Part shown: one piece after another, positions 1 to 64,000 of the stretch
Numbering within the stretch: the first letter of the stretch is position 1
Layout: each line of letters starts with the position of its first letter
From: a virus
Length of the DNA: 64,000 nucleotides
Reading direction: 5' to 3' (one strand)
IMG/VR virus record: IMGVR_UViG_3300025156_000001
Location: 4,757-68,756 of that record
Made by a program: the position numbers and the translations under genes
The notes under the pieces: model-generated
The model's input: the letters and a program-made list of their open reading frames with translations, nothing else
What the model was told of the DNA's origin: nothing
The model's database searches: none

Positions 1-48
1 TGTATTTATCCTTAACTGTATCATACTCAAAAGTGTGCATATTATCAC

Positions 49-924
49 CTATATATCTCTTTCTATATTGAAGTCGAGTATATCGAATGTCCCATTCCTT
101 ATCTTTTTCCCGATGGAGAAAGCCTTCTTTAGCCTACTGCCGACCTTTTTACTCCCAATATTTATATCCCTTATAGTATTACTACAACCATACTTTGGGA
201 TGTTATTTCCTTCAATCGCATACTCGAAAAACGTATGTTGGCCTGGCGCATTACCCTTTGTGATTGCATCTAATCTTACGATGTGTGCTGGGATAAGACT
301 CTCGTCCACACCCCCATCATCATCTACATCATCACCGATAATATCGACAAGTCTAAAGTAATGGTGGCTTCTATCAGATAGTCTCCTTACAAATGATAAA
401 GAGATGGCAGTAAGCGGGTGAATACCCTTATTTACAAGATGGGCAACCATCCTAACCAAATTCGGCTCGCCTATTATGGACCTTATATTACATAGGTATA
501 TATAGAATTGGGCCGGATACATTTCATCTACGTTGCGTATAACCACAACGCCTTCATTCACAGCCATGTCTATATCTACGTCCCTCGGTATATGTCCGCA
601 TGATTGTAACGACCTCAAGTATGTATCTACCTCATCAGCCTTAAGGTCTACCTTACTCTCCTCCAAATCAAATACGAATACCAAAGCCGTATGTTTATTG
701 TCTACCGGTTTGCCCTTTTCGATTAATATATCATCGATTACATGAGTATACGCATGAATAAAATCCCAAAAACAAGACACGGTTGTTATATTTTTCTTCA
801 GTTGTTTGACATCCAATTCCTCGTCGTCCGCAATACGTATTACCTTATACGAGGAACTATCCACCTTTGAGAATACACTTCTCAATTTATGCACATCTAG
901 CAGAGCCTTTCTTTCCCATGACAT
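49..924 (-). CDS. hypothetical protein, distal part of the ligase cluster
   Basis: 291 aa ORF, tightly coupled to the upstream gene with a GGGTGA SD; no motif recognised. Confidence 0.7.
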   Translation of the reverse strand: MSWERKALLDVHKLRSVFSKVDSSSYKVIRIADDEELDVKQLKKNITTVSCFWDFIHAYTHVIDDILIEKGKPVDNKHTALVFVFDLEESKVDLKADEVDTYLRSLQSCGHIPRDVDIDMAVNEGVVVIRNVDEMYPAQFYIYLCNIRSIIGEPNLVRMVAHLVNKGIHPLTAISLSFVRRLSDRSHHYFRLVDIIGDDVDDDGGVDESLIPAHIVRLDAITKGNAPGQHTFFEYAIEGNNIPKYGCSNTIRDINIGSKKVGSRLKKAFSIGKKIRNGTFDILDFNIERDI

Positions 925-926
925 GG

Positions 927-1811
927 TTAATCACCCTTTTCGTCGCCATATCCATTTACGATACCATCTTCTACGAGTTTGCTTGAAAGCCTACCATGTT
1001 TATCGGTCATTACATTCTTGACCTTTATTATTTTTATATCATCTATCCATCTGGAGCAGTAGTCAGTCAGTCTAGTATCCCATTCCCCTTCTACTCCAAC
1101 TGAACATTGGAATAGTTTTGCTGGGGGTTGGTATAATGGGTTCAGGAATGATATATTTATCCTTTCGTCCTCTACACCTGCCATCAATTCCTTTACCATA
1201 TATTTCGCCATATCAAATCTAACCTTTTCGCCCCGCACATCTATACCGTCATCACCTACTAGTATACCTATATGATATACATCTGCATTTATATATAGTT
1301 TTTGTAATGCCCTATAATTGCCTATGTGCGCCTCTTTGAAGTTACCAAGTATAAGACCGTGGACAAGTTGGTCATCACCACTATCAATATAACCATCTAT
1401 ATTAAATGGTAATATTCTGGCCCTACTTATTACTTCCCCTATAATGGGAACCAATTCCAGGTCATATACTGGAACAAATTCGTTGTCCGTATCAAATTCT
1501 ACAAGTGCAAAACTCCTATCAACATCCATTACGTTACCGTATCTAAACATATAGGCACCATCTTTGCCCATTGCATACTGTTTAACGTAGTCATCAGCCG
1601 ATAAGAAATCCTCAAGTAGTTTGATATTTATACCAGTAACAAAAACCGTCCTGCCTTCACTATCCAGATTACTATCGGATATTATATTGTACCCATAACG
1701 CCCAGTGGATTGCACGGTCCCACTATATACACTCCCCCCATATTCAAATGCTACTTTATCACCAACTTTAAATGTCTGACCCAATTTAATCACCATCATT
1801 CTCAATTCCAT
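927..1811 (-). CDS. hypothetical protein with a possible N-terminal SH3/KOW-like barrel
   Basis: 294 aa ORF; FKVGDKV...GTV pattern near the N-terminus; true start may be a few codons downstream. Confidence 0.65.
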   Translation of the reverse strand: MELRMMVIKLGQTFKVGDKVAFEYGGSVYSGTVQSTGRYGYNIISDSNLDSEGRTVFVTGINIKLLEDFLSADDYVKQYAMGKDGAYMFRYGNVMDVDRSFALVEFDTDNEFVPVYDLELVPIIGEVISRARILPFNIDGYIDSGDDQLVHGLILGNFKEAHIGNYRALQKLYINADVYHIGILVGDDGIDVRGEKVRFDMAKYMVKELMAGVEDERINISFLNPLYQPPAKLFQCSVGVEGEWDTRLTDYCSRWIDDIKIIKVKNVMTDKHGRLSSKLVEDGIVNGYGDEKGD

Positions 1812-2583
1812 TAGGCCAAAGGGTAGATACCATATGGGATACCACTATCGGCAATGAATATTCACCGAGCGTAGGTGCTGTATTACACTCGATGACATAT
1901 ACCTCGCCGTCTTTAGTTTCCAGTATATCTACTGCCCCGAAGTCCAGCCCAAGTGCCTTAACACTATCTATTGCTAAATGTATCGCCCCTAAAGTTGATA
2001 GGGTTATATCCTTTATCTGTTCCTGTCTGTACCCAAATTCCATATTCCATCTGTAATTATCCGGCTCCTCAACCATAGGCTTCTTTTCATATACAATAAG
2101 GGCCTTATATGGGGTTGCAAACACCCTATACTCTCTTGCCTTATCTATATATGCCATATAATATCCGTCATCTTCGGTATTATGCGTAGCCTCCCCGAGG
2201 TTCTCTATATACTCAAAATCCCTACCATGAGAGTGGTTTTTACCCCTCCACACTATAGGCGCATTTCTACCCAGGAAGTGTAGTAATGCCCTGGGGTTCT
2301 TATGGAATTGTGGTACATGCCAGACTATATCGCCACTATCCCTCAACACCTCCAAAGTCCTATACTTATCGGTGCTTCTGGCGATAGCCGACCTACTGTT
2401 GAATACCACGCCATTTACTTTTATACCCTTCCTAGATGTACCCCATCTTATAATATTGGTATCTCTATTATTAGGTGGGTCCTCACTGAATGTGGTTGGC
2501 ACACCCAGGATTTCAAACTCATCCCTTATTGCCCTAGCGGTTGCACCACATTTCCTACTATACATGATATGTGTATCGAACAT
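1786..2583 (-). CDS. ATP-grasp peptide/amide ligase (RimK/YheCD-like, phage type)
   Basis: IIRWG, N..AI...DK, REYRVF, LGLDFGAVDI and VIECNTAP motifs; start moved to ATG 2583 after a GGAGTGG SD. Confidence 0.9.
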   Translation of the reverse strand: MFDTHIMYSRKCGATARAIRDEFEILGVPTTFSEDPPNNRDTNIIRWGTSRKGIKVNGVVFNSRSAIARSTDKYRTLEVLRDSGDIVWHVPQFHKNPRALLHFLGRNAPIVWRGKNHSHGRDFEYIENLGEATHNTEDDGYYMAYIDKAREYRVFATPYKALIVYEKKPMVEEPDNYRWNMEFGYRQEQIKDITLSTLGAIHLAIDSVKALGLDFGAVDILETKDGEVYVIECNTAPTLGEYSLPIVVSHMVSTLWPNGIENDGD

Positions 2584-2594
2584 TTTTACCACTC

Positions 2595-2912
2595 CTATGC
2601 AGTAACATACATACACTGCGTGGTATTTGGCCTTCTTTTGATACGTATATGGACATTAATGTCCCCATACATTTCGGTGAACCATCCCATTTTTCTTATG
2701 GGTTGTTCATGATATGTCATAGTGAAATTATCTTCATTAAACTCCACTACAACGAAAGGTACACCGTTTTCCTTCTCCATATATACCTTTGTGGCTAGTA
2801 TATCTACATCGGCTAGAGAGGCGGACGACATATACTTCCTTTTGGTGTTCTTTTCTATCCTCTTTTGCAACGTATCCATTATTTCCTTCATAGATTTTTG
2901 ATTGTTCTGCAT
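2595..2912 (-). CDS. hypothetical protein
   Basis: 105 aa ORF filling the gap between amidotransferase and ATP-grasp genes; GGGTGG SD. Confidence 0.65.
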   Translation of the reverse strand: MQNNQKSMKEIMDTLQKRIEKNTKRKYMSSASLADVDILATKVYMEKENGVPFVVVEFNEDNFTMTYHEQPIRKMGWFTEMYGDINVHIRIKRRPNTTQCMYVTA

Positions 2913-2914
2913 AT

Positions 2915-3778
2915 TTAACCACCCCTTCTATTACATGTAGCCAAAATTATCAAGTTTGTCAGTTGACCTTTCAAACTCTTCTTTACTAGGCTTGTGGAGG
3001 TCCTCGATAATTTTCCTGACCGCTTTTGGTAGGTCCTCCAACTTTCCCGAGGGTTTGATTTATATGTATACGTAGAAGTATATTTTACGGTCCTTTTAGC
3101 CTTTTCGTATTTATCAATATTCGCAAGTATTTCCCAATCAGATAGTAGTTCACTACCTGGGACGGCCTTGACAACATACTTATCTATTATGTCATCGGTA
3201 AACTCCGATGCTATAATAGTCATATCGCCTATTTGCGCCACATCTAAATCTCTTGTTGTAGATGTTTTATATACCTCTAATATACCATCTTTCCTCAATG
3301 ACAGAAACACACCAGTAAAATTGGTATTTATTGGTGCGCCCATATTCAATACACCAAACCCATATAGAGATACCAGGTATGATGTTGCTTCACTATCTGA
3401 TATTTCACCGCCTCTACGTATAACATATGGTATAAGTAGGGGTTTAAATATGGAAAGGTCTGATGTTGTTGTCCCATTATGACATAGTATCTGCTCTCCA
3501 TTATTAAACGGTTGGCAGTTTTCATCTGTCTTTGGTGCCACCGTTTTTATACGGGTATGGAATAAGAAGGCACCATTATCCCATTTGGTTTTGACAGCCT
3601 TTTCTACCAATTCCTCTACCGTTTTCTCAACGCCTTTGATGACCAACGGTTCACCTTTTACCCAACCACCTATACCATTTCCGTGCCCACCTTTAGCGTC
3701 CTCAAGATGCTTAAACAAGTCCACAAGAAACTCCTTATCCTTCTTCTTTACGCCTTTGACGAAAGCCAATCTACACAA
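2915..3778 (-). CDS. class II (Ntn) glutamine amidotransferase
   Basis: TTG start at 3778 after GGTGG gives M-C-R-L with the catalytic Cys at position 2; FHTR, NCQPF, HNG and SDSE motifs. Confidence 0.9.
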   Translation of the reverse strand: MCRLAFVKGVKKKDKEFLVDLFKHLEDAKGGHGNGIGGWVKGEPLVIKGVEKTVEELVEKAVKTKWDNGAFLFHTRIKTVAPKTDENCQPFNNGEQILCHNGTTTSDLSIFKPLLIPYVIRRGGEISDSEATSYLVSLYGFGVLNMGAPINTNFTGVFLSLRKDGILEVYKTSTTRDLDVAQIGDMTIIASEFTDDIIDKYVVKAVPGSELLSDWEILANIDKYEKAKRTVKYTSTYTYKSNPRESWRTYQKRSGKLSRTSTSLVKKSLKGQLTNLIILATCNRRGG

Positions 3779-3780
3779 TT

Positions 3781-4995
3781 TTACCACCACATTACAGGCA
3801 AGTATTTATCCGAATGTGAGGACATAATATCACTTATATCATTCACAATCGTGTTGATTGCCCCCTTTTCCTTTCTGATATGGATTGGTATACCAACAAC
3901 AACACCTATGGACGGGGACAATTTTTCGTATCTCCCCCAACGTCCATGCTTCACTGTATACCCTTTCCGTTTTAGGTAGGTAATGACATCCTTACAGATA
4001 GGCCCGCTATCTTCATCGGACCACACCCATAAGTCCCTACCATGTTTGCGACCAGACCCATATATATATATGTCGCCTATACCCTTCTTCTTGATACTGG
4101 TAACATCTATATCCAGGCCACTTTCTTTACCCATATATATGTTAACCGTATTGGACTTCGGCTTGATACCCCATGAAACGAATATGTTTCTTGTAGTATC
4201 CATAGCCGTTCTCCTTCTTGTAACGTTTGATGCGAAGTGTAGGTATCTTCCAACCTCACTATATCCATCCAACGTTGTAAACCAATTGAAGATTTCATTT
4301 ATGATATTATATACATCCGTATATACGGCTTTGTTATTCCCCGACCACCGTCTATTACCACGGTCGTTCCTTTCATTCCTAAATAGCGTATTACGTTCAT
4401 ATATATCTATCAATCTCCCTATTCTTTTATCGCCTTTAACTTTATCCCAATTACGAATCATAATCCACGCAATAGATAAGTATGCACCAGTCCATATTGG
4501 GCTTGACAACCAACTATATGGTGTTCTTGTTTCAAACCCGTGATGCTTCACCCTAAAGTCGAATGGCCCCCCATACTTCCCGACTTTAAGCCTATCTATA
4601 AAGTCTTCCCCACCTGTCATCCAGTTGAAGGAAAACAATACGGCACCAAGACTTCTTGCCTTTTCATCTATCTCGCTATCGGCGGATATATGTATATGCC
4701 CACCTATTGGATGTCCAGTTGGTGCACCACCACCACGTAGCCTTATAGAACTGCCCAGGAAATCCTGGATTTTACATATTGTATCCATAAGTTCCTGAAT
4801 ACACCCTCTCATATTTTCCATGTGTTCTTCAACACTTTCGGATGGGTCGGGCCTAAACTCTATAGGTACCTGCGCACTATCACTGCCGACAGATATACCA
4901 GTAAAGTAGTCTTGTCCAGTTACACGACTACCATCAACAAATAGTACAGCTTCGGGGTCAGACCCTATAAGAAAATCCTGTGTCATTGTTATCAC
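3781..4995 (-). CDS. phiEco32-like COOH-NH2 ligase (type 2) with C-terminal extension
   Basis: IGSDPE, IEFRPDPS, GGHIH and YGG..DFR.K.HGFETRT..SWL motifs. Confidence 0.85.
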   Translation of the reverse strand: MITMTQDFLIGSDPEAVLFVDGSRVTGQDYFTGISVGSDSAQVPIEFRPDPSESVEEHMENMRGCIQELMDTICKIQDFLGSSIRLRGGGAPTGHPIGGHIHISADSEIDEKARSLGAVLFSFNWMTGGEDFIDRLKVGKYGGPFDFRVKHHGFETRTPYSWLSSPIWTGAYLSIAWIMIRNWDKVKGDKRIGRLIDIYERNTLFRNERNDRGNRRWSGNNKAVYTDVYNIINEIFNWFTTLDGYSEVGRYLHFASNVTRRRTAMDTTRNIFVSWGIKPKSNTVNIYMGKESGLDIDVTSIKKKGIGDIYIYGSGRKHGRDLWVWSDEDSGPICKDVITYLKRKGYTVKHGRWGRYEKLSPSIGVVVGIPIHIRKEKGAINTIVNDISDIMSSHSDKYLPVMWW

Positions 4996-5177
4996 TCCTC
5001 AACACATTCCCAAAATGCCTTTGTAATTACATCCATACGTTTGGATGTAACTACATTTATCATTTCGGATAGGTGGTTCTTTACAATATGGTCTGTCATT
5101 CTAACAGTAACCAAATATGGGTTAACACCCGCCTCTTTATGGCTACAAAATGGGCATATATCATTCATTGAAAACAC
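4992..5177 (-). CDS. small C2H2-like zinc finger protein
   Basis: CPFC...HIVKNH pattern. Confidence 0.6.
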   Translation of the reverse strand: MFSMNDICPFCSHKEAGVNPYLVTVRMTDHIVKNHLSEMINVVTSKRMDVITKAFWECVEE

Positions 5178-5355
5178 CTCTTATCAGCACATTAGCCTTT
5201 GTCTTTCTGCCGTGCTTTTCCACAGTAGCATATATATGGGCTTTAGCCAATATTTCAACGATGTCCTCTGCTATTTCGACATCCAGTTTACTGTATTTTA
5301 CCTTCATATACCTTTCTCCTTCGCGTTTTTTAGCCATTCTATATAGTCGGTGCAT
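5161..5355 (-). CDS. hypothetical protein
   Basis: Short ORF in operon context; true start probably the MKVKYS methionine overlapping the upstream stop. Confidence 0.5.
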   Translation of the reverse strand: MHRLYRMAKKREGERYMKVKYSKLDVEIAEDIVEILAKAHIYATVEKHGRKTKANVLIRGVFNE

Positions 5356-5693
5356 CTAATCATACTATATCTCGACGTTTTATAGTCCTGATAGAAGTTA
5401 AATGGGGCAAGTTTGTTGTTATCCAAAGTGGATGTAGTGGAAACATACATACCCAATGACGAGTAGAATTTGTGTACATCTTCCGATATTTTACCGGTTA
5501 TACTATACAATTCTACTACATATTCATCCGTGCCATATCCACTATGGTATTTAAGTCTCGGTATACCATTAGCATCAATCATAAGTGTATATTGCCCAAC
5601 ATATTTTATCTTTCTAAATGGTGCCAAATCACCCAGATAATATCTATGTAATGGGCCGCCCTCTCTCAACAACCCATACTCTCCTAGTATCAT
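5304..5693 (-). CDS. divergent gamma-glutamylcyclotransferase (GGCT/AIG2)-like protein
   Basis: YGLLREGGPLH resembles the GGCT YG[TS]LRxG motif; VELY resembles the xEVY strand; catalytic Glu not evident. Confidence 0.55.
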   Translation of the reverse strand: MILGEYGLLREGGPLHRYYLGDLAPFRKIKYVGQYTLMIDANGIPRLKYHSGYGTDEYVVELYSITGKISEDVHKFYSSLGMYVSTTSTLDNNKLAPFNFYQDYKTSRYSMIRCTDYIEWLKNAKEKGI

Positions 5694-5697
5694 TGTA

Positions 5698-6186
5698 TTA
5701 TACCCCCATAGTATGTTCCATTATACCAGTCCTAACCTCATCGATTGGTAAATCAAACCCGTACTCGTATATTATACCATTTCTTATATCTTTCTTCATC
5801 TCACTTATTAGCCATTTGTCATCCAACGTATCGAAGAACGCTTTGTACATATTTTCGTTCGTCCATAGGAATACCTTTGGTAGTTTGGTGTTCTTGACAC
5901 TACCCCTATCATTATTATCAATGATAAGCCTTTTTGAACTGCCATCTGAATTTACACGATTGCCACCATACATAGGAACGTAAGTCAAAAATATAGTAGG
6001 AATTACAATACCATTTTTATAGTTATGCAGTATATTATTTCCTTTATATCCCACATATACTGGTGTGCTATCACCTATAAATCGTAGTCTAAATACTATA
6101 TCTTTATCCATGCCAGTTATCTTTATATGTGATGGTAATATTACTGCATCACTTTTATCATCAAGCAAATCTATCGTTGTCTTCAT
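5698..6186 (-). CDS. PxxExxTGIxEH-family paralog (copy 9, separated from the main array)
   Basis: LPSHI near N-terminus, LPKVFL, C-terminal LPIDEVRTGIMEHT. Confidence 0.8.
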   Translation of the reverse strand: MKTTIDLLDDKSDAVILPSHIKITGMDKDIVFRLRFIGDSTPVYVGYKGNNILHNYKNGIVIPTIFLTYVPMYGGNRVNSDGSSKRLIIDNNDRGSVKNTKLPKVFLWTNENMYKAFFDTLDDKWLISEMKKDIRNGIIYEYGFDLPIDEVRTGIMEHTMGV

Positions 6187-6190
6187 ATAG

Positions 6191-6469
6191 TTACCTCCTA
6201 CTTTCTATATAGTCGAGGAACCTAATCACTATATTTATAGGGGTATAATTCTGGAATTTTACTGTACCATTTCTCCTGTTCCAATAGCACCAGTACTTAA
6301 TAGACTTATCCTTCTTAATTGGAACGGTAATAGTCATCTCTGTATATTCTTCTTCAATATGTATTCCCCCATCTCCTCCCCCACTATCTACTATAACCAT
6401 ATCATCTATTGTATCCAATTGGCTAGTTATTGCCTTATCGCGTATCTCTTTATCTCTTTTAGTGGGCAT
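6191..6469 (-). CDS. hypothetical protein
   Basis: 92 aa ORF with AGGTGA SD. Confidence 0.7.
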   Translation of the reverse strand: MPTKRDKEIRDKAITSQLDTIDDMVIVDSGGGDGGIHIEEEYTEMTITVPIKKDKSIKYWCYWNRRNGTVKFQNYTPINIVIRFLDYIESRR

Positions 6470-6478
6470 GAAATCACC

Positions 6479-7366
6479 TTATAACCATATACTGTAAAGG
6501 TCATTATCATTATTTTCTGTACGAAGGGCATAACTTATTAGTTCCTTACTCTTATCACTAAAGATATTCCATTTGGATATTAATTCCCCAAGTAGGGATG
6601 TGGCATAGTGCGGGTCCTCTACCGCTTTCACTATAACACTTTCGCCAATACTCTTAACTATACCAGGCCCGTTTTGGGACATATGGTAGATGGCATCTTC
6701 CACCAACGAATAAACAAGTCTAGTGTAGAGAGGGCTTTTAAGCCAGTAGTTTGATAGAGTGCGGTATTCTACCCCATAAGATGTCTTACGGAAACAACCG
6801 GCCCTACCGTATAATTTCCTCCGTTCCGTTGCATCCTTCGAGTTATCTATAACGGATGATACGACACCCAAGAATAGGTCTAATACCTTTATAAATTGCA
6901 TTGAATCGTAATGGTCCAAAAGGAATAAGGTATCGGGGTCATCATCAAATCCTATATGTATATGGCCGCCACAACTCCTAAAGGTTGGGAAATCTTCTGG
7001 ACTAGGTGGTTCGTTGGTCATACCTGTATATGCGGACAGGTCTGGAGAGCACCCAAACAGTTTTGCCTCTGGACTAGACACTTCCTCTATTGGGAAGTTT
7101 GCGGATGCCAGTACAACTGGTCTTATGCTATTATCAAGTCTATCATGTAATAGGTGGACCGTATCTCTTACGGCTTTAACCCATTCATTTTCATTATGGG
7201 CTGGCGGTGTGCCAAACTCGGCGCATACATTATCCCATTGTATCATCCCACCATTAGGTAGTTCAACGGGTTTTTCTTTTGTCCCATTTATATATGGTAT
7301 CGCAGATACCAATCTACCCCTTTTTGCGACAAATACTTCTGGGTCGCATCCTATTGTAAATTTCAT
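6479..7366 (-). CDS. phiEco32-like COOH-NH2 ligase (type 2)
   Basis: TIGCDPEVF, QWDNVCAEF, FGCSPD, FRSCGGHIH and RRKLYGRAGCFRKTSYGVEYRTLSNYW motifs, a textbook pattern. Confidence 0.93.
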   Translation of the reverse strand: MKFTIGCDPEVFVAKRGRLVSAIPYINGTKEKPVELPNGGMIQWDNVCAEFGTPPAHNENEWVKAVRDTVHLLHDRLDNSIRPVVLASANFPIEEVSSPEAKLFGCSPDLSAYTGMTNEPPSPEDFPTFRSCGGHIHIGFDDDPDTLFLLDHYDSMQFIKVLDLFLGVVSSVIDNSKDATERRKLYGRAGCFRKTSYGVEYRTLSNYWLKSPLYTRLVYSLVEDAIYHMSQNGPGIVKSIGESVIVKAVEDPHYATSLLGELISKWNIFSDKSKELISYALRTENNDNDLYSIWL

Positions 7367-7370
7367 TTAA

Positions 7371-7814
7371 TCACCCATTGTAATATATATCTGTGATGTG
7401 TTCGATTATACCAGTTTCAAGCTCGTTCTCCGGCATACCCCCCAGCGTAGTTATATGTAGTGTTCCCTTTAGGTAGTCAATCGTAAAGCCATTTGATTTA
7501 TATGAGGATGCCACCCTCCTTACATCATACGTATGAAACATGTTCCAGAATGTACGTGGTACTCTCATGTTATTTTCTGCGAAGGCATTTTCTAAAGCCC
7601 TACACGGGTGGGCTTCATGGCCCATATATTTTACGGCGATACGTGGCGACCCTGGTAGGTCTCTACGTATATACTCCCCATTTACAAGCGGGTATAATAT
7701 CATCCGCCCATCTGTTTTCTCTTTAACTATTTTTAAACCTGGTATCTCCGTATAGATAACATCAGGCAGAATATTAATATCCATGTGGTTCACCCCTATA
7801 ATCACTCTTGTCAT
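7371..7814 (-). CDS. PxxExxTGIxEH-family paralog (copy 8)
   Basis: LPDVI, MGHE, VPRTFW, MPENELETGIIEHI; likely start ATG 7784 after GGGGTGA. Confidence 0.85.
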   Translation of the reverse strand: MTRVIIGVNHMDINILPDVIYTEIPGLKIVKEKTDGRMILYPLVNGEYIRRDLPGSPRIAVKYMGHEAHPCRALENAFAENNMRVPRTFWNMFHTYDVRRVASSYKSNGFTIDYLKGTLHITTLGGMPENELETGIIEHITDIYYNG

Positions 7815-8205
7815 ACGGTATATCTGTATGCTCGTGTATTCCAGAATTCATCTCATCTTTTGGGATTTTGTTATTAAACACCGCATACAATCTCTCCTCC
7901 AGAAACTTCCTGTTGAAACGCGGCGCCCTATATGACAATGCGCACATCTTTGCACATTCCGTATTGTTAATATAGTAGAATGCTCCTGGTACATACCCAT
8001 CCTTACCAAATAACGTTTCTATGGTTTTTGAACCTCTAGCCTGATGTCCACCATAGTGTATTGCTATTGGGATACCCCACTCCCTACGTATAATTATACT
8101 ATTTACACATGGTAAAAGTAGTGTTTTTCCATAAACCTCACGTTTTTCTATTGTAACGTTAGGTATCAACGTTGGGATAACACTCGGTAGCTTCGATAAA
8201 TCCAT
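7774..8205 (-). CDS. PxxExxTGIxEH-family paralog (copy 7)
   Basis: LPSVI, GGHQARGS, VPGAFY, IPKDEMNSGIHEHT. Confidence 0.85.
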   Translation of the reverse strand: MDLSKLPSVIPTLIPNVTIEKREVYGKTLLLPCVNSIIIRREWGIPIAIHYGGHQARGSKTIETLFGKDGYVPGAFYYINNTECAKMCALSYRAPRFNRKFLEERLYAVFNNKIPKDEMNSGIHEHTDIPYDKSDYRGEPHGY

Positions 8206-8223
8206 CTATACACCCCAATACCT

Positions 8224-8634
8224 TTAAGTTATATGCTCATATATACCGGTTTCGATTTCATTATTTGGTAGGTTACTATCAAGTATAATTAGCGCGCCGG
8301 CGGAAGATAAAAATGATATAGCTTCAGTATAATTCTTTGTATAACTCCTTAATGTGGTAGTATTTTTAGATATCCATCGAAATACGTGTGGTACCCGCAC
8401 CCCTGTTACAGCTATATGTTTTTGCCAGTTGTTAATATCACTCCCACCTGAATTGCTAACAAAAGTCAGGAAGAAATGGTTCTCCGGTACCCCGTGTCCC
8501 TCAAAATAGATACGTTTTCCATTCTTATCTCTTGCTACATATATATCGTAACCTGCCTGTTGTTCAAGAAAGAACGTAACTTCAGGTATTATACTTTTAA
8601 ACCTGATATGGGTAGGCAATTTTGTGTCTATCAT
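8224..8634 (-). CDS. PxxExxTGIxEH-family paralog (copy 6)
   Basis: LPTHI, VPHVFR, LPNNEIETGIYEHIT-stop; AGGTGA SD. Confidence 0.85.
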   Translation of the reverse strand: MIDTKLPTHIRFKSIIPEVTFFLEQQAGYDIYVARDKNGKRIYFEGHGVPENHFFLTFVSNSGGSDINNWQKHIAVTGVRVPHVFRWISKNTTTLRSYTKNYTEAISFLSSAGALIILDSNLPNNEIETGIYEHIT

Positions 8635-8639
8635 CTATA

Positions 8640-9044
8640 TCACCTATCTACGTGCTCCCATATACCAGTAGCGGATTCCTCTTCTGGTATAGTAATCTTA
8701 CCAAACAGTTTTATTATTCGTGATAACAAATCGTCATCGGAGTACGAACGGCTAGCTTCCTCCGCGCTATTGCCACCATATATACCCCAAAATATTTCCG
8801 GTAAATCTCCCCTATCGTGGAACCGATGGGATATAATGCTACCTCTCGCCCGATGTCCCTCTGTATGGATAGCAAGTGGCACATTATCATAGAGGCACCT
8901 TTCACCGTCCACATACACAATTAAAAGTTCGTGCCCATACATTGTTTCTTTATGTAGCTCCACGCCAGGCATCTTTGATGATGCTATTATATCTGGATAC
9001 CCATCTAAATACAATATACCACATCCATTATTTGTATTGAACAC
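8640..9044 (-). CDS. PxxExxTGIxEH-family paralog (copy 5)
   Basis: YPDII, PGVELHKETMYG, EGHRARGS, LPEIFW, IPEEESATGIWEHV; start uncertain. Confidence 0.85.
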   Translation of the reverse strand: MFNTNNGCGILYLDGYPDIIASSKMPGVELHKETMYGHELLIVYVDGERCLYDNVPLAIHTEGHRARGSIISHRFHDRGDLPEIFWGIYGGNSAEEASRSYSDDDLLSRIIKLFGKITIPEEESATGIWEHVDR

Positions 9045-9456
9045 GACAATTTATATGTTCGTATATACCTGTATTCTTTTCGTTTGTTGGCAATTCATAC
9101 GCATCGAAATATTTTTGTAGTGAATCAACTAGCCTATTTATCCACTTCTCCTCTAATGCCCCATCCAAATCTGCTTTTGACCTAACGTACCAAAACATTC
9201 GAGGCGGTAATATACCCTCTTTTTTATATTTTTTGTAAAAATCTATTGGGCCCATATGCCCATATGGACATATAATTATGCTATTACCGGCATGAATACA
9301 CGGTTTGTCCATATAGTAAACACGTAGGACCTTGGCCCCATACATTGTTTCTTTATGTAGTTCTAGCCCAGGTATATGTTTCGATACAAGTATATCCGGT
9401 ACTTTGTCTGCCCACATCATATTAAACACCATTGTATTCCGCGATATAATCGCCAC
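9028..9456 (-). CDS. PxxExxTGIxEH-family paralog (copy 4)
   Basis: VPDIL, PGLELHKETMYG, YGHM, PPRMFW, LPTNEKNTGIYEHI; true start probably MMWADK. Confidence 0.85.
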   Translation of the reverse strand: MAIISRNTMVFNMMWADKVPDILVSKHIPGLELHKETMYGAKVLRVYYMDKPCIHAGNSIIICPYGHMGPIDFYKKYKKEGILPPRMFWYVRSKADLDGALEEKWINRLVDSLQKYFDAYELPTNEKNTGIYEHINCRVQYK

Positions 9457-9787
9457 TTTTTATTATGGGATAGGTTTTATTTATCGCCCTCTCTCTTGCC
9501 CATACCCATATATCGGCTTTACCGACAGGTGTTTCTATCTCCTCTTTGTGGTATCCAGCACCCAACTCCATAATATCTATAGAGTTGTATGTGCTATCCG
9601 GCACATCATATACCTCTATCTTGACATCCCTCATATTGTTGTCGTTTACAAGTGCGGGATATGAATATGGTAGTACCATTATATAAGGTAATGGCACAAA
9701 CCCACTGAAAAGTGGCTTACCTATAGACTTCCTATAATTATATCCACCCTCTCGGAGGGTGCCGTACACCGCTATTCTCTTTACCAT
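9422..9787 (-). CDS. gamma-glutamylcyclotransferase (GGCT/AIG2-like)
   Basis: AVYGTLREG, YPAL, IEVYDV and D..E..Y motifs; AGGTGA SD. Confidence 0.92.
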   Translation of the reverse strand: MVKRIAVYGTLREGGYNYRKSIGKPLFSGFVPLPYIMVLPYSYPALVNDNNMRDVKIEVYDVPDSTYNSIDIMELGAGYHKEEIETPVGKADIWVWARERAINKTYPIIKSGDYIAEYNGV

Positions 9788-9798
9788 TTATATCACCT

Positions 9799-10194
9799 TT
9801 ACTCTATATGCTCATATATCATGGTTTCAATCTCTTTTTGGGGTAGTTCGAATGTACCCATATACATTTTAATTTTATCCATAGTGTAGGAAAAAAGACA
9901 CTCAAGTGCTTCATTTATATCTCCAACATAATAGAATATAGCAGGTATACTAATTGGTGCGCCACAGCCACTTGAATAAAACCTTTTAACAGCTTCAGTT
10001 GGCCCAGAATGTCCATCGAAATTTATACATAATGGATTTCCAGTTCTAACACTAGATTGTGGTGAACCGTCTAGGAATACTCTTAATAATGGCTGGTTCT
10101 GTATAAGTTGTTTCCTTGCAGATAACCTATGGCATGTGCCTTTTATAAATAAGATTTCAGGTATGTCTTTCACGGTACCACTCCATATGCTCAT
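9799..10194 (-). CDS. PxxExxTGIxEH-family paralog (copy 3)
   Basis: IPEIL, DGHS, IPAIFY, LPQKEIETMIYEHIE-stop. Confidence 0.85.
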   Translation of the reverse strand: MSIWSGTVKDIPEILFIKGTCHRLSARKQLIQNQPLLRVFLDGSPQSSVRTGNPLCINFDGHSGPTEAVKRFYSSGCGAPISIPAIFYYVGDINEALECLFSYTMDKIKMYMGTFELPQKEIETMIYEHIE

Positions 10195-10615
10195 GAATAC
10201 CAGTGTTTTCCTCTTCTACCGGTAAATTATATAATTGAAGATAGTCTTTCATAACCCTTTTTGAATACGAGCGCCTGCATAGTATGGCGTCTCCACCATC
10301 AAATACGTAGTAAAATATATATGGTATACTCTTCTTCCTGTTCAAATAGTATGTGAAAACATCCGGTGTTACATGGTCGTGCCCATTACTAGATAGCGCA
10401 ATGCATAATGGCCTACCGGTTTCACTGCTATTTTGTGGTACACCATTGAGGTACACCCTATATACATCATGCCCACAGATATTTTCTAATACACCTATTA
10501 ATTCCTCCCCATCTATGCGGACAATTTCTGGCAACTCAAATTTAACGATACTATAACCCCCATTGTTATTCGATGTGCTCATATATACCTGATACCATTT
10601 CTTCATATGGCACAT
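10157..10615 (-). CDS. PxxExxTGIxEH-family paralog (copy 2)
   Basis: LPEIV, NGHD, IPYIFY, LPVEEENTGIHEHM; true start is downstream of the ORF-track start. Confidence 0.85.
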   Translation of the reverse strand: MCHMKKWYQVYMSTSNNNGGYSIVKFELPEIVRIDGEELIGVLENICGHDVYRVYLNGVPQNSSETGRPLCIALSSNGHDHVTPDVFTYYLNRKKSIPYIFYYVFDGGDAILCRRSYSKRVMKDYLQLYNLPVEEENTGIHEHMEWYRERHT

Positions 10616-10910
10616 TTTGTGGTATATATTTTTTGATATTGTGCATTAAATACGTACTGTTGCAAACTAACGCATCCCCTTTATCATAGACATAAAAGAA
10701 TATCCTAGGTGGGTCTTGTTCTATGGAACGGTATGCTATAAACCCCCCATACCCACAATTATCGTGCCCGTTAAACTTTAGGCACAACGGCATTGGGTAT
10801 GATGCGAGTTCGCCGTCTACATATACCACATAAACGTATACCCCATATAGTTTTTCGAGCCTGGCTATTATCCTATTCTTAACCAACTCCAAACACAATG
10901 GCAATTCCAT
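10566..10910 (-). CDS. PxxExxTGIxEH-family paralog (copy 1)
   Basis: LPLCL, NGHD, PPRIFF, VPYEEMVSGIYEHIE-stop; GGAGG SD. Confidence 0.85.
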   Translation of the reverse strand: MELPLCLELVKNRIIARLEKLYGVYVYVVYVDGELASYPMPLCLKFNGHDNCGYGGFIAYRSIEQDPPRIFFYVYDKGDALVCNSTYLMHNIKKYIPQNVPYEEMVSGIYEHIE

Positions 10911-10963
10911 ATCATACCTCCATATCCTACTATCAATATTTGTGTTCCACTTGCCATTTCAAT

Positions 10964-11053
10964 TCATATGAATATATCCCTGTATTGTTCTCGTATTCCT
11001 TTTATATAGTTATATTCTCTATGGCCGTATAGCCTATGGTAGTCTGGATGCAT
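10964..11053 (-). CDS. 29 aa microprotein (not in ORF track)
   Basis: MHPDYHRLYGHREYNYIKGIREQYRDIFI, preceded by AGGTGA SD. Confidence 0.5.
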   Translation of the reverse strand: MHPDYHRLYGHREYNYIKGIREQYRDIFI

Positions 11054-11061
11054 ATTATCAC

Positions 11062-11175
11062 CTATTCTTCTTTCTTTTCATATAGTAGACATTGATGAGA
11101 GTGTGGGGATACAACATAAGTACTCGATAGCATACATGTATGACTACCGTAGTGCTTACAATCTATACATGGCAT
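11062..11175 (-). CDS. 37 aa Cys-rich microprotein (not in ORF track)
   Basis: MPCIDCKHYGSHTCMLSSTYVVSPHSHQCLLYEKKEE; GAAGTGA SD-like site. Confidence 0.6.
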   Translation of the reverse strand: MPCIDCKHYGSHTCMLSSTYVVSPHSHQCLLYEKKEE

Positions 11176-11188
11176 ATTATCACTTCAT

Positions 11189-11920
11189 TTAGTATTTATA
11201 TACATCGTCGATTACATCCTTCGCTATATTATGCGCCATTCTACATATTTTAAATAGATTTTTAAATGTCTTTGCGTTCATAGGCAGAGACCTATACTCA
11301 AAGCCGTGGTCCTTAAGCCTCCAGAACCCCTTCTGCCTATAAGAGTTTAGTGGCTCATCTTGTAGGAACGACTTTATATATGGGTGTTTCTCAAACCTCC
11401 TAACAAATTCTTCTATATCTCTTTTTGCCCATGAAAAGACAAAGTTTACCTCGGTGTTACCATCGATAAGCGTGGTCTTGTTTGCGGAGATGTGTATATG
11501 TAGCCCACCCCCCCTATATATATGCCCATCTATATCCCTATGACGCATCTTATTGCCATATATATTACCACCAACTATCTCCTCTTTATAATTGGAATAG
11601 GAGGTAGCGCACCGTAGTACATTTTCCCAATATTCCTCTGTGGTAAAGGGGTATTCCTTTGTGGACATATGATACCCCTTATAGTCCCCTCCCAAATGCC
11701 TAAACCTATCCACCACATCATTATACTTCTCTACAAACGAACCGAAAGCAACACCAGGAGTACCGTAATCACTTCTTATCTCCGCTAGGAGGTCGAAGTT
11801 ATCCCTCGGTATACTATATGGTGCCGGACACGGTTTGCCTTTTTTATCCAGTATGAGGAACTCACCCTCAATACCTATATCTATCCTATTCGGCTTCATG
11901 CCAAGTACACTTGTAGACAT
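11189..11920 (-). CDS. third, divergent COOH-NH2 ligase (phiEco32 type 2-like)
   Basis: IGIEGEF, D...EIRS, GGGLHIH and YRQKGFWRLKDHGFEYRSL; start placed at ATG 11920 after GAAGGTG to remove the overlap with the upstream gene. Confidence 0.8.
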   Translation of the reverse strand: MSTSVLGMKPNRIDIGIEGEFLILDKKGKPCPAPYSIPRDNFDLLAEIRSDYGTPGVAFGSFVEKYNDVVDRFRHLGGDYKGYHMSTKEYPFTTEEYWENVLRCATSYSNYKEEIVGGNIYGNKMRHRDIDGHIYRGGGLHIHISANKTTLIDGNTEVNFVFSWAKRDIEEFVRRFEKHPYIKSFLQDEPLNSYRQKGFWRLKDHGFEYRSLPMNAKTFKNLFKICRMAHNIAKDVIDDVYKY

Positions 11921-11936
11921 ATTATACACCTTCTGT

Positions 11937-12455
11937 TTATTCCGTAGGAATAATATCTTTGTAATTGTAATCGTAACGGTATCTATTTCTATATCGTTGG
12001 CTCTCATCCCACTCAACGGTATACCAATGTGTACCCCCGTCCCAATTATACCCATTGTGTTCCGTTTTGGGGACCTCCACCACCGTACCTAATTGCTTCA
12101 CTCCATTCTTATCGCGGTCTTGGTCCCACCATTCCCATGAGGGTCCCCTCTTTACCCTATCTCCAACCTTTAGAGTTGGTATATTCCTATTAAGAACAAC
12201 CCCAATCAGGGGTTCTATAAGGTAACGTCTGTAAGAGATACCCTCCTTATTAATCGCATCATTTTCCACCTTAATATACCATTCTACAAATTCTACCCCC
12301 TTCTTTGTTGGTGGTACATTATCATCTATCCACCTTCTTTGTACATTGGAGCACGGATTATACCTCTTGAGAAACGAAGCGAATTTTTTGTAGTATGTAC
12401 CATTATACTTCTCCAATTCTTTAACCTTATATCTATTTAACTTGTGCATATACAT
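11937..12455 (-). CDS. protein with C-terminal MIB/HERC2-like domain
   Basis: VGDRVKRGPSWEWWDQD...GTVVEV...VEWD...NRYRY...D matches the MIB/HERC2 consensus GxRVxRGPDWxWxxQD...GTV...VxWD...NxYR...D. Confidence 0.75.
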   Translation of the reverse strand: MYMHKLNRYKVKELEKYNGTYYKKFASFLKRYNPCSNVQRRWIDDNVPPTKKGVEFVEWYIKVENDAINKEGISYRRYLIEPLIGVVLNRNIPTLKVGDRVKRGPSWEWWDQDRDKNGVKQLGTVVEVPKTEHNGYNWDGGTHWYTVEWDESQRYRNRYRYDYNYKDIIPTE

Positions 12456-12469
12456 CTATATGCCCCCAA

Positions 12470-12739
12470 CTACTTACCCTCTTCTCTAGCCTTTCTCTTC
12501 ATGCCCTGGTAATAACAGTATATCTCAAACTCATCCAGGAAACCCCTAACAGGCTTTATGTTTAGATACCCGAGTTTCCTCAAGTAGTTTGTACCGAGCC
12601 CCGCCCTGTCGGGGTGTGGCCCTTTAACTTTATCCTTATTGGCAATATGCCTCTCATTGGCAGTTGCAACACCCTTCAACCGCCTCAATCTAACCCTATC
12701 CTTTACCTTTTTCTTATTACTGTATACCATCTTAATCAC
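12470..12739 (-). CDS. basic hypothetical protein
   Basis: 89 aa ORF in operon context; likely start at MVYSNK. Confidence 0.6.
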   Translation of the reverse strand: MIKMVYSNKKKVKDRVRLRRLKGVATANERHIANKDKVKGPHPDRAGLGTNYLRKLGYLNIKPVRGFLDEFEIYCYYQGMKRKAREEGK

Positions 12740-12887
12740 CCTTCTTTTCCCAATCGTTGATTATCTCTGATATGGCTTCTGCCATATAGTAACAAAAGTT
12801 TCGTAAACTTACAGGTTCGGATGATTTGAAGCGATAATCTATATGCTCCTCATCCTCTCCAACTTCTACTTCTAGTTCTATTTTCAT
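12732..12887 (-). CDS. 51 aa acidic hypothetical protein (not in ORF track)
   Basis: MKIELEVEVGEDEEHIDYRF... fills the gap between flanking genes exactly. Confidence 0.6.
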   Translation of the reverse strand: MKIELEVEVGEDEEHIDYRFKSSEPVSLRNFCYYMAEAISEIINDWEKKGD

Positions 12888-12888
12888 T

Positions 12889-13419
12889 TTACCATTCCCC
12901 ATCTATTTGTTTTTGCCCAAATAACAATGGGAATACCACTTCCGCAGATACAGGTGAGTAATCCCATACATCTACACCAACATTAACTACATTCTCTATG
13001 TTCCTAAACAGGTGGTGGACATGCCCACATATAAATAACTTTTTCTTTAACACGCCCGCCACTGCGGGGTCGTGTATAAGGGTTATATCATACCCGTTTA
13101 CCTCTAGTTTTAAAGATGTATGAACGGACTCGAAGCCCATATCTACATAATCGAATGGTTTTAAGTTATCGTGATTGCCAAGTATAAGCACCTTCCTACC
13201 CTTTAGGGAACGTATTTTCTTCTCCAGCATATCTTTACTAACCTCATACCACGAGGCTATATCGCCGAGGAAATATACGGTATCGCCCCCTTTCACTATA
13301 CTATTATAATTTCTAGTTATAATAGCATTCATCTCTTTTACCGACCTAAATGGCCGACTTTCATACTTTAATATATTGGTATGCCAAAAGTGTTGGTCTG
13401 ACGTGAAGTATATAGCCAT
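12889..13419 (-). CDS. calcineurin-like metallophosphoesterase
   Basis: TSDQHF.H, LGD, GNHD and GHVH motifs; NVGVD. Confidence 0.92.
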   Translation of the reverse strand: MAIYFTSDQHFWHTNILKYESRPFRSVKEMNAIITRNYNSIVKGGDTVYFLGDIASWYEVSKDMLEKKIRSLKGRKVLILGNHDNLKPFDYVDMGFESVHTSLKLEVNGYDITLIHDPAVAGVLKKKLFICGHVHHLFRNIENVVNVGVDVWDYSPVSAEVVFPLLFGQKQIDGEW

Positions 13420-13421
13420 AA

Positions 13422-13556
13422 TTAACCCTCATATACCTTTACAAGCCTGGCATTTAGATATGCAGGGGCTTCTTTGAGTACCTCTGCAACCTCCTCCTCG
13501 TGTCTTTTACGTAAAGCGTCTATCTTTACGAACCACCTCAACTCATCTTTATCCAT
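13422..13556 (-). CDS. 44 aa hypothetical protein (not in ORF track)
   Basis: MDKDELRWFVKIDALRKRHEEEVAEV...; GAGGTG SD; coupled to neighbours. Confidence 0.55.
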   Translation of the reverse strand: MDKDELRWFVKIDALRKRHEEEVAEVLKEAPAYLNARLVKVYEG

Positions 13557-13759
13557 CATTTATACACCTCATCTACTTTTTGCCATACCTCTACATGTAG
13601 ACGCCCACAATCTGGGCATATGTGTGTCTTTATGGACCACGTATCGTCAATAGCATCCAATTTGTGAAGTACCTTCACGGCACCCTTAACGGATAAAAGC
13701 CCCTCATCAAGAAGGGCCTTTACCCTATTTATTTCTTTAATCATATCCATTGTAATCAC
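13556..13759 (-). CDS. hypothetical protein with CPDCG motif
   Basis: 67 aa ORF overlapping neighbours' start/stop codons. Confidence 0.6.
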   Translation of the reverse strand: MITMDMIKEINRVKALLDEGLLSVKGAVKVLHKLDAIDDTWSIKTHICPDCGRLHVEVWQKVDEVYK

Positions 13760-14136
13760 TTCACTATTTCCAATACCTTTAGGGCATTACCTTCATAAAC
13801 AGAATATCTACGTGAGGATGGATAAAATATCCATGTACCTTTTGCCCCTATTTTTGTAAGTCTAACCTTTATTATATATGGTTTAACACCCATTATAGTC
13901 CAAAAGGATTTGGCTACTATCCATTTTCGGAGGGCTTTGGCATCTGCCAAATTCTCAAATACCGAAAAACCAGGTGTGTGTTTCGTCCTATGTGTTTTCC
14001 CTATAACATATCTAAAGATTCTATATATATCGTGCTTGAACCAACTACGTAGCTCATTATCGACCACCTTATACCCTATTACACTCCGAGGTAATTTGCT
14101 CCCAGTTATTATAGGGTAGTCTGGAGATAAACACAC
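13756..14136 (-). CDS. hypothetical viral protein
   Basis: 126 aa ORF, GTG start after GGTGAG; GYKVV...PGFSVF..LADA pattern reminiscent of common phage hypotheticals. Confidence 0.65.
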   Translation of the reverse strand: MCLSPDYPIITGSKLPRSVIGYKVVDNELRSWFKHDIYRIFRYVIGKTHRTKHTPGFSVFENLADAKALRKWIVAKSFWTIMGVKPYIIKVRLTKIGAKGTWIFYPSSRRYSVYEGNALKVLEIVK

Positions 14137-14140
14137 GTTC

Positions 14141-14545
14141 TCACCGCGCCCATCTCTCTACCGTATCTTTTATGGTACTCCACCCTCTAAAGAGTGGCCC
14201 CTCATTCTTATGGCTTACCCTTATGTAACCCATCTTGTTTTCCAACTTGAGTTTACATAAGGAAATCCCTATGAGGGGGTCCCATACATCTTCCCTCGAG
14301 CATCTTATACGCGCCGTTACCCTGTCTCGCCCAAGATACATTATCCCAGATACCCTACGCCGTTCCTTGTCGACATAGAATTTAAATTTTGCCTCCCCCA
14401 TAACCATATCTATTATAGGGGGTATTGTGTGTATTGGTCGCATGTCTATCACCAAAATCGAATTCCATCCTAATAATAAATAGTATTTCAGCCTTTTCGT
14501 TTGTTCTCCAATGTTGTTTATGATAGTTAGAGGCTTTTTTCTCAT
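14141..14545 (-). CDS. hypothetical protein
   Basis: ORF overlaps the upstream gene, so the true start is probably near 14400; ARIRCSREDVWDPLIG..L segment. Confidence 0.55.
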   Translation of the reverse strand: MRKKPLTIINNIGEQTKRLKYYLLLGWNSILVIDMRPIHTIPPIIDMVMGEAKFKFYVDKERRRVSGIMYLGRDRVTARIRCSREDVWDPLIGISLCKLKLENKMGYIRVSHKNEGPLFRGWSTIKDTVERWAR

Positions 14546-14729
14546 CTACATCGCATATCAATATAGATGCTTTTACCCCTCGTCTTATCCTTACCCTCCT
14601 TGCGTAATTGATAGCAAAGGAAAAATCGGTAGTAAAATACGATACCTTTTTACCTATCCCAACATACCCATTCATCTTTTCTACTTTATCTATTGTTGTT
14701 GCGTGATACATGTGGGTCATATATCTCAT
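14382..14729 (-). CDS. putative ADP-ribosyltransferase-fold (H-Y clade / Tpt1-like) protein
   Basis: MYHATT ... YFTTD ... A..YA ... ILICDV ... HW pattern. Confidence 0.55.
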   Translation of the reverse strand: MRYMTHMYHATTIDKVEKMNGYVGIGKKVSYFTTDFSFAINYARRVRIRRGVKASILICDVDEKKASNYHKQHWRTNEKAEILFIIRMEFDFGDRHATNTHNTPYNRYGYGGGKI

Positions 14730-15135
14730 CCTTTCCGATTACGGTTATGAACATAGGCCTATTGGCCTTTTCGCCGTAGTTTTTTAGGGCCTTCCTCCAC
14801 CCCACCTTTTCAAATACCCTCTTTATATATGACTCCTCCTTTAAGGGAACCCTTTCGAGGACAAGCCCATATTTACTTACCTTTACCCTATATATACCAG
14901 GGAGGACAGGCTTCCCATGAAAATTCCCCCCAAATGGGAGATTTAGGGTATCCCCTTCGGATATGCTATACATACCCTGCCTCTTCTTTCCCTTTATCAA
15001 CTCCTTTTTAGGCGTAGGTTTATACGCCCAAAGGGTATCACCCTCGCCCACTACCTTTATGTCGGCAATGGTGCCGAGGGGTATCTGTATGTCTGGCAGT
15101 TTTTCTGTGTGGCCTATTGGCCCAAATGTGGTCAT
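14686..15135 (-). CDS. hypothetical protein
   Basis: 149 aa ORF with AAGGAG SD. Confidence 0.7.
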   Translation of the reverse strand: MTTFGPIGHTEKLPDIQIPLGTIADIKVVGEGDTLWAYKPTPKKELIKGKKRQGMYSISEGDTLNLPFGGNFHGKPVLPGIYRVKVSKYGLVLERVPLKEESYIKRVFEKVGWRKALKNYGEKANRPMFITVIGKDEIYDPHVSRNNNR

Positions 15136-15204
15136 GTTTTCAACTCCTTTCGGTTATTGATGAACGTAAATACCCAGGGGCGAAAGCCACCTGTTTATAG
15201 GGTT

Positions 15205-15360
15205 TTAATATCCCATTTCCAATTTGACTTGATGCTCCGCAAAGAAGCATACAATATTAGGGTCTTTTTCAACGGGTGTATACGGTATTATACCGTAATG
15301 TGGGCATATTGCCCCACAGTATAGACATTTGCCTACCTCACTGTCGATAGGCCTTAACAT
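15205..15360 (-). CDS. 51 aa Cys-containing microprotein (not in ORF track)
   Basis: MLRPIDSEVGKCLYCGAICPHY...VCFFAEH. Confidence 0.4.
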   Translation of the reverse strand: MLRPIDSEVGKCLYCGAICPHYGIIPYTPVEKDPNIVCFFAEHQVKLEMGY

Positions 15361-15474
15361 ACTACATCGCATTTTACCACACAAGTTTTATTATGGTAAT
15401 ATCCGCATGGATACCACCAGACGTGGGTATAGGGTATTCCCCTTTCCCTATTTGTTCGAGGGCATCCACCCATT

Positions 15475-15582
15475 TCATGGGCGGTTTGCCTCCTCGATGT
15501 ATCTCGCGTGTTTTACACAGAGGGTATACCCTCTGTATACCACAGATGCCTCATTCTCACATCCTGCTATTGCGCATTTCAT
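15475..15582 (-). CDS. 35 aa zinc-finger microprotein (not in ORF track)
   Basis: MKCAIAGCENEASVVYRGYTLCVKHARYIEEANRP (C-x4-C...C-x2-H); GAGGG SD. Confidence 0.6.
   Translation of the reverse strand: MKCAIAGCENEASVVYRGYTLCVKHARYIEEANRP
15517..15536. repeat. perfect 20-bp palindrome ACAGAGGGTATACCCTCTGT
   Basis: Read directly from the sequence. Confidence 0.9.
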
Positions 15583-15597
15583 GTTTTTCCCTCATGT

Positions 15598-15762
15598 TTA
15601 TGCGTCATGTCTGCAAAAAAAGTATTTTCCACAGGAGGGACATTCACCCCTCTCCCATGTCATAAAACGCCCCGTGTTAGGTGCAACCTCATGGGGGTTT
15701 TCAGACTGGTCTACGTTGTTGGGACCGTATTCGGCCCCACAAAATGGGCAATGACTTATCAT
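15598..15762 (-). CDS. 54 aa zinc-ribbon microprotein (not in ORF track)
   Basis: MISHCPFCG...ECPSCGKYFFCRHDA; AGGTGA SD. Confidence 0.7.
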   Translation of the reverse strand: MISHCPFCGAEYGPNNVDQSENPHEVAPNTGRFMTWERGECPSCGKYFFCRHDA

Positions 15763-15814
15763 CTTTTATCACCTACCCCCTAACGATTACACGTTTAGGG
15801 GCCAATTAATGCCC

Positions 15815-15835
15815 CCGCCCACAATAAAGGGGCGG
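15815..15835 (-). terminator. GC-rich hairpin downstream of the 15853..16137 gene
   Basis: CCGCCC / GGGCGG stem; no clear T-tract. Confidence 0.35.
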
Positions 15836-15852
15836 AGGTAGGTGTCCACCTA

Positions 15853-16137
15853 TCATCCGAGCTTCTCTATGAGGGCTCGGAGGAGTTTCTTTGTGTCTGC
15901 ATCCATATTGGATACCCCTTTCGGGGTAGAGGTTGCCAGGCTCTTGACATAATCAGAGTGGGATACATGTTCCCTCACGATTATGTCCACCCTCATACCC
16001 AGATGGTCATCCGTCTGGAGTGTCTTGAGGGTTTTCGCAATACCGTGCCCAACTTTACCATCCATCTTCTGATGGGTGGTGATGAGCCTTCCGAGGGCCG
16101 AAGCCCCAAGATATACGTTCTCTATGGTTTTTGTCAT
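15853..16137 (-). CDS. hypothetical protein, first gene of the leftward transcription block
   Basis: 94 aa ORF with AAGGTGG SD. Confidence 0.75.
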   Translation of the reverse strand: MTKTIENVYLGASALGRLITTHQKMDGKVGHGIAKTLKTLQTDDHLGMRVDIIVREHVSHSDYVKSLATSTPKGVSNMDADTKKLLRALIEKLG

Positions 16138-16439
16138 AATACCACCTTACCCCTTTCGGGGCCATACCTAACCCCTATACGGCGAAGTACGAGGTAAGTT
16201 AGTTAGAAAAAATAAACCGTGGCACCTTATCTCAAAGATACCCCCAGGGAGGTAGATTTGCTCTACGGAGGTATACGGGTATCAGGTATGTTTACCCGTT
16301 GCCTATTGCTCTGTCACTAGACTTCACTCGGTCTCATAGGATATTAGAATACGTTACCCGTTCTATACGGTCTCGTCTCGAGGGTGTGTTGCCCCTACCC
16401 AATATTAATGCGCTCCTTAACACAAATGGGTAATGTATA

Positions 16440-17110
16440 TACCACCGCAATACCCTACCTACCCATATATATATACGGTACCTAAACGGGGTGTTTTAAT
16501 ACCCCTTTTAACGTAATGAGAGGTTGCTTCTAGAGTCCAACATGAGAACGTTACATATAGGGCCTATATACATATATAAATACGCACTATATTACGGATT
16601 ATGTATATACATATCCAATATTGGATACATATATCCTACCGGATTTTCACAGCCAAACTATATATACTTCTAGAGTCTATATATAGATTTACAGACATTA
16701 TCTATACCCACCCTACGTATATGGGAATTCACCCCTACTTCGATATAATATTATATATTATATATATATTATATCAGGATGTAGTTGTGTTGTCATGGGA
16801 GACGAACACTATTTGACCCAAACGCATAGATACGATTTAAAACTTTCGGTTGTGCCGCCTAGACATCACTAGACTCTAGAATCATTTTTTAGAGTAATAT
16901 ATCACGTGATAACTCTCGATATAGTTGTACAAAGTTATCTAGAGGGGGTGCCACCTACGTGATCCTATTCGCATATAAGGATACCCCCTACATACGGTAT
17001 ATAAAGGTTATCGTATATCGATATGGGTATAATATAACCGTATAGATTGAATAAAATTCTACAATACTACGGTATATATACCTTATACGTATTACGTTGA
17101 AATATGGGAA
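16440..17110. repeat. AT-rich non-coding region with multiple palindromes and a recurring TTCTAGAGTC motif
   Basis: TTCTAGAGTC at 16528 and 16668, inverted at 16872; palindromes ATGTATATACAT, TATCCAATATTGGATA and GATATAATAT...ATATTATATC. Confidence 0.65.
16997..17013 (-). promoter_or_regulatory. candidate BRE/TATA promoter (CGATAACCTTTATATAC on minus strand)
   Basis: Resembles the other viral promoter motifs; faces the leftward block. Confidence 0.4.
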
Positions 17111-17261
17111 ACATAAAGGGTAAGGGTGCCGTACTGGGTCTTACAACATTAGACCCTAATAACCCAATGAACCCAATGACAGATAAATACGCAAAAAATC
17201 TACTGTAATATTGCCCAGATATTACAATTGTAGTACCAAATACTAAATGCGAGGTTAAACC

Positions 17262-17867
17262 ATGAAAAACGTAAATACGGCAATAAAGGAATTGAAGGAA
17301 ATAGGTATAGAAAATGTCAAAACGGATATGGAGAAATTGGATAAGAAGTCTTATCTGAATTTCTTAAGACATATCTCCGCGCTATGTGGTATTTCTCAAG
17401 AAAAAAGCTGGTGCCCTAGACAACATATTGAGAATATCAAAACGGTATTACTCAATACAAATAATGCAAACAACACACACACACAACACACAAATACCAA
17501 TGAATACCCAAAAGATACTAGCCTATTTGCCCAAATAAAAGAAACAACGTTTGACATATCCGATAATGGAGTTTCAATCGAAGGGATTATACCCCTAGCT
17601 CCAACGACATTGACTAATATCTCGTATTATATGGGTAAAATCAACGATAAATGGAAATCCATTAAAGGAAATCCATGTCTTGTAAGGGTAAAAGTTACCC
17701 CTATAAGACCCCTACAGAAAACACCGGATAACTCATATTCCGAAGTATGGGAACGGTATGTATCTGATAACCTAGAAAAAGCCAACGACAACCCACCATT
17801 GGACATAGACAACCTAACCAATACCCAAATAAAACAGTTAGTAAAAAAACTACTGAATTTGGGTTAA
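17262..17867 (+). CDS. hypothetical protein (A-rich coding)
   Basis: 201 aa ORF with GAGGT SD. Confidence 0.75.
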   Translation: MKNVNTAIKELKEIGIENVKTDMEKLDKKSYLNFLRHISALCGISQEKSWCPRQHIENIKTVLLNTNNANNTHTQHTNTNEYPKDTSLFAQIKETTFDISDNGVSIEGIIPLAPTTLTNISYYMGKINDKWKSIKGNPCLVRVKVTPIRPLQKTPDNSYSEVWERYVSDNLEKANDNPPLDIDNLTNTQIKQLVKKLLNLG

Positions 17868-17879
17868 AATGGTGTTAAA

Positions 17880-18098
17880 ATGGTAGAAATATCTAACGAA
17901 CTAGCCCATGCATATTTGCTAATAGCAAACGAAACCCTACGTAGGTATTATATGACTATTAATCTGTCATTAATGCCCAAATATATAGCATATACGTATT
18001 TATTCCTAGCGAGGGAACATATAATCCTATGTGATATTCATTTGGATTACGGAGAAATACGTAATGTCTTGTTATCCTACAATATGTATAACCCATAA
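17880..18098 (+). CDS. hypothetical protein
   Basis: 72 aa ORF with GGTG SD, followed by a terminator. Confidence 0.6.
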   Translation: MVEISNELAHAYLLIANETLRRYYMTINLSLMPKYIAYTYLFLAREHIILCDIHLDYGEIRNVLLSYNMYNP

Positions 18099-18114
18099 AA
18101 TCCAATATTTGGTG

Positions 18115-18149
18115 CCCAATAGGGAGATATTCCCTATTGGGTTTTTTTT
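18115..18149 (+). terminator. hairpin plus T-tract terminator
   Basis: CCCAATAGGGA-gatat-TCCCTATTGGG followed by a run of T. Confidence 0.85.
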
Positions 18150-18908
18150 ATGTACAGATTATCTATCAATGGGTATATGGACATATCAATTCATGGGAAT
18201 ATGGGTTATCAATGCACGGATCCGTACCGACATAAGGTTGAAGTGATAGAATAGGTTCAATCCAATGTCAATCTATGAGATAACCAATACATATACGGTA
18301 GTACATGGTACGTAGTACGTACGTATTCAATGGTATAGATTGATATGTATTTTATACCCTTTAACGTATAGGGTATGTCGTTATTCTGTATAGTTTTGTG
18401 ATGACAAGTTACCATAAATCCGATATTTTGGGAGGAACCGGAAGGGGTCGCGCTTATCTTCGAGGCCCATCACCGTGTAAATACTCTAATCTCGCCCTAG
18501 TTCATCGGTGCTTGATAGGTACATGTAAGTGGTGACTCCGACTTATATACTTTTACTATTTTTTCAGGGCGGGTTATTTAAATATATAATATGGTGTCTA
18601 TGGAAAAAGGTATGATTCCTTTGGCGTTTAAAAATTTTTTTTGAAAAAAACGGGAAATTGCCGATTGTCTGCGAAGTAGACAACTTATTAGTAAATCCGT
18701 GTAGAATCTGGGTGTGATTTACGTTTTATGTAAAATATATGTGGGGCCGCTCCGTGGTCTTTATAGGAGGTTCTCACCCGCCCACTCATACTATTGGGGC
18801 GGCCCGATTGTGCATATCAGAGTTCTATAATGTTCCCCTGGGGCCGCTTGCCTTTTGGCCCAACAACAATAACTTTCTTCTTATCAACATCATAGTAGAC
18901 AGCCACGT

Positions 18909-19226
18909 TTAGTCCTCCTTTCTTGCCTTTGTACCCATAACTGTGCCGTTTGTTACTATCCACGTAACAGTTGGGTAAGTCGGACTAGTATCTGGGTAAT
19001 CCCATTGATACGGATAGAATGGGTATGTCCAATAATCCCCATTGACATTTGTGACTTCATTGTCTGGGAATTTAACCTTATCCTTACTATCTACACCGAC
19101 GACCTTATAATCATCGCCGAGCTGGTCCTGTAGTCTTTCAACTCGCTGTTCTATACACTTCTCTTTGTCCTTTTCGCCAGAAGTATCGACGAAGAGGACA
19201 ACAATTTTAGGCTTTTCAAACATCAT
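18909..19226 (-). CDS. hypothetical protein with Pro/Tyr/Trp-rich tail
   Basis: 105 aa ORF with AGGTGA SD. Confidence 0.7.
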   Translation of the reverse strand: MMFEKPKIVVLFVDTSGEKDKEKCIEQRVERLQDQLGDDYKVVGVDSKDKVKFPDNEVTNVNGDYWTYPFYPYQWDYPDTSPTYPTVTWIVTNGTVMGTKARKED

Positions 19227-19234
19227 ACAATCAC

Positions 19235-19729
19235 CTACGTTTGTCTATATCTCAACCAAGCAGTAACAACGTTCGGGGAAGAACTCCCACTAGCCGCCTG
19301 CGTTCTAAAATTCAAGTAATCACCATTGCTCAATTCGACCGGTTGTGAAAGTTCATTGACAGCAGATTGCCCAGTAGAGACCGCCACATTAGCACTGGAG
19401 CCCTGGGACACACCATTTATTACGGCTTGGACAGTTGCTGTACCACTACCTATACGAAGGGACATAGCCACAATATGACACTCCCACCCCGTAGGTACGT
19501 ATATGGCCAACCCCCCGTCTGAGGGTGTATTTGCACCATTACCGAATGCCCACTCATAAGCGTCTGCTGAAAGTGTGGAATTCTCCTCTGCCCATATTGG
19601 CACAATATACTCCGATATACCACCCCCACCCCCACCATACGATATTTCTTTGGAATCGTCAACTCTACTATAATACATCTTATCATCGGAGTCGTCATAT
19701 ATAACTCTACTTATCCCCATAGTTTTCAC
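19235..19729 (-). CDS. hypothetical beta-rich protein (possible minor virion or surface protein)
   Basis: 164 aa; Gly linker followed by a beta-sandwich-like sequence. Confidence 0.65.
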   Translation of the reverse strand: MKTMGISRVIYDDSDDKMYYSRVDDSKEISYGGGGGGISEYIVPIWAEENSTLSADAYEWAFGNGANTPSDGGLAIYVPTGWECHIVAMSLRIGSGTATVQAVINGVSQGSSANVAVSTGQSAVNELSQPVELSNGDYLNFRTQAASGSSSPNVVTAWLRYRQT

Positions 19730-20526
19730 ATTCCGTCATTATCAGAATCGGTAATATGCCCATCAGTAGAATCCCCATTGCCCATTTCGACACCATCTAT
19801 AAGCATATCGTCGTCTGTATCCCAATCGTTCGGGTCGAGCCCAAGAGTTAGCTCCATATTATCCCAGAGCCCATCACCATCTGTATCCGGGTTGTTATAA
19901 TCTGTGCCCATTGCCATCTCATCAGTATCTGTTATACCGTCGCCGTCGTCGTCTATATTACCATCACCGTCTCCGTCTCCACTGCCCCCTGGTGCAGGCC
20001 CACTACCCCCACCCCCCGTATCCGTCCCACCATTACCAGAACCACCTGTACCATCATTTGAGAAGTCCCAAGGCCAAGAATCGTCTGGGTCAAGCACTCC
20101 GTCGCCGTCTGTATCTGGGTTATTGGGGTCTGTGGGATTATATATCACTTCACCGGTGTCTCTATTTACACCGTACACCCTAAAATACTCATTATAATTG
20201 TCATAAGGTGGCTCAACCTGTGAATATGAGGCATATTCTTCGCCACCAAAGTAGTCATTGTCGTCTTCCGCGTCATTTGGGTCGTTAGGATTGAGTGAAT
20301 TGTCAACTTCCCACCCATCTGGAAGGCCATCTCCGTCGGTATCCCAACAATTTGGGTCCGAACCCGCTAAAAATTCGTCTAAATTGGTCAATCCGTCCAT
20401 GTCCCCATCGGCATCCCAATCATTATTGTCAAGTGGATTAAGGCCAAAGGCCGAAAATGATAGGATGAAGATGAAAAGGGACGCAAAAAGCCCCCGGATG
20501 GCCAAGTTTTCGAAGATTGTAACCAT
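19726..20526 (-). CDS. secreted or membrane-anchored Ca-binding protein with thrombospondin type 3-like (DxDGDG) repeats
   Basis: Hydrophobic N-terminus; repeated P...DTDGDGL.D..E units; Gly-rich linker; ATG 20526 after AGGTGA. Confidence 0.85.
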   Translation of the reverse strand: MVTIFENLAIRGLFASLFIFILSFSAFGLNPLDNNDWDADGDMDGLTNLDEFLAGSDPNCWDTDGDGLPDGWEVDNSLNPNDPNDAEDDNDYFGGEEYASYSQVEPPYDNYNEYFRVYGVNRDTGEVIYNPTDPNNPDTDGDGVLDPDDSWPWDFSNDGTGGSGNGGTDTGGGGSGPAPGGSGDGDGDGNIDDDGDGITDTDEMAMGTDYNNPDTDGDGLWDNMELTLGLDPNDWDTDDDMLIDGVEMGNGDSTDGHITDSDNDGM

Positions 20527-20556
20527 TTTTCTCACCTATATACATAATAGACGTCT

Positions 20557-20571
20557 TATTATTTAAAGGTT
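20557..20571 (-). promoter_or_regulatory. archaeal TATA promoter (AACCTTTAAATAATA on minus strand)
   Basis: About 30 bp upstream of the TSP3-repeat gene; same motif as the other promoters. Confidence 0.6.
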
Positions 20572-20600
20572 GTGGTGCAAACCATGAACAAAGTGCCAAT

Positions 20601-20705
20601 TTAGAACGAACAACGCCCACTCGGGCATGGAATGCCGCAATTCGGGCAGATATGGTCCTCTACAAAGCATGGCGCGCCGCATAAATAACACTGAGTTGGA
20701 GTCAT
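20601..20705 (-). CDS. 34 aa CPxCG-type zinc-finger microprotein with 7 Cys (not in ORF track)
   Basis: MTPTQCYLCGAPCFVEDHICPNCGIPCPSGRCSF; AGGTGA SD. Confidence 0.7.
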   Translation of the reverse strand: MTPTQCYLCGAPCFVEDHICPNCGIPCPSGRCSF

Positions 20706-20790
20706 ATTAATCACCTGTAGTAAAATTCGACGAAGGGTTGTCCTAACAGATGTCTACAATCACCGAAAATACATACTACTATATGCTCTC

Positions 20791-20809
20791 CTATTATTTA
20801 AATGTTTCG
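20791..20809 (-). promoter_or_regulatory. BRE/TATA promoter, leftward (CGAAACATTTAAATAATAG)
   Basis: Near-identical inverted copy of the promoter at 21042. Confidence 0.7.
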
Positions 20810-20825
20810 TTGAGTGTATTTCCAT

Positions 20826-21037
20826 TGTACAATAGACCCTATCGGGTACAATATACGTATTGTACAATATGTATATATAGTGCCTATCGGCTCTATTGGG
20901 TTATACCCCTTTATACAATATGTACTCCCCCTCCCCCTTATAGTAATTTAGGTTACTTTACTATATGTACTGAACCTATCGGTATAATACATACTGTACA
21001 ATATGTATATGGTGCCTATCGGCATCATTGTACAATA
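20826..21037. repeat. array of short repeats (GTACAATA and CCTATCGG) upstream of the small terminase gene
   Basis: CCTATCGG at 20838, 20883, 20975, 21015; GTACAATA at 20827, 20846, 20862, 20996, 21030. Confidence 0.8.
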
Positions 21038-21041
21038 TAAC

Positions 21042-21060
21042 CGAAACATTTATATAATAG
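21042..21060 (+). promoter_or_regulatory. BRE/TATA promoter, rightward (CGAAACATTTATATAATAG)
   Basis: TTTATATA ends about 22 bp before ATG 21079, compatible with a leaderless or short-leader transcript. Confidence 0.75.
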
Positions 21061-21078
21061 TACGTAGTTATAGGTACT

Positions 21079-21519
21079 ATGGGTAAAGAGTTAGACAAGG
21101 CCACGAAGGCTCTGATGAAGTCTGAAGACGTAGACGATTTGAAGTACGTACTGTCTCTTATAAGGGACGACCCGAGACTTGCCCAGAGATTTGTGAATAC
21201 GCTCCAGGAAATTGCCCAAGACAATGAGCACAAGTTTTCCACCATTGAGCTTGAGATGTTTGCAACGATGAAAATGATATTTGACACCCAAGTATCTGAA
21301 TTACTAATGGGCAACGATATAGATATAGATGACTATGTAAAGTTGGGGGCACTTGTAAAGTCTATGTACGAAGTACTAAATAAGTCACTTCAGAATGCCA
21401 GAGTTAAAGAGAGGGCGGAGAATGACAAATTGAAGAAGCTTAATAAGATGGAGATACCAATGGACGAGGACACAACGGTAACTGTCAAAAGAAAAAAGGC
21501 GGAAGTAATAGATGTCTGA
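21079..21519 (+). CDS. putative terminase small subunit
   Basis: Helical 146 aa protein directly upstream of and overlapping the large terminase; positional call only. Confidence 0.55.
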   Translation: MGKELDKATKALMKSEDVDDLKYVLSLIRDDPRLAQRFVNTLQEIAQDNEHKFSTIELEMFATMKMIFDTQVSELLMGNDIDIDDYVKLGALVKSMYEVLNKSLQNARVKERAENDKLKKLNKMEIPMDEDTTVTVKRKKAEVIDV

Positions 21520-23413
21520 AGAGTATGTATTCAAATTCGGTATGTTCAAGACGAACTTCAACTTCGAGAAGCTCATAAGAGATATAAATGTAGCGTATAG
21601 TAAACCGACAACGGACATCAGAAGGGAACACAACAAGAAGATACTCAAAAAGTTCATGGGCGTATACAATGATATGCTTGACAAATCTAGCAAATATGGG
21701 TGGTCGGATAGAGAGGCAATATCGTGGTTCCATACAGAATGTCTATCAGACTATGAGTTATTTTGTTTGGCGTATATACGACTAGATAATAATTTACCGA
21801 TGTTCTCGTCACCGTGGCAATCAGAAGCCGCCAAGTTTATAGAGGAGTATGAAATAGTTTCTGGGCTCATGTCCAGGAAGGTTGGCAAGAGCGCATTCAT
21901 GACATCATATATACCGTTCAGGATGATAAATAATGCACCGGAGCATGTTGTCGTGTTTGCCCCAACAACTAAACAGCTTATGGTAATGGACGATTTATAT
22001 AGGGCGATAAAAACATCAGATTTCCTCAAGGGGGAGTGGATTGTATTACATGGGCCGATGGATAAGAAGGGAAAACTAGGAAGAGAGGAGATAATCTTCG
22101 CTAGGGATTGGGGTACAGGCTCTTGTTGGTCGGATGTTATCGCATTGAATCTATCCCAGAATACAGAAGGGGAAACAAAAAGAGGTCAGAAAGGTACATT
22201 TTTCCTAGTAGACGAACAGCAGATGGTCAAGGAGGATATATTAACCACAGTTATAAACCCCATGATGTCAGATGCTTATTCAGATAAGAAGATGGTTAAG
22301 TTCGGAACTCCAAATTTATCTGTCAACCCAAGGGCTGATATAAGGTGGAGGGATGAGGTAGAATCAGATGAAGTATACATATTAAACTACGATTGGGTTG
22401 ATGGATTGGTACAGGGGTGTCTCAAAGAGAAATATATGATGCGTGTATTTAAAGAGCATGGTATACCGTGCCCATTCGGCACTAAGATGGGTATATGCGG
22501 AAAGAGAATGTTAAAGGAAGGCGCTAGGTATGATGAGGTTGGTAACAAAGTTGTATACCCTGGAGATGAATCATACGACTCGGCGTGGCAATGTGATGAT
22601 TCGTGTGAGTATTTCAACAAGTTCATAGAAGAACATGGGGCAAAATTTGGTAAGTATATGAACCAGACATTCCCGGATGATGTAATGCAAGACGTTGGAG
22701 ACGAGAAGTTAAGATGGCATATAGCTGGGGTGGCAGGTGAGAAGTACATTCTGTCGGCTGATGTCGGCGTCCTACAATTTCCCACTCAGATTGGTGTGTT
22801 TAGAATAGATAGCGGTGAAGTGGATAGACTCACTATGGTATACTACAAAGAGATACCACCACTATCAGTGGCAAAAGACATGGAAGTGGAAGATAACCCG
22901 TCCTATGACCCAACAATAGAAGAAATAAAGAAGATATCTCGACTGTTCAACTCAAATGGCGGTGAGATAGTACAGTATTATATAGATGTCACAAACCAAT
23001 TACAGTTGGCAAAGGCATTAGTTACTGGGCGAGATGCGTTACCTAGGAGTCGTGTATTTCAGAATGATACATCTAAGAACAAGGGTGTATATGGTGTATG
23101 GAACAGTGGGCCATATAATCACATGATGAAAGCCCATTACCAGAAGATGCTTATAAATAGGAGGATGAAGACACCGATACTTGACCCATTCTGGTCTAAA
23201 TTCATAAGAGAACATAAAGAGATAGTTGTAAAACCCACGGAAGATGGGCGATATATAAAATACGCCCCACCAAAAGGTAAGACATTCCAAGGCACAATAG
23301 ATATAGTGGATATGTTTAGTATGGCATCTCTATATCTCCTCGATGAATCTGTGAATAGGCCGAGTAAATCAATAGTAATAGCAAATAGGGGTGGTGTATA
23401 TGTCGCGAGATAA
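21512..23413 (+). CDS. terL: terminase large subunit
   Basis: PWQ, Walker A SRKVGKS, FAPT, Walker B FLVDE, GTP coupling motif, nuclease SADVG ... DIVD. Confidence 0.9.
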   Translation: MSEEYVFKFGMFKTNFNFEKLIRDINVAYSKPTTDIRREHNKKILKKFMGVYNDMLDKSSKYGWSDREAISWFHTECLSDYELFCLAYIRLDNNLPMFSSPWQSEAAKFIEEYEIVSGLMSRKVGKSAFMTSYIPFRMINNAPEHVVVFAPTTKQLMVMDDLYRAIKTSDFLKGEWIVLHGPMDKKGKLGREEIIFARDWGTGSCWSDVIALNLSQNTEGETKRGQKGTFFLVDEQQMVKEDILTTVINPMMSDAYSDKKMVKFGTPNLSVNPRADIRWRDEVESDEVYILNYDWVDGLVQGCLKEKYMMRVFKEHGIPCPFGTKMGICGKRMLKEGARYDEVGNKVVYPGDESYDSAWQCDDSCEYFNKFIEEHGAKFGKYMNQTFPDDVMQDVGDEKLRWHIAGVAGEKYILSADVGVLQFPTQIGVFRIDSGEVDRLTMVYYKEIPPLSVAKDMEVEDNPSYDPTIEEIKKISRLFNSNGGEIVQYYIDVTNQLQLAKALVTGRDALPRSRVFQNDTSKNKGVYGVWNSGPYNHMMKAHYQKMLINRRMKTPILDPFWSKFIREHKEIVVKPTEDGRYIKYAPPKGKTFQGTIDIVDMFSMASLYLLDESVNRPSKSIVIANRGGVYVAR

Positions 23414-23666
23414 CAATGTATATAACGATTGTGTCGTGATAATATCTTGGTTCTATAGGAATCAGGGAAAGCATATAAATCTATCACAATGCGAAAGAGA
23501 CACTGGAATAAGTAGGACAATGATAAAGAGATATATAGATGCATACATTACGTACGATGACTGGTTCCTATATAGGGTCGGCCTATCTATAGGATACAAG
23601 GTTATTTACACTGGGCGAGAAGGCGAATACATATGGGTTGAGGAACTCTACAACCGAAACCTTTAA
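23391..23666 (+). CDS. helix-turn-helix DNA-binding protein
   Basis: INLSQCERDTGISRTMIKRYI HTH pattern; likely start ATG 23400. Confidence 0.7.
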   Translation: MVYMSRDNNVYNDCVVIISWFYRNQGKHINLSQCERDTGISRTMIKRYIDAYITYDDWFLYRVGLSIGYKVIYTGREGEYIWVEELYNRNL

Positions 23667-23669
23667 ATA
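23655..23669 (+). promoter_or_regulatory. BRE/TATA promoter for the head operon (CGAAACCTTTAAATA)
   Basis: Matches the promoter motif; upstream of the portal gene. Confidence 0.65.
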
Positions 23670-23698
23670 CCTGTTCACAATATATATAATGGGTACTG

Positions 23699-25126
23699 TT
23701 GATACAGTACTTAACCAAGGGTGCCGTTATGGTTAGCAAACAGATACCAAAAGCGAAGAAGATTTTCCTCCTATCTGCGGAAGCCGGATGGCTTTCACAG
23801 GATAATAGTACAAGGGAGAACTTCGATGTTGGCGATACGACCAACGGCGACTATAGAGAGCTAAACCTTTCTGGCGATGAACCATCATACTATGAGGAGC
23901 GATACATTGAATATACAGAAAACGAATGGTATTCTTTTCTTATCGATTATTTAACGGCTTCCCTTTTTTCAGATATTAAATTCAGTGGCCCCGGTAAGGA
24001 TGATGTTGATAGATTTTTCGACACAGTTTGTCCAGATGGTTTGGAGCAAATAGTTATGGCTGGGCTTGAAGCTATCCGTGACGGCACCGGATTCATTTAT
24101 AAGATAAAAGATAAAGGTGGCAAACTATCCCAGATTAAGTATTTCCCTACATGGGATATGAAAATGAAATGGGAGCATATGCGACCTGTTACTGATGAAG
24201 AGGGTAATGAAATAAATTGGGGAGATGGGTTAAGCGACTACGATGATGCGAATGCATCCGAAGGCGAAATGAGATGGATTAAGGTTTGGAATGAGGAAAC
24301 TGGTTCAGAATGGTGGTTCAGAAATTATCCAAGATACTCCGAAGAAGACTACAAGAATCCATATATGGCTATATTGAGATTAAAACAGTCACATCTAACC
24401 CCTTATGGCGTACCTATAGGCAAATCGTGCTTCCATAGTATAAAAGCACTAAAGGGTGTGAACAGAGATATAGTTGCAGCAATAAAGAAGGTTGCATCAA
24501 ATATTTTGGTCGTTAGATATGATACTTCTGCATACAATGACTCAGAGAAGGAGACAGCACTTAAAAATATGGGCGATTCGCTTAAAGGTTTAGAGTCCGC
24601 TACCGCGGACGTTATAGTTATGGATAGTTCGCACGATATAGGATATCTATCAAACCTGGAAAATCACTCAGGTGGATACGATGGACGACTACTTAATATA
24701 ATGGAACATATAGAACCAGTTCTATCTAGTGTGCTATTGAACTATCTTGTTGCCCTTGGCATAGTAGAGCAGACGGGTGCAAATAAATCCCTTATAGCTA
24801 GGCAGATATCAGAGGGTAGAAAGATGCTTAACCAATATAGGTCTATAGTGACTAGACTTATAAAGACGCAGATACTTAGCGATATCACAGATAAAGATGT
24901 TGATGTAATATTTGAGACAGCCTTCGACCCAGAATACATTGTATTAATGTATCAGGCGGGGATGGTTTCAAGGGAATGGGCACAAGAAAATTTGGATATA
25001 TCGGACAATGGTGAGACATTCAACGAAGTAAATAACTTACAAAATGGCAAGAGTGGAGATTCAAACGACGACGGTATGAGCGGAAAGAGAGAGGAATCAC
25101 AGTCAGACCCGACAGCGAGTGGATAA
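23699..25126 (+). CDS. portal protein
   Basis: Size and position after terL; RDGTGFI and PYGVP motifs; EWAQENL late motif; acidic tail. Confidence 0.8.
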   Translation: MIQYLTKGAVMVSKQIPKAKKIFLLSAEAGWLSQDNSTRENFDVGDTTNGDYRELNLSGDEPSYYEERYIEYTENEWYSFLIDYLTASLFSDIKFSGPGKDDVDRFFDTVCPDGLEQIVMAGLEAIRDGTGFIYKIKDKGGKLSQIKYFPTWDMKMKWEHMRPVTDEEGNEINWGDGLSDYDDANASEGEMRWIKVWNEETGSEWWFRNYPRYSEEDYKNPYMAILRLKQSHLTPYGVPIGKSCFHSIKALKGVNRDIVAAIKKVASNILVVRYDTSAYNDSEKETALKNMGDSLKGLESATADVIVMDSSHDIGYLSNLENHSGGYDGRLLNIMEHIEPVLSSVLLNYLVALGIVEQTGANKSLIARQISEGRKMLNQYRSIVTRLIKTQILSDITDKDVDVIFETAFDPEYIVLMYQAGMVSREWAQENLDISDNGETFNEVNNLQNGKSGDSNDDGMSGKREESQSDPTASG

Positions 25127-26333
25127 AATGATTGGCAACTTAAGAGAAATAATAGTAAGGAAATTTAGGTCCGGTAATGTGCCAAAGTGGATGCTCGAAC
25201 TCAGAGAAGAGGGTATGAGCATCTACGAGATTAGTGATAAAATAGCACAACTCATAAAGGAGCGGGCTATGGTAAAGTCCGCGGCCGCGGGTGACGAAGA
25301 CGCAGAAGTGGGGGAGGCATGTTGGACGGAAGCGGCAGAAGCAGGGGAAGTGGAAGGAGTTTGGATTAGAGGCATGGACACCAAGACAAAGATACGACAG
25401 AGGCACGGTGGGAGATTATTTGGTATAGATGAAATTGCACATGTTGTTGCAATAGACGATTGGAAAAAGAATAGAGAGAAGATAGTTGGACATATAGACC
25501 ACAATAGGGGCGACAAGAAAGCCGAAGTGGACCTTGGTATAGAAGATGTTAAGTATGACTTTGGAAATGGATTGTATTTCAAGTTGAACCCGAAAGACCC
25601 AGAGATAAGAAAGGGGCTGAGTGAAGGCTATATAAAACCATCTATAGAAATAGATTTCTATTCTGATATGGTAAAAGACGATAAGATACTAAAGTATCAA
25701 CCCACAGGAATTGGACTAATGATAAATGGTAACGCTAGAGGTGGGGATAATGTTGGGCCAGGAATCCCAGACCCCATAACTAGTATAAGTGCTGAAGGAG
25801 GGGAACCTATGCCGAAAGGAAAAGAAGACGACGAAGAAAACGATGGAAATAATGAACCTGAGGAACCGGAGAATAATGAACCAGAAGGACCGAAAAACAA
25901 TGAACCCGAGGAACCAGAAATCAAGCCTGAGGGCACAAAGCCTGAAGGAGAAAAAAATGGGGACGAAGATGAGGTCGAAAAACTCAGGAAGGAAATAGAG
26001 GAAATGAAGAAAGAGCGGGAAGAGCTGCTTAAGTCTGAAAAGATAAAGGAAGACCTTGAGAACACTATAAAGAAGCAGATTGCTGCCCAGATTGGTGAAG
26101 ATTACAAGTACGAGGACAAAACTCTTGACGAGGTTAAGAGGGACCTTGAACTTATTAATACATTCTCAAAGAGGCTCACAGATGGTGTGCCTGGGGCTGG
26201 TATAGTACCAATTATACCCCCGAGTAAACCGGAAAGGGATGTTGATGAGAATGGCATACCTTCTGAAAAATGGTACAAGAAGGTAAACGAAAAGTTTAAC
26301 ACGAGAAAAAAGAGAAAGGAAATTAAGAGGTAG
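25119..26333 (+). CDS. prohead protease/scaffold fusion
   Basis: HIDH and PSIE candidate catalytic motifs, then an NNEPE/KPEG low-complexity linker and coiled coil; position between portal and capsid. Confidence 0.7.
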   Translation: MDKMIGNLREIIVRKFRSGNVPKWMLELREEGMSIYEISDKIAQLIKERAMVKSAAAGDEDAEVGEACWTEAAEAGEVEGVWIRGMDTKTKIRQRHGGRLFGIDEIAHVVAIDDWKKNREKIVGHIDHNRGDKKAEVDLGIEDVKYDFGNGLYFKLNPKDPEIRKGLSEGYIKPSIEIDFYSDMVKDDKILKYQPTGIGLMINGNARGGDNVGPGIPDPITSISAEGGEPMPKGKEDDEENDGNNEPEEPENNEPEGPKNNEPEEPEIKPEGTKPEGEKNGDEDEVEKLRKEIEEMKKEREELLKSEKIKEDLENTIKKQIAAQIGEDYKYEDKTLDEVKRDLELINTFSKRLTDGVPGAGIVPIIPPSKPERDVDENGIPSEKWYKKVNEKFNTRKKRKEIKR

Positions 26334-26338
26334 ATAAT

Positions 26339-27016
26339 ATGACTGCGTTTACAATTGATGATGCGCCATACGCCGGTGATTACGGCGGGGGGCGACAGAT
26401 AGCGGTTATCCTATACGAAGGTAGTATGACTGCATATCCTGGCAGTTCAATGTGGGCCCATGCTGGCGAATCGAAAAACGATTTTGCCAAGTTTGCCGCG
26501 CCTGTAGCGAAGGGTGACCTTGTGAAGCTGGTTAGATTTGCATCTAACAAGTTTGAGACATGTATGGGTAAGTTCGCTGTGGAAAAGGCAGATGCAGATG
26601 GAGACCTTGCAATAGGTAGAGTTATTATGGACCCAGTGTACTATGGTAATACCATACCTACATCGAATGTCACCATAAACGACTCGGCTACGTTTGCAAC
26701 TGCTATAGGGAACGGATATTTCAACTACACCACAATCGAACTCTTCACTGCTGGGCCGATATACCCTGTGCAGTGCGGTGTTGCTGGTAGTGGGAACATA
26801 GTTGCCGGAGACAGCGTCGTCTTTGATGTTTCTGATGCCACGTGGGCATACGGGGATGATGGCGATGTCGCTGACAATGGTGTTTGGGATGATTCGGGGG
26901 CGGATACCGGTTCCAATTCAGCAATAGCTGGGTTTATGGCACTGAATTCTGCCGATACGGATGACGAATACATATTGGTTACTCCAATGTTTGCCCCGGT
27001 GAGGCTTGTGGCTTAG
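26339..27016 (+). CDS. capsid decoration/cement protein
   Basis: Ala/Gly/Asp-rich beta protein immediately upstream of the capsid gene; KGDLVKL and AGDSVV repeats. Confidence 0.6.
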   Translation: MTAFTIDDAPYAGDYGGGRQIAVILYEGSMTAYPGSSMWAHAGESKNDFAKFAAPVAKGDLVKLVRFASNKFETCMGKFAVEKADADGDLAIGRVIMDPVYYGNTIPTSNVTINDSATFATAIGNGYFNYTTIELFTAGPIYPVQCGVAGSGNIVAGDSVVFDVSDATWAYGDDGDVADNGVWDDSGADTGSNSAIAGFMALNSADTDDEYILVTPMFAPVRLVA

Positions 27017-27027
27017 AGGTGATATGA

Positions 27028-28041
27028 ATGGCAAGTACTTCTAGAACGGGAATTATAACCCCTTGGAACAAGGAGATTTACAATCAGTACTATATATCAA
27101 GGTATATAGAAGAACTCGTTGACCCCGAGCTCATCTGGGAACAGTTTGTGCCGGAGGAGTCCACGACTTCTATGGCGATTGAGTGGCTCGTCGATGGGAC
27201 TGGAGGTTCGCCTTCGTCCCCTGGTAGGGACACTAAGAAAAATAGGGCACCGCTACATGCTCCTGCATCAGAGGTCCCCTTCATCGAAATTTCCGATATT
27301 AGCAGGCAGACTGCTACTACGGAAGAGATAGCGATTGGTATAAGGTTTAGAGAAAGAATGAGAAAGATGAACAACCTCGACCCAATCCAGAGGACGATGA
27401 GGAGACTGTCCAGGTGGCTTGCAGAACAGCTCAACTACGAAGTTGCATCAAACATGTTTGGTGGATTCTCCGTAACGAACGATTCTTCAAATGCGCTTAC
27501 CAATGCGTCTTCATTCGGTGTTGAGACCACGTATGGTTTCCATGCTGGGGTGCTTGATGCTGGTAAGTATTGGGGTACTGATGGGATGGACCCCCTGACT
27601 GATATCGAGGACCTCAGGCTTGCGATACTGGACCAGGAGGGATACAACTATAACCTTACTGATATAATGATGCCTATGCGGATTTATTCTAAGGTAAAGA
27701 GATATCTCGATAGGGTCGATTATACGTACCAGACTTCGCCGCTCGGCGGAAGGAATTCTCTCACTCTGCCCGATGTGGGTGGAGTCAGGATTACTGAGGC
27801 TAGGTACGTCGATGGGCTCGAAGCGAATAAGATTCTCTTCTGGGACGCCTCGGCGGAACCCGCGACAACGTTTGTGTTTGAGGACGCAGATGGTTATAGC
27901 AAGTGGTCCGGCGACGCAAGGTTCTATTCACATCAGTGGATGGAGAACGCGACTGGCGACCTCTATACAAAGATGTTCACCAACAGGAGAACGGTTCTTA
28001 TCGAGCCGAAGAGCGTTGGTGTACTACAGGTGACGGCCTAA
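27028..28041 (+). CDS. major capsid protein (HK97 fold)
   Basis: 337 aa; ASEVP E-loop, long spine helix, DPLTDI, C-terminal IEPKSV; GAGGTGA SD; followed by a hairpin. Confidence 0.82.
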   Translation: MASTSRTGIITPWNKEIYNQYYISRYIEELVDPELIWEQFVPEESTTSMAIEWLVDGTGGSPSSPGRDTKKNRAPLHAPASEVPFIEISDISRQTATTEEIAIGIRFRERMRKMNNLDPIQRTMRRLSRWLAEQLNYEVASNMFGGFSVTNDSSNALTNASSFGVETTYGFHAGVLDAGKYWGTDGMDPLTDIEDLRLAILDQEGYNYNLTDIMMPMRIYSKVKRYLDRVDYTYQTSPLGGRNSLTLPDVGGVRITEARYVDGLEANKILFWDASAEPATTFVFEDADGYSKWSGDARFYSHQWMENATGDLYTKMFTNRRTVLIEPKSVGVLQVTA

Positions 28042-28057
28042 ATCCGTTAAACTGGCC

Positions 28058-28082
28058 TGGGCGAGAGCCATAATCTCGCCCA
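28058..28082 (+). terminator. stem-loop after the capsid gene (terminator or mRNA stabiliser)
   Basis: TGGGCGAGA-gccataa-TCTCGCCCA, 9-bp stem. Confidence 0.6.
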
Positions 28083-28131
28083 CTTGTCCGACTACCCGAG
28101 TAGGACACAAATAAGATATCAGGTGATACAA

Positions 28132-29202
28132 ATGAGTGATAAACTAGATTTGCCAACAAACGAATTCGCATTTAAGACCGCGTATGGTGGAAGGTCGCTG
28201 TCTTATAAAATGGCGAAGCATTACGATAAACTAATTTCAATGGCCGATGGAAACAAGATAAGAGTTATAGATGATATGGAGTCATATACTTCAGACGCAC
28301 TCGCCCAGGCGGCTTGGGTTGCATCAGATGCCGTTGCTACAACCGGTGTTGCTGTTACCTCAGAGTCGTCTACTGTGGCTGGGGGTTCATATGCTATAAC
28401 GCTTACGACTGGGACGTCGTCATTTACTTCTGATGTTTCCGTCTTGAGAACGCTTACTGCATCGTCTTCCTATCTGGAAGACGTAGAAAACTCGCAGGAC
28501 TGGCGGGAATACAATTTCCTCGGCTTTATAGCCTACGCTGGCGCGGCAACTGGCGCGGCTGATATTGACCTCCATGTTGGAGATAAGTTCGGCAATTGGG
28601 CAACAGTGTCCCTTGGGGTAATAGACTCAAACCATGCGCAGGATTATATACCTGTGGAGGTTAAACTGTCTTCAATGTCCGGGTCGATAGACTGGTCAAG
28701 AATGAAGTATGTGAAACTTGTGCTTACTTCTTCGATGGGAACGTCCGAGACCTATACCATCGATGAAATGATTCTGTACAAGTATTCAAATGGATATGGG
28801 CCGGTTAATGGAAATACCATCAAACTCACTGCTGGGGCAGACAATCTCACCAGGGGTATGATTGTGAAGGTTGTACCCAATGGTATGAGGGTGTTTGTTA
28901 ATGCATCCGCGGATGGTGATGAAGAGGCTATTGGTATTCTCTGTACCGATGGCGATACCGGTGACGATGTCTATGTCCAGATAGATGGATACGCCTACCA
29001 GCCAGTTGGAGAAGACCCGTCTGGTTGGGAAGCGGGAGACGGTGTTGCTTGTGCTGGTGCTAGCGGCGCTGGTATAGCAGAAGCGGCTTCGACGATGGCT
29101 GACGCATTTGGTAGATATATTGCTCCACTCGCTGGGACAATTTCACAGTATGGATATGCTCTTATTCAGATAGGTAATCCTGGTGCAACGCCCAGCGCTT
29201 AA
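28132..29202 (+). CDS. virion protein with carbohydrate-binding-like domain and C-terminal capsid cement-like domain
   Basis: ATG 28132 after AGGTGA; IDWSRMKYV...YTIDEM CBM-like segment; IGILCTDGDTGDDVYVQIDG. Confidence 0.6.
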   Translation: MSDKLDLPTNEFAFKTAYGGRSLSYKMAKHYDKLISMADGNKIRVIDDMESYTSDALAQAAWVASDAVATTGVAVTSESSTVAGGSYAITLTTGTSSFTSDVSVLRTLTASSSYLEDVENSQDWREYNFLGFIAYAGAATGAADIDLHVGDKFGNWATVSLGVIDSNHAQDYIPVEVKLSSMSGSIDWSRMKYVKLVLTSSMGTSETYTIDEMILYKYSNGYGPVNGNTIKLTAGADNLTRGMIVKVVPNGMRVFVNASADGDEEAIGILCTDGDTGDDVYVQIDGYAYQPVGEDPSGWEAGDGVACAGASGAGIAEAASTMADAFGRYIAPLAGTISQYGYALIQIGNPGATPSA

Positions 29203-29217
29203 ATGGGGTGATTAGGA

Positions 29218-29538
29218 ATGCCTGGCGAATTAACATTAGATGAACTCAAAGAAATATTCATAACCCCAGATAGATGCTATCGGAGACAGAAAGAGATACT
29301 TGATAGGGATGTGGGTATTAAAGCTGATATAGAGGTATTGAAACAGGGCCAGGAAGATATAAAATCTGATGTTAAGGAGATAAAAGACGTTGTGCTCGAG
29401 ATTAAGATAAAGAGGAGAATGGTATCTAGATTCTTGGGCACAATTGTCCATCTCCCTAAAACTACAAAGATTATACTATTAATACTTGCAGCACTTGGAA
29501 TACTAGCTAGTGCTGGTGCTTCTGTTGCATGGGGATGA
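29218..29538 (+). CDS. coiled-coil protein with C-terminal transmembrane helix (holin-like candidate)
   Basis: Heptad DIKSDVKEIKD followed by IILLILAALGILASAGASVAW. Confidence 0.55.
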   Translation: MPGELTLDELKEIFITPDRCYRRQKEILDRDVGIKADIEVLKQGQEDIKSDVKEIKDVVLEIKIKRRMVSRFLGTIVHLPKTTKIILLILAALGILASAGASVAWG

Positions 29539-30011
29539 TACAAATGGCAATTAGTAAAATAGATTTGGGAACTGGAAACTCTCTGAATGTAGAATTAGCG
29601 GAAGATGCCGGTTCAACGTTCTATGAAGTAACCGATAGTAATGGCACCGTACTATTTAAAGTTCTATCGGACGGCACTATAGACATGGGTTCCGGTTCTG
29701 TTTACAATAATAGCGTATCCATAAATGCACAAACCGGTACTACGTATACATTACAGTCGTCTGACCTCGGTAAGGTAATCACCCTCAATAATGCATCTGC
29801 TATTACTCTAACGGTTCCAGATGCTCTTTCTGCTGGATTTCATTGCACGATTATTCAGATTGGTGCTGGGCAGGTTACAGTTGCAGGTGGAGGGTCTATG
29901 ACACTTAGAAACAGACAGTCACATACAAAGTTGGCAGGTCAGTACGCTATGGGCTCACTGTATATATATGCTCCTAATAATGTGGCACTTGGTGGAGATA
30001 CCGCATCGTAG
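29529..30011 (+). CDS. fibre/spike-type virion protein
   Basis: INAQTGTTYTL..SD.GK.I....ITLTVP...IIQ.GAGQVT domain common in phage fibre proteins. Confidence 0.7.
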   Translation: MGMIQMAISKIDLGTGNSLNVELAEDAGSTFYEVTDSNGTVLFKVLSDGTIDMGSGSVYNNSVSINAQTGTTYTLQSSDLGKVITLNNASAITLTVPDALSAGFHCTIIQIGAGQVTVAGGGSMTLRNRQSHTKLAGQYAMGSLYIYAPNNVALGGDTAS

Positions 30012-30057
30012 GTGATAATATGCACAGTAGTAGATATATAAGATTGGGGGACACAAA

Positions 30058-30777
30058 ATGCTAATGTCGCCAGCGCACCTCCAACCCGCATCTGGCGGAA
30101 GTCCACCGAGTGGTAGTTATCTATACGCTGATTGGGAGGAGAGCGACGATAGTGATGGGAAGGACCTTTTTACAGAAATCAAGTCCACTACAAGCGGTTC
30201 TGATGGCTCTACTAAAGTAAATCGTTCGGCTGATTGGTCATCACATGGTTCCTGTGGGGCCAAACTATCTACTGCGTGGGCATATGTCCATACTATACTT
30301 GTGAAAGAGAACGGGACAGGTGGTTCGTCTGATTTTGACATACGGATGAATTTCCGACACAAAGCAAATCAGGACGAGAAGTTTGGACTGTGTTGGGGTG
30401 CTGATTGGGATTCTGACCCAGACTATGTTGGTGGCATACTCTTATGGTATGATGATGACGGTAATGATTTATGGCTATCTGCATTTGAAACCGACGGCGT
30501 CCCAAAGTTCTATTCGGAGATAGATGTTGATAGTAATATAGGAGCGCTCACTGATGGCTCGCTATATAAACTTCATCTGAACATAACAATCTCTGGGGGG
30601 ACTGCTACTATTACTGGAGAAATTCTTAACTCAACCGATACACAAATTGGTTCAGTATCGGGTTCTATCTCAACGTCAGGGATGACAGACGATATTAGTT
30701 TCTTGATATATTCTGAGGCATCGGGAGCAGGGAATGAGGCAATAGCGGATGAAATGGAGGTTGTAGTAAATGATTAG
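30058..30777 (+). CDS. lectin/jelly-roll-like virion protein
   Basis: Beta-rich acidic 239 aa sequence in the structural module. Confidence 0.55.
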   Translation: MLMSPAHLQPASGGSPPSGSYLYADWEESDDSDGKDLFTEIKSTTSGSDGSTKVNRSADWSSHGSCGAKLSTAWAYVHTILVKENGTGGSSDFDIRMNFRHKANQDEKFGLCWGADWDSDPDYVGGILLWYDDDGNDLWLSAFETDGVPKFYSEIDVDSNIGALTDGSLYKLHLNITISGGTATITGEILNSTDTQIGSVSGSISTSGMTDDISFLIYSEASGAGNEAIADEMEVVVND

Positions 30778-33298
30778 ACGCATGTTCACATTTATCTTGA
30801 CATTCCTACTTGCATTTGCGGTGATACAGGGTGTGGATTGCGAGACGGTTGTACCTGAGAAGGAATCATTCAAGAAGAAGTGGCTAGAGAGACATAGAGA
30901 GCTTCACTTCGTTGAACGACTCAAATCACAGTTTGAACGTGAACATAAACGTTTCAAGGTAATATGGGGTTATATGACCGATGTAATATACATGGGTCCA
31001 AGGAACAAACCGCTACCCAAAAGGGTAAAAAGGTCTCTATTACTCAATAAGATAATCAGTAGGATTCCAATACTGGCAAAACTCAACCCAAAGGTTGGGC
31101 CGAATAAGTGGTGGAAGGTTAGATTCAAAGCAAGGAGATGGTGGTTCAAGCACAGGCTTCATGTCATGTATGTCTCCATTTTTGTACTCCTCCTTCTAAT
31201 ATCTACTGGGATACTCCCGCCTATTGCCGGGCTATTTGGAGCTTCATATTATCTTGATATGGACGCTGGTAGTAATGGTGATGGTTCACAGTCTTCACCA
31301 TTCAACAACTGGACATCATTCAAGAACGCCATGCAGTCTAGTGGTCCACATGATGGATACATCAAGAGAGGGAACACACTGACTGGGAATAATAATATTT
31401 ATCCGAGTGGGGATGGATGGACTATACAAGCGTATGGGACCGGAGATGCCCCTTTTATTACAGCAGGGTTTGGAACCAACAATGATGATTGGACTATCAG
31501 CGATATAGATATCGATGGGACTGGCGTGACAGGGTTCAGTTATATTATCCAGAATGATAATGGCCAATCGATATGGAACGGGACTATTCATGATGTAGAA
31601 GTCACAAATACACGGTTTATGGCCTATAATAATGGTGGGGGTGGTTTCAGCATACACGATTTTACAATATCGGCAACCGGTAGTTGTATGAATTTTGAGG
31701 CCACGGCATCAAACAAGTTTGGCGATACGGACATTTACAACTTCACAATAGATTGCAACGATTCTACTTCAAGCGATGGGATTTCCATACATACCGACCA
31801 GGATGGACAGACAGGTGGGACCGGATGGGCGATTTACAACGGTGAGATAAGTAACTGTGCAGAGAACGCCCTTGACCTAACCGCATGTGGGGGTGGGCAA
31901 TTCTATCAATTGGAATTACATGATTGTTCTGGGCCATTGGTATATGTATCGTATAGAAGCACGGGCGTCCATCTCCATCACAGCTATATATACGAGAGCA
32001 ACAATAGTGGGATAGCGGATTACTCAAAGGGCCCCAACTATTATTACAAGAATCTCATCAAGATAGATGCGTCAGCAGGTAATGGAGTATTCTATATTGC
32101 TGATTATGGTGGTTCCAATAAAGACGATGGATACATTGAAGGGAATACCATTATTATAGATGGTGGGACGGCTTTCAAGTTTACAGAAGAGAATGGGGCG
32201 GCTATTACGGCCTTTCATATCAATAATAATATTATTACTACTACAACAAGCTCACTATCAACAGTATATTCATTCTCCGGGTTCACATGGGGTGAAGTAA
32301 CGGCGGCTAACAATATCTATTACAATCCAGCCGGAGACCCACAGATGACACCCTCTGTGAATTGGACCACATGGACGGGGACGCATACGGAAGCGAGTAA
32401 GAACGACCCGCTTCTCGTCGATAGGGCTTTTACAACATACGGAGATTATCGGGATGCATATCTCTCTGGTACATCATCGCCAGCATATGGTAACGCATCG
32501 TATTCAACAACTGGTACATATTATAAAAGAGACGGAACCTCTGTGACTGGGTTGGCAAGTGTAGATGACTATGCCGGCGATACTGGCGGTGGGGATATTG
32601 GATTTGATGAGTATGTAGATGCTGGTAATCCGCCCACTGTTACCACCCAGTCTGCAACAAGTATCACATATCAATCTGCCACTCTTAATGGGAATATCAC
32701 AGCGATAGGCGATAGTACCCCGACTCGAAGAGGCTTCTACGTGAATACCTCCGAGAGTAAGACTGGGGCCGATGACGTCTATGAAACGGGGTCTTTCCCC
32801 ACAGGTTCTTTCTCACTCGGAACGGGGGATACACTCGACCCCAACACAACCTATTATTGCCTTGCTTATGCAACCAACACACAGGGTGAAAGCACAAATA
32901 ATACCTGGGAGTCGTTTGTAACTCTAGACTATTCCCAGAGCTGTAGCTTAACAATGTCGGACGGTGATGATATAATACTATCGAATGGGGACGATTGGTC
33001 TGATATAAATATAACCGTTGGTGCAACAAGTACAATCACAACGAATAACAATTCAGATAACGTGACGGTTGGCGATGGAACAAACAACGGAACACTTGGA
33101 ACAGAAAACCATACCGGGACCGTGACTGGTGGTACATGGACCGAATGTGGTGAGTATCTCGGCGGATTCTCAACACTTGAACCGGCTAGTTGTTCTGGCG
33201 GTAGTTCCCCATCAGGTGATGGCACATTTGATATGGATAACATTAATAAAAATAATATTTGTAAAGGACAAATGAATTTAAAAAGTGGAGGATATTAA
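30770..33298 (+). CDS. parallel beta-helix (pectin lyase-like) protein with N-terminal hydrophobic segments and an FN3-like domain
   Basis: Signal-like N-terminus, basic segment, TM helix, YYLD...GDGS..SPF start, Asn/Ile ladders (NNII, NNIYY), PTVTT...ATLNG...NTTYY..AYATN FN3-like module. Confidence 0.7.
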   Translation: MIRRMFTFILTFLLAFAVIQGVDCETVVPEKESFKKKWLERHRELHFVERLKSQFEREHKRFKVIWGYMTDVIYMGPRNKPLPKRVKRSLLLNKIISRIPILAKLNPKVGPNKWWKVRFKARRWWFKHRLHVMYVSIFVLLLLISTGILPPIAGLFGASYYLDMDAGSNGDGSQSSPFNNWTSFKNAMQSSGPHDGYIKRGNTLTGNNNIYPSGDGWTIQAYGTGDAPFITAGFGTNNDDWTISDIDIDGTGVTGFSYIIQNDNGQSIWNGTIHDVEVTNTRFMAYNNGGGGFSIHDFTISATGSCMNFEATASNKFGDTDIYNFTIDCNDSTSSDGISIHTDQDGQTGGTGWAIYNGEISNCAENALDLTACGGGQFYQLELHDCSGPLVYVSYRSTGVHLHHSYIYESNNSGIADYSKGPNYYYKNLIKIDASAGNGVFYIADYGGSNKDDGYIEGNTIIIDGGTAFKFTEENGAAITAFHINNNIITTTTSSLSTVYSFSGFTWGEVTAANNIYYNPAGDPQMTPSVNWTTWTGTHTEASKNDPLLVDRAFTTYGDYRDAYLSGTSSPAYGNASYSTTGTYYKRDGTSVTGLASVDDYAGDTGGGDIGFDEYVDAGNPPTVTTQSATSITYQSATLNGNITAIGDSTPTRRGFYVNTSESKTGADDVYETGSFPTGSFSLGTGDTLDPNTTYYCLAYATNTQGESTNNTWESFVTLDYSQSCSLTMSDGDDIILSNGDDWSDINITVGATSTITTNNNSDNVTVGDGTNNGTLGTENHTGTVTGGTWTECGEYLGGFSTLEPASCSGGSSPSGDGTFDMDNINKNNICKGQMNLKSGGY

Positions 33299-33755
33299 TA
33301 TGACTACTAACTTTCAGGAAATAGACACACCCGGTGTGGGCCAGTCCCACTGGGAAGGTGTGGATATGACATCGCCCAATTCCGAGGCGCTCTTGTCGTA
33401 CGACAGTCTACCAGCAATATTCTTTATAGACCCGTATTCTAACGTGTCAATAGAGATAGTAAATAAACACGCAACGGCGGACCTTACTGTCAAACTGTTT
33501 GTATCGAACTTCGACGACCCCGGCAGTACATTCTCAACAGACTTCACAAGCGATTCAAAGTGGGCCCAGGTTAGAGATGCAGACGGGACAGTTGTATCAA
33601 TTACGGTAACCGCGGATGGAACGCCAGCAAACAACCAGACGGTACATATAGACGGTAGATATAAATGGCTCGCCGTATCTGCAAGCAATGGGGCGGGGGA
33701 TTACACAAACTCCATTGATATGGCAGTTACAATGACCAAAAGAGACAACAAGTAG
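33285..33755 (+). CDS. hypothetical virion protein
   Basis: Acidic beta-rich ORF; likely start ATG 33300 after GGAGG. Confidence 0.6.
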   Translation: MEDINMTTNFQEIDTPGVGQSHWEGVDMTSPNSEALLSYDSLPAIFFIDPYSNVSIEIVNKHATADLTVKLFVSNFDDPGSTFSTDFTSDSKWAQVRDADGTVVSITVTADGTPANNQTVHIDGRYKWLAVSASNGAGDYTNSIDMAVTMTKRDNK

Positions 33756-33765
33756 GTGGTAAAAT

Positions 33766-34170
33766 ATGAGCGACGTGATAGCTAGGTTCAGGGCCGTTTC
33801 GAAGATATCGACGACAACGATAACGGATACATCTCTGAAGACAATATATATACCTGCTGTAGAGGCTAGGTTTAATCACGTCATGGACACATCACACGAA
33901 GTAGATATAAGCGGTGAGACTTATACAACTGGTGACGATGCTGTAGACCTATCTATAACATACTTATTGTGTTCTGAGGCATATAAGGAAGAATTCATGC
34001 GAAGGGTGGTTGAAAATGTCGACCAATGGTATCTATACGAACAGATGGCGTACTGTATAATGTCGGAAATAGACCCGAGTAAGGTGGGGAGGAGGCCACA
34101 AGGCGAATACTATCTTAGATATTCCGGTAGGGGGAAACCCGCCGATGCAGTTTACATAGGTGAAGACTAA
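33766..34170 (+). CDS. putative head-tail adaptor
   Basis: 134 aa helical protein at the neck-gene position. Confidence 0.5.
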   Translation: MSDVIARFRAVSKISTTTITDTSLKTIYIPAVEARFNHVMDTSHEVDISGETYTTGDDAVDLSITYLLCSEAYKEEFMRRVVENVDQWYLYEQMAYCIMSEIDPSKVGRRPQGEYYLRYSGRGKPADAVYIGED

Positions 34171-34685
34171 TGTCAACTATAAATACATTAATGGAACATA
34201 TGAAAACGGCCTTAACAAGTGGTATAGATAGCTATGGCGCAATAGCCTCATCGAGCCCAACTTACGGCGGTACAGGTGATGGGGAGGATTTCGACGGCTT
34301 CGGGGTATTCCTTACTGGCCTCAACGATACTATAGACTTCTCCTCTATAACACTACCAGCCCTTTTGGTCTCTTTTGACTTGTTTCAATCTGGAGATAGA
34401 GTATTCGGCGATGAGCCATTGGGTATGTCAATATCCGTATCGCCAATAGTTAACGATTTCTATGGCTCTGCAATAGAAGGTACCCAGGTCATTGAGAATA
34501 AAGAGGCTGTAAATGTATATATAGATAGACTTAATGAATTTATGAAATACGTACAGTTCCCAGATGTAGTCCTTATAGCAAGGGATAACTCATCACCTAT
34601 AAGTCCTGGTGGATTTGCACCAAACAACGACTTCTATGTTACGGGAACAGTTACATTAAATATAGAGTATATGGAGGATATATAA
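34170..34685 (+). CDS. putative tail terminator
   Basis: LPALLV strand and C-terminal VTLNIEY; immediately upstream of tail tube-like genes. Confidence 0.5.
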   Translation: MSTINTLMEHMKTALTSGIDSYGAIASSSPTYGGTGDGEDFDGFGVFLTGLNDTIDFSSITLPALLVSFDLFQSGDRVFGDEPLGMSISVSPIVNDFYGSAIEGTQVIENKEAVNVYIDRLNEFMKYVQFPDVVLIARDNSSPISPGGFAPNNDFYVTGTVTLNIEYMEDI

Positions 34686-35686
34686 TGACTAGAGAGCCGG
34701 TACTAAGGTATAGCGTTGAGTTGAATGGGGTAAGAGTCCCTATTACAACTACGATAAATTTCAATACAATTGGCAAAGTTATGGAGGAAGTACACTCATT
34801 AGAAGACCCATATACTAAAAGTATAGAGATTGTAGACAAGGTATCTGGTACTATAACCTTTAAGGTTCCAGCCGGGAACTACTCAAATGACCCGCTTACA
34901 TTTCTGGAGACGCTTGGTCATAGGGATATGAGTACGATATACAATACTACAACTGAGTCGATAGAGATAACTGGTTCATATGGTTATACTGACCTCGGTG
35001 GTGGCGAGATATCGGAGCCAAAGATACCTATTGAAATTAGGCAGACGGAAGCAACTGGTGGGACACCAATATCGAGTGGTGGAACATCGATGATAGCAAT
35101 CCCATTCAAGATGCCTACAGATGAACTAACGAGTCTAAAAATGAAATGGAGAGAAGCAACTGATGGTGATGTAACATCATGCGATATAGAATTGTTTACA
35201 GATAATTCTGGTGAACCTGGCTCGAAGGTTACCAATAGTAATACACTGTCTCCGACGATTGACCCAGCGAATGGCGCGTCATATCTATCGGCAGAGTACG
35301 AGACTATAGATATATCAAATCTCCTCGGTACATCTACTACGACAATTGGTACAAAATATTGGATTGTAATAACGGCAACAGATTCCGACAATCTATATGT
35401 ATCCCACACTAGTAATAGGAATTACTACGATAGGGTAATGGGATACTCGGGCTCATGGGCATATATATCTAATGTGGAAAACTTCTGCTTCATACTTACT
35501 GGAACCCAGAGTCTTGGTGGGCACCATCTAAAGATAGTTGGTACCACACAGAATGGTACGTATATACGTACATATGAACTTAATGGGTGTAGAATAGTTG
35601 CGAAACCGCCGTCCCCTTCACCGCAGAAGAGCACGGAGATTTCTTTCGACTTTACATCATATGACTATACGATAACGGAAACATAG
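34685..35686 (+). CDS. tail tube-like protein with inserted beta-sandwich domain
   Basis: N- and C-terminal segments paralogous to 35696..36328 (EDPY; GCR...PSPQ); central DNSGEPGS...KYWIV insert. Confidence 0.55.
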   Translation: MTREPVLRYSVELNGVRVPITTTINFNTIGKVMEEVHSLEDPYTKSIEIVDKVSGTITFKVPAGNYSNDPLTFLETLGHRDMSTIYNTTTESIEITGSYGYTDLGGGEISEPKIPIEIRQTEATGGTPISSGGTSMIAIPFKMPTDELTSLKMKWREATDGDVTSCDIELFTDNSGEPGSKVTNSNTLSPTIDPANGASYLSAEYETIDISNLLGTSTTTIGTKYWIVITATDSDNLYVSHTSNRNYYDRVMGYSGSWAYISNVENFCFILTGTQSLGGHHLKIVGTTQNGTYIRTYELNGCRIVAKPPSPSPQKSTEISFDFTSYDYTITET

Positions 35687-35695
35687 GTGATTTAA

Positions 35696-36328
35696 ATGGT
35701 AGATTCAATGATAAAATGTGCAGTTGGAGTGAGGCTGAAGAATTGGACCGGTAGTCTAACAGACCCGACCAATACTGGGCCGCTTGGGGACCCAGAGTAC
35801 CTTGGTCCACTTTACGATTCAGACGCTGGTTCGTATAGTGGTCTTGAGGTTCTTAAGATATCCAAACCTACAGATGTCTCAGTGTCCGACTTGGAAAAGA
35901 TGCTTGAAACGTTTCAGACTACAGAGGACCCGTATGAGTATCATATACCAATACGCGATACAGGTGGGTGTTCTTTTGAGATTTACGATACGATAGATAC
36001 AACCAGTGGTACAGCTTCAATGGGACTGCTTTGGGGCTCTCTACATCTCCCTGTGGGTTGCACCAATACGTCTGCTGGGGCGGCTGTATATGATGCATGG
36101 TCAGATACTAATGCTGGTACGGAATCGTCTGATGTAGTTGGTTATGAAGTAATTCTGGAGTGGCAGGTAGGTGAAAATCTGTACAGGTATATAAAGCTTT
36201 CTGGGTGTAGACTCAAGGCAATACCTGCACCTTCACCCCAGAGGGCAACGAAGGTAAGGGTTGACCTTACAGATGCTAGGTATGTCACAATAGGTAGTGA
36301 TACTCAATCTCATCTAGAAACATCGTAG
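35696..36328 (+). CDS. major tail tube protein
   Basis: 210 aa acidic Ser/Thr-rich protein directly upstream of the tail chaperone. Confidence 0.6.
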   Translation: MVDSMIKCAVGVRLKNWTGSLTDPTNTGPLGDPEYLGPLYDSDAGSYSGLEVLKISKPTDVSVSDLEKMLETFQTTEDPYEYHIPIRDTGGCSFEIYDTIDTTSGTASMGLLWGSLHLPVGCTNTSAGAAVYDAWSDTNAGTESSDVVGYEVILEWQVGENLYRYIKLSGCRLKAIPAPSPQRATKVRVDLTDARYVTIGSDTQSHLETS

Positions 36329-36350
36329 ATATATTAAGGAGGGAAAGAAT

Positions 36351-36734
36351 ATGGGAATACTTGACAAATATATTAAGGCAGAAAGGAAGTACGAAGAAGT
36401 GCATCTCGAAGACGCCAATAAAAAGGTTAGGTTTAGGATACCTAATCAGAGGGAACTCGAGATGATGTATAAGGAATTCGAGGATATACTAAAGGGCAAC
36501 GATGGTAAGTTCAACTCTACTACCGTCGCCATAGTTATTAAACTCTTCTCTGAAATACCAGAGATACAGTCTGTTAGTGTAGATGAAATAAAGGAAGCGG
36601 TGCTTGATATGTCTCCAAAGGACATAGTCTCCATACTTGTATGGTTCTATGAAAAGATAGGCATAAACATGGATGGAGTAATGGGTGCTGTAGCCGATGA
36701 GGATTTTCACTATCAGACAGGGACAGAGCTTTAG
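36351..36734 (+). CDS. tail assembly chaperone (short form)
   Basis: 127 aa after the tail tube gene; KVRFRIP strand then helices; slippery site near the 3' end. Confidence 0.7.
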   Translation: MGILDKYIKAERKYEEVHLEDANKKVRFRIPNQRELEMMYKEFEDILKGNDGKFNSTTVAIVIKLFSEIPEIQSVSVDEIKEAVLDMSPKDIVSILVWFYEKIGINMDGVMGAVADEDFHYQTGTEL

Positions 36735-37000
36735 TCGCAATAAGCAAAGAGTTTAATTTACCTCTGGTAAATTCCCCATACTTCGACATCCCTGTCGTTG
36801 ATGAGTACTTCGTCGAACCACATGAGCATGGGTACAAAATCAGCGTGAGCAATGTAAAATTGCATAGGGTGCATATATATGGTTTGCCGAGCGTAGATGG
36901 TTATTCAGATGTATTGCTATCATCTATGCTCAACTATATTAAAGAAGGTATAGAAAGTAATTCAGACCAGTTGGAGGGCGTTGTAGATGTCACAGAGTAA
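36701..37000 (+). other. -1 frameshift extension of the tail assembly chaperone (slippery G GAT TTT at 36701-36707)
   Basis: The -1 frame opens immediately after TGA 36698-36700 and stays open for 99 codons to TAA 36998-37000 with no early start codon. Confidence 0.75.
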
Positions 37001-38804
37001 AGGTTTCAAAGTGAAGGGTGTAGACCCTATAACTGGGGCCAGTGTGACATATACGATTGGACCAGACGGTATTCCAAAAGGATTCTTTGACTATGTGCCG
37101 AATTCTGATAGTATTGATAGGATGGCACGTATTAGATTTAAGAGAATGCCAAATAGTTCTGTTGGTTCTGAGATATTTGATATAGGGTATAAACCGCCTG
37201 GATGGACAAGGACGCAAACTAGAAGGGACACATGGTTTAAAAGATTTATACCGGGTAGTAGGTCTGGTAAAACATCATTGGCATTCAGGAGGGTGACCAG
37301 TGGTATAATAAGGCCTAGGTATCGTACTAGACAGTTTGGGGGATATAAAGACTTCAAGGCTGGTATGAAGGGCGCATCGTCAATGAACGCTAGGATGGAA
37401 AAGATGATTGCACTTAGACAGACCATGTTAAAGAAAGGCTTTGATATAAATAGGTCCGGCACCGCCTTTGTCAGAGTGAAAAACGTCAGACTGGTATCCG
37501 GGGTTAAAAAACCAACAAAGGTTATGTTGGGCACAACGTCTCGGTCATTCGGTAGCGGAAAGATTGGAAGTAGGGCATTTAAAAGTGTAATTGGTAGGGC
37601 GGATTATATCGGTAAAATAGCAAAGACCATGAGGTCGAAAGGATTCGCATTAGATTCTATTGGCACTTCGTTTAAAAGAGTTAGAAATATATCAAGTGGG
37701 ATTTCTGGTAGTAGGATGAAATGGCTACAGACTAAAAGCAAATTGAATAATGCATATATCAATTCCGTACTTAAAAACAAAGTGGCCGGCAAAACTAGTA
37801 ACATCCTTGGTACCATAAAGGTATATGGTATGAAAACGGAATCGAGAATAAAGACAAAGGTATTTAGTGTTAGGAGTAAAACTGGCGGATATGTTAAGAA
37901 GATTTCGGGGGCTGGATTAGAGGGGAAAAAGCTCAAAGAAATAATAACAGGTAGTAATATCCTTAGCGGTTGGGCTGTTCCTAGGGTTAGTTATGGGCTC
38001 ATTAATATTAATATGCACAACTACGACGAGGTTTCATACAAACTTATAGAATACCAAGTATGGATTGCAAATATACACCCGCAACAGTTTGCTAGTGCAC
38101 TAAGGAAGAGCATACCAGCGCAGATTAAAAAGAAGTACAAGAATAGAAATCAGGGGCAATGGCCCATAAATGCACCAAATTGGAGGAGGACCAAAGCATA
38201 TTCTGGATATGATAAGAGGGTAATGCATCAGCACGATACCCGCCCAGATGACCACCCGTATGGGCAACCGTTGGCTTTATCGGTAGAAAAATCAGATAGT
38301 CATATACATGTAAATGTTGTTGGTGGTGCTGTAGTTGTGTCTGGCCTAGACGAAGCCTTCAAGTTCAATCCATATGTATGGTTCCATGAAATAGGCTTTT
38401 CTACAAGGGGCGTGAGAGTGCCAGCTAGGCCGTTTATTGCACCAGGTGTTCAAGAGGGTGTTGCGCAGGCAATGAGATGGGTAATGGATAGAAATCCGTC
38501 TACATCTACCAACTATGGTGTGTATTGGAACTCTAATAATGTATCTAGTTATGTTAATGCACAAAGAAATATAATGGGTAGGCTCGGTAGGTGGATATGG
38601 TGGTTTATGCCGCCTAGCGAATACTGGAAATATCTTGGTATATACGCCGATATAATGGCGACCTTAAAGGGCTATCTACTGAATCCATCAACTCTAGTTA
38701 AATTCCTATCTGCATTCGGACTTGGTAAACTCGGTGGTATGGTCGGTGTGCCGCTAACAAAGAAATCCCGTAGGAGGAGATTCAGACATAAGCTGTGGAG
38801 TTGA
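36987..38804 (+). CDS. tail completion/virion morphogenesis-like protein with long basic N-terminal extension
   Basis: WPINAP.W...K and PYVWFHEIG.....VPARPFI motifs of the Mu gpG / P2 gpS / HK97 gp10-like group in the C-terminal half. Confidence 0.65.
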   Translation: MSQSKGFKVKGVDPITGASVTYTIGPDGIPKGFFDYVPNSDSIDRMARIRFKRMPNSSVGSEIFDIGYKPPGWTRTQTRRDTWFKRFIPGSRSGKTSLAFRRVTSGIIRPRYRTRQFGGYKDFKAGMKGASSMNARMEKMIALRQTMLKKGFDINRSGTAFVRVKNVRLVSGVKKPTKVMLGTTSRSFGSGKIGSRAFKSVIGRADYIGKIAKTMRSKGFALDSIGTSFKRVRNISSGISGSRMKWLQTKSKLNNAYINSVLKNKVAGKTSNILGTIKVYGMKTESRIKTKVFSVRSKTGGYVKKISGAGLEGKKLKEIITGSNILSGWAVPRVSYGLININMHNYDEVSYKLIEYQVWIANIHPQQFASALRKSIPAQIKKKYKNRNQGQWPINAPNWRRTKAYSGYDKRVMHQHDTRPDDHPYGQPLALSVEKSDSHIHVNVVGGAVVVSGLDEAFKFNPYVWFHEIGFSTRGVRVPARPFIAPGVQEGVAQAMRWVMDRNPSTSTNYGVYWNSNNVSSYVNAQRNIMGRLGRWIWWFMPPSEYWKYLGIYADIMATLKGYLLNPSTLVKFLSAFGLGKLGGMVGVPLTKKSRRRRFRHKLWS

Positions 38805-40735
38805 ATATAATGGGTACATTTAAACAGGTATTTAGTTCCGAATTCGTTGCGGATACAACACAGGCGCAAACGTCAGTAGCTAGATTGGGTGCTACAATAG
38901 CTTCACTTGGCCCATTGATGAATTCATCTATGGCAGCCGTATCTTCTATTGCAAAAATGGCAGCTATAGGGTTTGCCGGTGTAACTGCTGCGGCTATGGG
39001 TTCAGTACTACTGGTCAGCGAGTTCAATAAAAATTTGGTCCACGCTGCCGCCCTTGGGGATTTAAACAAAACACAGATGGCTGCATTAGGGAATGAAATA
39101 GTTGGACTATCCGTTAAATATGGGCAGGCTGCTTCTGCTATTGCAGATGGTGTTGTTACACTTACAAAGGCCGGTCTTACCAACGAAGAGATAGCCATGT
39201 CTATGGATTCTATAACACAGGCCATGATGGCTAACGCTATATCATTTGAGGAAGCAGCAAATATAGCGGTGTATGCAACGAAGCAGTTTGGTGGTGGGGC
39301 TGGATTTTCTAATCTTACAACGCTCATGGATAAGATGCAGAAAGTTACACAGGAAACCGTTATGGACTTCACGGATTTACAGCAGGGCCTAGCCTATGCC
39401 GGTTCAACTGCAATGCTGGCAAATGTATCATTCGACCAACTACTTGCAATGCTTGGGACACTATCACAGAGAGCTATGGAAGCAGGTATAGGGGCGAGGT
39501 CACTAAACCAGATGATGCTATCACTGATAGAGAAGGCCCCAGAGATGCAGGAATGGCTAGATGAAATGGGGGCTGGATTCCAACTGATAACCGATGAAGG
39601 TCTACAAGTAGATAAAGTGTTGAGGTTCTTCAATGGCATGGACTCTGGATTCAAGGAACTGATAAAGTCGACCGATATATTCACAAAGAGGGGGCTAAGG
39701 TCGTGGGGTCTACTTATAACTGGTGGTGATGAATACCTCAAACTACTAGAGCAGGACTTACCCGGAGCAGCAGGCACACTAGAGAAAGTTTATAAAAAGC
39801 AGACAGAGAGTATAAGTTTTCAATTGAAACAGATGCTTAGGATGCTAACTGCGCCATTCCTAGCTTCAGAGTTCCAGGAAAAGATAACAGGCTGGATGTC
39901 AGACCCCAAAATAAAGAAAGGCGTTAAAGATATAGGCGAGTTACTATCGAAATATATATGGGCTTTCCTAGAGTGGACAATAAAGAACTCCAGTAAATTA
40001 ATTGATTTCGTAAAATCCGCTATAGAGTTTTCGTTTAATCTGTTGGAACCACTGTACAATATTGGGCAATTACTTATGGGTATGGGCGACTTCTTATTCA
40101 GAGTGTATATGACATATAAAATAATGATGGGTATGGGCTTGAGGGCTTTTATGGATGGTATAACCAGGTCATATGCCATGAGAAATAGAGCACAAGCTAC
40201 ATCAATAGCTCTCGCCGAGAAGGATGTGTTGACAACTGGAATGCAAATTCAACAGAGTAGATTACACACCCAGGCAATGATGGCAGAAAGGGCTATGTAT
40301 TTACAGATGGCTGGGGCGATGATAACAGCAGCAACTTCAGCATTTGTTCTTGGTAAAGCAATGGGTTTCGACCCGACTACAGCGATAACTAGTACATTGA
40401 TGTCCACCGTAATGGGTATGTATCTAGGGGGTATGGTAACCGGCGGTAGCCCCTGGGGTATTGCTGGTGGGGGTATTTTAATGGGTGGAACAACTCTTGC
40501 AACTTACCTAATAGCAGCTTCGCAGCACAAAGAGATTGAGAAGCCCAAATTATCAACAGCAAATCTATCTTACAGTACATCACCCTCTAGCTATTCTCTC
40601 GGTACAGCACCGTCATCACAAACTGGTAGTACAACGAACGTGACAGTAAACGTAAATGGATATGTAGGTAATGAAGAAAAGCTAGCAAAGATGACAGATA
40701 GATATATCGCGGCTAGAATAAACGGAGGTAGGTAA
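38795..40735 (+). CDS. tail tape measure protein (TP901-like core)
   Basis: Ala-rich helical; LTKAGL..EEI, FEEAANI, DLQQGLAYAG and AGIGARSL motifs; hydrophobic C-terminal segments. Confidence 0.9.
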   Translation: MELNIMGTFKQVFSSEFVADTTQAQTSVARLGATIASLGPLMNSSMAAVSSIAKMAAIGFAGVTAAAMGSVLLVSEFNKNLVHAAALGDLNKTQMAALGNEIVGLSVKYGQAASAIADGVVTLTKAGLTNEEIAMSMDSITQAMMANAISFEEAANIAVYATKQFGGGAGFSNLTTLMDKMQKVTQETVMDFTDLQQGLAYAGSTAMLANVSFDQLLAMLGTLSQRAMEAGIGARSLNQMMLSLIEKAPEMQEWLDEMGAGFQLITDEGLQVDKVLRFFNGMDSGFKELIKSTDIFTKRGLRSWGLLITGGDEYLKLLEQDLPGAAGTLEKVYKKQTESISFQLKQMLRMLTAPFLASEFQEKITGWMSDPKIKKGVKDIGELLSKYIWAFLEWTIKNSSKLIDFVKSAIEFSFNLLEPLYNIGQLLMGMGDFLFRVYMTYKIMMGMGLRAFMDGITRSYAMRNRAQATSIALAEKDVLTTGMQIQQSRLHTQAMMAERAMYLQMAGAMITAATSAFVLGKAMGFDPTTAITSTLMSTVMGMYLGGMVTGGSPWGIAGGGILMGGTTLATYLIAASQHKEIEKPKLSTANLSYSTSPSSYSLGTAPSSQTGSTTNVTVNVNGYVGNEEKLAKMTDRYIAARINGGR

Positions 40736-40736
40736 T

Positions 40737-41729
40737 ATGGCATTTCTTTTCCCGTGCGTATTGGTAGACAATATGGTATTTGCAGAATTGGCTTCCGACA
40801 TCGAGACAGAAGAAAAAAACAAATGGTCCACAACTTCAAATTCAGAGCTTCTGCCGAGCTTTGAGTACTTTAAGGCATATGACAACAAGAGGACACTTAA
40901 ACTCTCATACGACACGACTGCTGAAAGATATGCCCTAAAGGGTATAGATGGTGTAGATTTCGACCACACAACATGGAGTAACCCGTATGGCACAGATAGT
41001 GGGCACGAGTATAGCGATATAAGTTGGGCAACAAATATTGGTATGTGGATATATACCGATACACATGACTACAATGACGACTCAACGATGTTCAAGGTAT
41101 TGTACCACGATGTGAATAATAATGGCCCAAGCTACCTGTACTGGAACAGCTCTGTTGGTGAAACCAATAAATGGGTATGGTTCGATGATGAATTAACAAC
41201 TACAAATAAGAGAGTTGATAGGGTTGGTATTGGCATAGATAAGTCGGAGTCTGGTAATATATATATAAACACGATTGTAATATTCAAAAGGAAGTGCTCA
41301 AATGCCCAGGTGTATGATGCAAGTGACAATGGTGGTACAAATGCCGCAACGGGTGAGTACACATTCGACAACGGCTTAAAATTTACACTTACAGGCCTAG
41401 AAAACAGCGACAACTCGATAAAGATATCCGGTCTTATTCATGGTAGTGATTATAGGGAGGTGGAGAGACAGCTTATGATGATGAAGACAACTGGAGTAAC
41501 CATAGATAATATTCTCGGCAAACCAATGCCCAAGGTATCTTCTATGTCAGACTTCGGGGAAGTAAAACCGTATCTGTTCTACAGCGTGTATAATGCAAAA
41601 GGCGACTCGTCTAATAAAGAGATGGCGGCAACACCGGTAGTAATATCATCACTTAGTACAACACACCCACCCGGGAAGACGGGTATAATATCGTTTACGG
41701 CAGTACTAATTAAACTTGGTGGTGTATGA
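40737..41729 (+). CDS. distal tail (Dit-like) protein with carbohydrate-binding-like domain
   Basis: Position after the tape measure gene; IGMWIY...NKWVW...IYINTI CBM-like segment; C-terminal PGKTGIISFTAVL. Confidence 0.5.
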   Translation: MAFLFPCVLVDNMVFAELASDIETEEKNKWSTTSNSELLPSFEYFKAYDNKRTLKLSYDTTAERYALKGIDGVDFDHTTWSNPYGTDSGHEYSDISWATNIGMWIYTDTHDYNDDSTMFKVLYHDVNNNGPSYLYWNSSVGETNKWVWFDDELTTTNKRVDRVGIGIDKSESGNIYINTIVIFKRKCSNAQVYDASDNGGTNAATGEYTFDNGLKFTLTGLENSDNSIKISGLIHGSDYREVERQLMMMKTTGVTIDNILGKPMPKVSSMSDFGEVKPYLFYSVYNAKGDSSNKEMAATPVVISSLSTTHPPGKTGIISFTAVLIKLGGV

Positions 41730-43075
41730 TGTATAGGGTTGACCCAACAAAAGAACTGTCTTTAAAGATGTATACGCAACCATATTCCTGGTCGGAGGAC
41801 TACGAGGTAGACATTACACAGGATATAAAGGATGGTATGACATTACAGATGGAGCTTGGCGCATCATACTCGTTGTCTGTCACGGTAAGAAACGACAGAT
41901 TTAGGTTTATAGATACCGACTCACAGTATCATATGTTCAGGGGGCAGAAATTTAAACTCAAGTTTAATGACAAGGAGTACAAATTCACACTCGTTGAGCC
42001 ACCCTACTCAATCGCAGAGAATGAACTTACCCTCTCCCTTTCCGGCCCCTCTTATGAGCTAGCCCAATCAATTGCCCAGATAAGAGTTAAACCATCTACG
42101 GACGGGGTTTATTACCTTGAGGACATTTTATGGTCCGCTCTTTATGATACAGGTTTACAGAATTGGTTTGTAATAGATACCGATAGTGGATATTATCACC
42201 CATCCACATCTAATATGTACAAAAGACCAATAGATAATGACGTAGATGTCGTATACGACAAGGTAACTGTTCTCGAAATACTAAATGATTTGTGTGAGAG
42301 GAATGGGTATTCATGGTATATATCGTGCCCAACATCTATCGACCAGTCTGTTATACATATAGTTGACATACTATCTAATATGGAAGTACCACAAAGTGAT
42401 ATAGTGTATATTAGGACGAGGCATGATGCATCGGAAATAGGGGTGGAGAGAAGTATAGATTCAATATCCAATATTGTGTACTTTGATAAACTACCAATTA
42501 TACTTAGCGATGAGGATAGTATAGATGAATATGGTAAAAGAAACCCAACGAGAATAAGTATATCGGAAGAGAACACAGATGTTGACCTAATAGTTAATTA
42601 TGCCCAAAAATATCTAGATATATCTAAAGACCCAGACACTACTATCACTGTATCATGTCACGGTATAGCTGATATAGAAAGTGTAAACAAGTATATTAAA
42701 CTAGTTGGTGAAGATAACAAGTATGACAATACATATGGGATTGACAAAAAGTATAGGATTATTTCTATATCATACGATTTTTCGTCGTCCATAACAACAA
42801 TAGTATGTGGGAACAAATACAAATCAATATTAGCCGAGAAGATTATGGAACTTATAGCTGGCAATTCTAATATAAGTGATACAAACGACGCTATGGAGAT
42901 AGCAAAAAAGGTAGACGTAAGGATACAGGTAAACACAGTTGGTGCAAATATAGATGAGCCGAGTGTTACAACAACACATGGTGTTAGGGTTGGTATAGAC
43001 TATCTATACGACAGCACATATAGCCCGAACAGTAAAATATACTTCGAGGATGATGGTGTTAGAAATGGCAACTAG
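41726..43075 (+). CDS. baseplate hub / tail tip protein
   Basis: TVLEILNDLCE.NGY.WYI and DEDSIDEYG motifs; YRIISISY. Confidence 0.7.
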   Translation: MMYRVDPTKELSLKMYTQPYSWSEDYEVDITQDIKDGMTLQMELGASYSLSVTVRNDRFRFIDTDSQYHMFRGQKFKLKFNDKEYKFTLVEPPYSIAENELTLSLSGPSYELAQSIAQIRVKPSTDGVYYLEDILWSALYDTGLQNWFVIDTDSGYYHPSTSNMYKRPIDNDVDVVYDKVTVLEILNDLCERNGYSWYISCPTSIDQSVIHIVDILSNMEVPQSDIVYIRTRHDASEIGVERSIDSISNIVYFDKLPIILSDEDSIDEYGKRNPTRISISEENTDVDLIVNYAQKYLDISKDPDTTITVSCHGIADIESVNKYIKLVGEDNKYDNTYGIDKKYRIISISYDFSSSITTIVCGNKYKSILAEKIMELIAGNSNISDTNDAMEIAKKVDVRIQVNTVGANIDEPSVTTTHGVRVGIDYLYDSTYSPNSKIYFEDDGVRNGN

Positions 43076-43466
43076 TGCATACGTGACAAAGAACGGCCTC
43101 ACAGTTGTGAGTAATAGGATACTAATGGACTATATAAACGATGCATACACAGATAGGCTGTGTAAATGTAGAATGTGGTTTGATAAAGATTCAGATGGAG
43201 AAGAGGAATCATACATAGATGTAAAAGCTTATATAATAGAGGGTGAAGACGATAATGTAAAACCATCATATGGGTCCGGGTCAGATAATACATATGGTAC
43301 ATCCTATGACACAATAACATTGAAACTCAGGTTTGTCATACCAGAAAGGAAGGTAATATACAACGGTATGTCTGGAGAATATGAGACACTAACAGAAAAT
43401 ATAGACATAGTTAGACTTGAACTTATGACCAATAACGATATAATATTTGCAAAAGGAGTGGTGTAA
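43050..43466 (+). CDS. hypothetical tail protein
   Basis: 138 aa ORF in the tail module. Confidence 0.55.
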   Translation: MMVLEMATSAYVTKNGLTVVSNRILMDYINDAYTDRLCKCRMWFDKDSDGEEESYIDVKAYIIEGEDDNVKPSYGSGSDNTYGTSYDTITLKLRFVIPERKVIYNGMSGEYETLTENIDIVRLELMTNNDIIFAKGVV

Positions 43467-44456
43467 ATGTCAGACATAGAGGTTCCCTCTGGGAGCGATT
43501 TCGAGATAGAATTGGGTAGTCAATTAATAACAGACGCCTTTAGGGTAGTAGACTCTTTAAGTAATACACTATTTGAAGTTAGGGCGGATGGCACAATAGC
43601 CGGTAATGCAATAAAGGACGAAGATAATATGTCCTCAGATTCCGATGTGCATTTGGCTACACAACAGAGCATAAAAGCATATGTAGATGGGCAAGTACCA
43701 GATGACGCATCGGACTTACCCACCGATACTACTGGTTTTGATGGTATACTATCTACGTCAGAAGATACTGTTCAGAAAGCGTTGGATATCATAGATGACC
43801 ACGCCTCCGACCATACAACTGGTGGGTCTGGAGAAATAGATGGCGACAAACTGGATATAGATTGGAATCCGAGTAATTATGTCCCTAGTACTTCTCCCTC
43901 AGAAGTAGATAATTTGGACAATCTAACGGCGCATCTGAAAGGTATAGACGATGAGCTCGGCGATAAGGTTGATAGTACAACTGGATTGACTTCCGATTTC
44001 CCAGTAAATGAGAACGGTATAATCTTCGACGATTCTCTTAGTGCGCCTGCTAAGTACTCCGGGCTTATTATATCAGCACAGACACTAAAGACCAACCCAG
44101 GGCAGACAATAGCTGTTGGGGATTTATTGTTCCTTAACTCATTACAGCAATGGGAATTGACAAATGCAACAGCTACTTCTACAATGTTATGCGCAGGTGT
44201 GTCATTAGGCACATGTGGTGACAATACAACAAACGGAGACCAGAAGGTATTACTACAGGGGTTTATAAGGAAGAGCGGATATTCGTTTTCTATAGGCTCG
44301 CGCACCACAACGGATATATGTTATCCAGATACAATCGATGGGGCGGTAACACAATTAAAACCGAGTTCTAGTGGTAATGTCGTACAGCCTATAGGGTGGG
44401 CGAGGTCTAGTGATACAATGTACTTCTCCCCGGATTGGACATATACTATAGTGTAG
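43467..44456 (+). CDS. tail fibre-like protein
   Basis: IKDEDNMSSDSD..LATQQSIKAYVD fibre repeat; TVQKALD; C-terminal PSSSGNVVQPIG.A domain. Confidence 0.7.
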   Translation: MSDIEVPSGSDFEIELGSQLITDAFRVVDSLSNTLFEVRADGTIAGNAIKDEDNMSSDSDVHLATQQSIKAYVDGQVPDDASDLPTDTTGFDGILSTSEDTVQKALDIIDDHASDHTTGGSGEIDGDKLDIDWNPSNYVPSTSPSEVDNLDNLTAHLKGIDDELGDKVDSTTGLTSDFPVNENGIIFDDSLSAPAKYSGLIISAQTLKTNPGQTIAVGDLLFLNSLQQWELTNATATSTMLCAGVSLGTCGDNTTNGDQKVLLQGFIRKSGYSFSIGSRTTTDICYPDTIDGAVTQLKPSSSGNVVQPIGWARSSDTMYFSPDWTYTIV

Positions 44457-44464
44457 GTGGGTAA

Positions 44465-47400
44465 ATGACTACTTTGTTTGTTAGGGACGGGGTAATAATA
44501 TCCTTACAGGATGGGACTACAGTAAACTGTGATGTAGATGTAAACGTAGGTGGAACCATAAAGGCGGATACCATAGTCTCAGACCTAACATTCGGCTCGG
44601 ATTTTAATAACGATGGCGTAGCCGGAGCAAATAACCACACCGGCACAATAACAATATCCGGGACAGTCACTGGGTGTGGTGAATATCTAGGTGGTTTCTC
44701 AACTTACGAACCCGCCACATGTGGGACATTCAGTATAGACTACACCAAAAGATACGAATTCGATTGGGATGTAACAATAGCGAATGATAATGCACCGCAG
44801 TGCTGGAATGGGTTGCCAATATCTGCTGTAACAGATTATGGGCTCTATGTAACATCTAATAGGCTTATCTTTGATTACAATGGTAGCCCACAGACAACGC
44901 CACCAATGGGGGTATATCTGCACTCCTATGGTTCCGACCACCCAATAGGACTAACAGACACAAGCGCGCGTTGCTATCATTATACAACTTCATGGGCGGA
45001 AAAAACGTCAACCTTTACTATGGGCGATTCTAATATTATGCAGATTATGTCGACCAACTTATTCACATCTCTATATATAGATTTAGATACAAACGGTACC
45101 GGGGACTTTAAGACTGAATTGTACTATTACAATGGGTCGTGGGTCAAGCTACAGAATTCTGCCGACCATACGCTTTCCCTCCACTCCAACGGTGTCATAG
45201 AGTTTAATGCACCCTATGACTGGACCACTGTGCAAGACCCAGTCTCCGGTACCTTCACTGGATATGGTATACAGATTAAAGTAACGTCAGCACCAACGGT
45301 AAGCCCACAGATAGACCCCGTAAACAGTAATGTTTACACACAGGTTGTAGATGATTCAATATCCGAACCAACAAATATAATGGCTATGAAACAGGCATCA
45401 ATATCAACCCCGTCAGTATTTAGGCCGTCATCGACTATATCTGCCCAGTTCAACTCTGCTGAAATAGGTAGACTTAAAGATTCAGATGGATTTATAGTGT
45501 CGGGCGAATCCAGAGTTATAAGGGGTATATCTCTTACAAATAATAATGTACTACGTAGGAAGATAGTATCTCCAGTATCGGTGTCTATAACAAGTGCCAA
45601 TGTGGGTGCAAGTGATGGATATGTAGACATACCAAACACAAACCCCAAACCGGATATACCATTGGTTATGTATGCCACTAGCTCTGGAACATATAAGGGT
45701 GAATGTGTAAGATTCAGCAAGAATATATATGTGACCATATCGGGTTCAAACTGGAGAGTACATGGACTGAAAGGGTTACATTCATCGTACGACTACAAGT
45801 TCTACTACCTACCTATGGAAATTGATATGTCAAGTTCAGAGATAAACGGCGAGACGGTAAAAAGAATAGTTGGTGTTTTCGGCCCAACGCAGACAATGTC
45901 CTACCCAGAGGGTATATCAACAGGTATAGTGTCATCGTCGTGGACCCTTGAAGACCCCGATTCGATAGTGTATAATATGTCTAGCGGTAAATTCCTAGGG
46001 CACAAAGATTTATGGAATGAATATTATACAAAGGAAAAGACAAAGAGCGAAGAAAAGAAACCATATGTGGATATAGATTTACCCCCAATTATAGGCGGAC
46101 GAAATAATAGACATGAGGACGACGACAAGTTCTTAGTAAAAAGGATACATTTTGGTTCGAGGAGGATGCCAAGAACATATACCAGATTCTATATGTCTGA
46201 CGACCTCGGCGACAAATTCATAGTTAAAACACCCCTCGGCAAATCTTTTATCTTCTCATTCAATTCTATGGATAGATACCCCTCTACACTTATGAGGTTT
46301 TATAACCCTGGCGCCCTTTATAATGGCTCACTCGATTTGCAGATTTCGTTCAGTTTGGCGTCCGGTCTTAATGTTTCGGGTGTAGATTTTTATGTATGGA
46401 CAAACCCAGATGGTATAGGCAAATGGGAAAAGGTAGGTGGGACAGATATAAACTATGGGGATAGATATGAGGATATAAAGACTATACCTATAACCACGGA
46501 CCTAAGTGAACTCGGTAGGTATATATATGTCATGGCTGTATCCAAATTCCCAGAGTTTACACAGGCAAAAGGACTTATAGTAAACGGTGATGTTCCAGAG
46601 GAGGATTTGTCAAAGACATTTAATGAAATACATGAAGAGTTTACAAACAATGAATTTTCTGGGGAGAGGGATTTATCACAGGCATTGCCTTGGGAGCCAC
46701 AGAGTACACATATGTTATTTAATACAATGTTTGCAAGAATAATAACACATGGCACATCTGATTCCGCGACGGGGTATATGGATGGTATAGACTATACATA
46801 TGATGATTCCACACACAAAATTACATTTAGAACAACCGGCGAAAAACTCAATAAACTTATGGAGCGGAGAGTACATGTAACCGGAAGAAAATACTATACC
46901 ACTCCGGCAATAGTTAGTTCCAATGAAACATATACAGATATTGGTAAACTCGGTTCCACCAACGGTGAATGGAACAACGACGAGACAATAGAACCTAGAT
47001 ACACGGAAGCCGGATTCAACTTTGAATTTGCAATAAATGGTATACCATACTGCGGGGAATATGGTATACATGGTGTGTTTGTACATGGGGTTGAGAAGTA
47101 TATAGGGAAAAGCAACATGTTGTTTAAATACAGAGAAAGCTATGAGTACAGTTCGGAGAATGATTATAAGGATAACAAGATAAAAAGGCACAACCAGGGT
47201 ATGGGGTGCTATACGATAAGTGTTAAGGATATCTATAATACAGCGATGGAAACAATACTAGATGAAGACGATATATACATGTCACTATTCTATACATCGC
47301 TGACAAATAACTACTACATAGTAGACTATATAGTAGATACGGATTATGGTATCTTCTCTACATCCTTACTAGAAGAAAATTCTTTTACTACACCAAAAAG

Positions 47401-47500
47401 ATGTCCGAACTCGGATACAATATTCCCACAGGTACAACTAACGGTTGGATGGCCTAGAGGGGAGGAACCCTGGAAAACCATAGAGGAGGAGGAAGAATGA
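44465..47500 (+). CDS. large tail/receptor-binding protein
   Basis: 1011 aa beta-rich protein in the distal tail module; N-terminal module shared with the C-terminus of 30770..33298. Confidence 0.6.
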   Translation: MTTLFVRDGVIISLQDGTTVNCDVDVNVGGTIKADTIVSDLTFGSDFNNDGVAGANNHTGTITISGTVTGCGEYLGGFSTYEPATCGTFSIDYTKRYEFDWDVTIANDNAPQCWNGLPISAVTDYGLYVTSNRLIFDYNGSPQTTPPMGVYLHSYGSDHPIGLTDTSARCYHYTTSWAEKTSTFTMGDSNIMQIMSTNLFTSLYIDLDTNGTGDFKTELYYYNGSWVKLQNSADHTLSLHSNGVIEFNAPYDWTTVQDPVSGTFTGYGIQIKVTSAPTVSPQIDPVNSNVYTQVVDDSISEPTNIMAMKQASISTPSVFRPSSTISAQFNSAEIGRLKDSDGFIVSGESRVIRGISLTNNNVLRRKIVSPVSVSITSANVGASDGYVDIPNTNPKPDIPLVMYATSSGTYKGECVRFSKNIYVTISGSNWRVHGLKGLHSSYDYKFYYLPMEIDMSSSEINGETVKRIVGVFGPTQTMSYPEGISTGIVSSSWTLEDPDSIVYNMSSGKFLGHKDLWNEYYTKEKTKSEEKKPYVDIDLPPIIGGRNNRHEDDDKFLVKRIHFGSRRMPRTYTRFYMSDDLGDKFIVKTPLGKSFIFSFNSMDRYPSTLMRFYNPGALYNGSLDLQISFSLASGLNVSGVDFYVWTNPDGIGKWEKVGGTDINYGDRYEDIKTIPITTDLSELGRYIYVMAVSKFPEFTQAKGLIVNGDVPEEDLSKTFNEIHEEFTNNEFSGERDLSQALPWEPQSTHMLFNTMFARIITHGTSDSATGYMDGIDYTYDDSTHKITFRTTGEKLNKLMERRVHVTGRKYYTTPAIVSSNETYTDIGKLGSTNGEWNNDETIEPRYTEAGFNFEFAINGIPYCGEYGIHGVFVHGVEKYIGKSNMLFKYRESYEYSSENDYKDNKIKRHNQGMGCYTISVKDIYNTAMETILDEDDIYMSLFYTSLTNNYYIVDYIVDTDYGIFSTSLLEENSFTTPKRCPNSDTIFPQVQLTVGWPRGEEPWKTIEEEEE

Positions 47501-48417
47501 CAGTAAGTAATGGGCCGGAACAAATAGGTGTATATATAGAGGAAGTGGTTACTGTTACATCTTCCACGCTAATATACACAACATATCCCATAAGCAAAAA
47601 CATATGTGGTGAGGCATATACATACGACCCAACTGGTAATTCTTATCTTAATGGCGGGATTACAAAGTTGATTAACGAGAGTGATAACGACACCGATTTA
47701 TACCCATTCATACAGTATGTTGCAATCACAGGGGACTACCAAATACAAATAGCATCGGGGCACATGACAACCGGGGATAATATACGTGTTGGGTACTACG
47801 CTTCTGGTACAGATACATATACAACTGGCTCCGATATCACACAGGTGACAGACCCAACAGCAACTTATGCAAATTCATATACAGCGAATAAGGAACTGAT
47901 GCAGTCATTGGCAAATATGATGGATATAAAATCACCGATACACTTGTTCAAGCTTGGGTACAGATACGCAGATAAAATGTTCTGGTCTAAATTTAGCAGT
48001 GATGATTTGAGTTCGTCGTTTACAAAAGAGGCCGAATACACGGTAGACACGGACACATTTGACTACTCTGTAGATATGAGCAAAATGTATCCATTTGTAG
48101 TAACAGAAGTGAGGGCGATATGTGACGATACGTCCTATAAGATACGGCCAGTCCTATCTATTGGTACCAGAAATACTAATGGCTCGCCTGGATATATATG
48201 TGAAGGTAGTAACGACTACATAGATGCAAGTTCTACAACATGTATATATAGAGGGTTATCTGGGACAAACCATATAATATCCATATATATAGGTAGGTAT
48301 GTAGCAGACGGAATACAGATATGGCTAGATTCTACGATTGCATCTGGGCACACATTGAGTGTCGAGGTGGCGGGATATTATAAACCACTTATTGGTTCAG
48401 CATCGGGGATGGTATAA
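47497..48417 (+). CDS. putative tail protein
   Basis: 306 aa Thr/Tyr-rich ORF, translationally coupled. Confidence 0.55.
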   Translation: MTVSNGPEQIGVYIEEVVTVTSSTLIYTTYPISKNICGEAYTYDPTGNSYLNGGITKLINESDNDTDLYPFIQYVAITGDYQIQIASGHMTTGDNIRVGYYASGTDTYTTGSDITQVTDPTATYANSYTANKELMQSLANMMDIKSPIHLFKLGYRYADKMFWSKFSSDDLSSSFTKEAEYTVDTDTFDYSVDMSKMYPFVVTEVRAICDDTSYKIRPVLSIGTRNTNGSPGYICEGSNDYIDASSTTCIYRGLSGTNHIISIYIGRYVADGIQIWLDSTIASGHTLSVEVAGYYKPLIGSASGMV

Positions 48418-49538
48418 TGGAATCTGATAACGACGTGACAACAAAGTCCACGATGGGCGGTGGAATACGACAAAGATTTAGACTTACTGCGGATTCATCC
48501 CCAAAAATTGAACTCCCCGCCGGTAGTAGTACAACTGGGGCGACTAGAATATTTACACCCACACATCCGTTCCTACTTATACCTGGGTTGGATTCTTCGG
48601 TGAGTATATATTATGGTGTTGAACGCGCCTTTAACGAAACTACGCAGATGGATGTAATATCCGCAATGACAAAGACTAGTAACCAGTATATATATTTCGA
48701 CCCGACATATGTAACAGATGGGGATATAATAGACCTAACAGTTTATACTAACTACCCACCCGTAAATACAGAAATGCCTATACAGAGAGAATGGATTGAA
48801 CAATTCTATAGACATGCTGGCTCAATGGATAGAATAGACTTTGGGAATTACACCCCACCATTTAAATGGGCGATGGACCAATCATCCTATTCCGACCTAA
48901 CATTCGCATTTCATCAAAGACTCTTCTACTCGTATCACGGTTGGGTTGCAGAGAAGTCGAGAGTTGAAGGCCAACTAGACAGTTGTTTCTCTATAACCCC
49001 ACAGAATGAGACGATACTTTCCTGGGATGCAACATCCAGCAAGAATATTGGGCAGTATATAGGGGATGCCGCACTAAATTCTGTGTACGGTGACAATGAT
49101 ATGTATACAGTGCAACCGATACCGTTCTATATTACTGGGTTTACATTCTACTGTAAGATGAAAAATACAAATTATGATATAGAGAAGGGGGCGGCTATAA
49201 AGCTAACGTTTGATATAGATGGGAATTCGTCTGCTATAGGCAGTAAGCCGGGATACAGGGATTCCGATGAAATTCTTATACAGGCAGAGAAATTTGGAGA
49301 CAATGACAACTTTATTATGTCGTTCTCATCCGTTATAGACTACTCATCATTAACACCAGCATATTCTCTAGGTGAATCCATAGGCGGTGAAGAATATGGT
49401 GTAGTTAACCGGAAGCTCGGTATAGTAAGGGCAAGTTCTATAAAGGTATCCGCCATGCTACTTGGGGATGACCCGGACTATAACGAAATAGATAAATGGT
49501 ATCTAACTATATCTGGATATATAACTATGGGGTATTGA
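48417..49538 (+). CDS. putative tail protein
   Basis: 373 aa; GDIIDLTVY and PFYIT motifs echo the neighbours (GDNIRVGYY/PFVVTEV, GDELKIYYY/PAYITEV). Confidence 0.55.
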   Translation: MESDNDVTTKSTMGGGIRQRFRLTADSSPKIELPAGSSTTGATRIFTPTHPFLLIPGLDSSVSIYYGVERAFNETTQMDVISAMTKTSNQYIYFDPTYVTDGDIIDLTVYTNYPPVNTEMPIQREWIEQFYRHAGSMDRIDFGNYTPPFKWAMDQSSYSDLTFAFHQRLFYSYHGWVAEKSRVEGQLDSCFSITPQNETILSWDATSSKNIGQYIGDAALNSVYGDNDMYTVQPIPFYITGFTFYCKMKNTNYDIEKGAAIKLTFDIDGNSSAIGSKPGYRDSDEILIQAEKFGDNDNFIMSFSSVIDYSSLTPAYSLGESIGGEEYGVVNRKLGIVRASSIKVSAMLLGDDPDYNEIDKWYLTISGYITMGY

Positions 49539-49539
49539 A

Positions 49540-50538
49540 ATGGCAGACTTTTATGCGTATGGGTCGGATAAGGAAGTAGATAATAGAGTTCTCATGGCAA
49601 TGGGAAATATGTCTATAGGTATACCTAGGATAGAAAAAAACTATGCAATATCAGATGATGTTATACACTTGAGGGGGCCAGCCATAGAGATAAATCACCC
49701 GGACGACTACAATAGTCTTAAATACAGAACTGGGCACGGCGCGGGGCCAACCTTTGAGGTGATGAAATATGGTGTTGCTGGTATATATAATGTATCAACA
49801 ACGTCATGGATTACATCGAGTATAGATGATGTAGATAGTTCTGGCACAACTATAAATATGGATAGCGGTGTTACGGCCGGTGATGAACTGAAGATTTACT
49901 ACTATGCGGGGGTTGCATTTAATGGTAGTAGATATATGGGTATACTGGAAGGGGATATGCTTCTACCGGAGACGATAGATATATTAACCAGGGTGTATAA
50001 TGATTCCGTTATATCTAGATTCGGCACACATAGTAACGACCAGGGGGATACGTACCAGTGGTATGCTGACGCAATGTATAACAGTAGTGTTAGCTGTACT
50101 GCCGATACATGGACAACGCTTTTTGATTATGGGTCTACCGGCTCATCCAGAATACACGGCCTCCCGGCCTATATAACAGAAGTAGCGGTAAATATCGGCC
50201 AGCCTTCGTCGATAAGTGCAATAAGGTTCAAGATAACACTCGACGGGAAAATAATAACTAGGGGTTTTGGCACGGATACAACTGTATTTTACGAAATCGA
50301 TGAAGCCTTATACGCAGAAAGTGGTGGGCCATATTCTAATACCCCGGGTATGATGAAGAATGGTAACGACGAGGCGATGTTCTTTGATATATATAAAGAT
50401 ATGAATGGTGATAAGATACTACTCTTCAACCTGGGTATGGCAGAAATGACAAGTTCGTTTAAGGTCGAGGTGCGCTCCGCGGCATATGCCATCACATGTG
50501 ATATAAACATAAGGGCGATAATAGATGCTACTGCATAA
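49540..50538 (+). CDS. putative tail protein
   Basis: 332 aa; last plus-strand gene, abutting the convergent methylase. Confidence 0.55.
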   Translation: MADFYAYGSDKEVDNRVLMAMGNMSIGIPRIEKNYAISDDVIHLRGPAIEINHPDDYNSLKYRTGHGAGPTFEVMKYGVAGIYNVSTTSWITSSIDDVDSSGTTINMDSGVTAGDELKIYYYAGVAFNGSRYMGILEGDMLLPETIDILTRVYNDSVISRFGTHSNDQGDTYQWYADAMYNSSVSCTADTWTTLFDYGSTGSSRIHGLPAYITEVAVNIGQPSSISAIRFKITLDGKIITRGFGTDTTVFYEIDEALYAESGGPYSNTPGMMKNGNDEAMFFDIYKDMNGDKILLFNLGMAEMTSSFKVEVRSAAYAITCDINIRAIIDATA

Positions 50539-51510
50539 TTACAACCCCAAATATTCATCAATAAGTGTATTATAGTCACCACACAAATCGAACCCGAGCC
50601 CAATCTTACCCTGGCTATTCGCTACCTTTATTGTCGTGCCTCTACCCAAGAATGGGTCAAACACAATACCGCCTGGTTTGCAACAAGCGTCTATCGGCAC
50701 AGAAATCAACTCTTCCGGGTATACAGCATAGTGCCCCCCTTTAAATGATGCCGGGTTTATTTCCCATACAGTCCTCATATTCCTGGTGCCATCAGAGCCT
50801 TTCTCTATCATACGTCTTTTGATACCCGACGGGTCCTCCGCTTTTGCGCCCCCATACTCCTTTACGGCTTTACCGTTATACTTCCTCTCTATCCACCATT
50901 TGCTTTTTGCTGGTTCTTTCTGTTGTTTGAAGTAATAGTGTGGGTTTTTTGTAAAGAAGAACAAATATTCAAAGTCCACAGTAAATCTATCTTTTGCACT
51001 AGATGGTTTACAACTAGGTTTCTTCCATATTATCGTATTACGAAGTATCCACCCACTGTCTATCATAGCAGTAGCAAATCTAAACGGTATACCCAACATC
51101 GTCTTATTTGGGTAACCTTTCGCCCTGGTTGGATTGCTCTGTGCACCACTATATTCTCCTTTACCAAATTGCGTGTGTCTTTCCCTGCCTTCTTTTGTTG
51201 AGCCGGCGCCACCACTGCCATTGTATGTATCTCCAATATTAACCCACAGAGCGCCACCATCTTTGAGTTTCTGTCTATATATTCCTGTAAACCCAGTTAC
51301 TAGACGGTGTATATATGTCATGAAGGTTTCTTCAGACCCCATCTCCCTACTATCATCTACATAATTTCGTAAACTCCAATAAGGGGGTGAAGTTATTATC
51401 ATATCCAAACTCCTATCTGGTATGGTCTGGGTCATTGGCCCAACCCAATCACCATTGATATATGGCTTCGTGCTTGCCCACCACTCAGGTATCTGTAGTA
51501 TTCCAGTCAT
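50539..51510 (-). CDS. DNA amino-methyltransferase (N4-C/N6-A, beta class)
   Basis: TSPPYW catalytic motif before the DPFLGRGTT SAM-binding motif; HYAVYP. Confidence 0.93.
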   Translation of the reverse strand: MTGILQIPEWWASTKPYINGDWVGPMTQTIPDRSLDMIITSPPYWSLRNYVDDSREMGSEETFMTYIHRLVTGFTGIYRQKLKDGGALWVNIGDTYNGSGGAGSTKEGRERHTQFGKGEYSGAQSNPTRAKGYPNKTMLGIPFRFATAMIDSGWILRNTIIWKKPSCKPSSAKDRFTVDFEYLFFFTKNPHYYFKQQKEPAKSKWWIERKYNGKAVKEYGGAKAEDPSGIKRRMIEKGSDGTRNMRTVWEINPASFKGGHYAVYPEELISVPIDACCKPGGIVFDPFLGRGTTIKVANSQGKIGLGFDLCGDYNTLIDEYLGL

Positions 51511-51930
51511 TTACTCCACATCCGATTTAAGTTCCCAATCATCATAATCACACGCGTGTTCCAATAGGAATGCGAATAGTCTACTATGCATCATTAATAT
51601 TGTAAAGTTAGAAAGTATGTCATGGTCTTCAACTATATCGTGTATATCACTAACCGATAAGTCTGATACCTTTTTGTCTATATACTGACGTTCCTTTTCA
51701 CCATCACAATATTCATATACATCATCAAATATCTTCTTATAATCATCCATCATATACATAGAAATATTTCTACCGACATATATCTTTTTATCCCCGTTTA
51801 CCATATAGTAGTCTACGCCCATACTATCACCTAGCATTATTTGGTTTATACTTTTTACATATCCCAGTTGGTTGGACACATGGGAAACGATATTCGGATT
51901 CGGTATAACTACAAGAATATATTCTACCAT
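51511..51930 (-). CDS. hypothetical protein
   Basis: True start probably MGVDYY after AGGTGA. Confidence 0.6.
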   Translation of the reverse strand: MVEYILVVIPNPNIVSHVSNQLGYVKSINQIMLGDSMGVDYYMVNGDKKIYVGRNISMYMMDDYKKIFDDVYEYCDGEKERQYIDKKVSDLSVSDIHDIVEDHDILSNFTILMMHSRLFAFLLEHACDYDDWELKSDVE

Positions 51931-52102
51931 GCCTACGATAATATTTACAAGTGAAACAACATTTCAATCCCAATCTATCCGCATAATCGTTCTCTGTAAG
52001 GAACTTCTCCATTTCTTTTCGTTCTTTCTTTTCTTGTTCTGTTATATATGCTTCCCACATATTACCCACCCCCACAATACGGGCACGGCGCAGATGTGCC
52101 AT
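51827..52102 (-). CDS. Cys-rich hypothetical protein
   Basis: CCFTCKYY...C...C...C; true start probably MWEAY at 52060. Confidence 0.6.
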   Translation of the reverse strand: MAHLRRARIVGVGNMWEAYITEQEKKERKEMEKFLTENDYADRLGLKCCFTCKYYRRHGRIYSCSYTESEYRFPCVQPTGICKKYKPNNAR

Positions 52103-52160
52103 CTACCCTCTTAACGTATTTCTTTCCTTCACAGTACCAGCATACTTTGTTGTAGTTCAT
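52062..52160 (-). CDS. 32 aa zinc-finger microprotein (not in ORF track)
   Basis: MNYNKVCWYCEGKKYVKRVDGTSAPCPYCGGG; GGTG SD. Confidence 0.6.
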   Translation of the reverse strand: MNYNKVCWYCEGKKYVKRVDGTSAPCPYCGGG

Positions 52161-52181
52161 ATTAACACCACACTATACATA

Positions 52182-52334
52182 TTAAAACTCCTCTGGGGGT
52201 TGTTCTGTATATTCATCCAATTCAACACTTGTGTCCTGTTTTACTCTACATTGATAACACACCCATCTATTACCAACCCAATATCCCCAACTTGAATACT
52301 TACCACACCATTGACACCTTCTTGATTTGCCCAT
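52182..52334 (-). CDS. 50 aa zinc-finger microprotein (not in ORF track)
   Basis: MGKSRRCQWCG...WVCYQC...; AGGTG SD. Confidence 0.65.
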   Translation of the reverse strand: MGKSRRCQWCGKYSSWGYWVGNRWVCYQCRVKQDTSVELDEYTEQPPEEF

Positions 52335-52612
52335 ATTAACACCTACAGTATATTTCTAACTATATCATTAACTACGTCCCCTTCTACAGTATCTATATCT
52401 GATGGCTCGACTACTATATCATCCTTATACAGTTTGTATCCAAGTCTATATAAAGAGTTAAATACAAACATTGTTATAAGCGATATATCACTAATAGGCA
52501 ACACTTTATCATAGTCCATATTACTTCCTCCTATATTTACATTCTATTGAATCAAGTGTGCATGTACCATGTCTATAGTACTTACAATCCTCGGCTCCAA
52601 GTCCACATATTC

Positions 52613-53689
52613 TCATAATATCTCCTTCCATACATTATCATACTCTATTGGTGGTTCCCAAAAAGTGCCCGGTATTGGCACCCTTTCTTCTACGCCATCG
52701 AATTCATCTTCTGCTATTACCCCTTTAATCCAGTTATGCGTATACCTTATATTGTACATGGTTTCCCTACTGTTTGGGTTATAGTCTTCCCACTTAACGT
52801 TTGCGGTTAGCCACTTATGTATCTCTTCCGGGTCCATTGCATAATAATATGATAAATATGATACAAGATGTACCTTAAGCATATGCTTTACATCTATATC
52901 CATATTACATATAACCTTAAGTTGCGGGGGCAAAAGCCTATACCATCTATCTCCTTTCTTTGACCATTTTAATGATGATATCTGACTTGGCGTTAAACTC
53001 ATAAGCTCCATAGAGGTCTTTTCGAACTCCAGTTTGTCATCGTATGTATCTAGATTTATATCTTTATACTCATATGCATCAAACGTGTAATCCGGTATAT
53101 CCTCTAATAATAGCATCCTCCTATTTACTATATTTATTGTATCGCCGTAGTTTATAGGCACCGCAAATTTCCTACTGCCCATATGAATAGATAGCCCTCT
53201 AACAAGTCTACCCCTTTCATACATATGCATGTCTACAAATGGCCTTGTCTCAGCCCTACCTATATTAACGTTAGTTAATTTTGCGGTATTATATATAGTA
53301 AATGCTATGTTTTTCATCGTCTGTAATATTCTGTTTTCACCCCATGTACCCGGGAACTTCATTGGCAGTATTATATGTGTTCCAGATTTACCGGATGCTT
53401 TCATCAATGGATACACACCAAGAAGTTCGTACGTTGCGTTGTAGAGTTTGTACGTATTCAGTAGTATACTGGTGTCTATGCCATTACCGTCCAAATCCAT
53501 AACAAACATATACTTATTCTTCTCCTTATATTTAATACTTCGTGCCCAACCAACATTGTCTATACCCCATCCTCTGAAGTTTTTCTTACTCCACACACCA
53601 TTGTCGACTTCCCATCTGAGTTCATTTGCCCCATAGCAAAATTCCAGATTGAGTTTCTCTAGTGCTTTAAGTCTGGGATTTATAATCAA
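52613..53689 (-). CDS. archaeo-eukaryotic primase (AEP) with C-terminal PriL/PriX-like helical domain
   Basis: FVMDLDG (motif I), SGKSGTH (motif II), VD (motif III); C-terminal EEI..W...W.DYN..ET.YNI. Confidence 0.75.
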   Translation of the reverse strand: MIINPRLKALEKLNLEFCYGANELRWEVDNGVWSKKNFRGWGIDNVGWARSIKYKEKNKYMFVMDLDGNGIDTSILLNTYKLYNATYELLGVYPLMKASGKSGTHIILPMKFPGTWGENRILQTMKNIAFTIYNTAKLTNVNIGRAETRPFVDMHMYERGRLVRGLSIHMGSRKFAVPINYGDTINIVNRRMLLLEDIPDYTFDAYEYKDINLDTYDDKLEFEKTSMELMSLTPSQISSLKWSKKGDRWYRLLPPQLKVICNMDIDVKHMLKVHLVSYLSYYYAMDPEEIHKWLTANVKWEDYNPNSRETMYNIRYTHNWIKGVIAEDEFDGVEERVPIPGTFWEPPIEYDNVWKEIL

Positions 53690-53841
53690 TGTATCACTTC
53701 ACAAATAAATCTAGTTTAGTATCTTCTTTATCAGGTTCTGCCTTATGTTTATATCCTACACCCATATAGCAATCCAAACACAATCCACCCTCCCATAGAT
53801 GCTCTGTATATCTTTTACATCGTCTACATTCCGCCATGTTA

Positions 53842-54027
53842 TCACCTACCGTATAATTTCCTTGCGCCCTCATGACTTCTCGGTGTATACCATGCGTCTT
53901 CTACCCAGTATACAGCAGTCTCTGTGTGTATACCATTGTCATATTCCGTCTCCTCTGTCCTGGAAGACCACGTCTTTCCAGTAATTACATCCCATGCTAT
54001 AGATATTCTTTTCCATATAGACATCAT
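53842..54027 (-). CDS. hypothetical protein
   Basis: 61 aa ORF with GGGTGA SD. Confidence 0.55.
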   Translation of the reverse strand: MMSIWKRISIAWDVITGKTWSSRTEETEYDNGIHTETAVYWVEDAWYTPRSHEGARKLYGR

Positions 54028-54032
54028 TTAAA

Positions 54033-54536
54033 TCACCCAAATAGTTTTATCCACGGCCAACTCTTTATATCGGCTTTAGTTGGTTTCTTAAATATCGCCC
54101 TGATAAATCTCTTTAACGGCATAGCTTCAGCCCAATTATAATCTATATATACTCCACCTTTATTTCCTGTTTCCTTTATCACTTCTGTGCATGGTATTAC
54201 TCTCCACCTATCCACCAAGTCGGTTTTATCGCCTTTCCTCTTATACCTTAATGCATAAAATGTAAGGACATTCCATTTGTTATATATATCCATATACCTA
54301 TTAAACTGCTCAATAACCTGCTCTTTATAGTTACGTCTTATTTGTGTAAACGATTTGCATTCTATAGGTATAAACTTGTTCCAGTGTTCTATCCTTACAT
54401 TTTTACTTACTATCAAGTTATCCCACCCTGGAGTTGTACCACCTATATGCCATACTAGAATGTTCTCATCCGTATGTTCTATTATACGCTTGAATTCCCA
54501 TTCATAACCTACGCCCATTCTCTTCGACACTCGCAT
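54033..54536 (-). CDS. hjc: Holliday junction resolvase, archaeal Hjc-like
   Basis: G..YE.E, WD and IECKS PD-(D/E)xK motifs; adjacent to polB. Confidence 0.75.
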   Translation of the reverse strand: MRVSKRMGVGYEWEFKRIIEHTDENILVWHIGGTTPGWDNLIVSKNVRIEHWNKFIPIECKSFTQIRRNYKEQVIEQFNRYMDIYNKWNVLTFYALRYKRKGDKTDLVDRWRVIPCTEVIKETGNKGGVYIDYNWAEAMPLKRFIRAIFKKPTKADIKSWPWIKLFG

Positions 54537-54691
54537 TAGAAACCCCCAATGGGCATATTACGAAGTCTGAGCGAACTCAATTCACCCTCCAATTTTTTTA
54601 TGTTTGCTTCTATGGTTGCTATTCTAGCCTTTATTTGCTGTATCTCATAGTTGTTGTTCTCTATCAAGTTTACTATGTATTCTTCATTCAT
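54536..54691 (-). CDS. 51 aa coiled-coil protein (not in ORF track)
   Basis: MNEEYIVNLIENNNYEIQQIKARIATIEANIKKLEGEL...; GGTGA SD; stop overlaps the hjc start. Confidence 0.6.
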   Translation of the reverse strand: MNEEYIVNLIENNNYEIQQIKARIATIEANIKKLEGELSSLRLRNMPIGGF

Positions 54692-57055
54692 CTAATCACC
54701 ACCAAAACCTAAATCTTCAAATGTATACTGAAATTTACCAGTCTTTATATCTACTCTATCGAAGCCAAATACCTCTGCTATCGGCTCTATACTATCTAGT
54801 ATTCTGTTTATATAATACTTTCTATATGGTCTAGGTAATTCTCTCCCCTCTATTACGGGTTCCACTATCTGTTTACCTGAATTATCCACCCCAGTCACAA
54901 TCCATGACACACGCATATTGTTGAAGAACGGAACACCTTCTCTAATTAGTTTCTTTGCCGCGGACACATGTGGTATCTTGTCGTTTTTGTATGAGTTTAT
55001 ATCGCCTACTGTCTTAGTCAATACCAATTTTTTGGTATCCATACCGTATGTTAAGTAGTCCCTCATGTCCTTCGAGAACTGGGTGAAGTACTCCTTCGGG
55101 GATACGTCACTAACTATTGCCTCTATGGTTCTATTGAGTATATCCCTCTGTAATTCAAATGAGTCCTTTCTTCTTATTGCAAAGCCCCTTATCTTCATTT
55201 CCTGTTTCGGCCATATGGCTTTACCAAAATACATTGTCTTTGCACCATAAGTAAAGAACCTACTGAATATCTGTTCGAGTTGAAGCTTGGAGTAACCCTC
55301 TGTACATTTCTCCGATATATAGTTCCCTATTTCTATCAATTCCTCCAGTGATTTATCCTCTCCGCCCAATACAAATACTGAATCCGTATGGGAGTGCAAT
55401 ACGAAATAACCCAGTTCATCCTGAATCATATTTATAGAGTTTATTATTGTATTCCTAGCCGTTGTTGTAGTACTTTCAGCAATACCTATGTTAGTAAACC
55501 TATAGAAATCACTACCAAACACACCGTATAAAGCATTCATTAGAACCTTAAGAGCGTCCTGTAGTCTATTATAGTATTCATTACCAGTCTCTTTCAACTT
55601 CCTCTTCGCCTTATCTCTTTCATCCATAAGTCCGATAAGGACATTTGGTATTATACCAACCTTTTTCTCTCTCTTTATGAAATAATGTTTACCACCGGGT
55701 GTATCTATCTCCTCCGTATCCCTCTCCTTATATGACCTATATGTAGTATAACATATATTATTCTTTATAATCATACTCGGATACATAGACTTGAAGTCCA
55801 ACACTATTACATTGTGGAATAAACCCGCCGGTGGTTCCATTACATATGCGCCAGTATATCTTTTCTTCTTCTTGTTGTCTTTCTTTGTGAATTTGTGCAT
55901 TGGTATAAGATAACTATTTTTTTCAAACTCTCTTATCAAGATAGAATCTATAAGTCTGGAATCACTATACGTTATTGTCTCAGAGAGCGGTAACATACTA
56001 ACCTTCGACAGTGCTATAGCGGAGTCTATAAATCTAAGCGAGTCATGCATAAAGATATTATAGGTTACTTTACAATCCTGTATACAGTAGTCCTTTATAT
56101 CTTCTTTTCGTTCAACCCACAACTCATCCATCTTACTTGCATCTATACCCTCCACTTTACCCTCTAACCCCATCTGTTTTGCTACATCGTCTAATCTCTC
56201 CGATACAGGTTTTAATGTTCTACGTATCCTTTTCATCAAATCTACAGATGCTCTACCTGGGATATTAAGCCTCATAACACCCTCTTTATTACTATATATT
56301 ACCTTCTTGTTCCCCCTACCTATAGTCATATCAACCCCAAATTCTTCCGCTTTGTCCATTATTATAGGCCAATCAAACCCATCTATATTATACCCAACCA
56401 TTATATCTGGGTCCTCTCTATTTACAGTCTCTATAAATTTGCGCAGTATATATTCCTCATCTCCACTCATCTTATACGTATTGGGCCTAGTCCCATCGAT
56501 ATTTGTTACATATACACCAATCATAAACAATGTACCTTTCATCGGAGAAGTTTCTATATCGAAACTCATCACCCTGAGGTTCGGCTTGAACGCCTTACAG
56601 TCCTTATAAGACTTCACCGATATGGTATCATTGCCCATATATTTGCCCTCGGCCTCCACGAAAGCACCTATATTCTTACTGTATATATACCTAAGTGGAT
56701 AAAGTATGTCTGCGGAAAAGAGTCTTTTCCGGTGCGAGTAAGCCCACTTTTTTAGGGTGTAGACTGCTGTAGGGAATAGCAGATTTAGGCGGCAGACTGA
56801 AATGTTTCGCCCATAATCATCTATACCGGTTGTATATTCATAGGATTTCAGGAGTTTTCTACCATAGTCGTCCTCGATTTTCTGTAGCATTTTAAGGTCA
56901 AACTTGCTCACATTTTCGATATATATAAATGGGTCGAACTTGTCCTCTATCCTAACAACATTACCTTTGTCACTCCTACCATAAAAGACGGCGGTTGTGC
57001 CGTCTTCGTCTATATCATATCCGCCATGTATAAGGAACAGTTTGGACTTAACCAT
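54692..57055 (-). CDS. polB: family B DNA polymerase (archaeal type)
   Basis: Exo FDIET, GYNIDGFDW, YCIQD; polymerase DFKSMYPS, QDALKVLMNALYG, variant motif C HSHTDS. Confidence 0.97.
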   Translation of the reverse strand: MVKSKLFLIHGGYDIDEDGTTAVFYGRSDKGNVVRIEDKFDPFIYIENVSKFDLKMLQKIEDDYGRKLLKSYEYTTGIDDYGRNISVCRLNLLFPTAVYTLKKWAYSHRKRLFSADILYPLRYIYSKNIGAFVEAEGKYMGNDTISVKSYKDCKAFKPNLRVMSFDIETSPMKGTLFMIGVYVTNIDGTRPNTYKMSGDEEYILRKFIETVNREDPDIMVGYNIDGFDWPIIMDKAEEFGVDMTIGRGNKKVIYSNKEGVMRLNIPGRASVDLMKRIRRTLKPVSERLDDVAKQMGLEGKVEGIDASKMDELWVERKEDIKDYCIQDCKVTYNIFMHDSLRFIDSAIALSKVSMLPLSETITYSDSRLIDSILIREFEKNSYLIPMHKFTKKDNKKKKRYTGAYVMEPPAGLFHNVIVLDFKSMYPSMIIKNNICYTTYRSYKERDTEEIDTPGGKHYFIKREKKVGIIPNVLIGLMDERDKAKRKLKETGNEYYNRLQDALKVLMNALYGVFGSDFYRFTNIGIAESTTTTARNTIINSINMIQDELGYFVLHSHTDSVFVLGGEDKSLEELIEIGNYISEKCTEGYSKLQLEQIFSRFFTYGAKTMYFGKAIWPKQEMKIRGFAIRRKDSFELQRDILNRTIEAIVSDVSPKEYFTQFSKDMRDYLTYGMDTKKLVLTKTVGDINSYKNDKIPHVSAAKKLIREGVPFFNNMRVSWIVTGVDNSGKQIVEPVIEGRELPRPYRKYYINRILDSIEPIAEVFGFDRVDIKTGKFQYTFEDLGFGGD

Positions 57056-57066
57056 ATTAACACACC

Positions 57067-57693
57067 CTACTGGTAAAGCACACTTTCATCTTTACTGTCC
57101 AGTGGTTTTACCTCTACCCTCTCCCCTTCCTCATTTATATATGTTGTAAGCTCGTTCGTATCTATGTTATGTTCCTCCTTTGTCGTGGCGACGCGTACTA
57201 TATCGTCCATACGAGTCCTCAATTCATCTGCGTCAACAAATTCTACATACAAATCGAATTCCACTAGATTTGTCGGGTATGTGCAGAATTCACTCGGCGA
57301 GCCATTATTTATATATATCATCTTACCTTCCATTAGGTCCCTTATGGTATAGTGCTCACCCCTATTGGAGATTTCAGTTATTACGAAGTTATCATAGCCC
57401 CTAGTAACGAGTTCATCTATATGCTTGACAACCGCGCCCATCCAAAAATCGTCTCCGAGTATAGTCATAGAATTTCTTATGGACTTAACGAAAAAATCAT
57501 TCCTTATTACAGGTGCCTCTTTTACCATTTCCTTAATCAATCTAATTATTACAGCCTTTACTATATCGCTTATCTTCACTATTACCCAATTGGTTTTATC
57601 TTTTGACGCATTTATAACGAACTCCCTCGCGAATGTATCAATGGCCTTATTATCGGAGCCCGTGACTCCTATAAAATGGGCCATCGAAATCAC
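57067..57693 (-). CDS. degenerate deoxynucleoside monophosphate kinase-like protein
   Basis: IGVTG.....DTFA, DDFW, FVITE...E layout of phage dNMP kinases but lacking the GK of the P-loop. Confidence 0.5.
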   Translation of the reverse strand: MISMAHFIGVTGSDNKAIDTFAREFVINASKDKTNWVIVKISDIVKAVIIRLIKEMVKEAPVIRNDFFVKSIRNSMTILGDDFWMGAVVKHIDELVTRGYDNFVITEISNRGEHYTIRDLMEGKMIYINNGSPSEFCTYPTNLVEFDLYVEFVDADELRTRMDDIVRVATTKEEHNIDTNELTTYINEEGERVEVKPLDSKDESVLYQ

Positions 57694-58025
57694 TCCTTTT
57701 TACCTTTATATCCACCAAACTTTTTCCTGGTTGCACTGGACCTTCCGTGCCTCGTCCTGGACCTCATATCGGTTTCCCATTTGTCCACGAATTCCCTCAA
57801 ATCCATTTCCAATACATCCCATTCCGGTGAACTCTCCAGGTCATCCGATTTAACTGTTACCATTATAGACATTGTGTCGTTCTCATAATCTACTCTAGAT
57901 ATTTTTCTTTCTTCTTTGATACTGGTTGAGTATTTAAATTCTGCTGTCTTTTCTGTGCTTATTTTATCTATTTTTTCTATTAGTTCTTTCATTAGTTTCT
58001 CTGCTTCCTTGGTCATGGTAAACAA
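57690..58025 (-). CDS. hypothetical protein with basic tail
   Basis: Own promoter and AAGGAG SD. Confidence 0.7.
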   Translation of the reverse strand: MFTMTKEAEKLMKELIEKIDKISTEKTAEFKYSTSIKEERKISRVDYENDTMSIMVTVKSDDLESSPEWDVLEMDLREFVDKWETDMRSRTRHGRSSATRKKFGGYKGKKE

Positions 58026-58049
58026 CTCCTTGACTTATATATATACTTA

Positions 58050-58066
58050 CTATTATTTAAACTTTC
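58050..58066 (-). promoter_or_regulatory. BRE/TATA promoter (GAAAGTTTAAATAATAG on minus strand)
   Basis: Same TTTAAATAATAG core as 20791; upstream of the block leading to polB. Confidence 0.65.
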
Positions 58067-58613
58067 TCGTAGCATATTCATATCCACATATATATAGTTT
58101 TGTATCCCAATTGAGTTTCTCTGATAGTTGGGCGCTTATCTTGTTGCCCTGTGCTTCTATTGCCATAGATATCTGTAATGATTGCAGATACCTAACACCC
58201 GCTTTCTCCAGTTCTTTAAATACAATCTCACTCCATACATCCCTCCATGACTTCCAATCGTTGCTTCTCCACAGATAATATGTATTGGATGTGCCATACC
58301 TAACTTTAGAGAAGCCATCCTTCTCCTCTTTATCATCCCTGAATAGGAACAATGATATACCAATTGGGCCAATAATAGATAGGAACCTAGTTATATCAGA
58401 ATCTCCTATTTTATATAGCATGTGTCTTGTGAACCTATTCAATTTATCGGTTATAGATATACCCCTACTGCCGTTGGTCTCCTTTGTCAGTCCGACTATC
58501 GGCACATAGAAAAAGTTATCGCCGTATCTGTCCACTATATTACTAGCCGCAAAGGCATATCTAGTATCACGTATATCTGAAATATATTCCCATACTCTAC
58601 TATCACTTCTCAT
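58053..58613 (-). CDS. hypothetical protein
   Basis: 186 aa ORF with GGAGG SD. Confidence 0.7.
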   Translation of the reverse strand: MRSDSRVWEYISDIRDTRYAFAASNIVDRYGDNFFYVPIVGLTKETNGSRGISITDKLNRFTRHMLYKIGDSDITRFLSIIGPIGISLFLFRDDKEEKDGFSKVRYGTSNTYYLWRSNDWKSWRDVWSEIVFKELEKAGVRYLQSLQISMAIEAQGNKISAQLSEKLNWDTKLYICGYEYATRKFK

Positions 58614-58944
58614 CTAATACCTCCATAGCATCATATACAGCACTAAGTTCATAATCATGGCCTTGCTTAAGATATATATTTTCCTCTACCTTCTCTATTC
58701 TATCCAATATCTTCTTGTATGATTGTTTAAGTTCTTTAACGTAATCCCCTAAAAAACATACATCGCTTCTGATGGCTTTCATCCTAGTTACATGCTCAGC
58801 TATGGCAATAATAGCCGATACCAACGTAGTGTGCATCTCGTTTATTCCAGGCCCACTGACTATATACCCAACAGTAGTTATAGTGAGTTTGCACCTATAG
58901 TAGACTACAAGCACTAACTCATCATACTCAATCCTCTTGGGCAT
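58603..58944 (-). CDS. hypothetical protein
   Basis: 113 aa ORF coupled to neighbours. Confidence 0.6.
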   Translation of the reverse strand: MPKRIEYDELVLVVYYRCKLTITTVGYIVSGPGINEMHTTLVSAIIAIAEHVTRMKAIRSDVCFLGDYVKELKQSYKKILDRIEKVEENIYLKQGHDYELSAVYDAMEVLDEK

Positions 58945-59804
58945 TAGGAACCACCATCCTTATATATCTTACACTTACCAGCCTCTCTAACTGGGCACGT
59001 CTTACAGTATGCGCCAGTATATGGCCCAATACACGGGAATCTACCATCGTCTATACTATCCGCTACATACTTTGCAAGTATATCTACACCGGCTATATCA
59101 TCTTCCCCTACAACAATCTTCTCCTCTAGTTGGTACGAGTCTTCTGAAATAACCTTATGCTTTATGAATATATTGAACTTAAATGTATTTGTATTCTCTT
59201 TCGGTATGTCAATCTCCTGCACATCGTCACCTGTTACCACATACCCTTTATCCTCAAGGGCAAGAAACCTATACACCTTCGGCTGTAGCTCCTTATACTT
59301 CCTGAATGGAGGCCACCTACGTGCCGCAGTCTTCCAGTCTATTATTGTCCCATCGGCTACAAGAGCATCTATTGTACCCTGTAACATCCAATCGGTATCA
59401 GTTATCTTCTTACTTATATATACCTCTGGCGCAAGTATGTCCAACCCATTTATATAATCATAATTATATTCGAAAAAGCCGAGAACAAGCCTTACGGCCC
59501 TATCCACCCATTCCTCCTCTATATCCCTAAACTCCCTTTTGGCCCTTTCGGTTACATATTTGGACAGTATACTATATATATCATCCACTTCAATCTGCTC
59601 GTACTCTACATGATTCTTTATCAATTCCTCCATGAGCCAATGCGTTGCGGAGCCAACAAGTAATGGTTCTGATGGTGGTGTCTCCATACCATCTATGTAT
59701 ATGTTCTTAAATTTCCACGGGCACTCAAGGTATGCCTTTATATACGTCGCTGATAAATATTTGTCGTTTACTGTTTTTGATAATTCTCTAGTCATTGTGC
59801 CCAT
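58944..59804 (-). CDS. Cas4/RecB-like PD-(D/E)xK exonuclease
   Basis: LSAT.I..Y..CP, GSATH, GTIDAL, IIDWKT, Q..VY and C-terminal CxxCP..C (Fe-S staple pattern). Confidence 0.88.
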   Translation of the reverse strand: MGTMTRELSKTVNDKYLSATYIKAYLECPWKFKNIYIDGMETPPSEPLLVGSATHWLMEELIKNHVEYEQIEVDDIYSILSKYVTERAKREFRDIEEEWVDRAVRLVLGFFEYNYDYINGLDILAPEVYISKKITDTDWMLQGTIDALVADGTIIDWKTAARRWPPFRKYKELQPKVYRFLALEDKGYVVTGDDVQEIDIPKENTNTFKFNIFIKHKVISEDSYQLEEKIVVGEDDIAGVDILAKYVADSIDDGRFPCIGPYTGAYCKTCPVREAGKCKIYKDGGS

Positions 59805-61146
59805 CTCCTATTTTTGCTACTTCACCCGTAAACGGGTGGATATAATCGTAGATATTTTTGGACCATGTATCAACATCATCTGGATAATGTTCCTCCATGA
59901 ATGCAACACCACGCTTTACCATAGTTGGAACATCAACATTTGCAACTTCTTCAAACTCTTTAGTCTTGTAGTATGACTTGCCGGAACCACTTGCGCGCAG
60001 ATGCCCAACCTCTACACACTTATCAAGTATCTCTTTAACAGCAGACTTCTTCATACTCATACCTATTTCTGTATCTATGTAGTCCTTTACCTGGTCCACC
60101 GTCATATAGTAAGATTGGGCGGAGACCTCGTCCTTACTATCGAAGGCAAACAATCCCGGTGGTAGTATCTCGAAACCATCCACTATCTGTTTGGCAAATT
60201 CTGGAACACCCATAGATAGAGATTTGAATATACCGCCCGCTATTATTGTAGCTACATAGTTATCCCCAGCAGTTGAGAACAGTTTATCCCCATCGGTGTG
60301 TCTCTGGTCGGCATAGAATTTGGTTATAGTTTTAACGAAATTGAGTAGGTATTCAACATATGTATTAGACTCCGTAAATGTTTTTGGTAGGATTTTGTGG
60401 AGTTCAATCCCGAAAGGGTTTATAACCCGCCTATCGTCTTCCATTGCGCAGTAGAGTCTGTTTCTCAACATTGTTAGCCTATCTTCGTTTATGCTCGGTA
60501 TCTCTTCCTCCGGTAGAGCATCTATAAATGCCTTCTGCTCGTGGACAATTTCATTAACGTCTCTATTTGCTACAGTCCACACCGATAGAAACCTTCTACG
60601 CATTTCATTTGCTAGCTCTGGCATCTTTTCGTTACCATCGGCGAGGTTTGTAAGTATAGGCAATGGAGGTAGGATAAGTTTTGAAGATGATGCCCCACCG
60701 TTTTTTGCCCTCCTATATACATAGGGCATACCCTCTGTCCATTTCTTTATTATATCTTCCTGGTTCCCACAGTTCTGTAGTTCCGGTATAAAGCAGTGCC
60801 CACTGTTGCGCATCTCTACTATTGCGTCTTTAGTTATATTACCCTTATCGGAACTAGCGTCTATCATATAGACATCTCTATGGATACCAGTAAGACCCTC
60901 ATCACCCCATGCTAGAGTTACAGTTGCTTTAAGTATCTCCGATTTTGCGGAACCCGATGCACCACGTATTATTACAGAGTTTTTACCAATGAGCCAAGCT
61001 AGGGCCGTTGCCATCCTCGTTTCAAAGTTACCTATTATTGGGCGTAATTTTCCAAAAACTATTGGCGCATTATAGTACAAATGTAAATCATACAGAGTAG
61101 CATCCATCCCATCATCGGTAGTGTCGCGCTTTTTTGACCATCTCAT
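59788..61146 (-). CDS. AAA+ ATPase, MCM-like putative replicative helicase
   Basis: Walker A GASGSAKS, variant Walker B CFIPE, Arg finger EMRRRF, C-terminal winged-helix-like segment. Confidence 0.65.
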   Translation of the reverse strand: MRWSKKRDTTDDGMDATLYDLHLYYNAPIVFGKLRPIIGNFETRMATALAWLIGKNSVIIRGASGSAKSEILKATVTLAWGDEGLTGIHRDVYMIDASSDKGNITKDAIVEMRNSGHCFIPELQNCGNQEDIIKKWTEGMPYVYRRAKNGGASSSKLILPPLPILTNLADGNEKMPELANEMRRRFLSVWTVANRDVNEIVHEQKAFIDALPEEEIPSINEDRLTMLRNRLYCAMEDDRRVINPFGIELHKILPKTFTESNTYVEYLLNFVKTITKFYADQRHTDGDKLFSTAGDNYVATIIAGGIFKSLSMGVPEFAKQIVDGFEILPPGLFAFDSKDEVSAQSYYMTVDQVKDYIDTEIGMSMKKSAVKEILDKCVEVGHLRASGSGKSYYKTKEFEEVANVDVPTMVKRGVAFMEEHYPDDVDTWSKNIYDYIHPFTGEVAKIGDGHND

Positions 61147-61172
61147 ATCATCACGTCTTATATATGTACGTT

Positions 61173-61190
61173 CAATTATTTAAGTGTTGC
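61173..61190 (-). promoter_or_regulatory. candidate TATA promoter (GCAACACTTAAATAATTG on minus strand)
   Basis: About 30 bp upstream of the ATPase start. Confidence 0.45.
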
Positions 61191-61479
61191 GTTTGTATAC
61201 AAACAACATTACAAAAACCAACATGTTTACAGATAGGTTTAATCCGTTTGCTACTATAAATGGGGAGTCTCCTATGTCTATTGCGTGGATAAAGTAGTGG
61301 AATATCGCACCGACTAGGAATAGATATGTTATAATACTTATACCAGATACCTTCTTTGTCCGCACGATTTTATATAGTTGGGCGGGGGCAACGAACAGCC
61401 CAAGTAATACACCAATCCACCCGCTATAGGATATATATAGACAATATATCATAATTACTATGTATGTTAAATCAATCAT
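61180..61479 (-). CDS. PQ-loop / SemiSWEET-like small membrane protein
   Basis: PAQLYKIVRTKKVSGIS and PFIVAN motifs; hydrophobic helices. Confidence 0.75.
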   Translation of the reverse strand: MIDLTYIVIMIYCLYISYSGWIGVLLGLFVAPAQLYKIVRTKKVSGISIITYLFLVGAIFHYFIHAIDIGDSPFIVANGLNLSVNMLVFVMLFVYKRNT

Positions 61480-61997
61480 ATTATGTTCCCCTTATCATCA
61501 AATTTTACTACCTTCATATTCTTCGATATATCTTGTGGCACTATTACCCATTCGACCTCCTTACTCTCTTCCTCTTTGGCATACCACCCGGTCCAACACC
61601 CACCACTCTTGACATGTAGTCCCGTCCTACCCTTACAGTGGTAACAATATGGTAAGCCATCTGAATCGAGTATTCTCTTCCATTTATACCCCGGCGGGTA
61701 CGAATCAACTACCACTACATATAACCTATCGCTTTTCTCCGCAATATCTATATTTCTTGCTTTAAAGCCGTATTCCCCATACCAAGACTTCTGCCTAGGT
61801 TCACATGCTATAAATGATACACCCTCTTCTTTTGCTATCTCCTCCGCCCATATATCTACACCACCAAGTGGGCTTCTACCTGATATTACGGTGTCTACAC
61901 AGTCTCTATTTATTATAAGGCGTATTAAATTCTTTGCCAACTCCTCAGATTCTGGAGTGAATTTACCACTACCATGACCAACTATTCCTATTTTCAT
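61476..61997 (-). CDS. SLOG superfamily (DprA/YspA-like) nucleotide-binding protein
   Basis: MKIGIVG, VISG...GGVD.WAE..A, ARN..IA..SD and SGGCWT; start placed at ATG 61997 after GGAGG. Confidence 0.8.
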   Translation of the reverse strand: MKIGIVGHGSGKFTPESEELAKNLIRLIINRDCVDTVISGRSPLGGVDIWAEEIAKEEGVSFIACEPRQKSWYGEYGFKARNIDIAEKSDRLYVVVVDSYPPGYKWKRILDSDGLPYCYHCKGRTGLHVKSGGCWTGWYAKEEESKEVEWVIVPQDISKNMKVVKFDDKGNII

Positions 61998-62001
61998 TTT
62001 A

Positions 62002-62274
62002 TCATCCTCCAGGATAGTCGCTATCCCATATATCTTCAGAATCGAGAAACAGTCCCCTTCTTCCAGTCCAGCGTTTGTTCTCCACAGGTGGGGAAATGCT
62101 TTCTCCACAATACTCACATACAATAATCAATGAAATGGTTTCATCTTCCTCCGTGGCCTCTAAATGGTTATGAGAATCCACCCATTTCCCTTCGGCCGGT
62201 CTACCACATTTAGGACATCTATAATAAAACGCCATCTTATCATTCCTCCGAATTATCACCTCAATCAAAATCAA
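62002..62274 (-). CDS. zinc-ribbon protein
   Basis: CPKCG ... CEYCG. Confidence 0.65.
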   Translation of the reverse strand: MILIEVIIRRNDKMAFYYRCPKCGRPAEGKWVDSHNHLEATEEDETISLIIVCEYCGESISPPVENKRWTGRRGLFLDSEDIWDSDYPGG

Positions 62275-62569
62275 GGTCCATAATATGTTCCACTCTTACT
62301 TCCTTCCCGCAATAGCAACATCGTTTATACTCGACTTCTTCAAATTCTTTCTGCCCGTTCTCGTAAGAGCCGTGTTTAATTTCCACCATCTTAATTATTG
62401 GGTGGAAACAGTGTTCCTTCCTACCATCTATACAGTCTGGCCCAGATAACATATCAACAATCCTACCAATTATAGCTACTATAAGCAATATAATAATCGG
62501 ACTAATCATAATTGTCAAACATAGTATAGAGAAAATTACCTTTGGAATCATTCTCCCAACTCCTCCCAC
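62261..62569 (-). CDS. membrane-anchored protein with Cys/His motif
   Basis: N-terminal TM helix; HCFH ... CCYCG. Confidence 0.6.
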   Translation of the reverse strand: MGGVGRMIPKVIFSILCLTIMISPIIILLIVAIIGRIVDMLSGPDCIDGRKEHCFHPIIKMVEIKHGSYENGQKEFEEVEYKRCCYCGKEVRVEHIMDLDFD

Positions 62570-62742
62570 TTATAATATCTTGGCTCGTACACGTCACAGT
62601 GCTCTCCATCAGTGGCTCGGACAGAATTATATAAATAAGTATCTGATAAACTTATATATTCAGGGAGTGGTGCTCTACAAGTCCCCCAATAATTGTTATA
62701 TGGGTCATAATACTTGCAGTTTTCACATTTCTGTTCACACAT
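62548..62742 (-). CDS. Cys-rich hypothetical protein
   Basis: CENCKYY...GTCR..P...C..Y. Confidence 0.65.
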   Translation of the reverse strand: MCEQKCENCKYYDPYNNYWGTCRAPLPEYISLSDTYLYNSVRATDGEHCDVYEPRYYKWEELGE

Positions 62743-62838
62743 CCCTACTCCTCCGATAACTTATCCATAATCTTACGCCATTCTCTTTCAATGAAATTTA
62801 TCTTTATAGTTGGTTTCCACTTCATTTGCATCTCTCAA

Positions 62839-63084
62839 TCACTCCCTGTAACCGTTGTATATCTCTATCTCGTCCTCTGTAAAGACCAATTCCCCCCACT
62901 TCTCAGCGAAATCTCTCAACTCCTCAAGGGTCTCGAACTCAATCATGACATCCTCATCGATGATTCTCAACCCGTTTTCAAAAAAATTATATTCCTCGAA
63001 TTTGAAGCCAAGTTTCTTGAGTTCCTCGACACACTCATCATCTCTCCGATAGAATAGTTCAGTGGTCGTCAGTTCAAATTTCAT
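62839..63084 (-). CDS. acidic hypothetical protein
   Basis: 81 aa; TLEEL..F...IEIYNGYRE ending. Confidence 0.7.
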   Translation of the reverse strand: MKFELTTTELFYRRDDECVEELKKLGFKFEEYNFFENGLRIIDEDVMIEFETLEELRDFAEKWGELVFTEDEIEIYNGYRE

Positions 63085-63087
63085 CTC

Positions 63088-63270
63088 TCATTCCCCCTCA
63101 AACAGCGAGCCAGTAACAACCTCGGAAATTGTCACCATCTCAGCTATTGTATATTTAACATGCCCCCTAATGGCCCATTTCTTTATGGCTGTTATTAATT
63201 CATTGGCAAGCATTTCCTTCTCGCCCTCCAACATGAACGATAGTCTATGTTCTTCATTTGTCATTTTCAT
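63088..63270 (-). CDS. hypothetical protein
   Basis: 60 aa ORF with GGAGG SD. Confidence 0.6.
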   Translation of the reverse strand: MKMTNEEHRLSFMLEGEKEMLANELITAIKKWAIRGHVKYTIAEMVTISEVVTGSLFEGE

Positions 63271-63288
63271 TCCTCCGCAATCAAGCCA

Positions 63289-63555
63289 TCATCTCTTATA
63301 TGTTAGATATCTTATTGTTTTCAACACCCCAACCATCATCTCTTTATGGCAATGTGGGCATTTGTATACTCCAGAACAACCTTCCAACTCATCGTCAATA
63401 CCGTTGGTTGGTATTTCCTTTAAACAGTAGGGGCAGAGGGGGTCTGCCATGAATGAGTCCAATTTATCGATTACCCATTCAAGGTATTCCTCGTCCAAGA
63501 AACCGCAGTCCGCATATATGTCTCTGATTTCATTATACTCTTCTTTATCATCCAT
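63289..63555 (-). CDS. zinc-ribbon protein
   Basis: CPYC ... CPHC. Confidence 0.65.
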   Translation of the reverse strand: MDDKEEYNEIRDIYADCGFLDEEYLEWVIDKLDSFMADPLCPYCLKEIPTNGIDDELEGCSGVYKCPHCHKEMMVGVLKTIRYLTYKR

Positions 63556-63862
63556 TATTACCCCCCCTTCGTTCCAACTCCTCTATCATTTCCCAATAGG
63601 CATCGGGCATCCATGCCCTATCTTTATCGTTGGCTCCAAATAACACACTATCAATAGTGTACCATGCCGTAGATTCGGGTGAAATCCAACCAAGTGTGGA
63701 TTCGTATTCGTCCTCAATCCTTTCCAATCTCTCCTTATAAACATCTTCATTACGTTCCATGAAACGGATACAGTTCCTGATGTGCTCTGTGCTCATGTCA
63801 GAGATTTCTATCTCTTCACCCCCTCTAGTTTTCCACTTCATAGTATCACCGCGCAGGCCCAA
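63548..63862 (-). CDS. hypothetical viral protein
   Basis: MKWKT..G..I.I.DM...HI.NC motif; likely start at MKWK after GGTGA. Confidence 0.65.
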   Translation of the reverse strand: MGLRGDTMKWKTRGGEEIEISDMSTEHIRNCIRFMERNEDVYKERLERIEDEYESTLGWISPESTAWYTIDSVLFGANDKDRAWMPDAYWEMIEELERRGGNNG

Positions 63863-64000
63863 TACAACACCTATGTCTATATGGTATATATTTATCGCAA
63901 ATTGGGCAATAATATCCAGTATACCCCTCTCTCATATACTCGGAACATCGTGGGCATCTCATTTTATCATACCCCCTTTAAACGCCACATACAGGGCATA

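Follow-up and report, generated by a model that had tools for sequence, protein, structure and literature searches.

A divergent, enlarged phiEco32-type amidoligase module, possibly extended onto nine orphan paralogs, in a tailed virus with a plausible archaeal host

The 64,000-nucleotide window analysed here comes from a tailed virus whose 68.7-kb genome is complete and has terminal repeats, and the first 12 kb of the window encode a block of enzymes built around the known phiEco32-type phage amidoligase module. The interpretation we favor, to which we give an even chance, is that the block is a divergent and enlarged form of this module that was extended in this lineage onto or through nine paralogous proteins, in a virus whose host is probably an archaeon of marine or hydrothermal sediment. 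The chemistry of the block seems best read as ATP-dependent glutamyl or amide ligation, with the paralogs, by their gene position, as candidate acceptors or adaptors. The original prediction is partly supported as a whole: its enzyme inventory and its link to phiEco32 hold, and its archaeal label is plausible. The viral DNA is found in marine, vent and sediment metagenomes and in deep-sea samples. The terminase, capsid, portal and a 452-aa replication-module protein have no detectable kin among 50,697 phage records, and the lineage has almost no known relatives.

Composition of the block and its phage counterparts

From 49 to 12455 every open reading frame is on the minus strand, and neighbours overlap slightly or are separated by short gaps (Table 1), in keeping with the single-strand, tightly coupled 12-kb block originally described; larger gaps are found only at 5178-5303 and 10911-11188. 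The block extends past the window edge, beyond which the genome runs on for 4756 bases on the same strand. HMMs, Atlas features and structural TM scores confirmed the predicted inventory of three COOH-NH2 ligases, an ATP-grasp enzyme, a class II glutamine amidotransferase (GATase) and two GGCT-like proteins.

Table 1. Features of the block and its upstream flank
Feature	Positions	Strand	Length	Basis
ORF, last block gene within the window	49..924	-	291 aa	
ORF, acidic (pI 4.7)	927..1811	-	294 aa	
RimK-like ATP-grasp ligase	1786..2616	-	276 aa	phrog_2599 E 2.1e-22
ORF, basic	2595..2912	-	105 aa	
Stand-alone class II (Ntn) GATase domain	2915..3790	-	291 aa	local GATase-II HMM
COOH-NH2 ligase no. 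2, long form	3781..4995	-	404 aa	PF14395 E 1.8e-18
ORF	4992..5177	-	61 aa	ORF list
GGACT-fold protein no. 2, divergent	5304..5693	-	129 aa	Atlas features, TM
Paralog 9	5698..6186	-	162 aa	alignment; A3 HMM E 2.7e-24; tail motif present
ORF	6191..6469	-	92 aa	
COOH-NH2 ligase no. 1, canonical phiEco32 type	6479..7366	-	295 aa	PF14395 E 2.7e-13
Paralog 8	7371-7814	-		
Paralog 7	7774-8205	-		
Paralog 6	8224-8634	-		
Paralog 5	8640-9044	-		
Paralog 4	9028-9456	-		
GGACT no. 1 (gamma-glutamylamine cyclotransferase-like), within paralog array	9422..9787	-	121 aa	PF06094 E 5.5e-13
Paralog 3	9799-10194	-		
Paralog 2	10157-10615	-		
Paralog 1	10566-10910	-		
Gap with two mini-ORFs (37 and 29 codons)	10911..11188	-	278 bases	
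COOH-NH2 ligase no. 3, short form	11189..12055	-		local PF14395-family HMM
ORF, MIB_HERC2-like (SH3-like) C-terminal domain	11937..12455	-	172 aa	PF06701 E 7.3e-8
ORF, very basic (pI 10.3)	12470..12739	-	89 aa	
Metallophosphoesterase, just upstream of block	12889..13419	-		PF12850, PF00149

The three ligases are of the glutamine-synthetase fold. Ligase no. 1 matches phrog_3815 (E 1.3e-56) and has 1622 homologues, with 313 phage records. Ligase no. 2 carries a C-terminal domain of about 200 aa and has only four non-self homologues, three of which are about 400 aa long with the C-terminal part in common. Ligase no. 3 has no Pfam match and was recognized by local PF14395-family HMMs (E 2e-6 and 1.2e-5), by ESM Atlas features (0.95 and 0.94, with 27 of 30 matches in the PF14395 set) and by structural similarity to PF14395 clusters (TM 0.67 and 0.63). 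Its Atlas record begins at residue 46, likely the true start, which would give a gene at 11189-11920 encoding 243 aa. Ligases no. 2 (pI 8.7) and no. 3 (pI 8.9) and the GATase are basic (pI 8.7-9.3), whereas the paralog tails are acidic.

The ATP-grasp protein is matched by an HMM from the ATP-grasp family of 70 of 80 comparison loci (E 3.4e-42) and by rimK_fam TIGR00768 (E 2.7e-7), its Pfam matches falling under the gathering score. The GATase has no Pfam match and its top PDB match, 3mdn, is weak (E 0.17); HMMs of GATase_6 proteins from IMG/VR loci identify it (E 2.8e-15 and 9.8e-16), and an alignment with 40 canonical GATase-II proteins matches its Cys6 and its HxR, DENxxPF, HNGT and DS motifs. 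Cys6 aligns with the M-C start of the family and is immediately preceded by a TTG codon; this TTG, at 3778, is probably the start and would yield an M-C N-terminus, the GATase start lying 2-3 bases past the stop of ligase no. 2. GGACT no. 1 matches phrog_2520 (E 3e-12) and a local HMM (E 8e-20). HMM searches gave no match for GGACT no. 2, which was assigned from Atlas features (0.95, with 23 of 30 matches in GGACT clusters) and TM scores of 0.75-0.78 against PF06094 (GGACT) models and clusters, and which resembles no. 1 in its N-terminal part only. Constraint acts on the enzymes, since all 14 strain differences listed in the ATP-grasp protein (three of three), the GATase, ligase no. 1 (six of six) and ligase no. 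3 (three of three) are synonymous. In GGACT no. 1 eight of the ten listed are non-synonymous, and its constraint may be relaxed.

Pfam family PF14395 takes its name from the phiEco32-type amidoligase module. The phiEco32/LUZ24-type module was reportedly described by Iyer, Abhiman, Burroughs and Aravind in Mol Biosyst in 2009. As in that module, a PF14395 ligase, a RimK-like ATP-grasp enzyme, a class II GATase and GGACT are encoded here together in an early block of co-directional genes; the core set also occurs in Citrobacter phage CVT22 and in IMG/VR loci L028 and L079. The comparison set comprised 80 IMG/VR loci chosen by their ligase, in which GATase-II (72), Amidoligase_2 (71), ATP-grasp (70), Peptidase_C26 (65) and GGACT (25) co-occur; the original link to the phiEco32-type cluster was right in that the core enzymes are shared and are found together across these loci. 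The window departs from the phage arrangement in having three PF14395-type ligases against one (81 matches in the 80 loci, hence nearly always single-copy) and two GGACT proteins against none or one (25 matches in 25 of the loci), a stand-alone GATase of 291 aa against a median of 425 aa, neither Amidoligase_2 (PF12224) nor Peptidase_C26, and nine interleaved orphan paralogs.

The orphan paralogs and a proposed pathway

Alignment, motif and HMM searches found nine paralogs and none further in the genome. Among 1.84e9 representatives the family has 12 matches: nine self or near-self, two real outsiders and one marginal. None of the 5431 ORFs in the 80 loci has its tail motif, and hhalign comparison with the 34 conserved families of those loci gave probabilities below 1% in 33 cases and no output in one. 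Each paralog has a folded body, which is variable, and a flexible acidic tail, which is invariant (P-x-x-E-x-x-x-[GM]-I-x-E-H) and in which the invariant residues of the alignment cluster. The model of the paralog at 10566-10910 (pLDDT 87.1, pTM 0.79) has no PDB or BFVD match, and searches found no solved protein that the paralogs resemble in sequence or fold. Both paralog models were built on alignments of 11-12 sequences and have their low-confidence end at the tail (pLDDT blocks 64, 52 and 54, 42). Before G-I the nine copies have T or S, whereas the two outside homologues have R and K, which disfavors a fixed nucleophile at this position. A role of the tail motif as the ribosome site of the next gene was ruled out.

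Protein-directed amide ligases include RimK with ribosomal protein S6 and LysX/ArgX with the carrier LysW (both ATP-grasp), and PafA/Dop with Pup (glutamine-synthetase fold). Their substrates are small proteins with a conserved acidic flexible tail that ends in or contains the reactive Glu, and the enzyme folds are the same as those of the window's enzymes. The paralogs are neither zinc ribbons, unlike LysW, nor disordered, unlike Pup; they lack EDWGE or GGQ/E endings, and in seven of nine the motif is internal rather than at the very C-terminus, unlike in RimK, LysW and Pup substrates.

In the pathway we propose, ATP would activate a carboxylate as an acyl-phosphate for the ligases to join to an amine. 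Ammonia for an amidation step would come from the glutaminase, encoded directly next to ligase no. 2, and the ATP-grasp enzyme, in the manner of the RimK family, would add glutamate. The GGACT proteins would free 5-oxoproline from gamma-glutamyl amines, so that the adduct could be trimmed or recycled. The two extra basic ligases and the second GGACT would represent the extension of the module here, acting on, or via, the nine paralogs; a paralog tail might dock into a ligase and present its invariant Glu as the ligation site, or might instead deliver a bound target to the enzyme. Reversible protein tagging, as originally suggested, is still a hypothesis. Cleavage of protein-to-protein linkages is not known for GGACT-type enzymes. 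Free gamma-glutamyl amines are the known substrates cleaved by such enzymes, as cited in bioRxiv 10.1101/2025.02.15.638363. The native substrate of ligase no. 1, the ATP-grasp protein, the GATase and GGACT must be something other than the paralogs, since these enzymes are active in hundreds of phages that lack them. What had been called candidate substrates or adaptors corresponds to a real nine-member family, and the role itself stays a candidate one.

A serious though doubtful alternative is that the paralogs are an unrelated early-gene family of host take-over or anti-defence binders within a shared long operon, and that the enzymes produce or alter a small molecule or host component, as they do in bacteriophages, rather than any viral protein. 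Core enzymes are present in 65-72 of the 80 loci, none of which has such a family. Rapid evolution of the paralogs outside the tail motif also fits: in paralog 8, seven listed differences from a 95-99% variant strain at variable positions are non-synonymous. The three listed at conserved motif positions of this paralog are synonymous, which speaks for the favored reading. The gene order argues the other way, as eight copies lie between two ligases around a GGACT gene and a ligase and the second GGACT stand on either side of the ninth; furthermore, the array coincides with the unusual ligase triplication and GGACT duplication, and the invariant acidic tail resembles a docking or acceptor peptide.

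Host and cellular target

Several features of the sequence make an archaeal host plausible. PolB is collinear over its full length with Thermococcales family-B polymerases (E 1e-57; the value for E. coli Pol II is 6e-33), and a BRE/TATA-like motif occurs four times against 0.23 expected, with three copies 26-33 bases 5' of start codons. The ribosome sites follow a GGTG and not a GGAGG pattern (27 GGTG-N5-ATG observed, 9.5 expected), and sigma-70-like sites show no excess, lying below expectation (63 against 75.5). These observations, and the failure to find a peptidoglycan hydrolase in the genome, weigh against the rather unlikely case that the virus infects a bacterium, its block being another bacteriophage copy of the module and the archaeal framing wrong. 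That case draws on the methylase, which among genomes matches only bacterial MAGs (38-43% identity), on DUF3310, the phosphoesterase and the amidoligase module as typical bacteriophage genes, on terminator-like hairpins (29 against 12.0 expected), and on the phage records with the ligase, for which the hosts and organism names listed are all bacterial. The original designation as an archaeal virus is favored by PolB, promoter-like motifs, GGTG sites and habitat, and opposed by the methylase matches and the bacteriophage-type gene set.

An archaeal setting alone is not new, since the module is already reported from predicted archaeal viruses (PMC11706807; bioRxiv 10.1101/2025.02.15.638363). These sources describe an amidoligase, GATase and metallophosphoesterase in Vyasavirus brisbanense, a predicted archaeal tailed virus (PMC11706807), and two ATP-grasp enzymes, a stand-alone GlmS-type glutaminase domain and GGCT in DNTV-1 of Nanohaloarchaeota, together with a figure key, naming no virus, for carboxylate-amine ligase and LysW (bioRxiv 10.1101/2025.02.15.638363). 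The tight 12-kb block, the ligase triplication and the paralog array do not appear in the available portions of the Vyasavirus or DNTV-1 descriptions. The present virus also differs from Adrikavirales, since it has PolB and they have no DNA polymerase.

Envelope or cell-wall modification was proposed for phage versions such as phiEco32. Here it seems improbable that the module modifies murein or pseudomurein peptide stems or other glutamate-containing envelope polymers during infection: the block proteins are all without transmembrane segments, Pfam finds no envelope enzyme or peptidoglycan hydrolase in the genome, and an archaeal host without pseudomurein would offer no such substrate, even though peptide-stem and poly-glutamate chemistry uses RimK-like ATP-grasp and COOH-NH2 ligase types (PMC4431377). 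Auxiliary metabolic genes raising host nitrogen, glutamate or glutathione-type metabolism, a role proposed for a phage that carries amidoligase, GATase, glutathione-synthase-like and gamma-glutamylcyclotransferase genes (PMC10945688) and worded likewise for a predicted archaeal virus (PMC11706807), are very improbable, as the ligases are virus-specific families (Atlas clusters 95-100% viral) rather than metabolic-enzyme orthologues, no NCBIfam equivalog was reached, and three ligases with nine orphan proteins fit poorly with a metabolic boost.

Remaining reading frames and flanks

The frame at 49-924 has no Pfam, PHROG, NCBIfam or PADLOC match, no relative in the 80 loci and no transmembrane segment. 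That at 927-1811 has no match in any library searched, and library searches were likewise without match for 2595-2912, 4992-5177 and 6191-6469, the last of which is not a member of the paralog family. The PF06701 match of 11937-12455 scores 32.6 bits, just below the Pfam cut-off of 33.5, and the protein also matches phrog_9469 (E 4e-5). The metallophosphoesterase matches phrog_547 (E 1.6e-40) and the family 20 HMM (E 1.9e-39), and 9 of the 80 loci have a member of its family close to the ligase. In the 10911-11188 gap, the second mini-ORF is preceded by GGTGATAAT and the first, which contains a CxxC pair, by the near copy GTGATAAT; a GGTG-N5-ATG site is located at 11051-11062.

Composition of the enzyme core

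The open reading frames of 49-12455 lie on one strand (minus) with small gaps or overlaps at most junctions, and the inventory originally predicted for them, three COOH-NH2 ligases, one ATP-grasp protein, one class II GATase and two GGACT-like proteins, proved correct in Pfam, PHROGs, local HMM and ESM Atlas comparisons. Ligases 2 and 1 match PF14395 above the Pfam cut-off (E 1.8e-18 and 2.7e-13, respectively). Ligase 3, the GATase and GGACT 2 found no match in any library, Pfam included, and were therefore checked by other routes, including family HMMs built from the ORFs of 80 IMG/VR loci retrieved with the ligase homologue alignment. Ligase 3 matches the local HMM of the PF14395 family at E 2e-6 and groups with PF14395 clusters in the ESM Atlas (features 0.95, TM 0.67 and 0.63, for a record that starts at residue 46). 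The motifs used to recognize PF14395 were an N-terminal acidic D/E-x-E, a central G-H-x-H and E-Y/T-R. In the alignment of ligase 1 homologues the invariant columns are D8 P9 E10, G133 H135 and E200 Y201 R202, and these motif positions are likewise invariant in the ligase 2 alignment; ligase 3 contains E-G-E, H-I-H and E-Y-R, with its HMM alignment spanning H-x-H to E-Y-R. All three proteins carry the motifs of the glutamine-synthetase/GCS2-like family and are predicted ligases.

The ATP-grasp protein is RimK-like (phrog_2599, E 2.1e-22) and matches the HMM of the ATP-grasp family of the 80 loci at E 3e-42; the GATase matches that of their GATase-II family at E 2.8e-15. Aligned with 40 canonical GATase-II proteins, the GATase retains the HxR, DENxxPF, HNGT and DS motifs, and its Cys6 falls on their M-C start. 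The codon preceding Cys6 is TTG, just past the stop of the upstream gene, and this placement makes it plausible that the inferred TTG start is used and that Met removal would leave the catalytic Cys as the first residue. The GATase is a stand-alone domain whose sole tie to a ligase is its adjacency to ligase 2. In a search for a Rosetta-stone fusion of the two activities, the C-terminal parts of 23 long GATase-II relatives matched neither the ligase HMMs nor any window protein. GGACT 1 is assigned by PF06094 (E 5.5e-13; 50 bits against a cut-off of 22.8). GGACT 2 has no match among Pfam or local HMMs, groups with GGACT clusters in the ESM Atlas (features 0.95, TM 0.75-0.78), and is a second GGACT-like protein by predicted fold only. 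A 172-aa protein upstream of ligase 3 (11937-12455) contains a MIB_HERC2-like (SH3-like) domain that scores 32.6 bits against a Pfam cut-off of 33.5, and the N-terminus of the 294-aa product of 927-1811 and the N-terminal extension of a ligase homologue (P0142) appear by eye to be similar small beta-barrels.

Coordinates of the enzymes, paralogs, virion and replication genes, and candidate expression signals
Feature	Coordinates	Strand
ATP-grasp	1786-2616	-
Class II GATase	2915-3790	-
Ligase 2	3781-4995	-
GGACT 2	5304-5693	-
Paralog 9	5698-6186	-
Ligase 1	6479-7366	-
Paralog 8	7371-7814	-
Paralog 7	7774-8205	-
Paralog 6	8224-8634	-
Paralog 5	8640-9044	-
Paralog 4	9028-9456	-
GGACT 1	9422-9787	-
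Paralog 3	9799-10194	-
Paralog 2	10157-10615	-
Paralog 1	10566-10910	-
Ligase 3	11189-12055	-
Terminase (weak match)	21512-23413	
Portal (weak match)	23699-25126	
Major capsid protein	27028-28041	
Tape-measure protein	38795-40735	
Family-B DNA polymerase (PolB)	54692-57055	
BRE/TATA-like motif	20560-20572	-
BRE/TATA-like motif	20795-20807	-
BRE/TATA-like motif	21044-21056	+
BRE/TATA-like motif	23657-23669	+
GGTG-N5-ATG (example)	38-49	
GGTG-N5-ATG (example)	11051-11062	
GGTG-N5-ATG (example)	30011-30022	
GGTG-N5-ATG (example)	52158-52169	

The proposed link of this enzyme set to the cluster known from phiEco32-type phages also held, as the same enzymes co-occur in the 80 IMG/VR loci (GATase-II in 72, Amidoligase_2 in 71, ATP-grasp in 70, Peptidase_C26 in 65 and GGACT in 25) and in phages. 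The set was seen by Pfam in two individual loci (L028 and L079) and in the annotated Citrobacter phage CVT22; a ligase 1 homologue is present in 313 of 50,697 phage records, for which the hosts or organism names listed are bacterial, and 397 IMG/VR stretches contain the module. By sequence comparison the enzyme core of 49-12455 is a phiEco32-type amidoligase module, sharing with it the PF14395 ligase, the RimK-like ATP-grasp, the class II GATase and the optional GGACT. However, PF14395-type ligases number three in the window, against 81 matches across all 80 loci; GGACT proteins number two, against 25 matches in 25 loci; and the GATase is a stand-alone domain of 291 aa, against a family median of 425 aa. 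It also departs from the 80 loci in having neither Amidoligase_2 (PF12224; no window match with the local HMM at E <= 10, the family 2 HMM at E <= 1, or Pfam) nor the Peptidase_C26 class I GATase (no window match with the local C26 HMM at E <= 10 or Pfam), both of which are usual there. Ligase 2, at 404 aa, is a long form; it has only four non-self homologues, and its C-terminal domain recurs in three of these. Triplication of the ligase, together with a nine-member orphan family with an invariant tail, sets this copy apart from known modules. The literature searched gives only genomic mentions and proposals for the module and identifies no product or substrate; two articles propose secondary metabolites or regulation (PMC11706807) and nitrogen metabolism (PMC10945688).

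The paralog array

The nine small proteins encoded between the enzymes (114-162 aa) align as a single family and are 19-38% identical to the reference copy. Their few invariant residues fall mostly within a tail, P-x-x-E-x-x-x-[GM]-I-x-E-H, which stands at the very end of the protein in only two of the nine. A family HMM finds exactly nine members in the six-frame translation of the genome, and the core motif likewise occurs exactly nine times. Synonymous codons vary across the tail motif, indicating constraint at the protein level. Dual coding of the tail as the ribosome site of the next gene was rejected because synonymous positions vary and because the GGTG-type site, where seen, lies 3′ of the stop codon. 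Against 1.84 billion representative proteins the paralog profile returned 12 matches, nine of them the window's own or from a near-identical strain. Two are real outside homologues (E 3e-12 and 2e-10), which come without genomic context because their contigs are only 697 and 534 bases long; a 1578-aa protein (P0132, E 8e-4) is marginal and probably spurious, with no significant stretches in its Pfam rows. Among 5431 ORFs from the 80 loci not one has the motif, and comparison of the paralog alignment with the 34 conserved families of those loci gave hhalign probabilities <1% for 33 and no output for one.

AlphaFold2 models of paralog 1 (pLDDT 87.1, pTM 0.79) and paralog 5 (pLDDT 77.8, pTM 0.72) predict the same succession of elements, in which four strands and a helix are followed by a short strand and three helices. 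Confidence is lowest in the conserved tail of both, with pLDDT blocks of 64/52 and 54/42, respectively, and this is as expected of a flexible docking or acceptor peptide. Foldseek found no match for the paralog model in PDB and BFVD at E <= 0.001, the profile met only rows of E 1.8-2.0 among PDB sequences, and PADLOC returned no match. Likeness to ubiquitin E2 enzymes, represented by three rows with E 2.0-5.4 and TM 0.20-0.29, was treated as noise. The family is a well-supported orphan that lacks an analogue among solved structures.

Known protein carriers and tags offer points of comparison. LysW-type carriers and Pup are small proteins with a conserved acidic C-terminal residue as the ligation site, EDWGE or GGQ/E endings, and bodies formed by a zinc ribbon or disordered. 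In contrast, the paralogs have an internal motif in seven of nine cases, a body predicted to fold into four strands plus helices, and a motif unlike EDWGE or GGQ/E; judged by alignment and model, they appear to be neither LysW-type carriers nor Pup-like tags. Graspetides derive from a short precursor composed of a leader and a core with fixed Thr/Ser/Lys and Asp/Glu pairs, which an ATP-grasp enzyme cross-links. The nine paralogs do have a T/S and two invariant Glu residues, with R or K at the T/S position in the two outside homologues, and they are predicted to be folded domains of 114-162 aa beside the short precursors of graspetides.

Selection in a variant strain and a possible acceptor role

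The block was found in contigs of four sequencing runs from four studies, one of which is possibly the source of the record. Two of these runs (X2 and X4) cover 21 and 15 of 30 bins, and a third (X3) holds a variant at 95-99% identity over all 30, with 147 differences, 40 of which are listed. Every listed difference in the genes for the ATP-grasp protein, the GATase and ligases 1 and 3 (14 in all) is synonymous. In paralog 8, three differences fall on the motif positions T, I and H without changing the residue, and seven at variable positions change it; in GGACT 1 eight of ten listed differences are non-synonymous. Selection on GGACT 1 may be relaxed or diversifying. For ligases 1 and 3, predicted ATP-dependent carboxylate-amine ligases, the pattern points to purifying selection; the signal is indicative only, because it draws on the best-supported differences in single low-depth contigs.

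COOH-NH2 and ATP-grasp ligases form amide bonds via ATP-activated carboxylates, and class II GATases obtain ammonia from glutamine. GGACT-type enzymes convert a gamma-glutamyl amine into 5-oxoproline and the amine, as cited in a preprint (bioRxiv 10.1101/2025.02.15.638363, ref 47). The GATase could then supply ammonia to the adjacent ligase 2 for amidation, the ATP-grasp protein would add glutamate, and the GGACT proteins would trim or recycle. The extra ligases, 2 and 3, are basic (pI 8.7 and 8.9) and might act directly on the paralogs' acidic tails or by way of them. In a further, tentative proposal that we rate as rather unlikely, the paralogs would serve the extra ligases as protein acceptors or adaptors, in a virus-encoded, protein-linked amide ligation with a logic like that of LysW carriers or pupylation. 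These proteins of new fold, with an invariant Glu-bearing tail, would then undergo glutamylation, amidation or ligation to targets, with the GGACT proteins trimming the adducts. The original prediction of ligases, GGCT-like erasers and candidate substrates or adaptors acting together in protein tagging or peptide synthesis is only partly supported: the observation is confirmed and the enzyme core is of a known kind, whereas the candidate substrates or adaptors, the paralogs, are tied to the enzymes by position only. Complex prediction, run for ligase 1 and paralog 1 only with their respective alignments, scored 0.00 against a mark of 0.32 and is evidence neither way. The main rival explanation is that the array is an early-gene family, of a type frequent in phages, unrelated to the module. 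The array is wedged between the enzymes, and its members are the obvious candidates for substrates or adaptors.

If the paralogs are indeed acceptors or adaptors, they would be the first experimentally tractable substrate for a module that has lacked an explanation since 2009, and an archaeal virus might prove to use a new chemistry of protein tagging. Ordinary copies of the module lack what this virus offers, nine virus-encoded proteins with an invariant acidic tail placed between the enzymes; their modification, if it occurs, would allow the chemistry of the entire module to be read. This copy is a practical entry point to what the module does. Even unmodified, the paralogs would be a well-supported orphan family, in a near-singleton virus with archaeal-type replication and promoter signals.

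Virus lineage and host

The window spans bases 4757-68756 of a single virus record of 68,756 bases, which is classed as complete with direct terminal repeats; the first 30 bases of the record recur 99 bases before its end, giving a 99-base direct terminal repeat. The virus is a tailed virus and encodes, beside the genes in the table, a PD-(D/E)XK nuclease and an N6/N4 methylase; a tRNA scan found no tRNA. Terminase, capsid, portal and a 452-aa protein of the replication module had no tblastn match in the 50,697 phage records, and a search of 5.8 billion proteins gave the terminase just two homologues other than itself (79% and 40% identity), the latter (P0135) encoded on a 61.5-kb contig. Single-protein IMG/VR scans with ligase 1, the terminase and a further protein (P0130) found no close relatives. 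By these sequence searches the virus is a near-singleton lineage. No RNA runs were among the sequencing runs listed as containing this DNA.

The archaeal host assigned in the original prediction remains probable, with evidence on both sides. PolB aligns collinearly along its entire length with the family-B polymerases of Thermococcales (E 1e-57), ahead of Pol delta (E 1e-37) and E. coli Pol II (E 6e-33), and the phage and E. coli Pol II entries of the phage collection reach only 22-25% identity, Thermococcales being far closer. Four copies of a BRE/TATA-like motif, MAAMN-TTTAWATA, are present where 0.23 +/- 0.49 would be expected, and three of them have their TATA-like part centred 26-33 bases 5′ of the start codons of 19726-20535, 21079-21519 and the portal gene. 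This spacing is the geometry of archaeal BRE/TATA promoters, and the copies may be archaeal-type promoters for the divergent structural and early units. GGTG-N5-ATG, often as GGTGAT-AAT-ATG, is found at 27 sites against 9.5 +/- 3.2 expected, whereas GGAGG-N6-ATG (3 against 2.15) is not enriched; the ribosome-binding site of the virus is of this GGTG(AT) type at fixed spacing. Sigma-70-like sites are not enriched either (63 against 75.5 +/- 9.8), Pfam found no peptidoglycan hydrolase in the genome, and the metagenomes that contain the DNA come from marine, hydrothermal-vent and sediment settings. Against an archaeon, the sole species-genome matches of the methylase are bacterial MAGs (38-43% identity), DUF3310, the phosphoesterases and the amidoligase module are typical of bacteriophages, and hairpin-plus-T sites are enriched (29 against 12.0 +/- 4.4).

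Several other features of the genome were observed. The minus-strand gene run extends past the window start into genome bases 1-5700, where a second calcineurin-like phosphoesterase (2317-3087, E 4.8e-8) and a DUF3310 protein (434-640, E 5.9e-17) are encoded on the same strand, both types being common in bacteriophage early regions. The 269-aa product of 19726-20535 has bacterial-type thrombospondin type 3 (calcium-binding) repeats (PF18884, E 2e-7), visible in the DNA as 20-29-base direct repeats at 19808, 20102, 20330 and 20402. Clustered direct and inverted repeats at 20845-21016, in the intergenic region between divergent genes ahead of the packaging genes, have TGTACAATATGTATAT and GTGCCTATCGGC units and 30-base arms that are 87% complementary and separated by 112 bases; the cluster could be a regulatory region or an origin. 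The seemingly intergenic stretches 10911-11188, 51931-52612, 53690-54032 and 62124-62260 are packed with mini-ORFs roughly 25-60 codons long, of which many have CxxC pairs (zinc-ribbon-like), and in the first three a GGTG-type ribosome site stands 5′ of several of them. A strong hairpin of 13 pairs followed by seven T (18114-18142, plus strand), 3′ of the plus-strand gene 17262-17867, is the sole convincing intrinsic-terminator-like site within 1-20000.

What the first reader, a model, noticed from the sequence alone, without database searches (positions are those of the whole stretch)
5698..10910. Nine-member array of unknown paralogs with an invariant P-x-x-E-x-x-[TS]-G-I-x-E-H tail, embedded in a peptide-ligase cluster
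Seen: nine ORFs (10566, 10157, 9799, 9028, 8640, 8224, 7774, 7371, 5698) are very divergent overall but share an N-terminal hydrophobic-Pro motif, an internal GH (7 of 9 at the equivalent place), a P-x-x-F motif (9 of 9) and a fixed-spacing near-terminal motif: VPYEEMVSGIYEHI, LPVEEENTGIHEHM, LPQKEIETMIYEHI, LPTNEKNTGIYEHI, IPEEESATGIWEHV, LPNNEIETGIYEHI, IPKDEMNSGIHEHT, MPENELETGIIEHI, LPIDEVRTGIMEHT. Codons vary synonymously (GAA/GAG, CAC/CAT, CCN), so selection acts on the peptide. The array is interleaved with a GGCT and flanked by COOH-NH2 ligases. I do not recognise the family. Inference: variable body plus constant Glu-containing tail fits (a) substrates or carriers modified on Glu by the ligases, by analogy with LysW or Pup; (b) interchangeable specificity adaptors docking on a common enzyme through the tail; or (c) a diversified His/Glu metal-binding effector family. 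Caveat: 2-14 residues follow EH, so the motif is not a strict C-terminus.
Basis: partly seen in the sequence, partly recalled or inferred. Interest (0 to 1): 0.9.

Follow-up and report, generated by a model that had tools for sequence, protein, structure and literature searches.

The report
Nine orphan viral paralogs, shared tail
An uncultured marine/hydrothermal-vent virus carries nine very different copies of a small protein of no known family that all keep the same short Glu/His-containing tail, set among amide-bond-forming enzymes whose target has never been found, so these proteins are candidate partners of those enzymes, but no link is shown yet.

Summary
Nine minus-strand genes (114-162 aa) form one family. 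Bodies average 22% pairwise identity; the 12-residue tail P-x-x-E-x-x-[TS]-[GM]-I-x-E-H averages 56% and is the most conserved stretch.

Conservation acts on the peptide. Codons vary synonymously. In a second strain, conserved motif positions carry only silent changes while the flanks carry replacements.

The family is an orphan: 11 proteins among 1.84 billion representatives, nine from this virus and two on tiny contigs. There is no Pfam, PHROG, PADLOC, PDB or fold match. Two AlphaFold models give a confident alpha/beta body and a poorly placed tail.

The neighbours are confirmed: two clear PF14395 ligases plus a divergent third, an ATP-grasp protein, a GGACT and an MIB/HERC2-like protein.

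Best reading (0.35): variable target-binding bodies tethered by a constant docking tail to a shared partner, probably a cassette enzyme. Substrate/carrier, cassette-independent host-takeover and metal-site readings remain open. The single co-fold gave no verdict. The ligase family is common in phages that lack these paralogs.

An earlier scan note reports a different small-paralog array in another phage amidoligase cassette.

The parts
10566..10910 (-). Paralog P1, 114 aa, tail VPYEEMVSGIYEHI + IE
   Evidence: ORF; alignment; AF2 model with pLDDT 81.2
10157..10582 (-). Paralog P2, 141 aa from ATG 10582 (frame open from 10615), tail LPVEEENTGIHEHM + 8 more residues
   Evidence: (P0006)
9799..10173 (-). 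Paralog P3, 124 aa from GTG 10173 (ATG 10194 also possible), tail LPQKEIETMIYEHI (M in place of G)
   Evidence: (P0008)
9422..9787 (-). Gamma-glutamylamine cyclotransferase-like gene (GGACT/AIG2) between P3 and P4; overlaps the start of P4 by 11 nt
   Evidence: Pfam PF06094 5.5e-13, 50 bits against a cutoff of 22.8; phrog_2520 3e-12
9028..9432 (-). Paralog P4, 134 aa, tail LPTNEKNTGIYEHI + NCRVQYK
   Evidence: (P0005); AF2 model with pLDDT 77.7
8640..9044 (-). Paralog P5, 134 aa (GTG start), tail IPEEESATGIWEHV + DR
8224..8634 (-). Paralog P6, 136 aa, tail LPNNEIETGIYEHI + T; lacks the body His (GS)
7774..8205 (-). Paralog P7, 143 aa, tail IPKDEMNSGIHEHT followed by the longest extension (17 residues after EH)
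7371..7784 (-). Paralog P8, 137 aa from ATG 7784 (frame open from 7814), tail MPENELETGIIEHI + TDIYYNG; its stop lies 4 nt before the ligase 2 start
   Evidence: (P0009)
6479..7366 (-). COOH-NH2 ligase 2 (phiEco32 type), embedded between P8 and P9
   Evidence: PF14395 2.7e-13; phrog_3815 1.3e-56; 1611 homologs at E<=1e-10
6191..6469 (-). Small ORF of 92 aa with no family, between ligase 2 and P9; changes fast between strains
5698..6186 (-). Paralog P9, 162 aa, the most divergent, tail LPIDEVRTGIMEHT + MGV; lacks the body His (GN)
5304..5693 (-). Possible second GGCT-like gene (weak)
   Evidence: Only a YG.LREGG N-terminal match to the GGACT, BLASTP E 0.009; no Pfam hit at E<=1; no PDB sequence hit
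3781..4995 (-). COOH-NH2 ligase 1, 404 aa
   Evidence: PF14395 1.8e-18
2915..3790 (-). Possible class II glutamine amidotransferase-like protein (weak)
   Evidence: No Pfam or PHROG hit; best PDB sequence hit is a class-II GATase domain protein, 3mdn, at E 0.17
1786..2616 (-). ATP-grasp ligase, RimK-like
   Evidence: phrog_2599 2.1e-22; four Pfam ATP-grasp families at 1.8e-4 to 5.8e-3, all below their cutoffs
11189..12055 (-). Divergent third COOH-NH2 ligase-like gene just upstream of the array (true start probably near 11920)
   Evidence: BLASTP to ligase 1 E 0.001; no Pfam hit
11937..12455 (-). Protein with an MIB/HERC2-like domain
   Evidence: PF06701 7.3e-8, 32.6 bits against a cutoff of 33.5; MIB1 4xi6 E 3.3e-4

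Best explanation
The nine genes are an old, lineage-specific expansion of a new small alpha/beta protein.

Proposed mechanism: each copy has its own fast-changing body that recognises a different target, host or viral. All copies share one flexible C-terminal short linear motif, [LIVM]-P-x-x-E-x-x-[TS]-G-I-x-E-H. That motif tethers every copy to the same partner.

I take the partner most likely to be a protein of the surrounding amidoligase cassette (a COOH-NH2 ligase, or the MIB/HERC2-like protein). On that view the paralogs act as interchangeable adaptors that bring different clients to one ATP-dependent amide-forming machine.

Shown:
- one family of nine members;
- orphan status;
- a well-folded body and a poorly placed tail in the models;
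- purifying selection on the tail peptide against rapid change elsewhere;
- tight co-operonic packing with the enzymes.

Inferred:
- that the tail is a docking motif;
- that the partner is a cassette enzyme;
- that the bodies bind targets.

Odds: constant docking tail plus variable body of some kind, about 0.5. Partner in the cassette, about 0.35.
For: 1. Conservation is concentrated in the tail.
- Tail mean pairwise identity is 56% against 22% for the bodies, and the tail is the top 12-column window.
- Across all 11 known members, the only invariant polar residues are the tail E, E and H.

2. Selection is on the peptide.
- 118 of 253 same-residue codon pairs are synonymous variants.
- The distance from the motif to the next start codon varies from 7 to 58 nt, so no fixed DNA signal fits.

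3. Strain comparison, using contigs of run X2 (the 40 best-supported of 95 differences were shown).
- In P8, the strictly conserved positions T124 and H129, and the variable residue I127 between them, change only synonymously. The one replacement inside the motif, E119K, falls on an x position.
- Seven of 11 changes in residues 113-132 are replacements.
- Ligases 2 and 3 show 9 of 9 synonymous changes. Ligases 0N/9S against paralogs 9N/5S gives Fisher p = 0.0026.
- Four strain-variant proteins carry 19 substitutions in 453 body residues and 0 in 48 motif residues. The post-EH extension of P2 is rewritten.

4. Structure models.
- Two AF2 models give the body pLDDT 80-95 and the tail blocks 37-60.
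- This is as expected of a motif that folds on a partner.

5. Surfaces differ between copies: pI ranges from 4.65 to 8.7.

6. The duplications are old. Tree branches are 0.7-2.9 changes per site, and the outside pair falls within the group that holds P1-P5, P7 and P8, on a midpoint-rooted tree. All nine frames are nevertheless intact.

7. Gene packing ties the array to the enzymes.
- The P8 stop lies 4 nt before ligase 2.
- P3 ends 11 nt before the GGACT.
- The GGACT overlaps P4.
- P9 ends 4 nt before the next gene.
- All lie on one strand.
Against: - No binding has been shown.
- The ligase family is very common without these paralogs. Ligase 2 has matches in 313 phage records and 1611 proteins at E<=1e-10.
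- The paralog family appears in 0 phage records when P6 is used as a tblastn query, and in only 11 of 1.84 billion representatives. The enzymes clearly work without it.
- Tight packing on one strand is the rule for phage early and middle genes, so it is weak evidence of shared function.
- The two outside homologs have no readable context.
- The strain test on the motif alone is not significant: P(0 of 19 substitutions in the motif) = 0.15.
- The low tail pLDDT may only reflect an alignment of 9-11 rows.
Confidence: 0.35

Rival explanations
1. Host-takeover or anti-defence family unrelated to the ligases. The paralogs sit in the cassette only because the array grew there. The constant tail is a shared address or warhead. 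It could bind a conserved host hub, or act as a degradation or packaging signal, in the way T4 internal proteins share only a capsid targeting sequence.
For: - Bodies, flanks and neighbouring small genes change quickly between strains while the ligases do not. That is the pattern of host-facing genes.
- The ligase family is widespread without the paralogs.
Against: - G[ILVM]xEH occurs in no other open frame of 60 or more codons in the 68.8-kb genome: 8 of 8 hits are paralogs. No head or scaffold protein shares a cleavage-type site.
- The motif is C-terminal, unlike the T4 signal.
- The bodies are homologous, unlike T4 internal proteins.
- No PADLOC hit in 0 of 11 members.
- The interleaving with the GGACT and ligase 2 would be coincidence.
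Confidence: 0.3
2. Substrates or carriers. An invariant tail Glu is activated by a COOH-NH2 ligase or the ATP-grasp enzyme and joined to an amine (ammonia, an amino acid or a Lys). This may follow trimming of the variable extension after EH. It would be analogous to LysW, Pup or tubulin-tail glutamylation.
For: - Two invariant Glu residues lie in a flexible tail.
- The extension after EH is of variable length and unconstrained: 2-17 residues, and rewritten in a strain variant. This resembles precursors that are trimmed to expose a reactive end.
- Carboxylate-amine ligases are encoded alongside.
Against: - The family fails the defining features of LysW and Pup (see the membership test).
- The Thr/Ser is R or K in the 2 of 2 outside homologs.
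- There is no invariant Lys.
- GGACT chemistry needs a free alpha-amino group on the gamma-glutamyl residue (recalled), so it cannot reverse a modification on an internal Glu.
- There is no obvious reason for nine diverged carriers.
- The enzymes occur widely without such proteins.
Confidence: 0.15
3. Small His/Glu metal-binding proteins or enzymes. The tail E...E-H folds back onto the body (GH, P-x-x-F) to form a metal or active site.
For: - E, E and H are invariant, and a body GH is present in 9 of 11 members.
- A weak beta-bridge is predicted between residues just before and after the motif.
Against: - The body His is absent in P6 and P9.
- No other polar residue is invariant.
- The tail is the least confident part of both models.
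- No fold or sequence match to any metalloprotein: best VIA Z is 2.3 and 2.9, and Foldseek gives nothing at E<=0.001.
Confidence: 0.1
4. The tail is conserved as DNA (a palindrome, promoter or recombination site) or kept alike by gene conversion, not as a peptide.
For: - The codons for I-Y-E-H-I spell a 14-bp palindrome, TATATGAGCATATA. It is perfect in P3 and P6 and within 2 mismatches in P1 and P4.
- GGT is used for the motif Gly in 7 of 8 copies, against 42% genome-wide (p = 0.012).
- An earlier scan note on another cassette reported a half-DNA, half-peptide tail (e1-3428874).
Against: - Five of nine copies lack the palindrome yet keep E and H with both codons of each.
- Nucleotide identity in the tail is only 62.5%.
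- ATA makes up 70% of Ile codons, so its use here is ordinary.
- Spacing to the next gene varies from 7 to 58 nt.
- Strain differences at motif codons are silent.
- The outside homologs keep the peptide.
Confidence: 0.02

Closest known systems
phiEco32/PaP3-type phage amidoligase cassette (PF14395 COOH-NH2 ligases with ATP-grasp, GATase-like and GGCT-like genes; Iyer et al. 2009, Mol Biosyst, which is not held here and is known to me by recall and through papers that cite it)
   Same: - The surrounding enzymes: two PF14395 ligases above cutoff, an ATP-grasp protein and a GGACT.
- The product or target is still unknown. Citing papers only repeat the predictions of cell-wall modification or secondary metabolites (passages).
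   Different: - Nine copies of an orphan small protein are interleaved with the enzymes.
- tblastn with P6 alone found no relative in the 50,697 phage records, and the profile found none beyond 11 proteins among 1.84 billion representatives, whereas 313 phage records hold a ligase 2 relative.
T4 internal proteins sharing a capsid targeting sequence
   Same: A set of otherwise very different small proteins keeps only one short terminal motif, and the set evolves in an arms race (PMC3012670, section 6 passage).
   Different: - The T4 signal is N-terminal and the T4 proteins are unrelated to each other. Here the motif is C-terminal and the bodies are homologous.
- No head gene shares the motif.
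- Presence in virions is untested.
LysW / amino-group carrier proteins with LysX-type ATP-grasp ligases (recalled)
   Same: A small protein with an acidic tail Glu, encoded near a RimK-family ATP-grasp ligase.
   Different: - LysW is about 54 aa, a Zn ribbon, and uses its C-terminal Glu.
- Here the bodies are 100-150 aa with no Zn ribbon, and the Glu is 3-18 residues from the end.
Pup and the PafA/Dop carboxylate-amine ligases (recalled)
   Same: - A glutamine-synthetase-fold ligase acts on a Glu at the flexible end of a small protein.
- The end is first processed.
   Different: Pup is disordered and ends in GG[QE]. These proteins have a confident fold and no such end.
Poxvirus ankyrin/PRANC (F-box-like) adaptor families (recalled)
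   Same: Many paralogs with variable target-binding bodies and one constant C-terminal element that docks on a shared ligase machine.
   Different: They belong to a eukaryotic ubiquitin system, with no sequence or fold relation. The resemblance is an analogy of logic only.
Small SH3-like paralog array in another phage amidoligase cassette (earlier scan note e1-3428874; AI note, unchecked)
   Same: Several small paralogs with a shared tail are interleaved with the same kind of enzymes.
   Different: - It is a different protein family in a different virus.
- That tail was said to be half a DNA palindrome. Here the DNA explanation fails.

Membership tests
One family of nine paralogs (this orphan family) | Bodies are homologous without the tail | tested here: met
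   Leave-one-out body-only HMM finds 9 of 11 at E 9e-12 to 5.6e-21. With filters off, P6 reaches 3.8e-4 and P9 0.014; P6 against P9 bodies gives BLASTP 3.3e-5.
One family of nine paralogs (this orphan family) | Tail motif E-x-x-x-[GM]-I-x-E-H near the C-terminus | tested here: met
   Present in 11 of 11 members: E, I, E and H are invariant and G holds in 10 of 11.
PF14395 COOH-NH2 ligase type 2 (neighbours) | Pfam score above the gathering cutoff | tested here: met
   3781-4995 scores 67.1 bits and 6479-7366 scores 50.2 bits against a cutoff of 25. 11189-12055 has no Pfam hit and only BLASTP E 0.001 to ligase 1, so that gene is inconclusive.
PF06094 GGACT/AIG2 (neighbour 9422-9787) | Pfam score above the gathering cutoff | tested here: met
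   50 bits against 22.8. The second candidate, 5304-5693, has no Pfam hit at E<=1.
PF06701 MIB_HERC2 (neighbour 11937-12455) | Pfam score above the gathering cutoff | tested here: inconclusive
   32.6 bits against a cutoff of 33.5; MIB1 chain 4xi6 at E 3.3e-4.
LysW / amino-group carrier protein | Reactive Glu is the C-terminal residue (EDWGE-type end; recalled) | tested here: not met
   2 to 17 residues follow the conserved E-H in 9 of 9 copies.
LysW / amino-group carrier protein | Small Zn-ribbon body of about 54 aa (recalled) | tested here: not met
   Bodies are 99-146 aa. Models show a beta-sheet plus helices. Cys count is 0-4 and not conserved. No Pfam family at a meaningful E-value in 9 of 9 (the one row returned was Nef at E 0.18).
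Pup (prokaryotic ubiquitin-like protein) | Disordered protein of about 64 aa ending in GG[QE] (recalled) | tested here: not met
   Confident folded body with pLDDT 80-95; no GG[QE] end; no Pfam hit.
Graspetide (ATP-grasp-modified peptide) precursors | Conserved Thr/Ser or Lys plus Asp/Glu in a core next to a dedicated ATP-grasp enzyme (recalled) | tested here: inconclusive
   T/S holds in 9 of 9 here, but the position is R in one outside homolog and K in the other. The only ATP-grasp gene lies about 3 kb beyond the last paralog and scores below the Pfam cutoffs. The chemistry is not testable here.
T4-type internal proteins with capsid targeting sequence | N-terminal signal shared with head-core proteins and cut by the prohead protease; protein present in virions | not testable with these tools
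   The motif is C-terminal and occurs in no other frame of the genome (8 of 8 hits are paralogs). Virion content cannot be read from sequence.

The most novel reading that the evidence does not exclude
The array is the missing protein half of the phage amidoligase cassette: a viral protein-tail ligation system. The variable extension after E-H is trimmed or ignored. An invariant tail Glu is activated by a COOH-NH2 ligase and joined to an amine. The nine folded modules then serve as alternative tags, carriers or covalently loaded adaptors. This would be a prokaryotic-virus counterpart of Pup/ubiquitin-like or LysW-like chemistry with a built-in choice of nine specificities.
Probability: 0.13. 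Interest if true: 0.9.

Novelty: new variant of a known kind. Interest (0 to 1): 0.55.

Why it matters
- Phage amidoligase cassettes (COOH-NH2 ligases, ATP-grasp, GGCT-like enzymes) were predicted in 2009 and occur in hundreds of phages. In the searches I ran I found no paper that tests what they make or modify.
- This virus places nine copies of a new small protein inside the cassette. They share one short Glu/His tail that is frozen by selection. That gives concrete, cheap candidates for the enzymes' protein partners.
- The candidates can be tested by co-expression and mass spectrometry, or by peptide pull-downs.
- If the link is real, it would show how a virus couples one enzyme set to many targets.
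- If the link is not real, the family is still a clean example of a new fold-level orphan with a terminal linear motif under strong selection.
- Limits: one uncultured virus lineage, an unknown host, and no evidence of binding.

Tried and rejected
**Library and fold searches that found nothing for the family**
- Pfam: 0 of 9, apart from a Nef row at E 0.18.
- PHROGs: 0 of 9.
- PADLOC: 0 of 11.
- PDB sequence profile: best E 1.6.
- Foldseek against PDB and BFVD: nothing at E<=0.001 for either model.
- VIA-align wide: best Z 2.3 and 2.9.
- ESM Atlas: no usable hit by features, TM <= 0.41.
- tblastn of P6 against 50,697 phage records: no match.
- Megablast of the region against phages: no match.

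**Searches for relatives with genomic context**
- The word-index search found only 4 of the window's own proteins.
- The exhaustive profile search found 11 proteins, 2 of them outside this virus.
- Viral contigs with P0010, P0011 and A6, genome contigs with P0134 and A2, and metagenome contigs with A2 all returned no relative.
- Ligase 1 and P0040 gave nothing in viral contigs.
- Ligase 3 gave one weak 5.4-kb locus, L011, with no paralog array.
- orf92 and the MIB/HERC2-like protein have no tblastn match in phages. Nor does the 633-aa ORF at 21512-23413.

**Co-fold**
- Ligase 2 (30-row alignment) with P8 (11-row alignment): no verdict, score 0.00 in two runs, controls not run.
- This counts neither for nor against binding.

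**Expression**
- No RNA holder was listed among the 3 runs found.
- Bins 9638-10119 (P3) are almost uncovered in X2. No conclusion is drawn from that.

**Ideas rejected or left unsupported**
- Segmental duplication of a ligase-paralog-GGCT unit. The ligases are only remotely alike (E 3.7, 0.001 and 4e-5), and the two GGCT-like genes share only a 19-residue match.
- Sigma-70 promoter scan: 33 found against 33.3 expected.
- DNA-level explanation of the tail: see the rival explanations.
- The Slicky01 ligase neighbourhood (L009) has paralogous ORFs only 8-10 kb away from the ligase, and none with an EH-type tail.

**Host**
- Not determined.

**Papers**
- I saw passages only of PMC11706807, PMC10580990, PMC4431377, PMC2938197, PMC11318856 and PMC3012670.
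- Iyer et al. 2009 is not held and is cited from recall and from those papers.
- No supplements were opened.

Full report
**What is there**

The window is bases 4757-68756 of a 68,756-bp virus record with direct terminal repeats. From about 12,700 down to 1, every gene lies on the minus strand with almost no gaps.

Nine ORFs in this stretch end at 10566, 10157, 9799, 9028, 8640, 8224, 7774, 7371 and 5698. A profile of the nine finds nine places in the whole genome and no tenth.

In the nine-sequence alignment the invariant columns are the N-terminal Pro, a Gly (followed by His in 7 of 9), P-x-x-F, and P, E, I, E, H of the tail.

Three details need correction:
- 2 to 17 residues follow EH, not 2 to 14.
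- P3 has M where the others have G.
- Several frames probably start at internal start codons.

**Is it one family, and is it more than chance?**

I cut the tail off and left each member out in turn. A body-only HMM still finds 9 of 11 members at E 9e-12 to 5.6e-21. The two failures are P6 and P9, the copies without the body His. With filters off, P6 reaches 3.8e-4 and P9 only 0.014. P6 and P9 bodies match each other at 3.3e-5, and they pair in the tree with support 89/97.

So the bodies are homologous, with P9 at the edge of detection. Bodies average 22% pairwise identity (range 14-40%). The 12-residue tail averages 56% and is the best-conserved window of the alignment, against a median window of 22%.

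**Peptide or DNA?**

- In the tail, 118 of 253 codon pairs for the same residue use different codons. Both Glu codons, both His codons and three Pro codons occur, and nucleotide identity is 62.5%.
- ATA makes up 70% of Ile codons in this genome, so ATA in 8 of 9 copies is unremarkable. GGT for the Gly in 7 of 8 is mildly enriched (p = 0.012). The distance from the motif to the next start codon ranges from 7 to 58 nt.
- The codons for I-Y-E-H-I happen to form a 14-bp palindrome. It is perfect in only 2 of 9 copies and within two mismatches in 2 more.
- No inverted repeat marks the tails.

A DNA signal or gene conversion therefore does not explain the motif.

**Strain comparison**

Contigs of three public runs were laid on 5300-12500:
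- X1, a marine metagenome that may be the source of this DNA.
- X2, from a hydrothermal-vent study, carrying a variant about 97% alike.
- X3, from a second hydrothermal-vent study, carrying identical pieces.

Of 95 differences in X2, the 40 best supported were listed, and I translated them:
- Ligase 2: 6 of 6 synonymous.
- Ligase 3: 3 of 3 synonymous.
- P8, residues 113-132: 7 replacements and 4 silent changes. Within the motif, T124 and H129 (conserved positions) and I127 (a variable x position) change silently. The one replacement inside the motif, E119K, also falls on a variable x position.
- P4: 2 replacements and 1 silent change.
- GGACT: 8 replacements and 2 silent changes.
- orf92: 6 replacements and 2 silent changes, plus a compensated frameshift.

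Ligases (0N/9S) against paralogs (9N/5S) differ at Fisher p = 0.0026.

Four variant proteins, each with a 2014-bp longest contig on record (P0134, P0137, P0135, P0007), carry 19 substitutions in 453 body residues and none in 48 motif residues. The extension after EH in P2 is rewritten and shortened. On its own, the zero count in the motif is not significant (P = 0.15).

Overall the motif is frozen, its flanks and the bodies move fast, and the ligases are under ordinary purifying selection.

**Orphan status**

- A profile search that read 1.84 billion representative proteins found 11 members. Nine are this virus's paralogs or their strain forms. Two are outside proteins, P0010 and P0011, that keep E-x-x-x-G-I-x-E-H but have R or K in place of T/S.
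- Both outside proteins sit on contigs of 697 and 534 bp, so their neighbours cannot be read.
- All 11 members are 114-162 aa, so the exhaustive search shows no fused form.
- Pfam, PHROGs, PADLOC, PDB sequences, the ESM Atlas and tblastn against 50,697 phage records give nothing.

**Structure**

- The AF2 model of P1 (9-row alignment) has mean pLDDT 81.2.
- The AF2 model of P4 (11-row alignment) has mean pLDDT 77.7.
- Both show a four- to five-stranded sheet followed by helices, with body blocks at pLDDT 80-95 and the tail at 37-60.
- Neither model matches a solved or predicted viral fold. Foldseek gives nothing at E<=0.001, and the best VIA Z is 2.3 and 2.9.
- With only 9-11 rows, the low tail confidence is suggestive, not proof, of a free tail.
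- pI ranges from 4.65 to 8.7, so there is no common charge character such as a DNA mimic would have.

**Surroundings**

Confirmed:
- PF14395 ligases at 3781-4995 and 6479-7366.
- A GGACT at 9422-9787.
- A RimK-like ATP-grasp protein at 1786-2616.

Weaker:
- A third ligase-like gene at 11189-12055.
- An MIB/HERC2-like domain at 11937-12455, one bit under the Pfam cutoff, with MIB1 at E 3.3e-4.
- A GATase-like gene at 2915-3790, whose best PDB hit is at E 0.17.
- A second GGCT-like gene at 5304-5693.

Packing is tight. P8 ends 4 nt before ligase 2, the GGACT overlaps P4, and P9 ends 4 nt before the next gene.

The three ligases are only remote paralogs of each other, so the array did not arise by recent copying of a ligase-paralog unit. 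Ligase 2 has relatives in 313 phage records and 1611 proteins at E<=1e-10. None of these comes with this paralog family. The enzymes therefore do not need it.

**How it most likely works**

The pattern has four elements:
- deep, retained duplication (branch lengths 0.7-2.9 changes per site, with the outside pair falling within the group that holds P1-P5, P7 and P8);
- differing surfaces;
- fast-moving bodies;
- a frozen, flexible terminal motif that holds every invariant polar residue.

This is the pattern of interchangeable recognition modules tied to one partner by a short linear motif. I put about 0.5 on that logic. I put 0.35 on the partner being a cassette protein, which would make the paralogs adaptors for the amide-forming enzymes.

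The substrate/carrier reading (0.15) is weakened in three ways:
- It fails the LysW and Pup features.
- The T/S position is not conserved outside this virus.
- GGACT-type enzymes need a free alpha-amino group on the gamma-glutamyl residue (recalled), which an internal Glu lacks.

A cassette-independent host-takeover family, with the tail as a common address, remains a strong rival (0.3). T-even internal proteins are the model: diverse defence proteins sharing only a capsid targeting sequence (PMC3012670, passage). However, the motif occurs in no other frame of this genome.

A His/Glu metal site gets 0.1, and a DNA-level artefact gets 0.02.

**Novelty**

The cassette is a known, untested kind. 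Papers that mention it only repeat the 2009 predictions (passages). My searches found no experimental test.

The embedded family is new at sequence level and, as far as the models go, at fold level. I used it as a lead and tested its DNA-palindrome idea here, with a negative result. If such arrays recur, that would strengthen a functional link. I could not check this.

I file the finding as a new variant of a known kind, with interest 0.55.

Noticed in passing
window 10964-11053 and 11062-11175 (minus strand): The only apparent gap in the cluster, between ligase 3 and P1, holds two mini-ORFs of 29 and 37 aa. The 37-aa ORF is Cys/His-rich. Each is preceded by the same GTGATAAT-ATG ribosome-site spacing as the real genes.
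   Followed up: no
window 8640-10910: Strain variants of P1, P2, P4 and P5 each have a 2014-bp longest contig on record. P1 to P5 span 2271 bp in the window. If all four variants sit on one contig, that strain must lack about 260 bp or more here, possibly P3. P3 is also nearly uncovered in run X2. The contig could not be fetched.
   Followed up: partly
window 9422-9787 and 6191-6469: In run X2 the GGACT (8 replacements, 2 silent) and orf92 (6 replacements, 2 silent, plus a 1-base insertion and a 1-base deletion 4 bases apart) change as fast as the paralogs. The ligases show only silent changes.
   Followed up: partly
window 8230-8243 and 9805-9818: The codons for I-Y-E-H-I form the perfect 14-bp palindrome TATATGAGCATATA in P6 and P3, and a near-perfect one in P4 and P1. 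Codon bias probably accounts for it, but a role in recombination between copies is not excluded.
   Followed up: partly
whole window: Contigs from hydrothermal-vent metagenomes of two further studies match this virus, at 100% and about 97% identity. Most genes are preceded by GGTGA(T)-type ribosome sites, and there are no tRNA genes.
   Followed up: partly
window 12889-13419; 50539-51510; 52613-53689; 54692-57055; 58944-59804; 19726-20535: Other annotations: calcineurin-like phosphoesterase (2.8e-6), N6/N4 DNA methylase (1e-38), weak prim-pol (6.5e-4), family B DNA polymerase (phrog_262 6.9e-60), PD-(D/E)XK nuclease (2.9e-20), and a protein with bacterial TSP3 repeats (2.1e-7). The 633-aa ORF at 21512-23413 has no Pfam, PHROG or phage tblastn match.
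   Followed up: no
L009 (Pseudoalteromonas phage Slicky01) 1914-4226: Three paralogous ORFs (55-77% identity) lie 8-10 kb upstream of that phage's COOH-NH2 ligase. They are not adjacent to it and have no EH-type tail.
   Followed up: no
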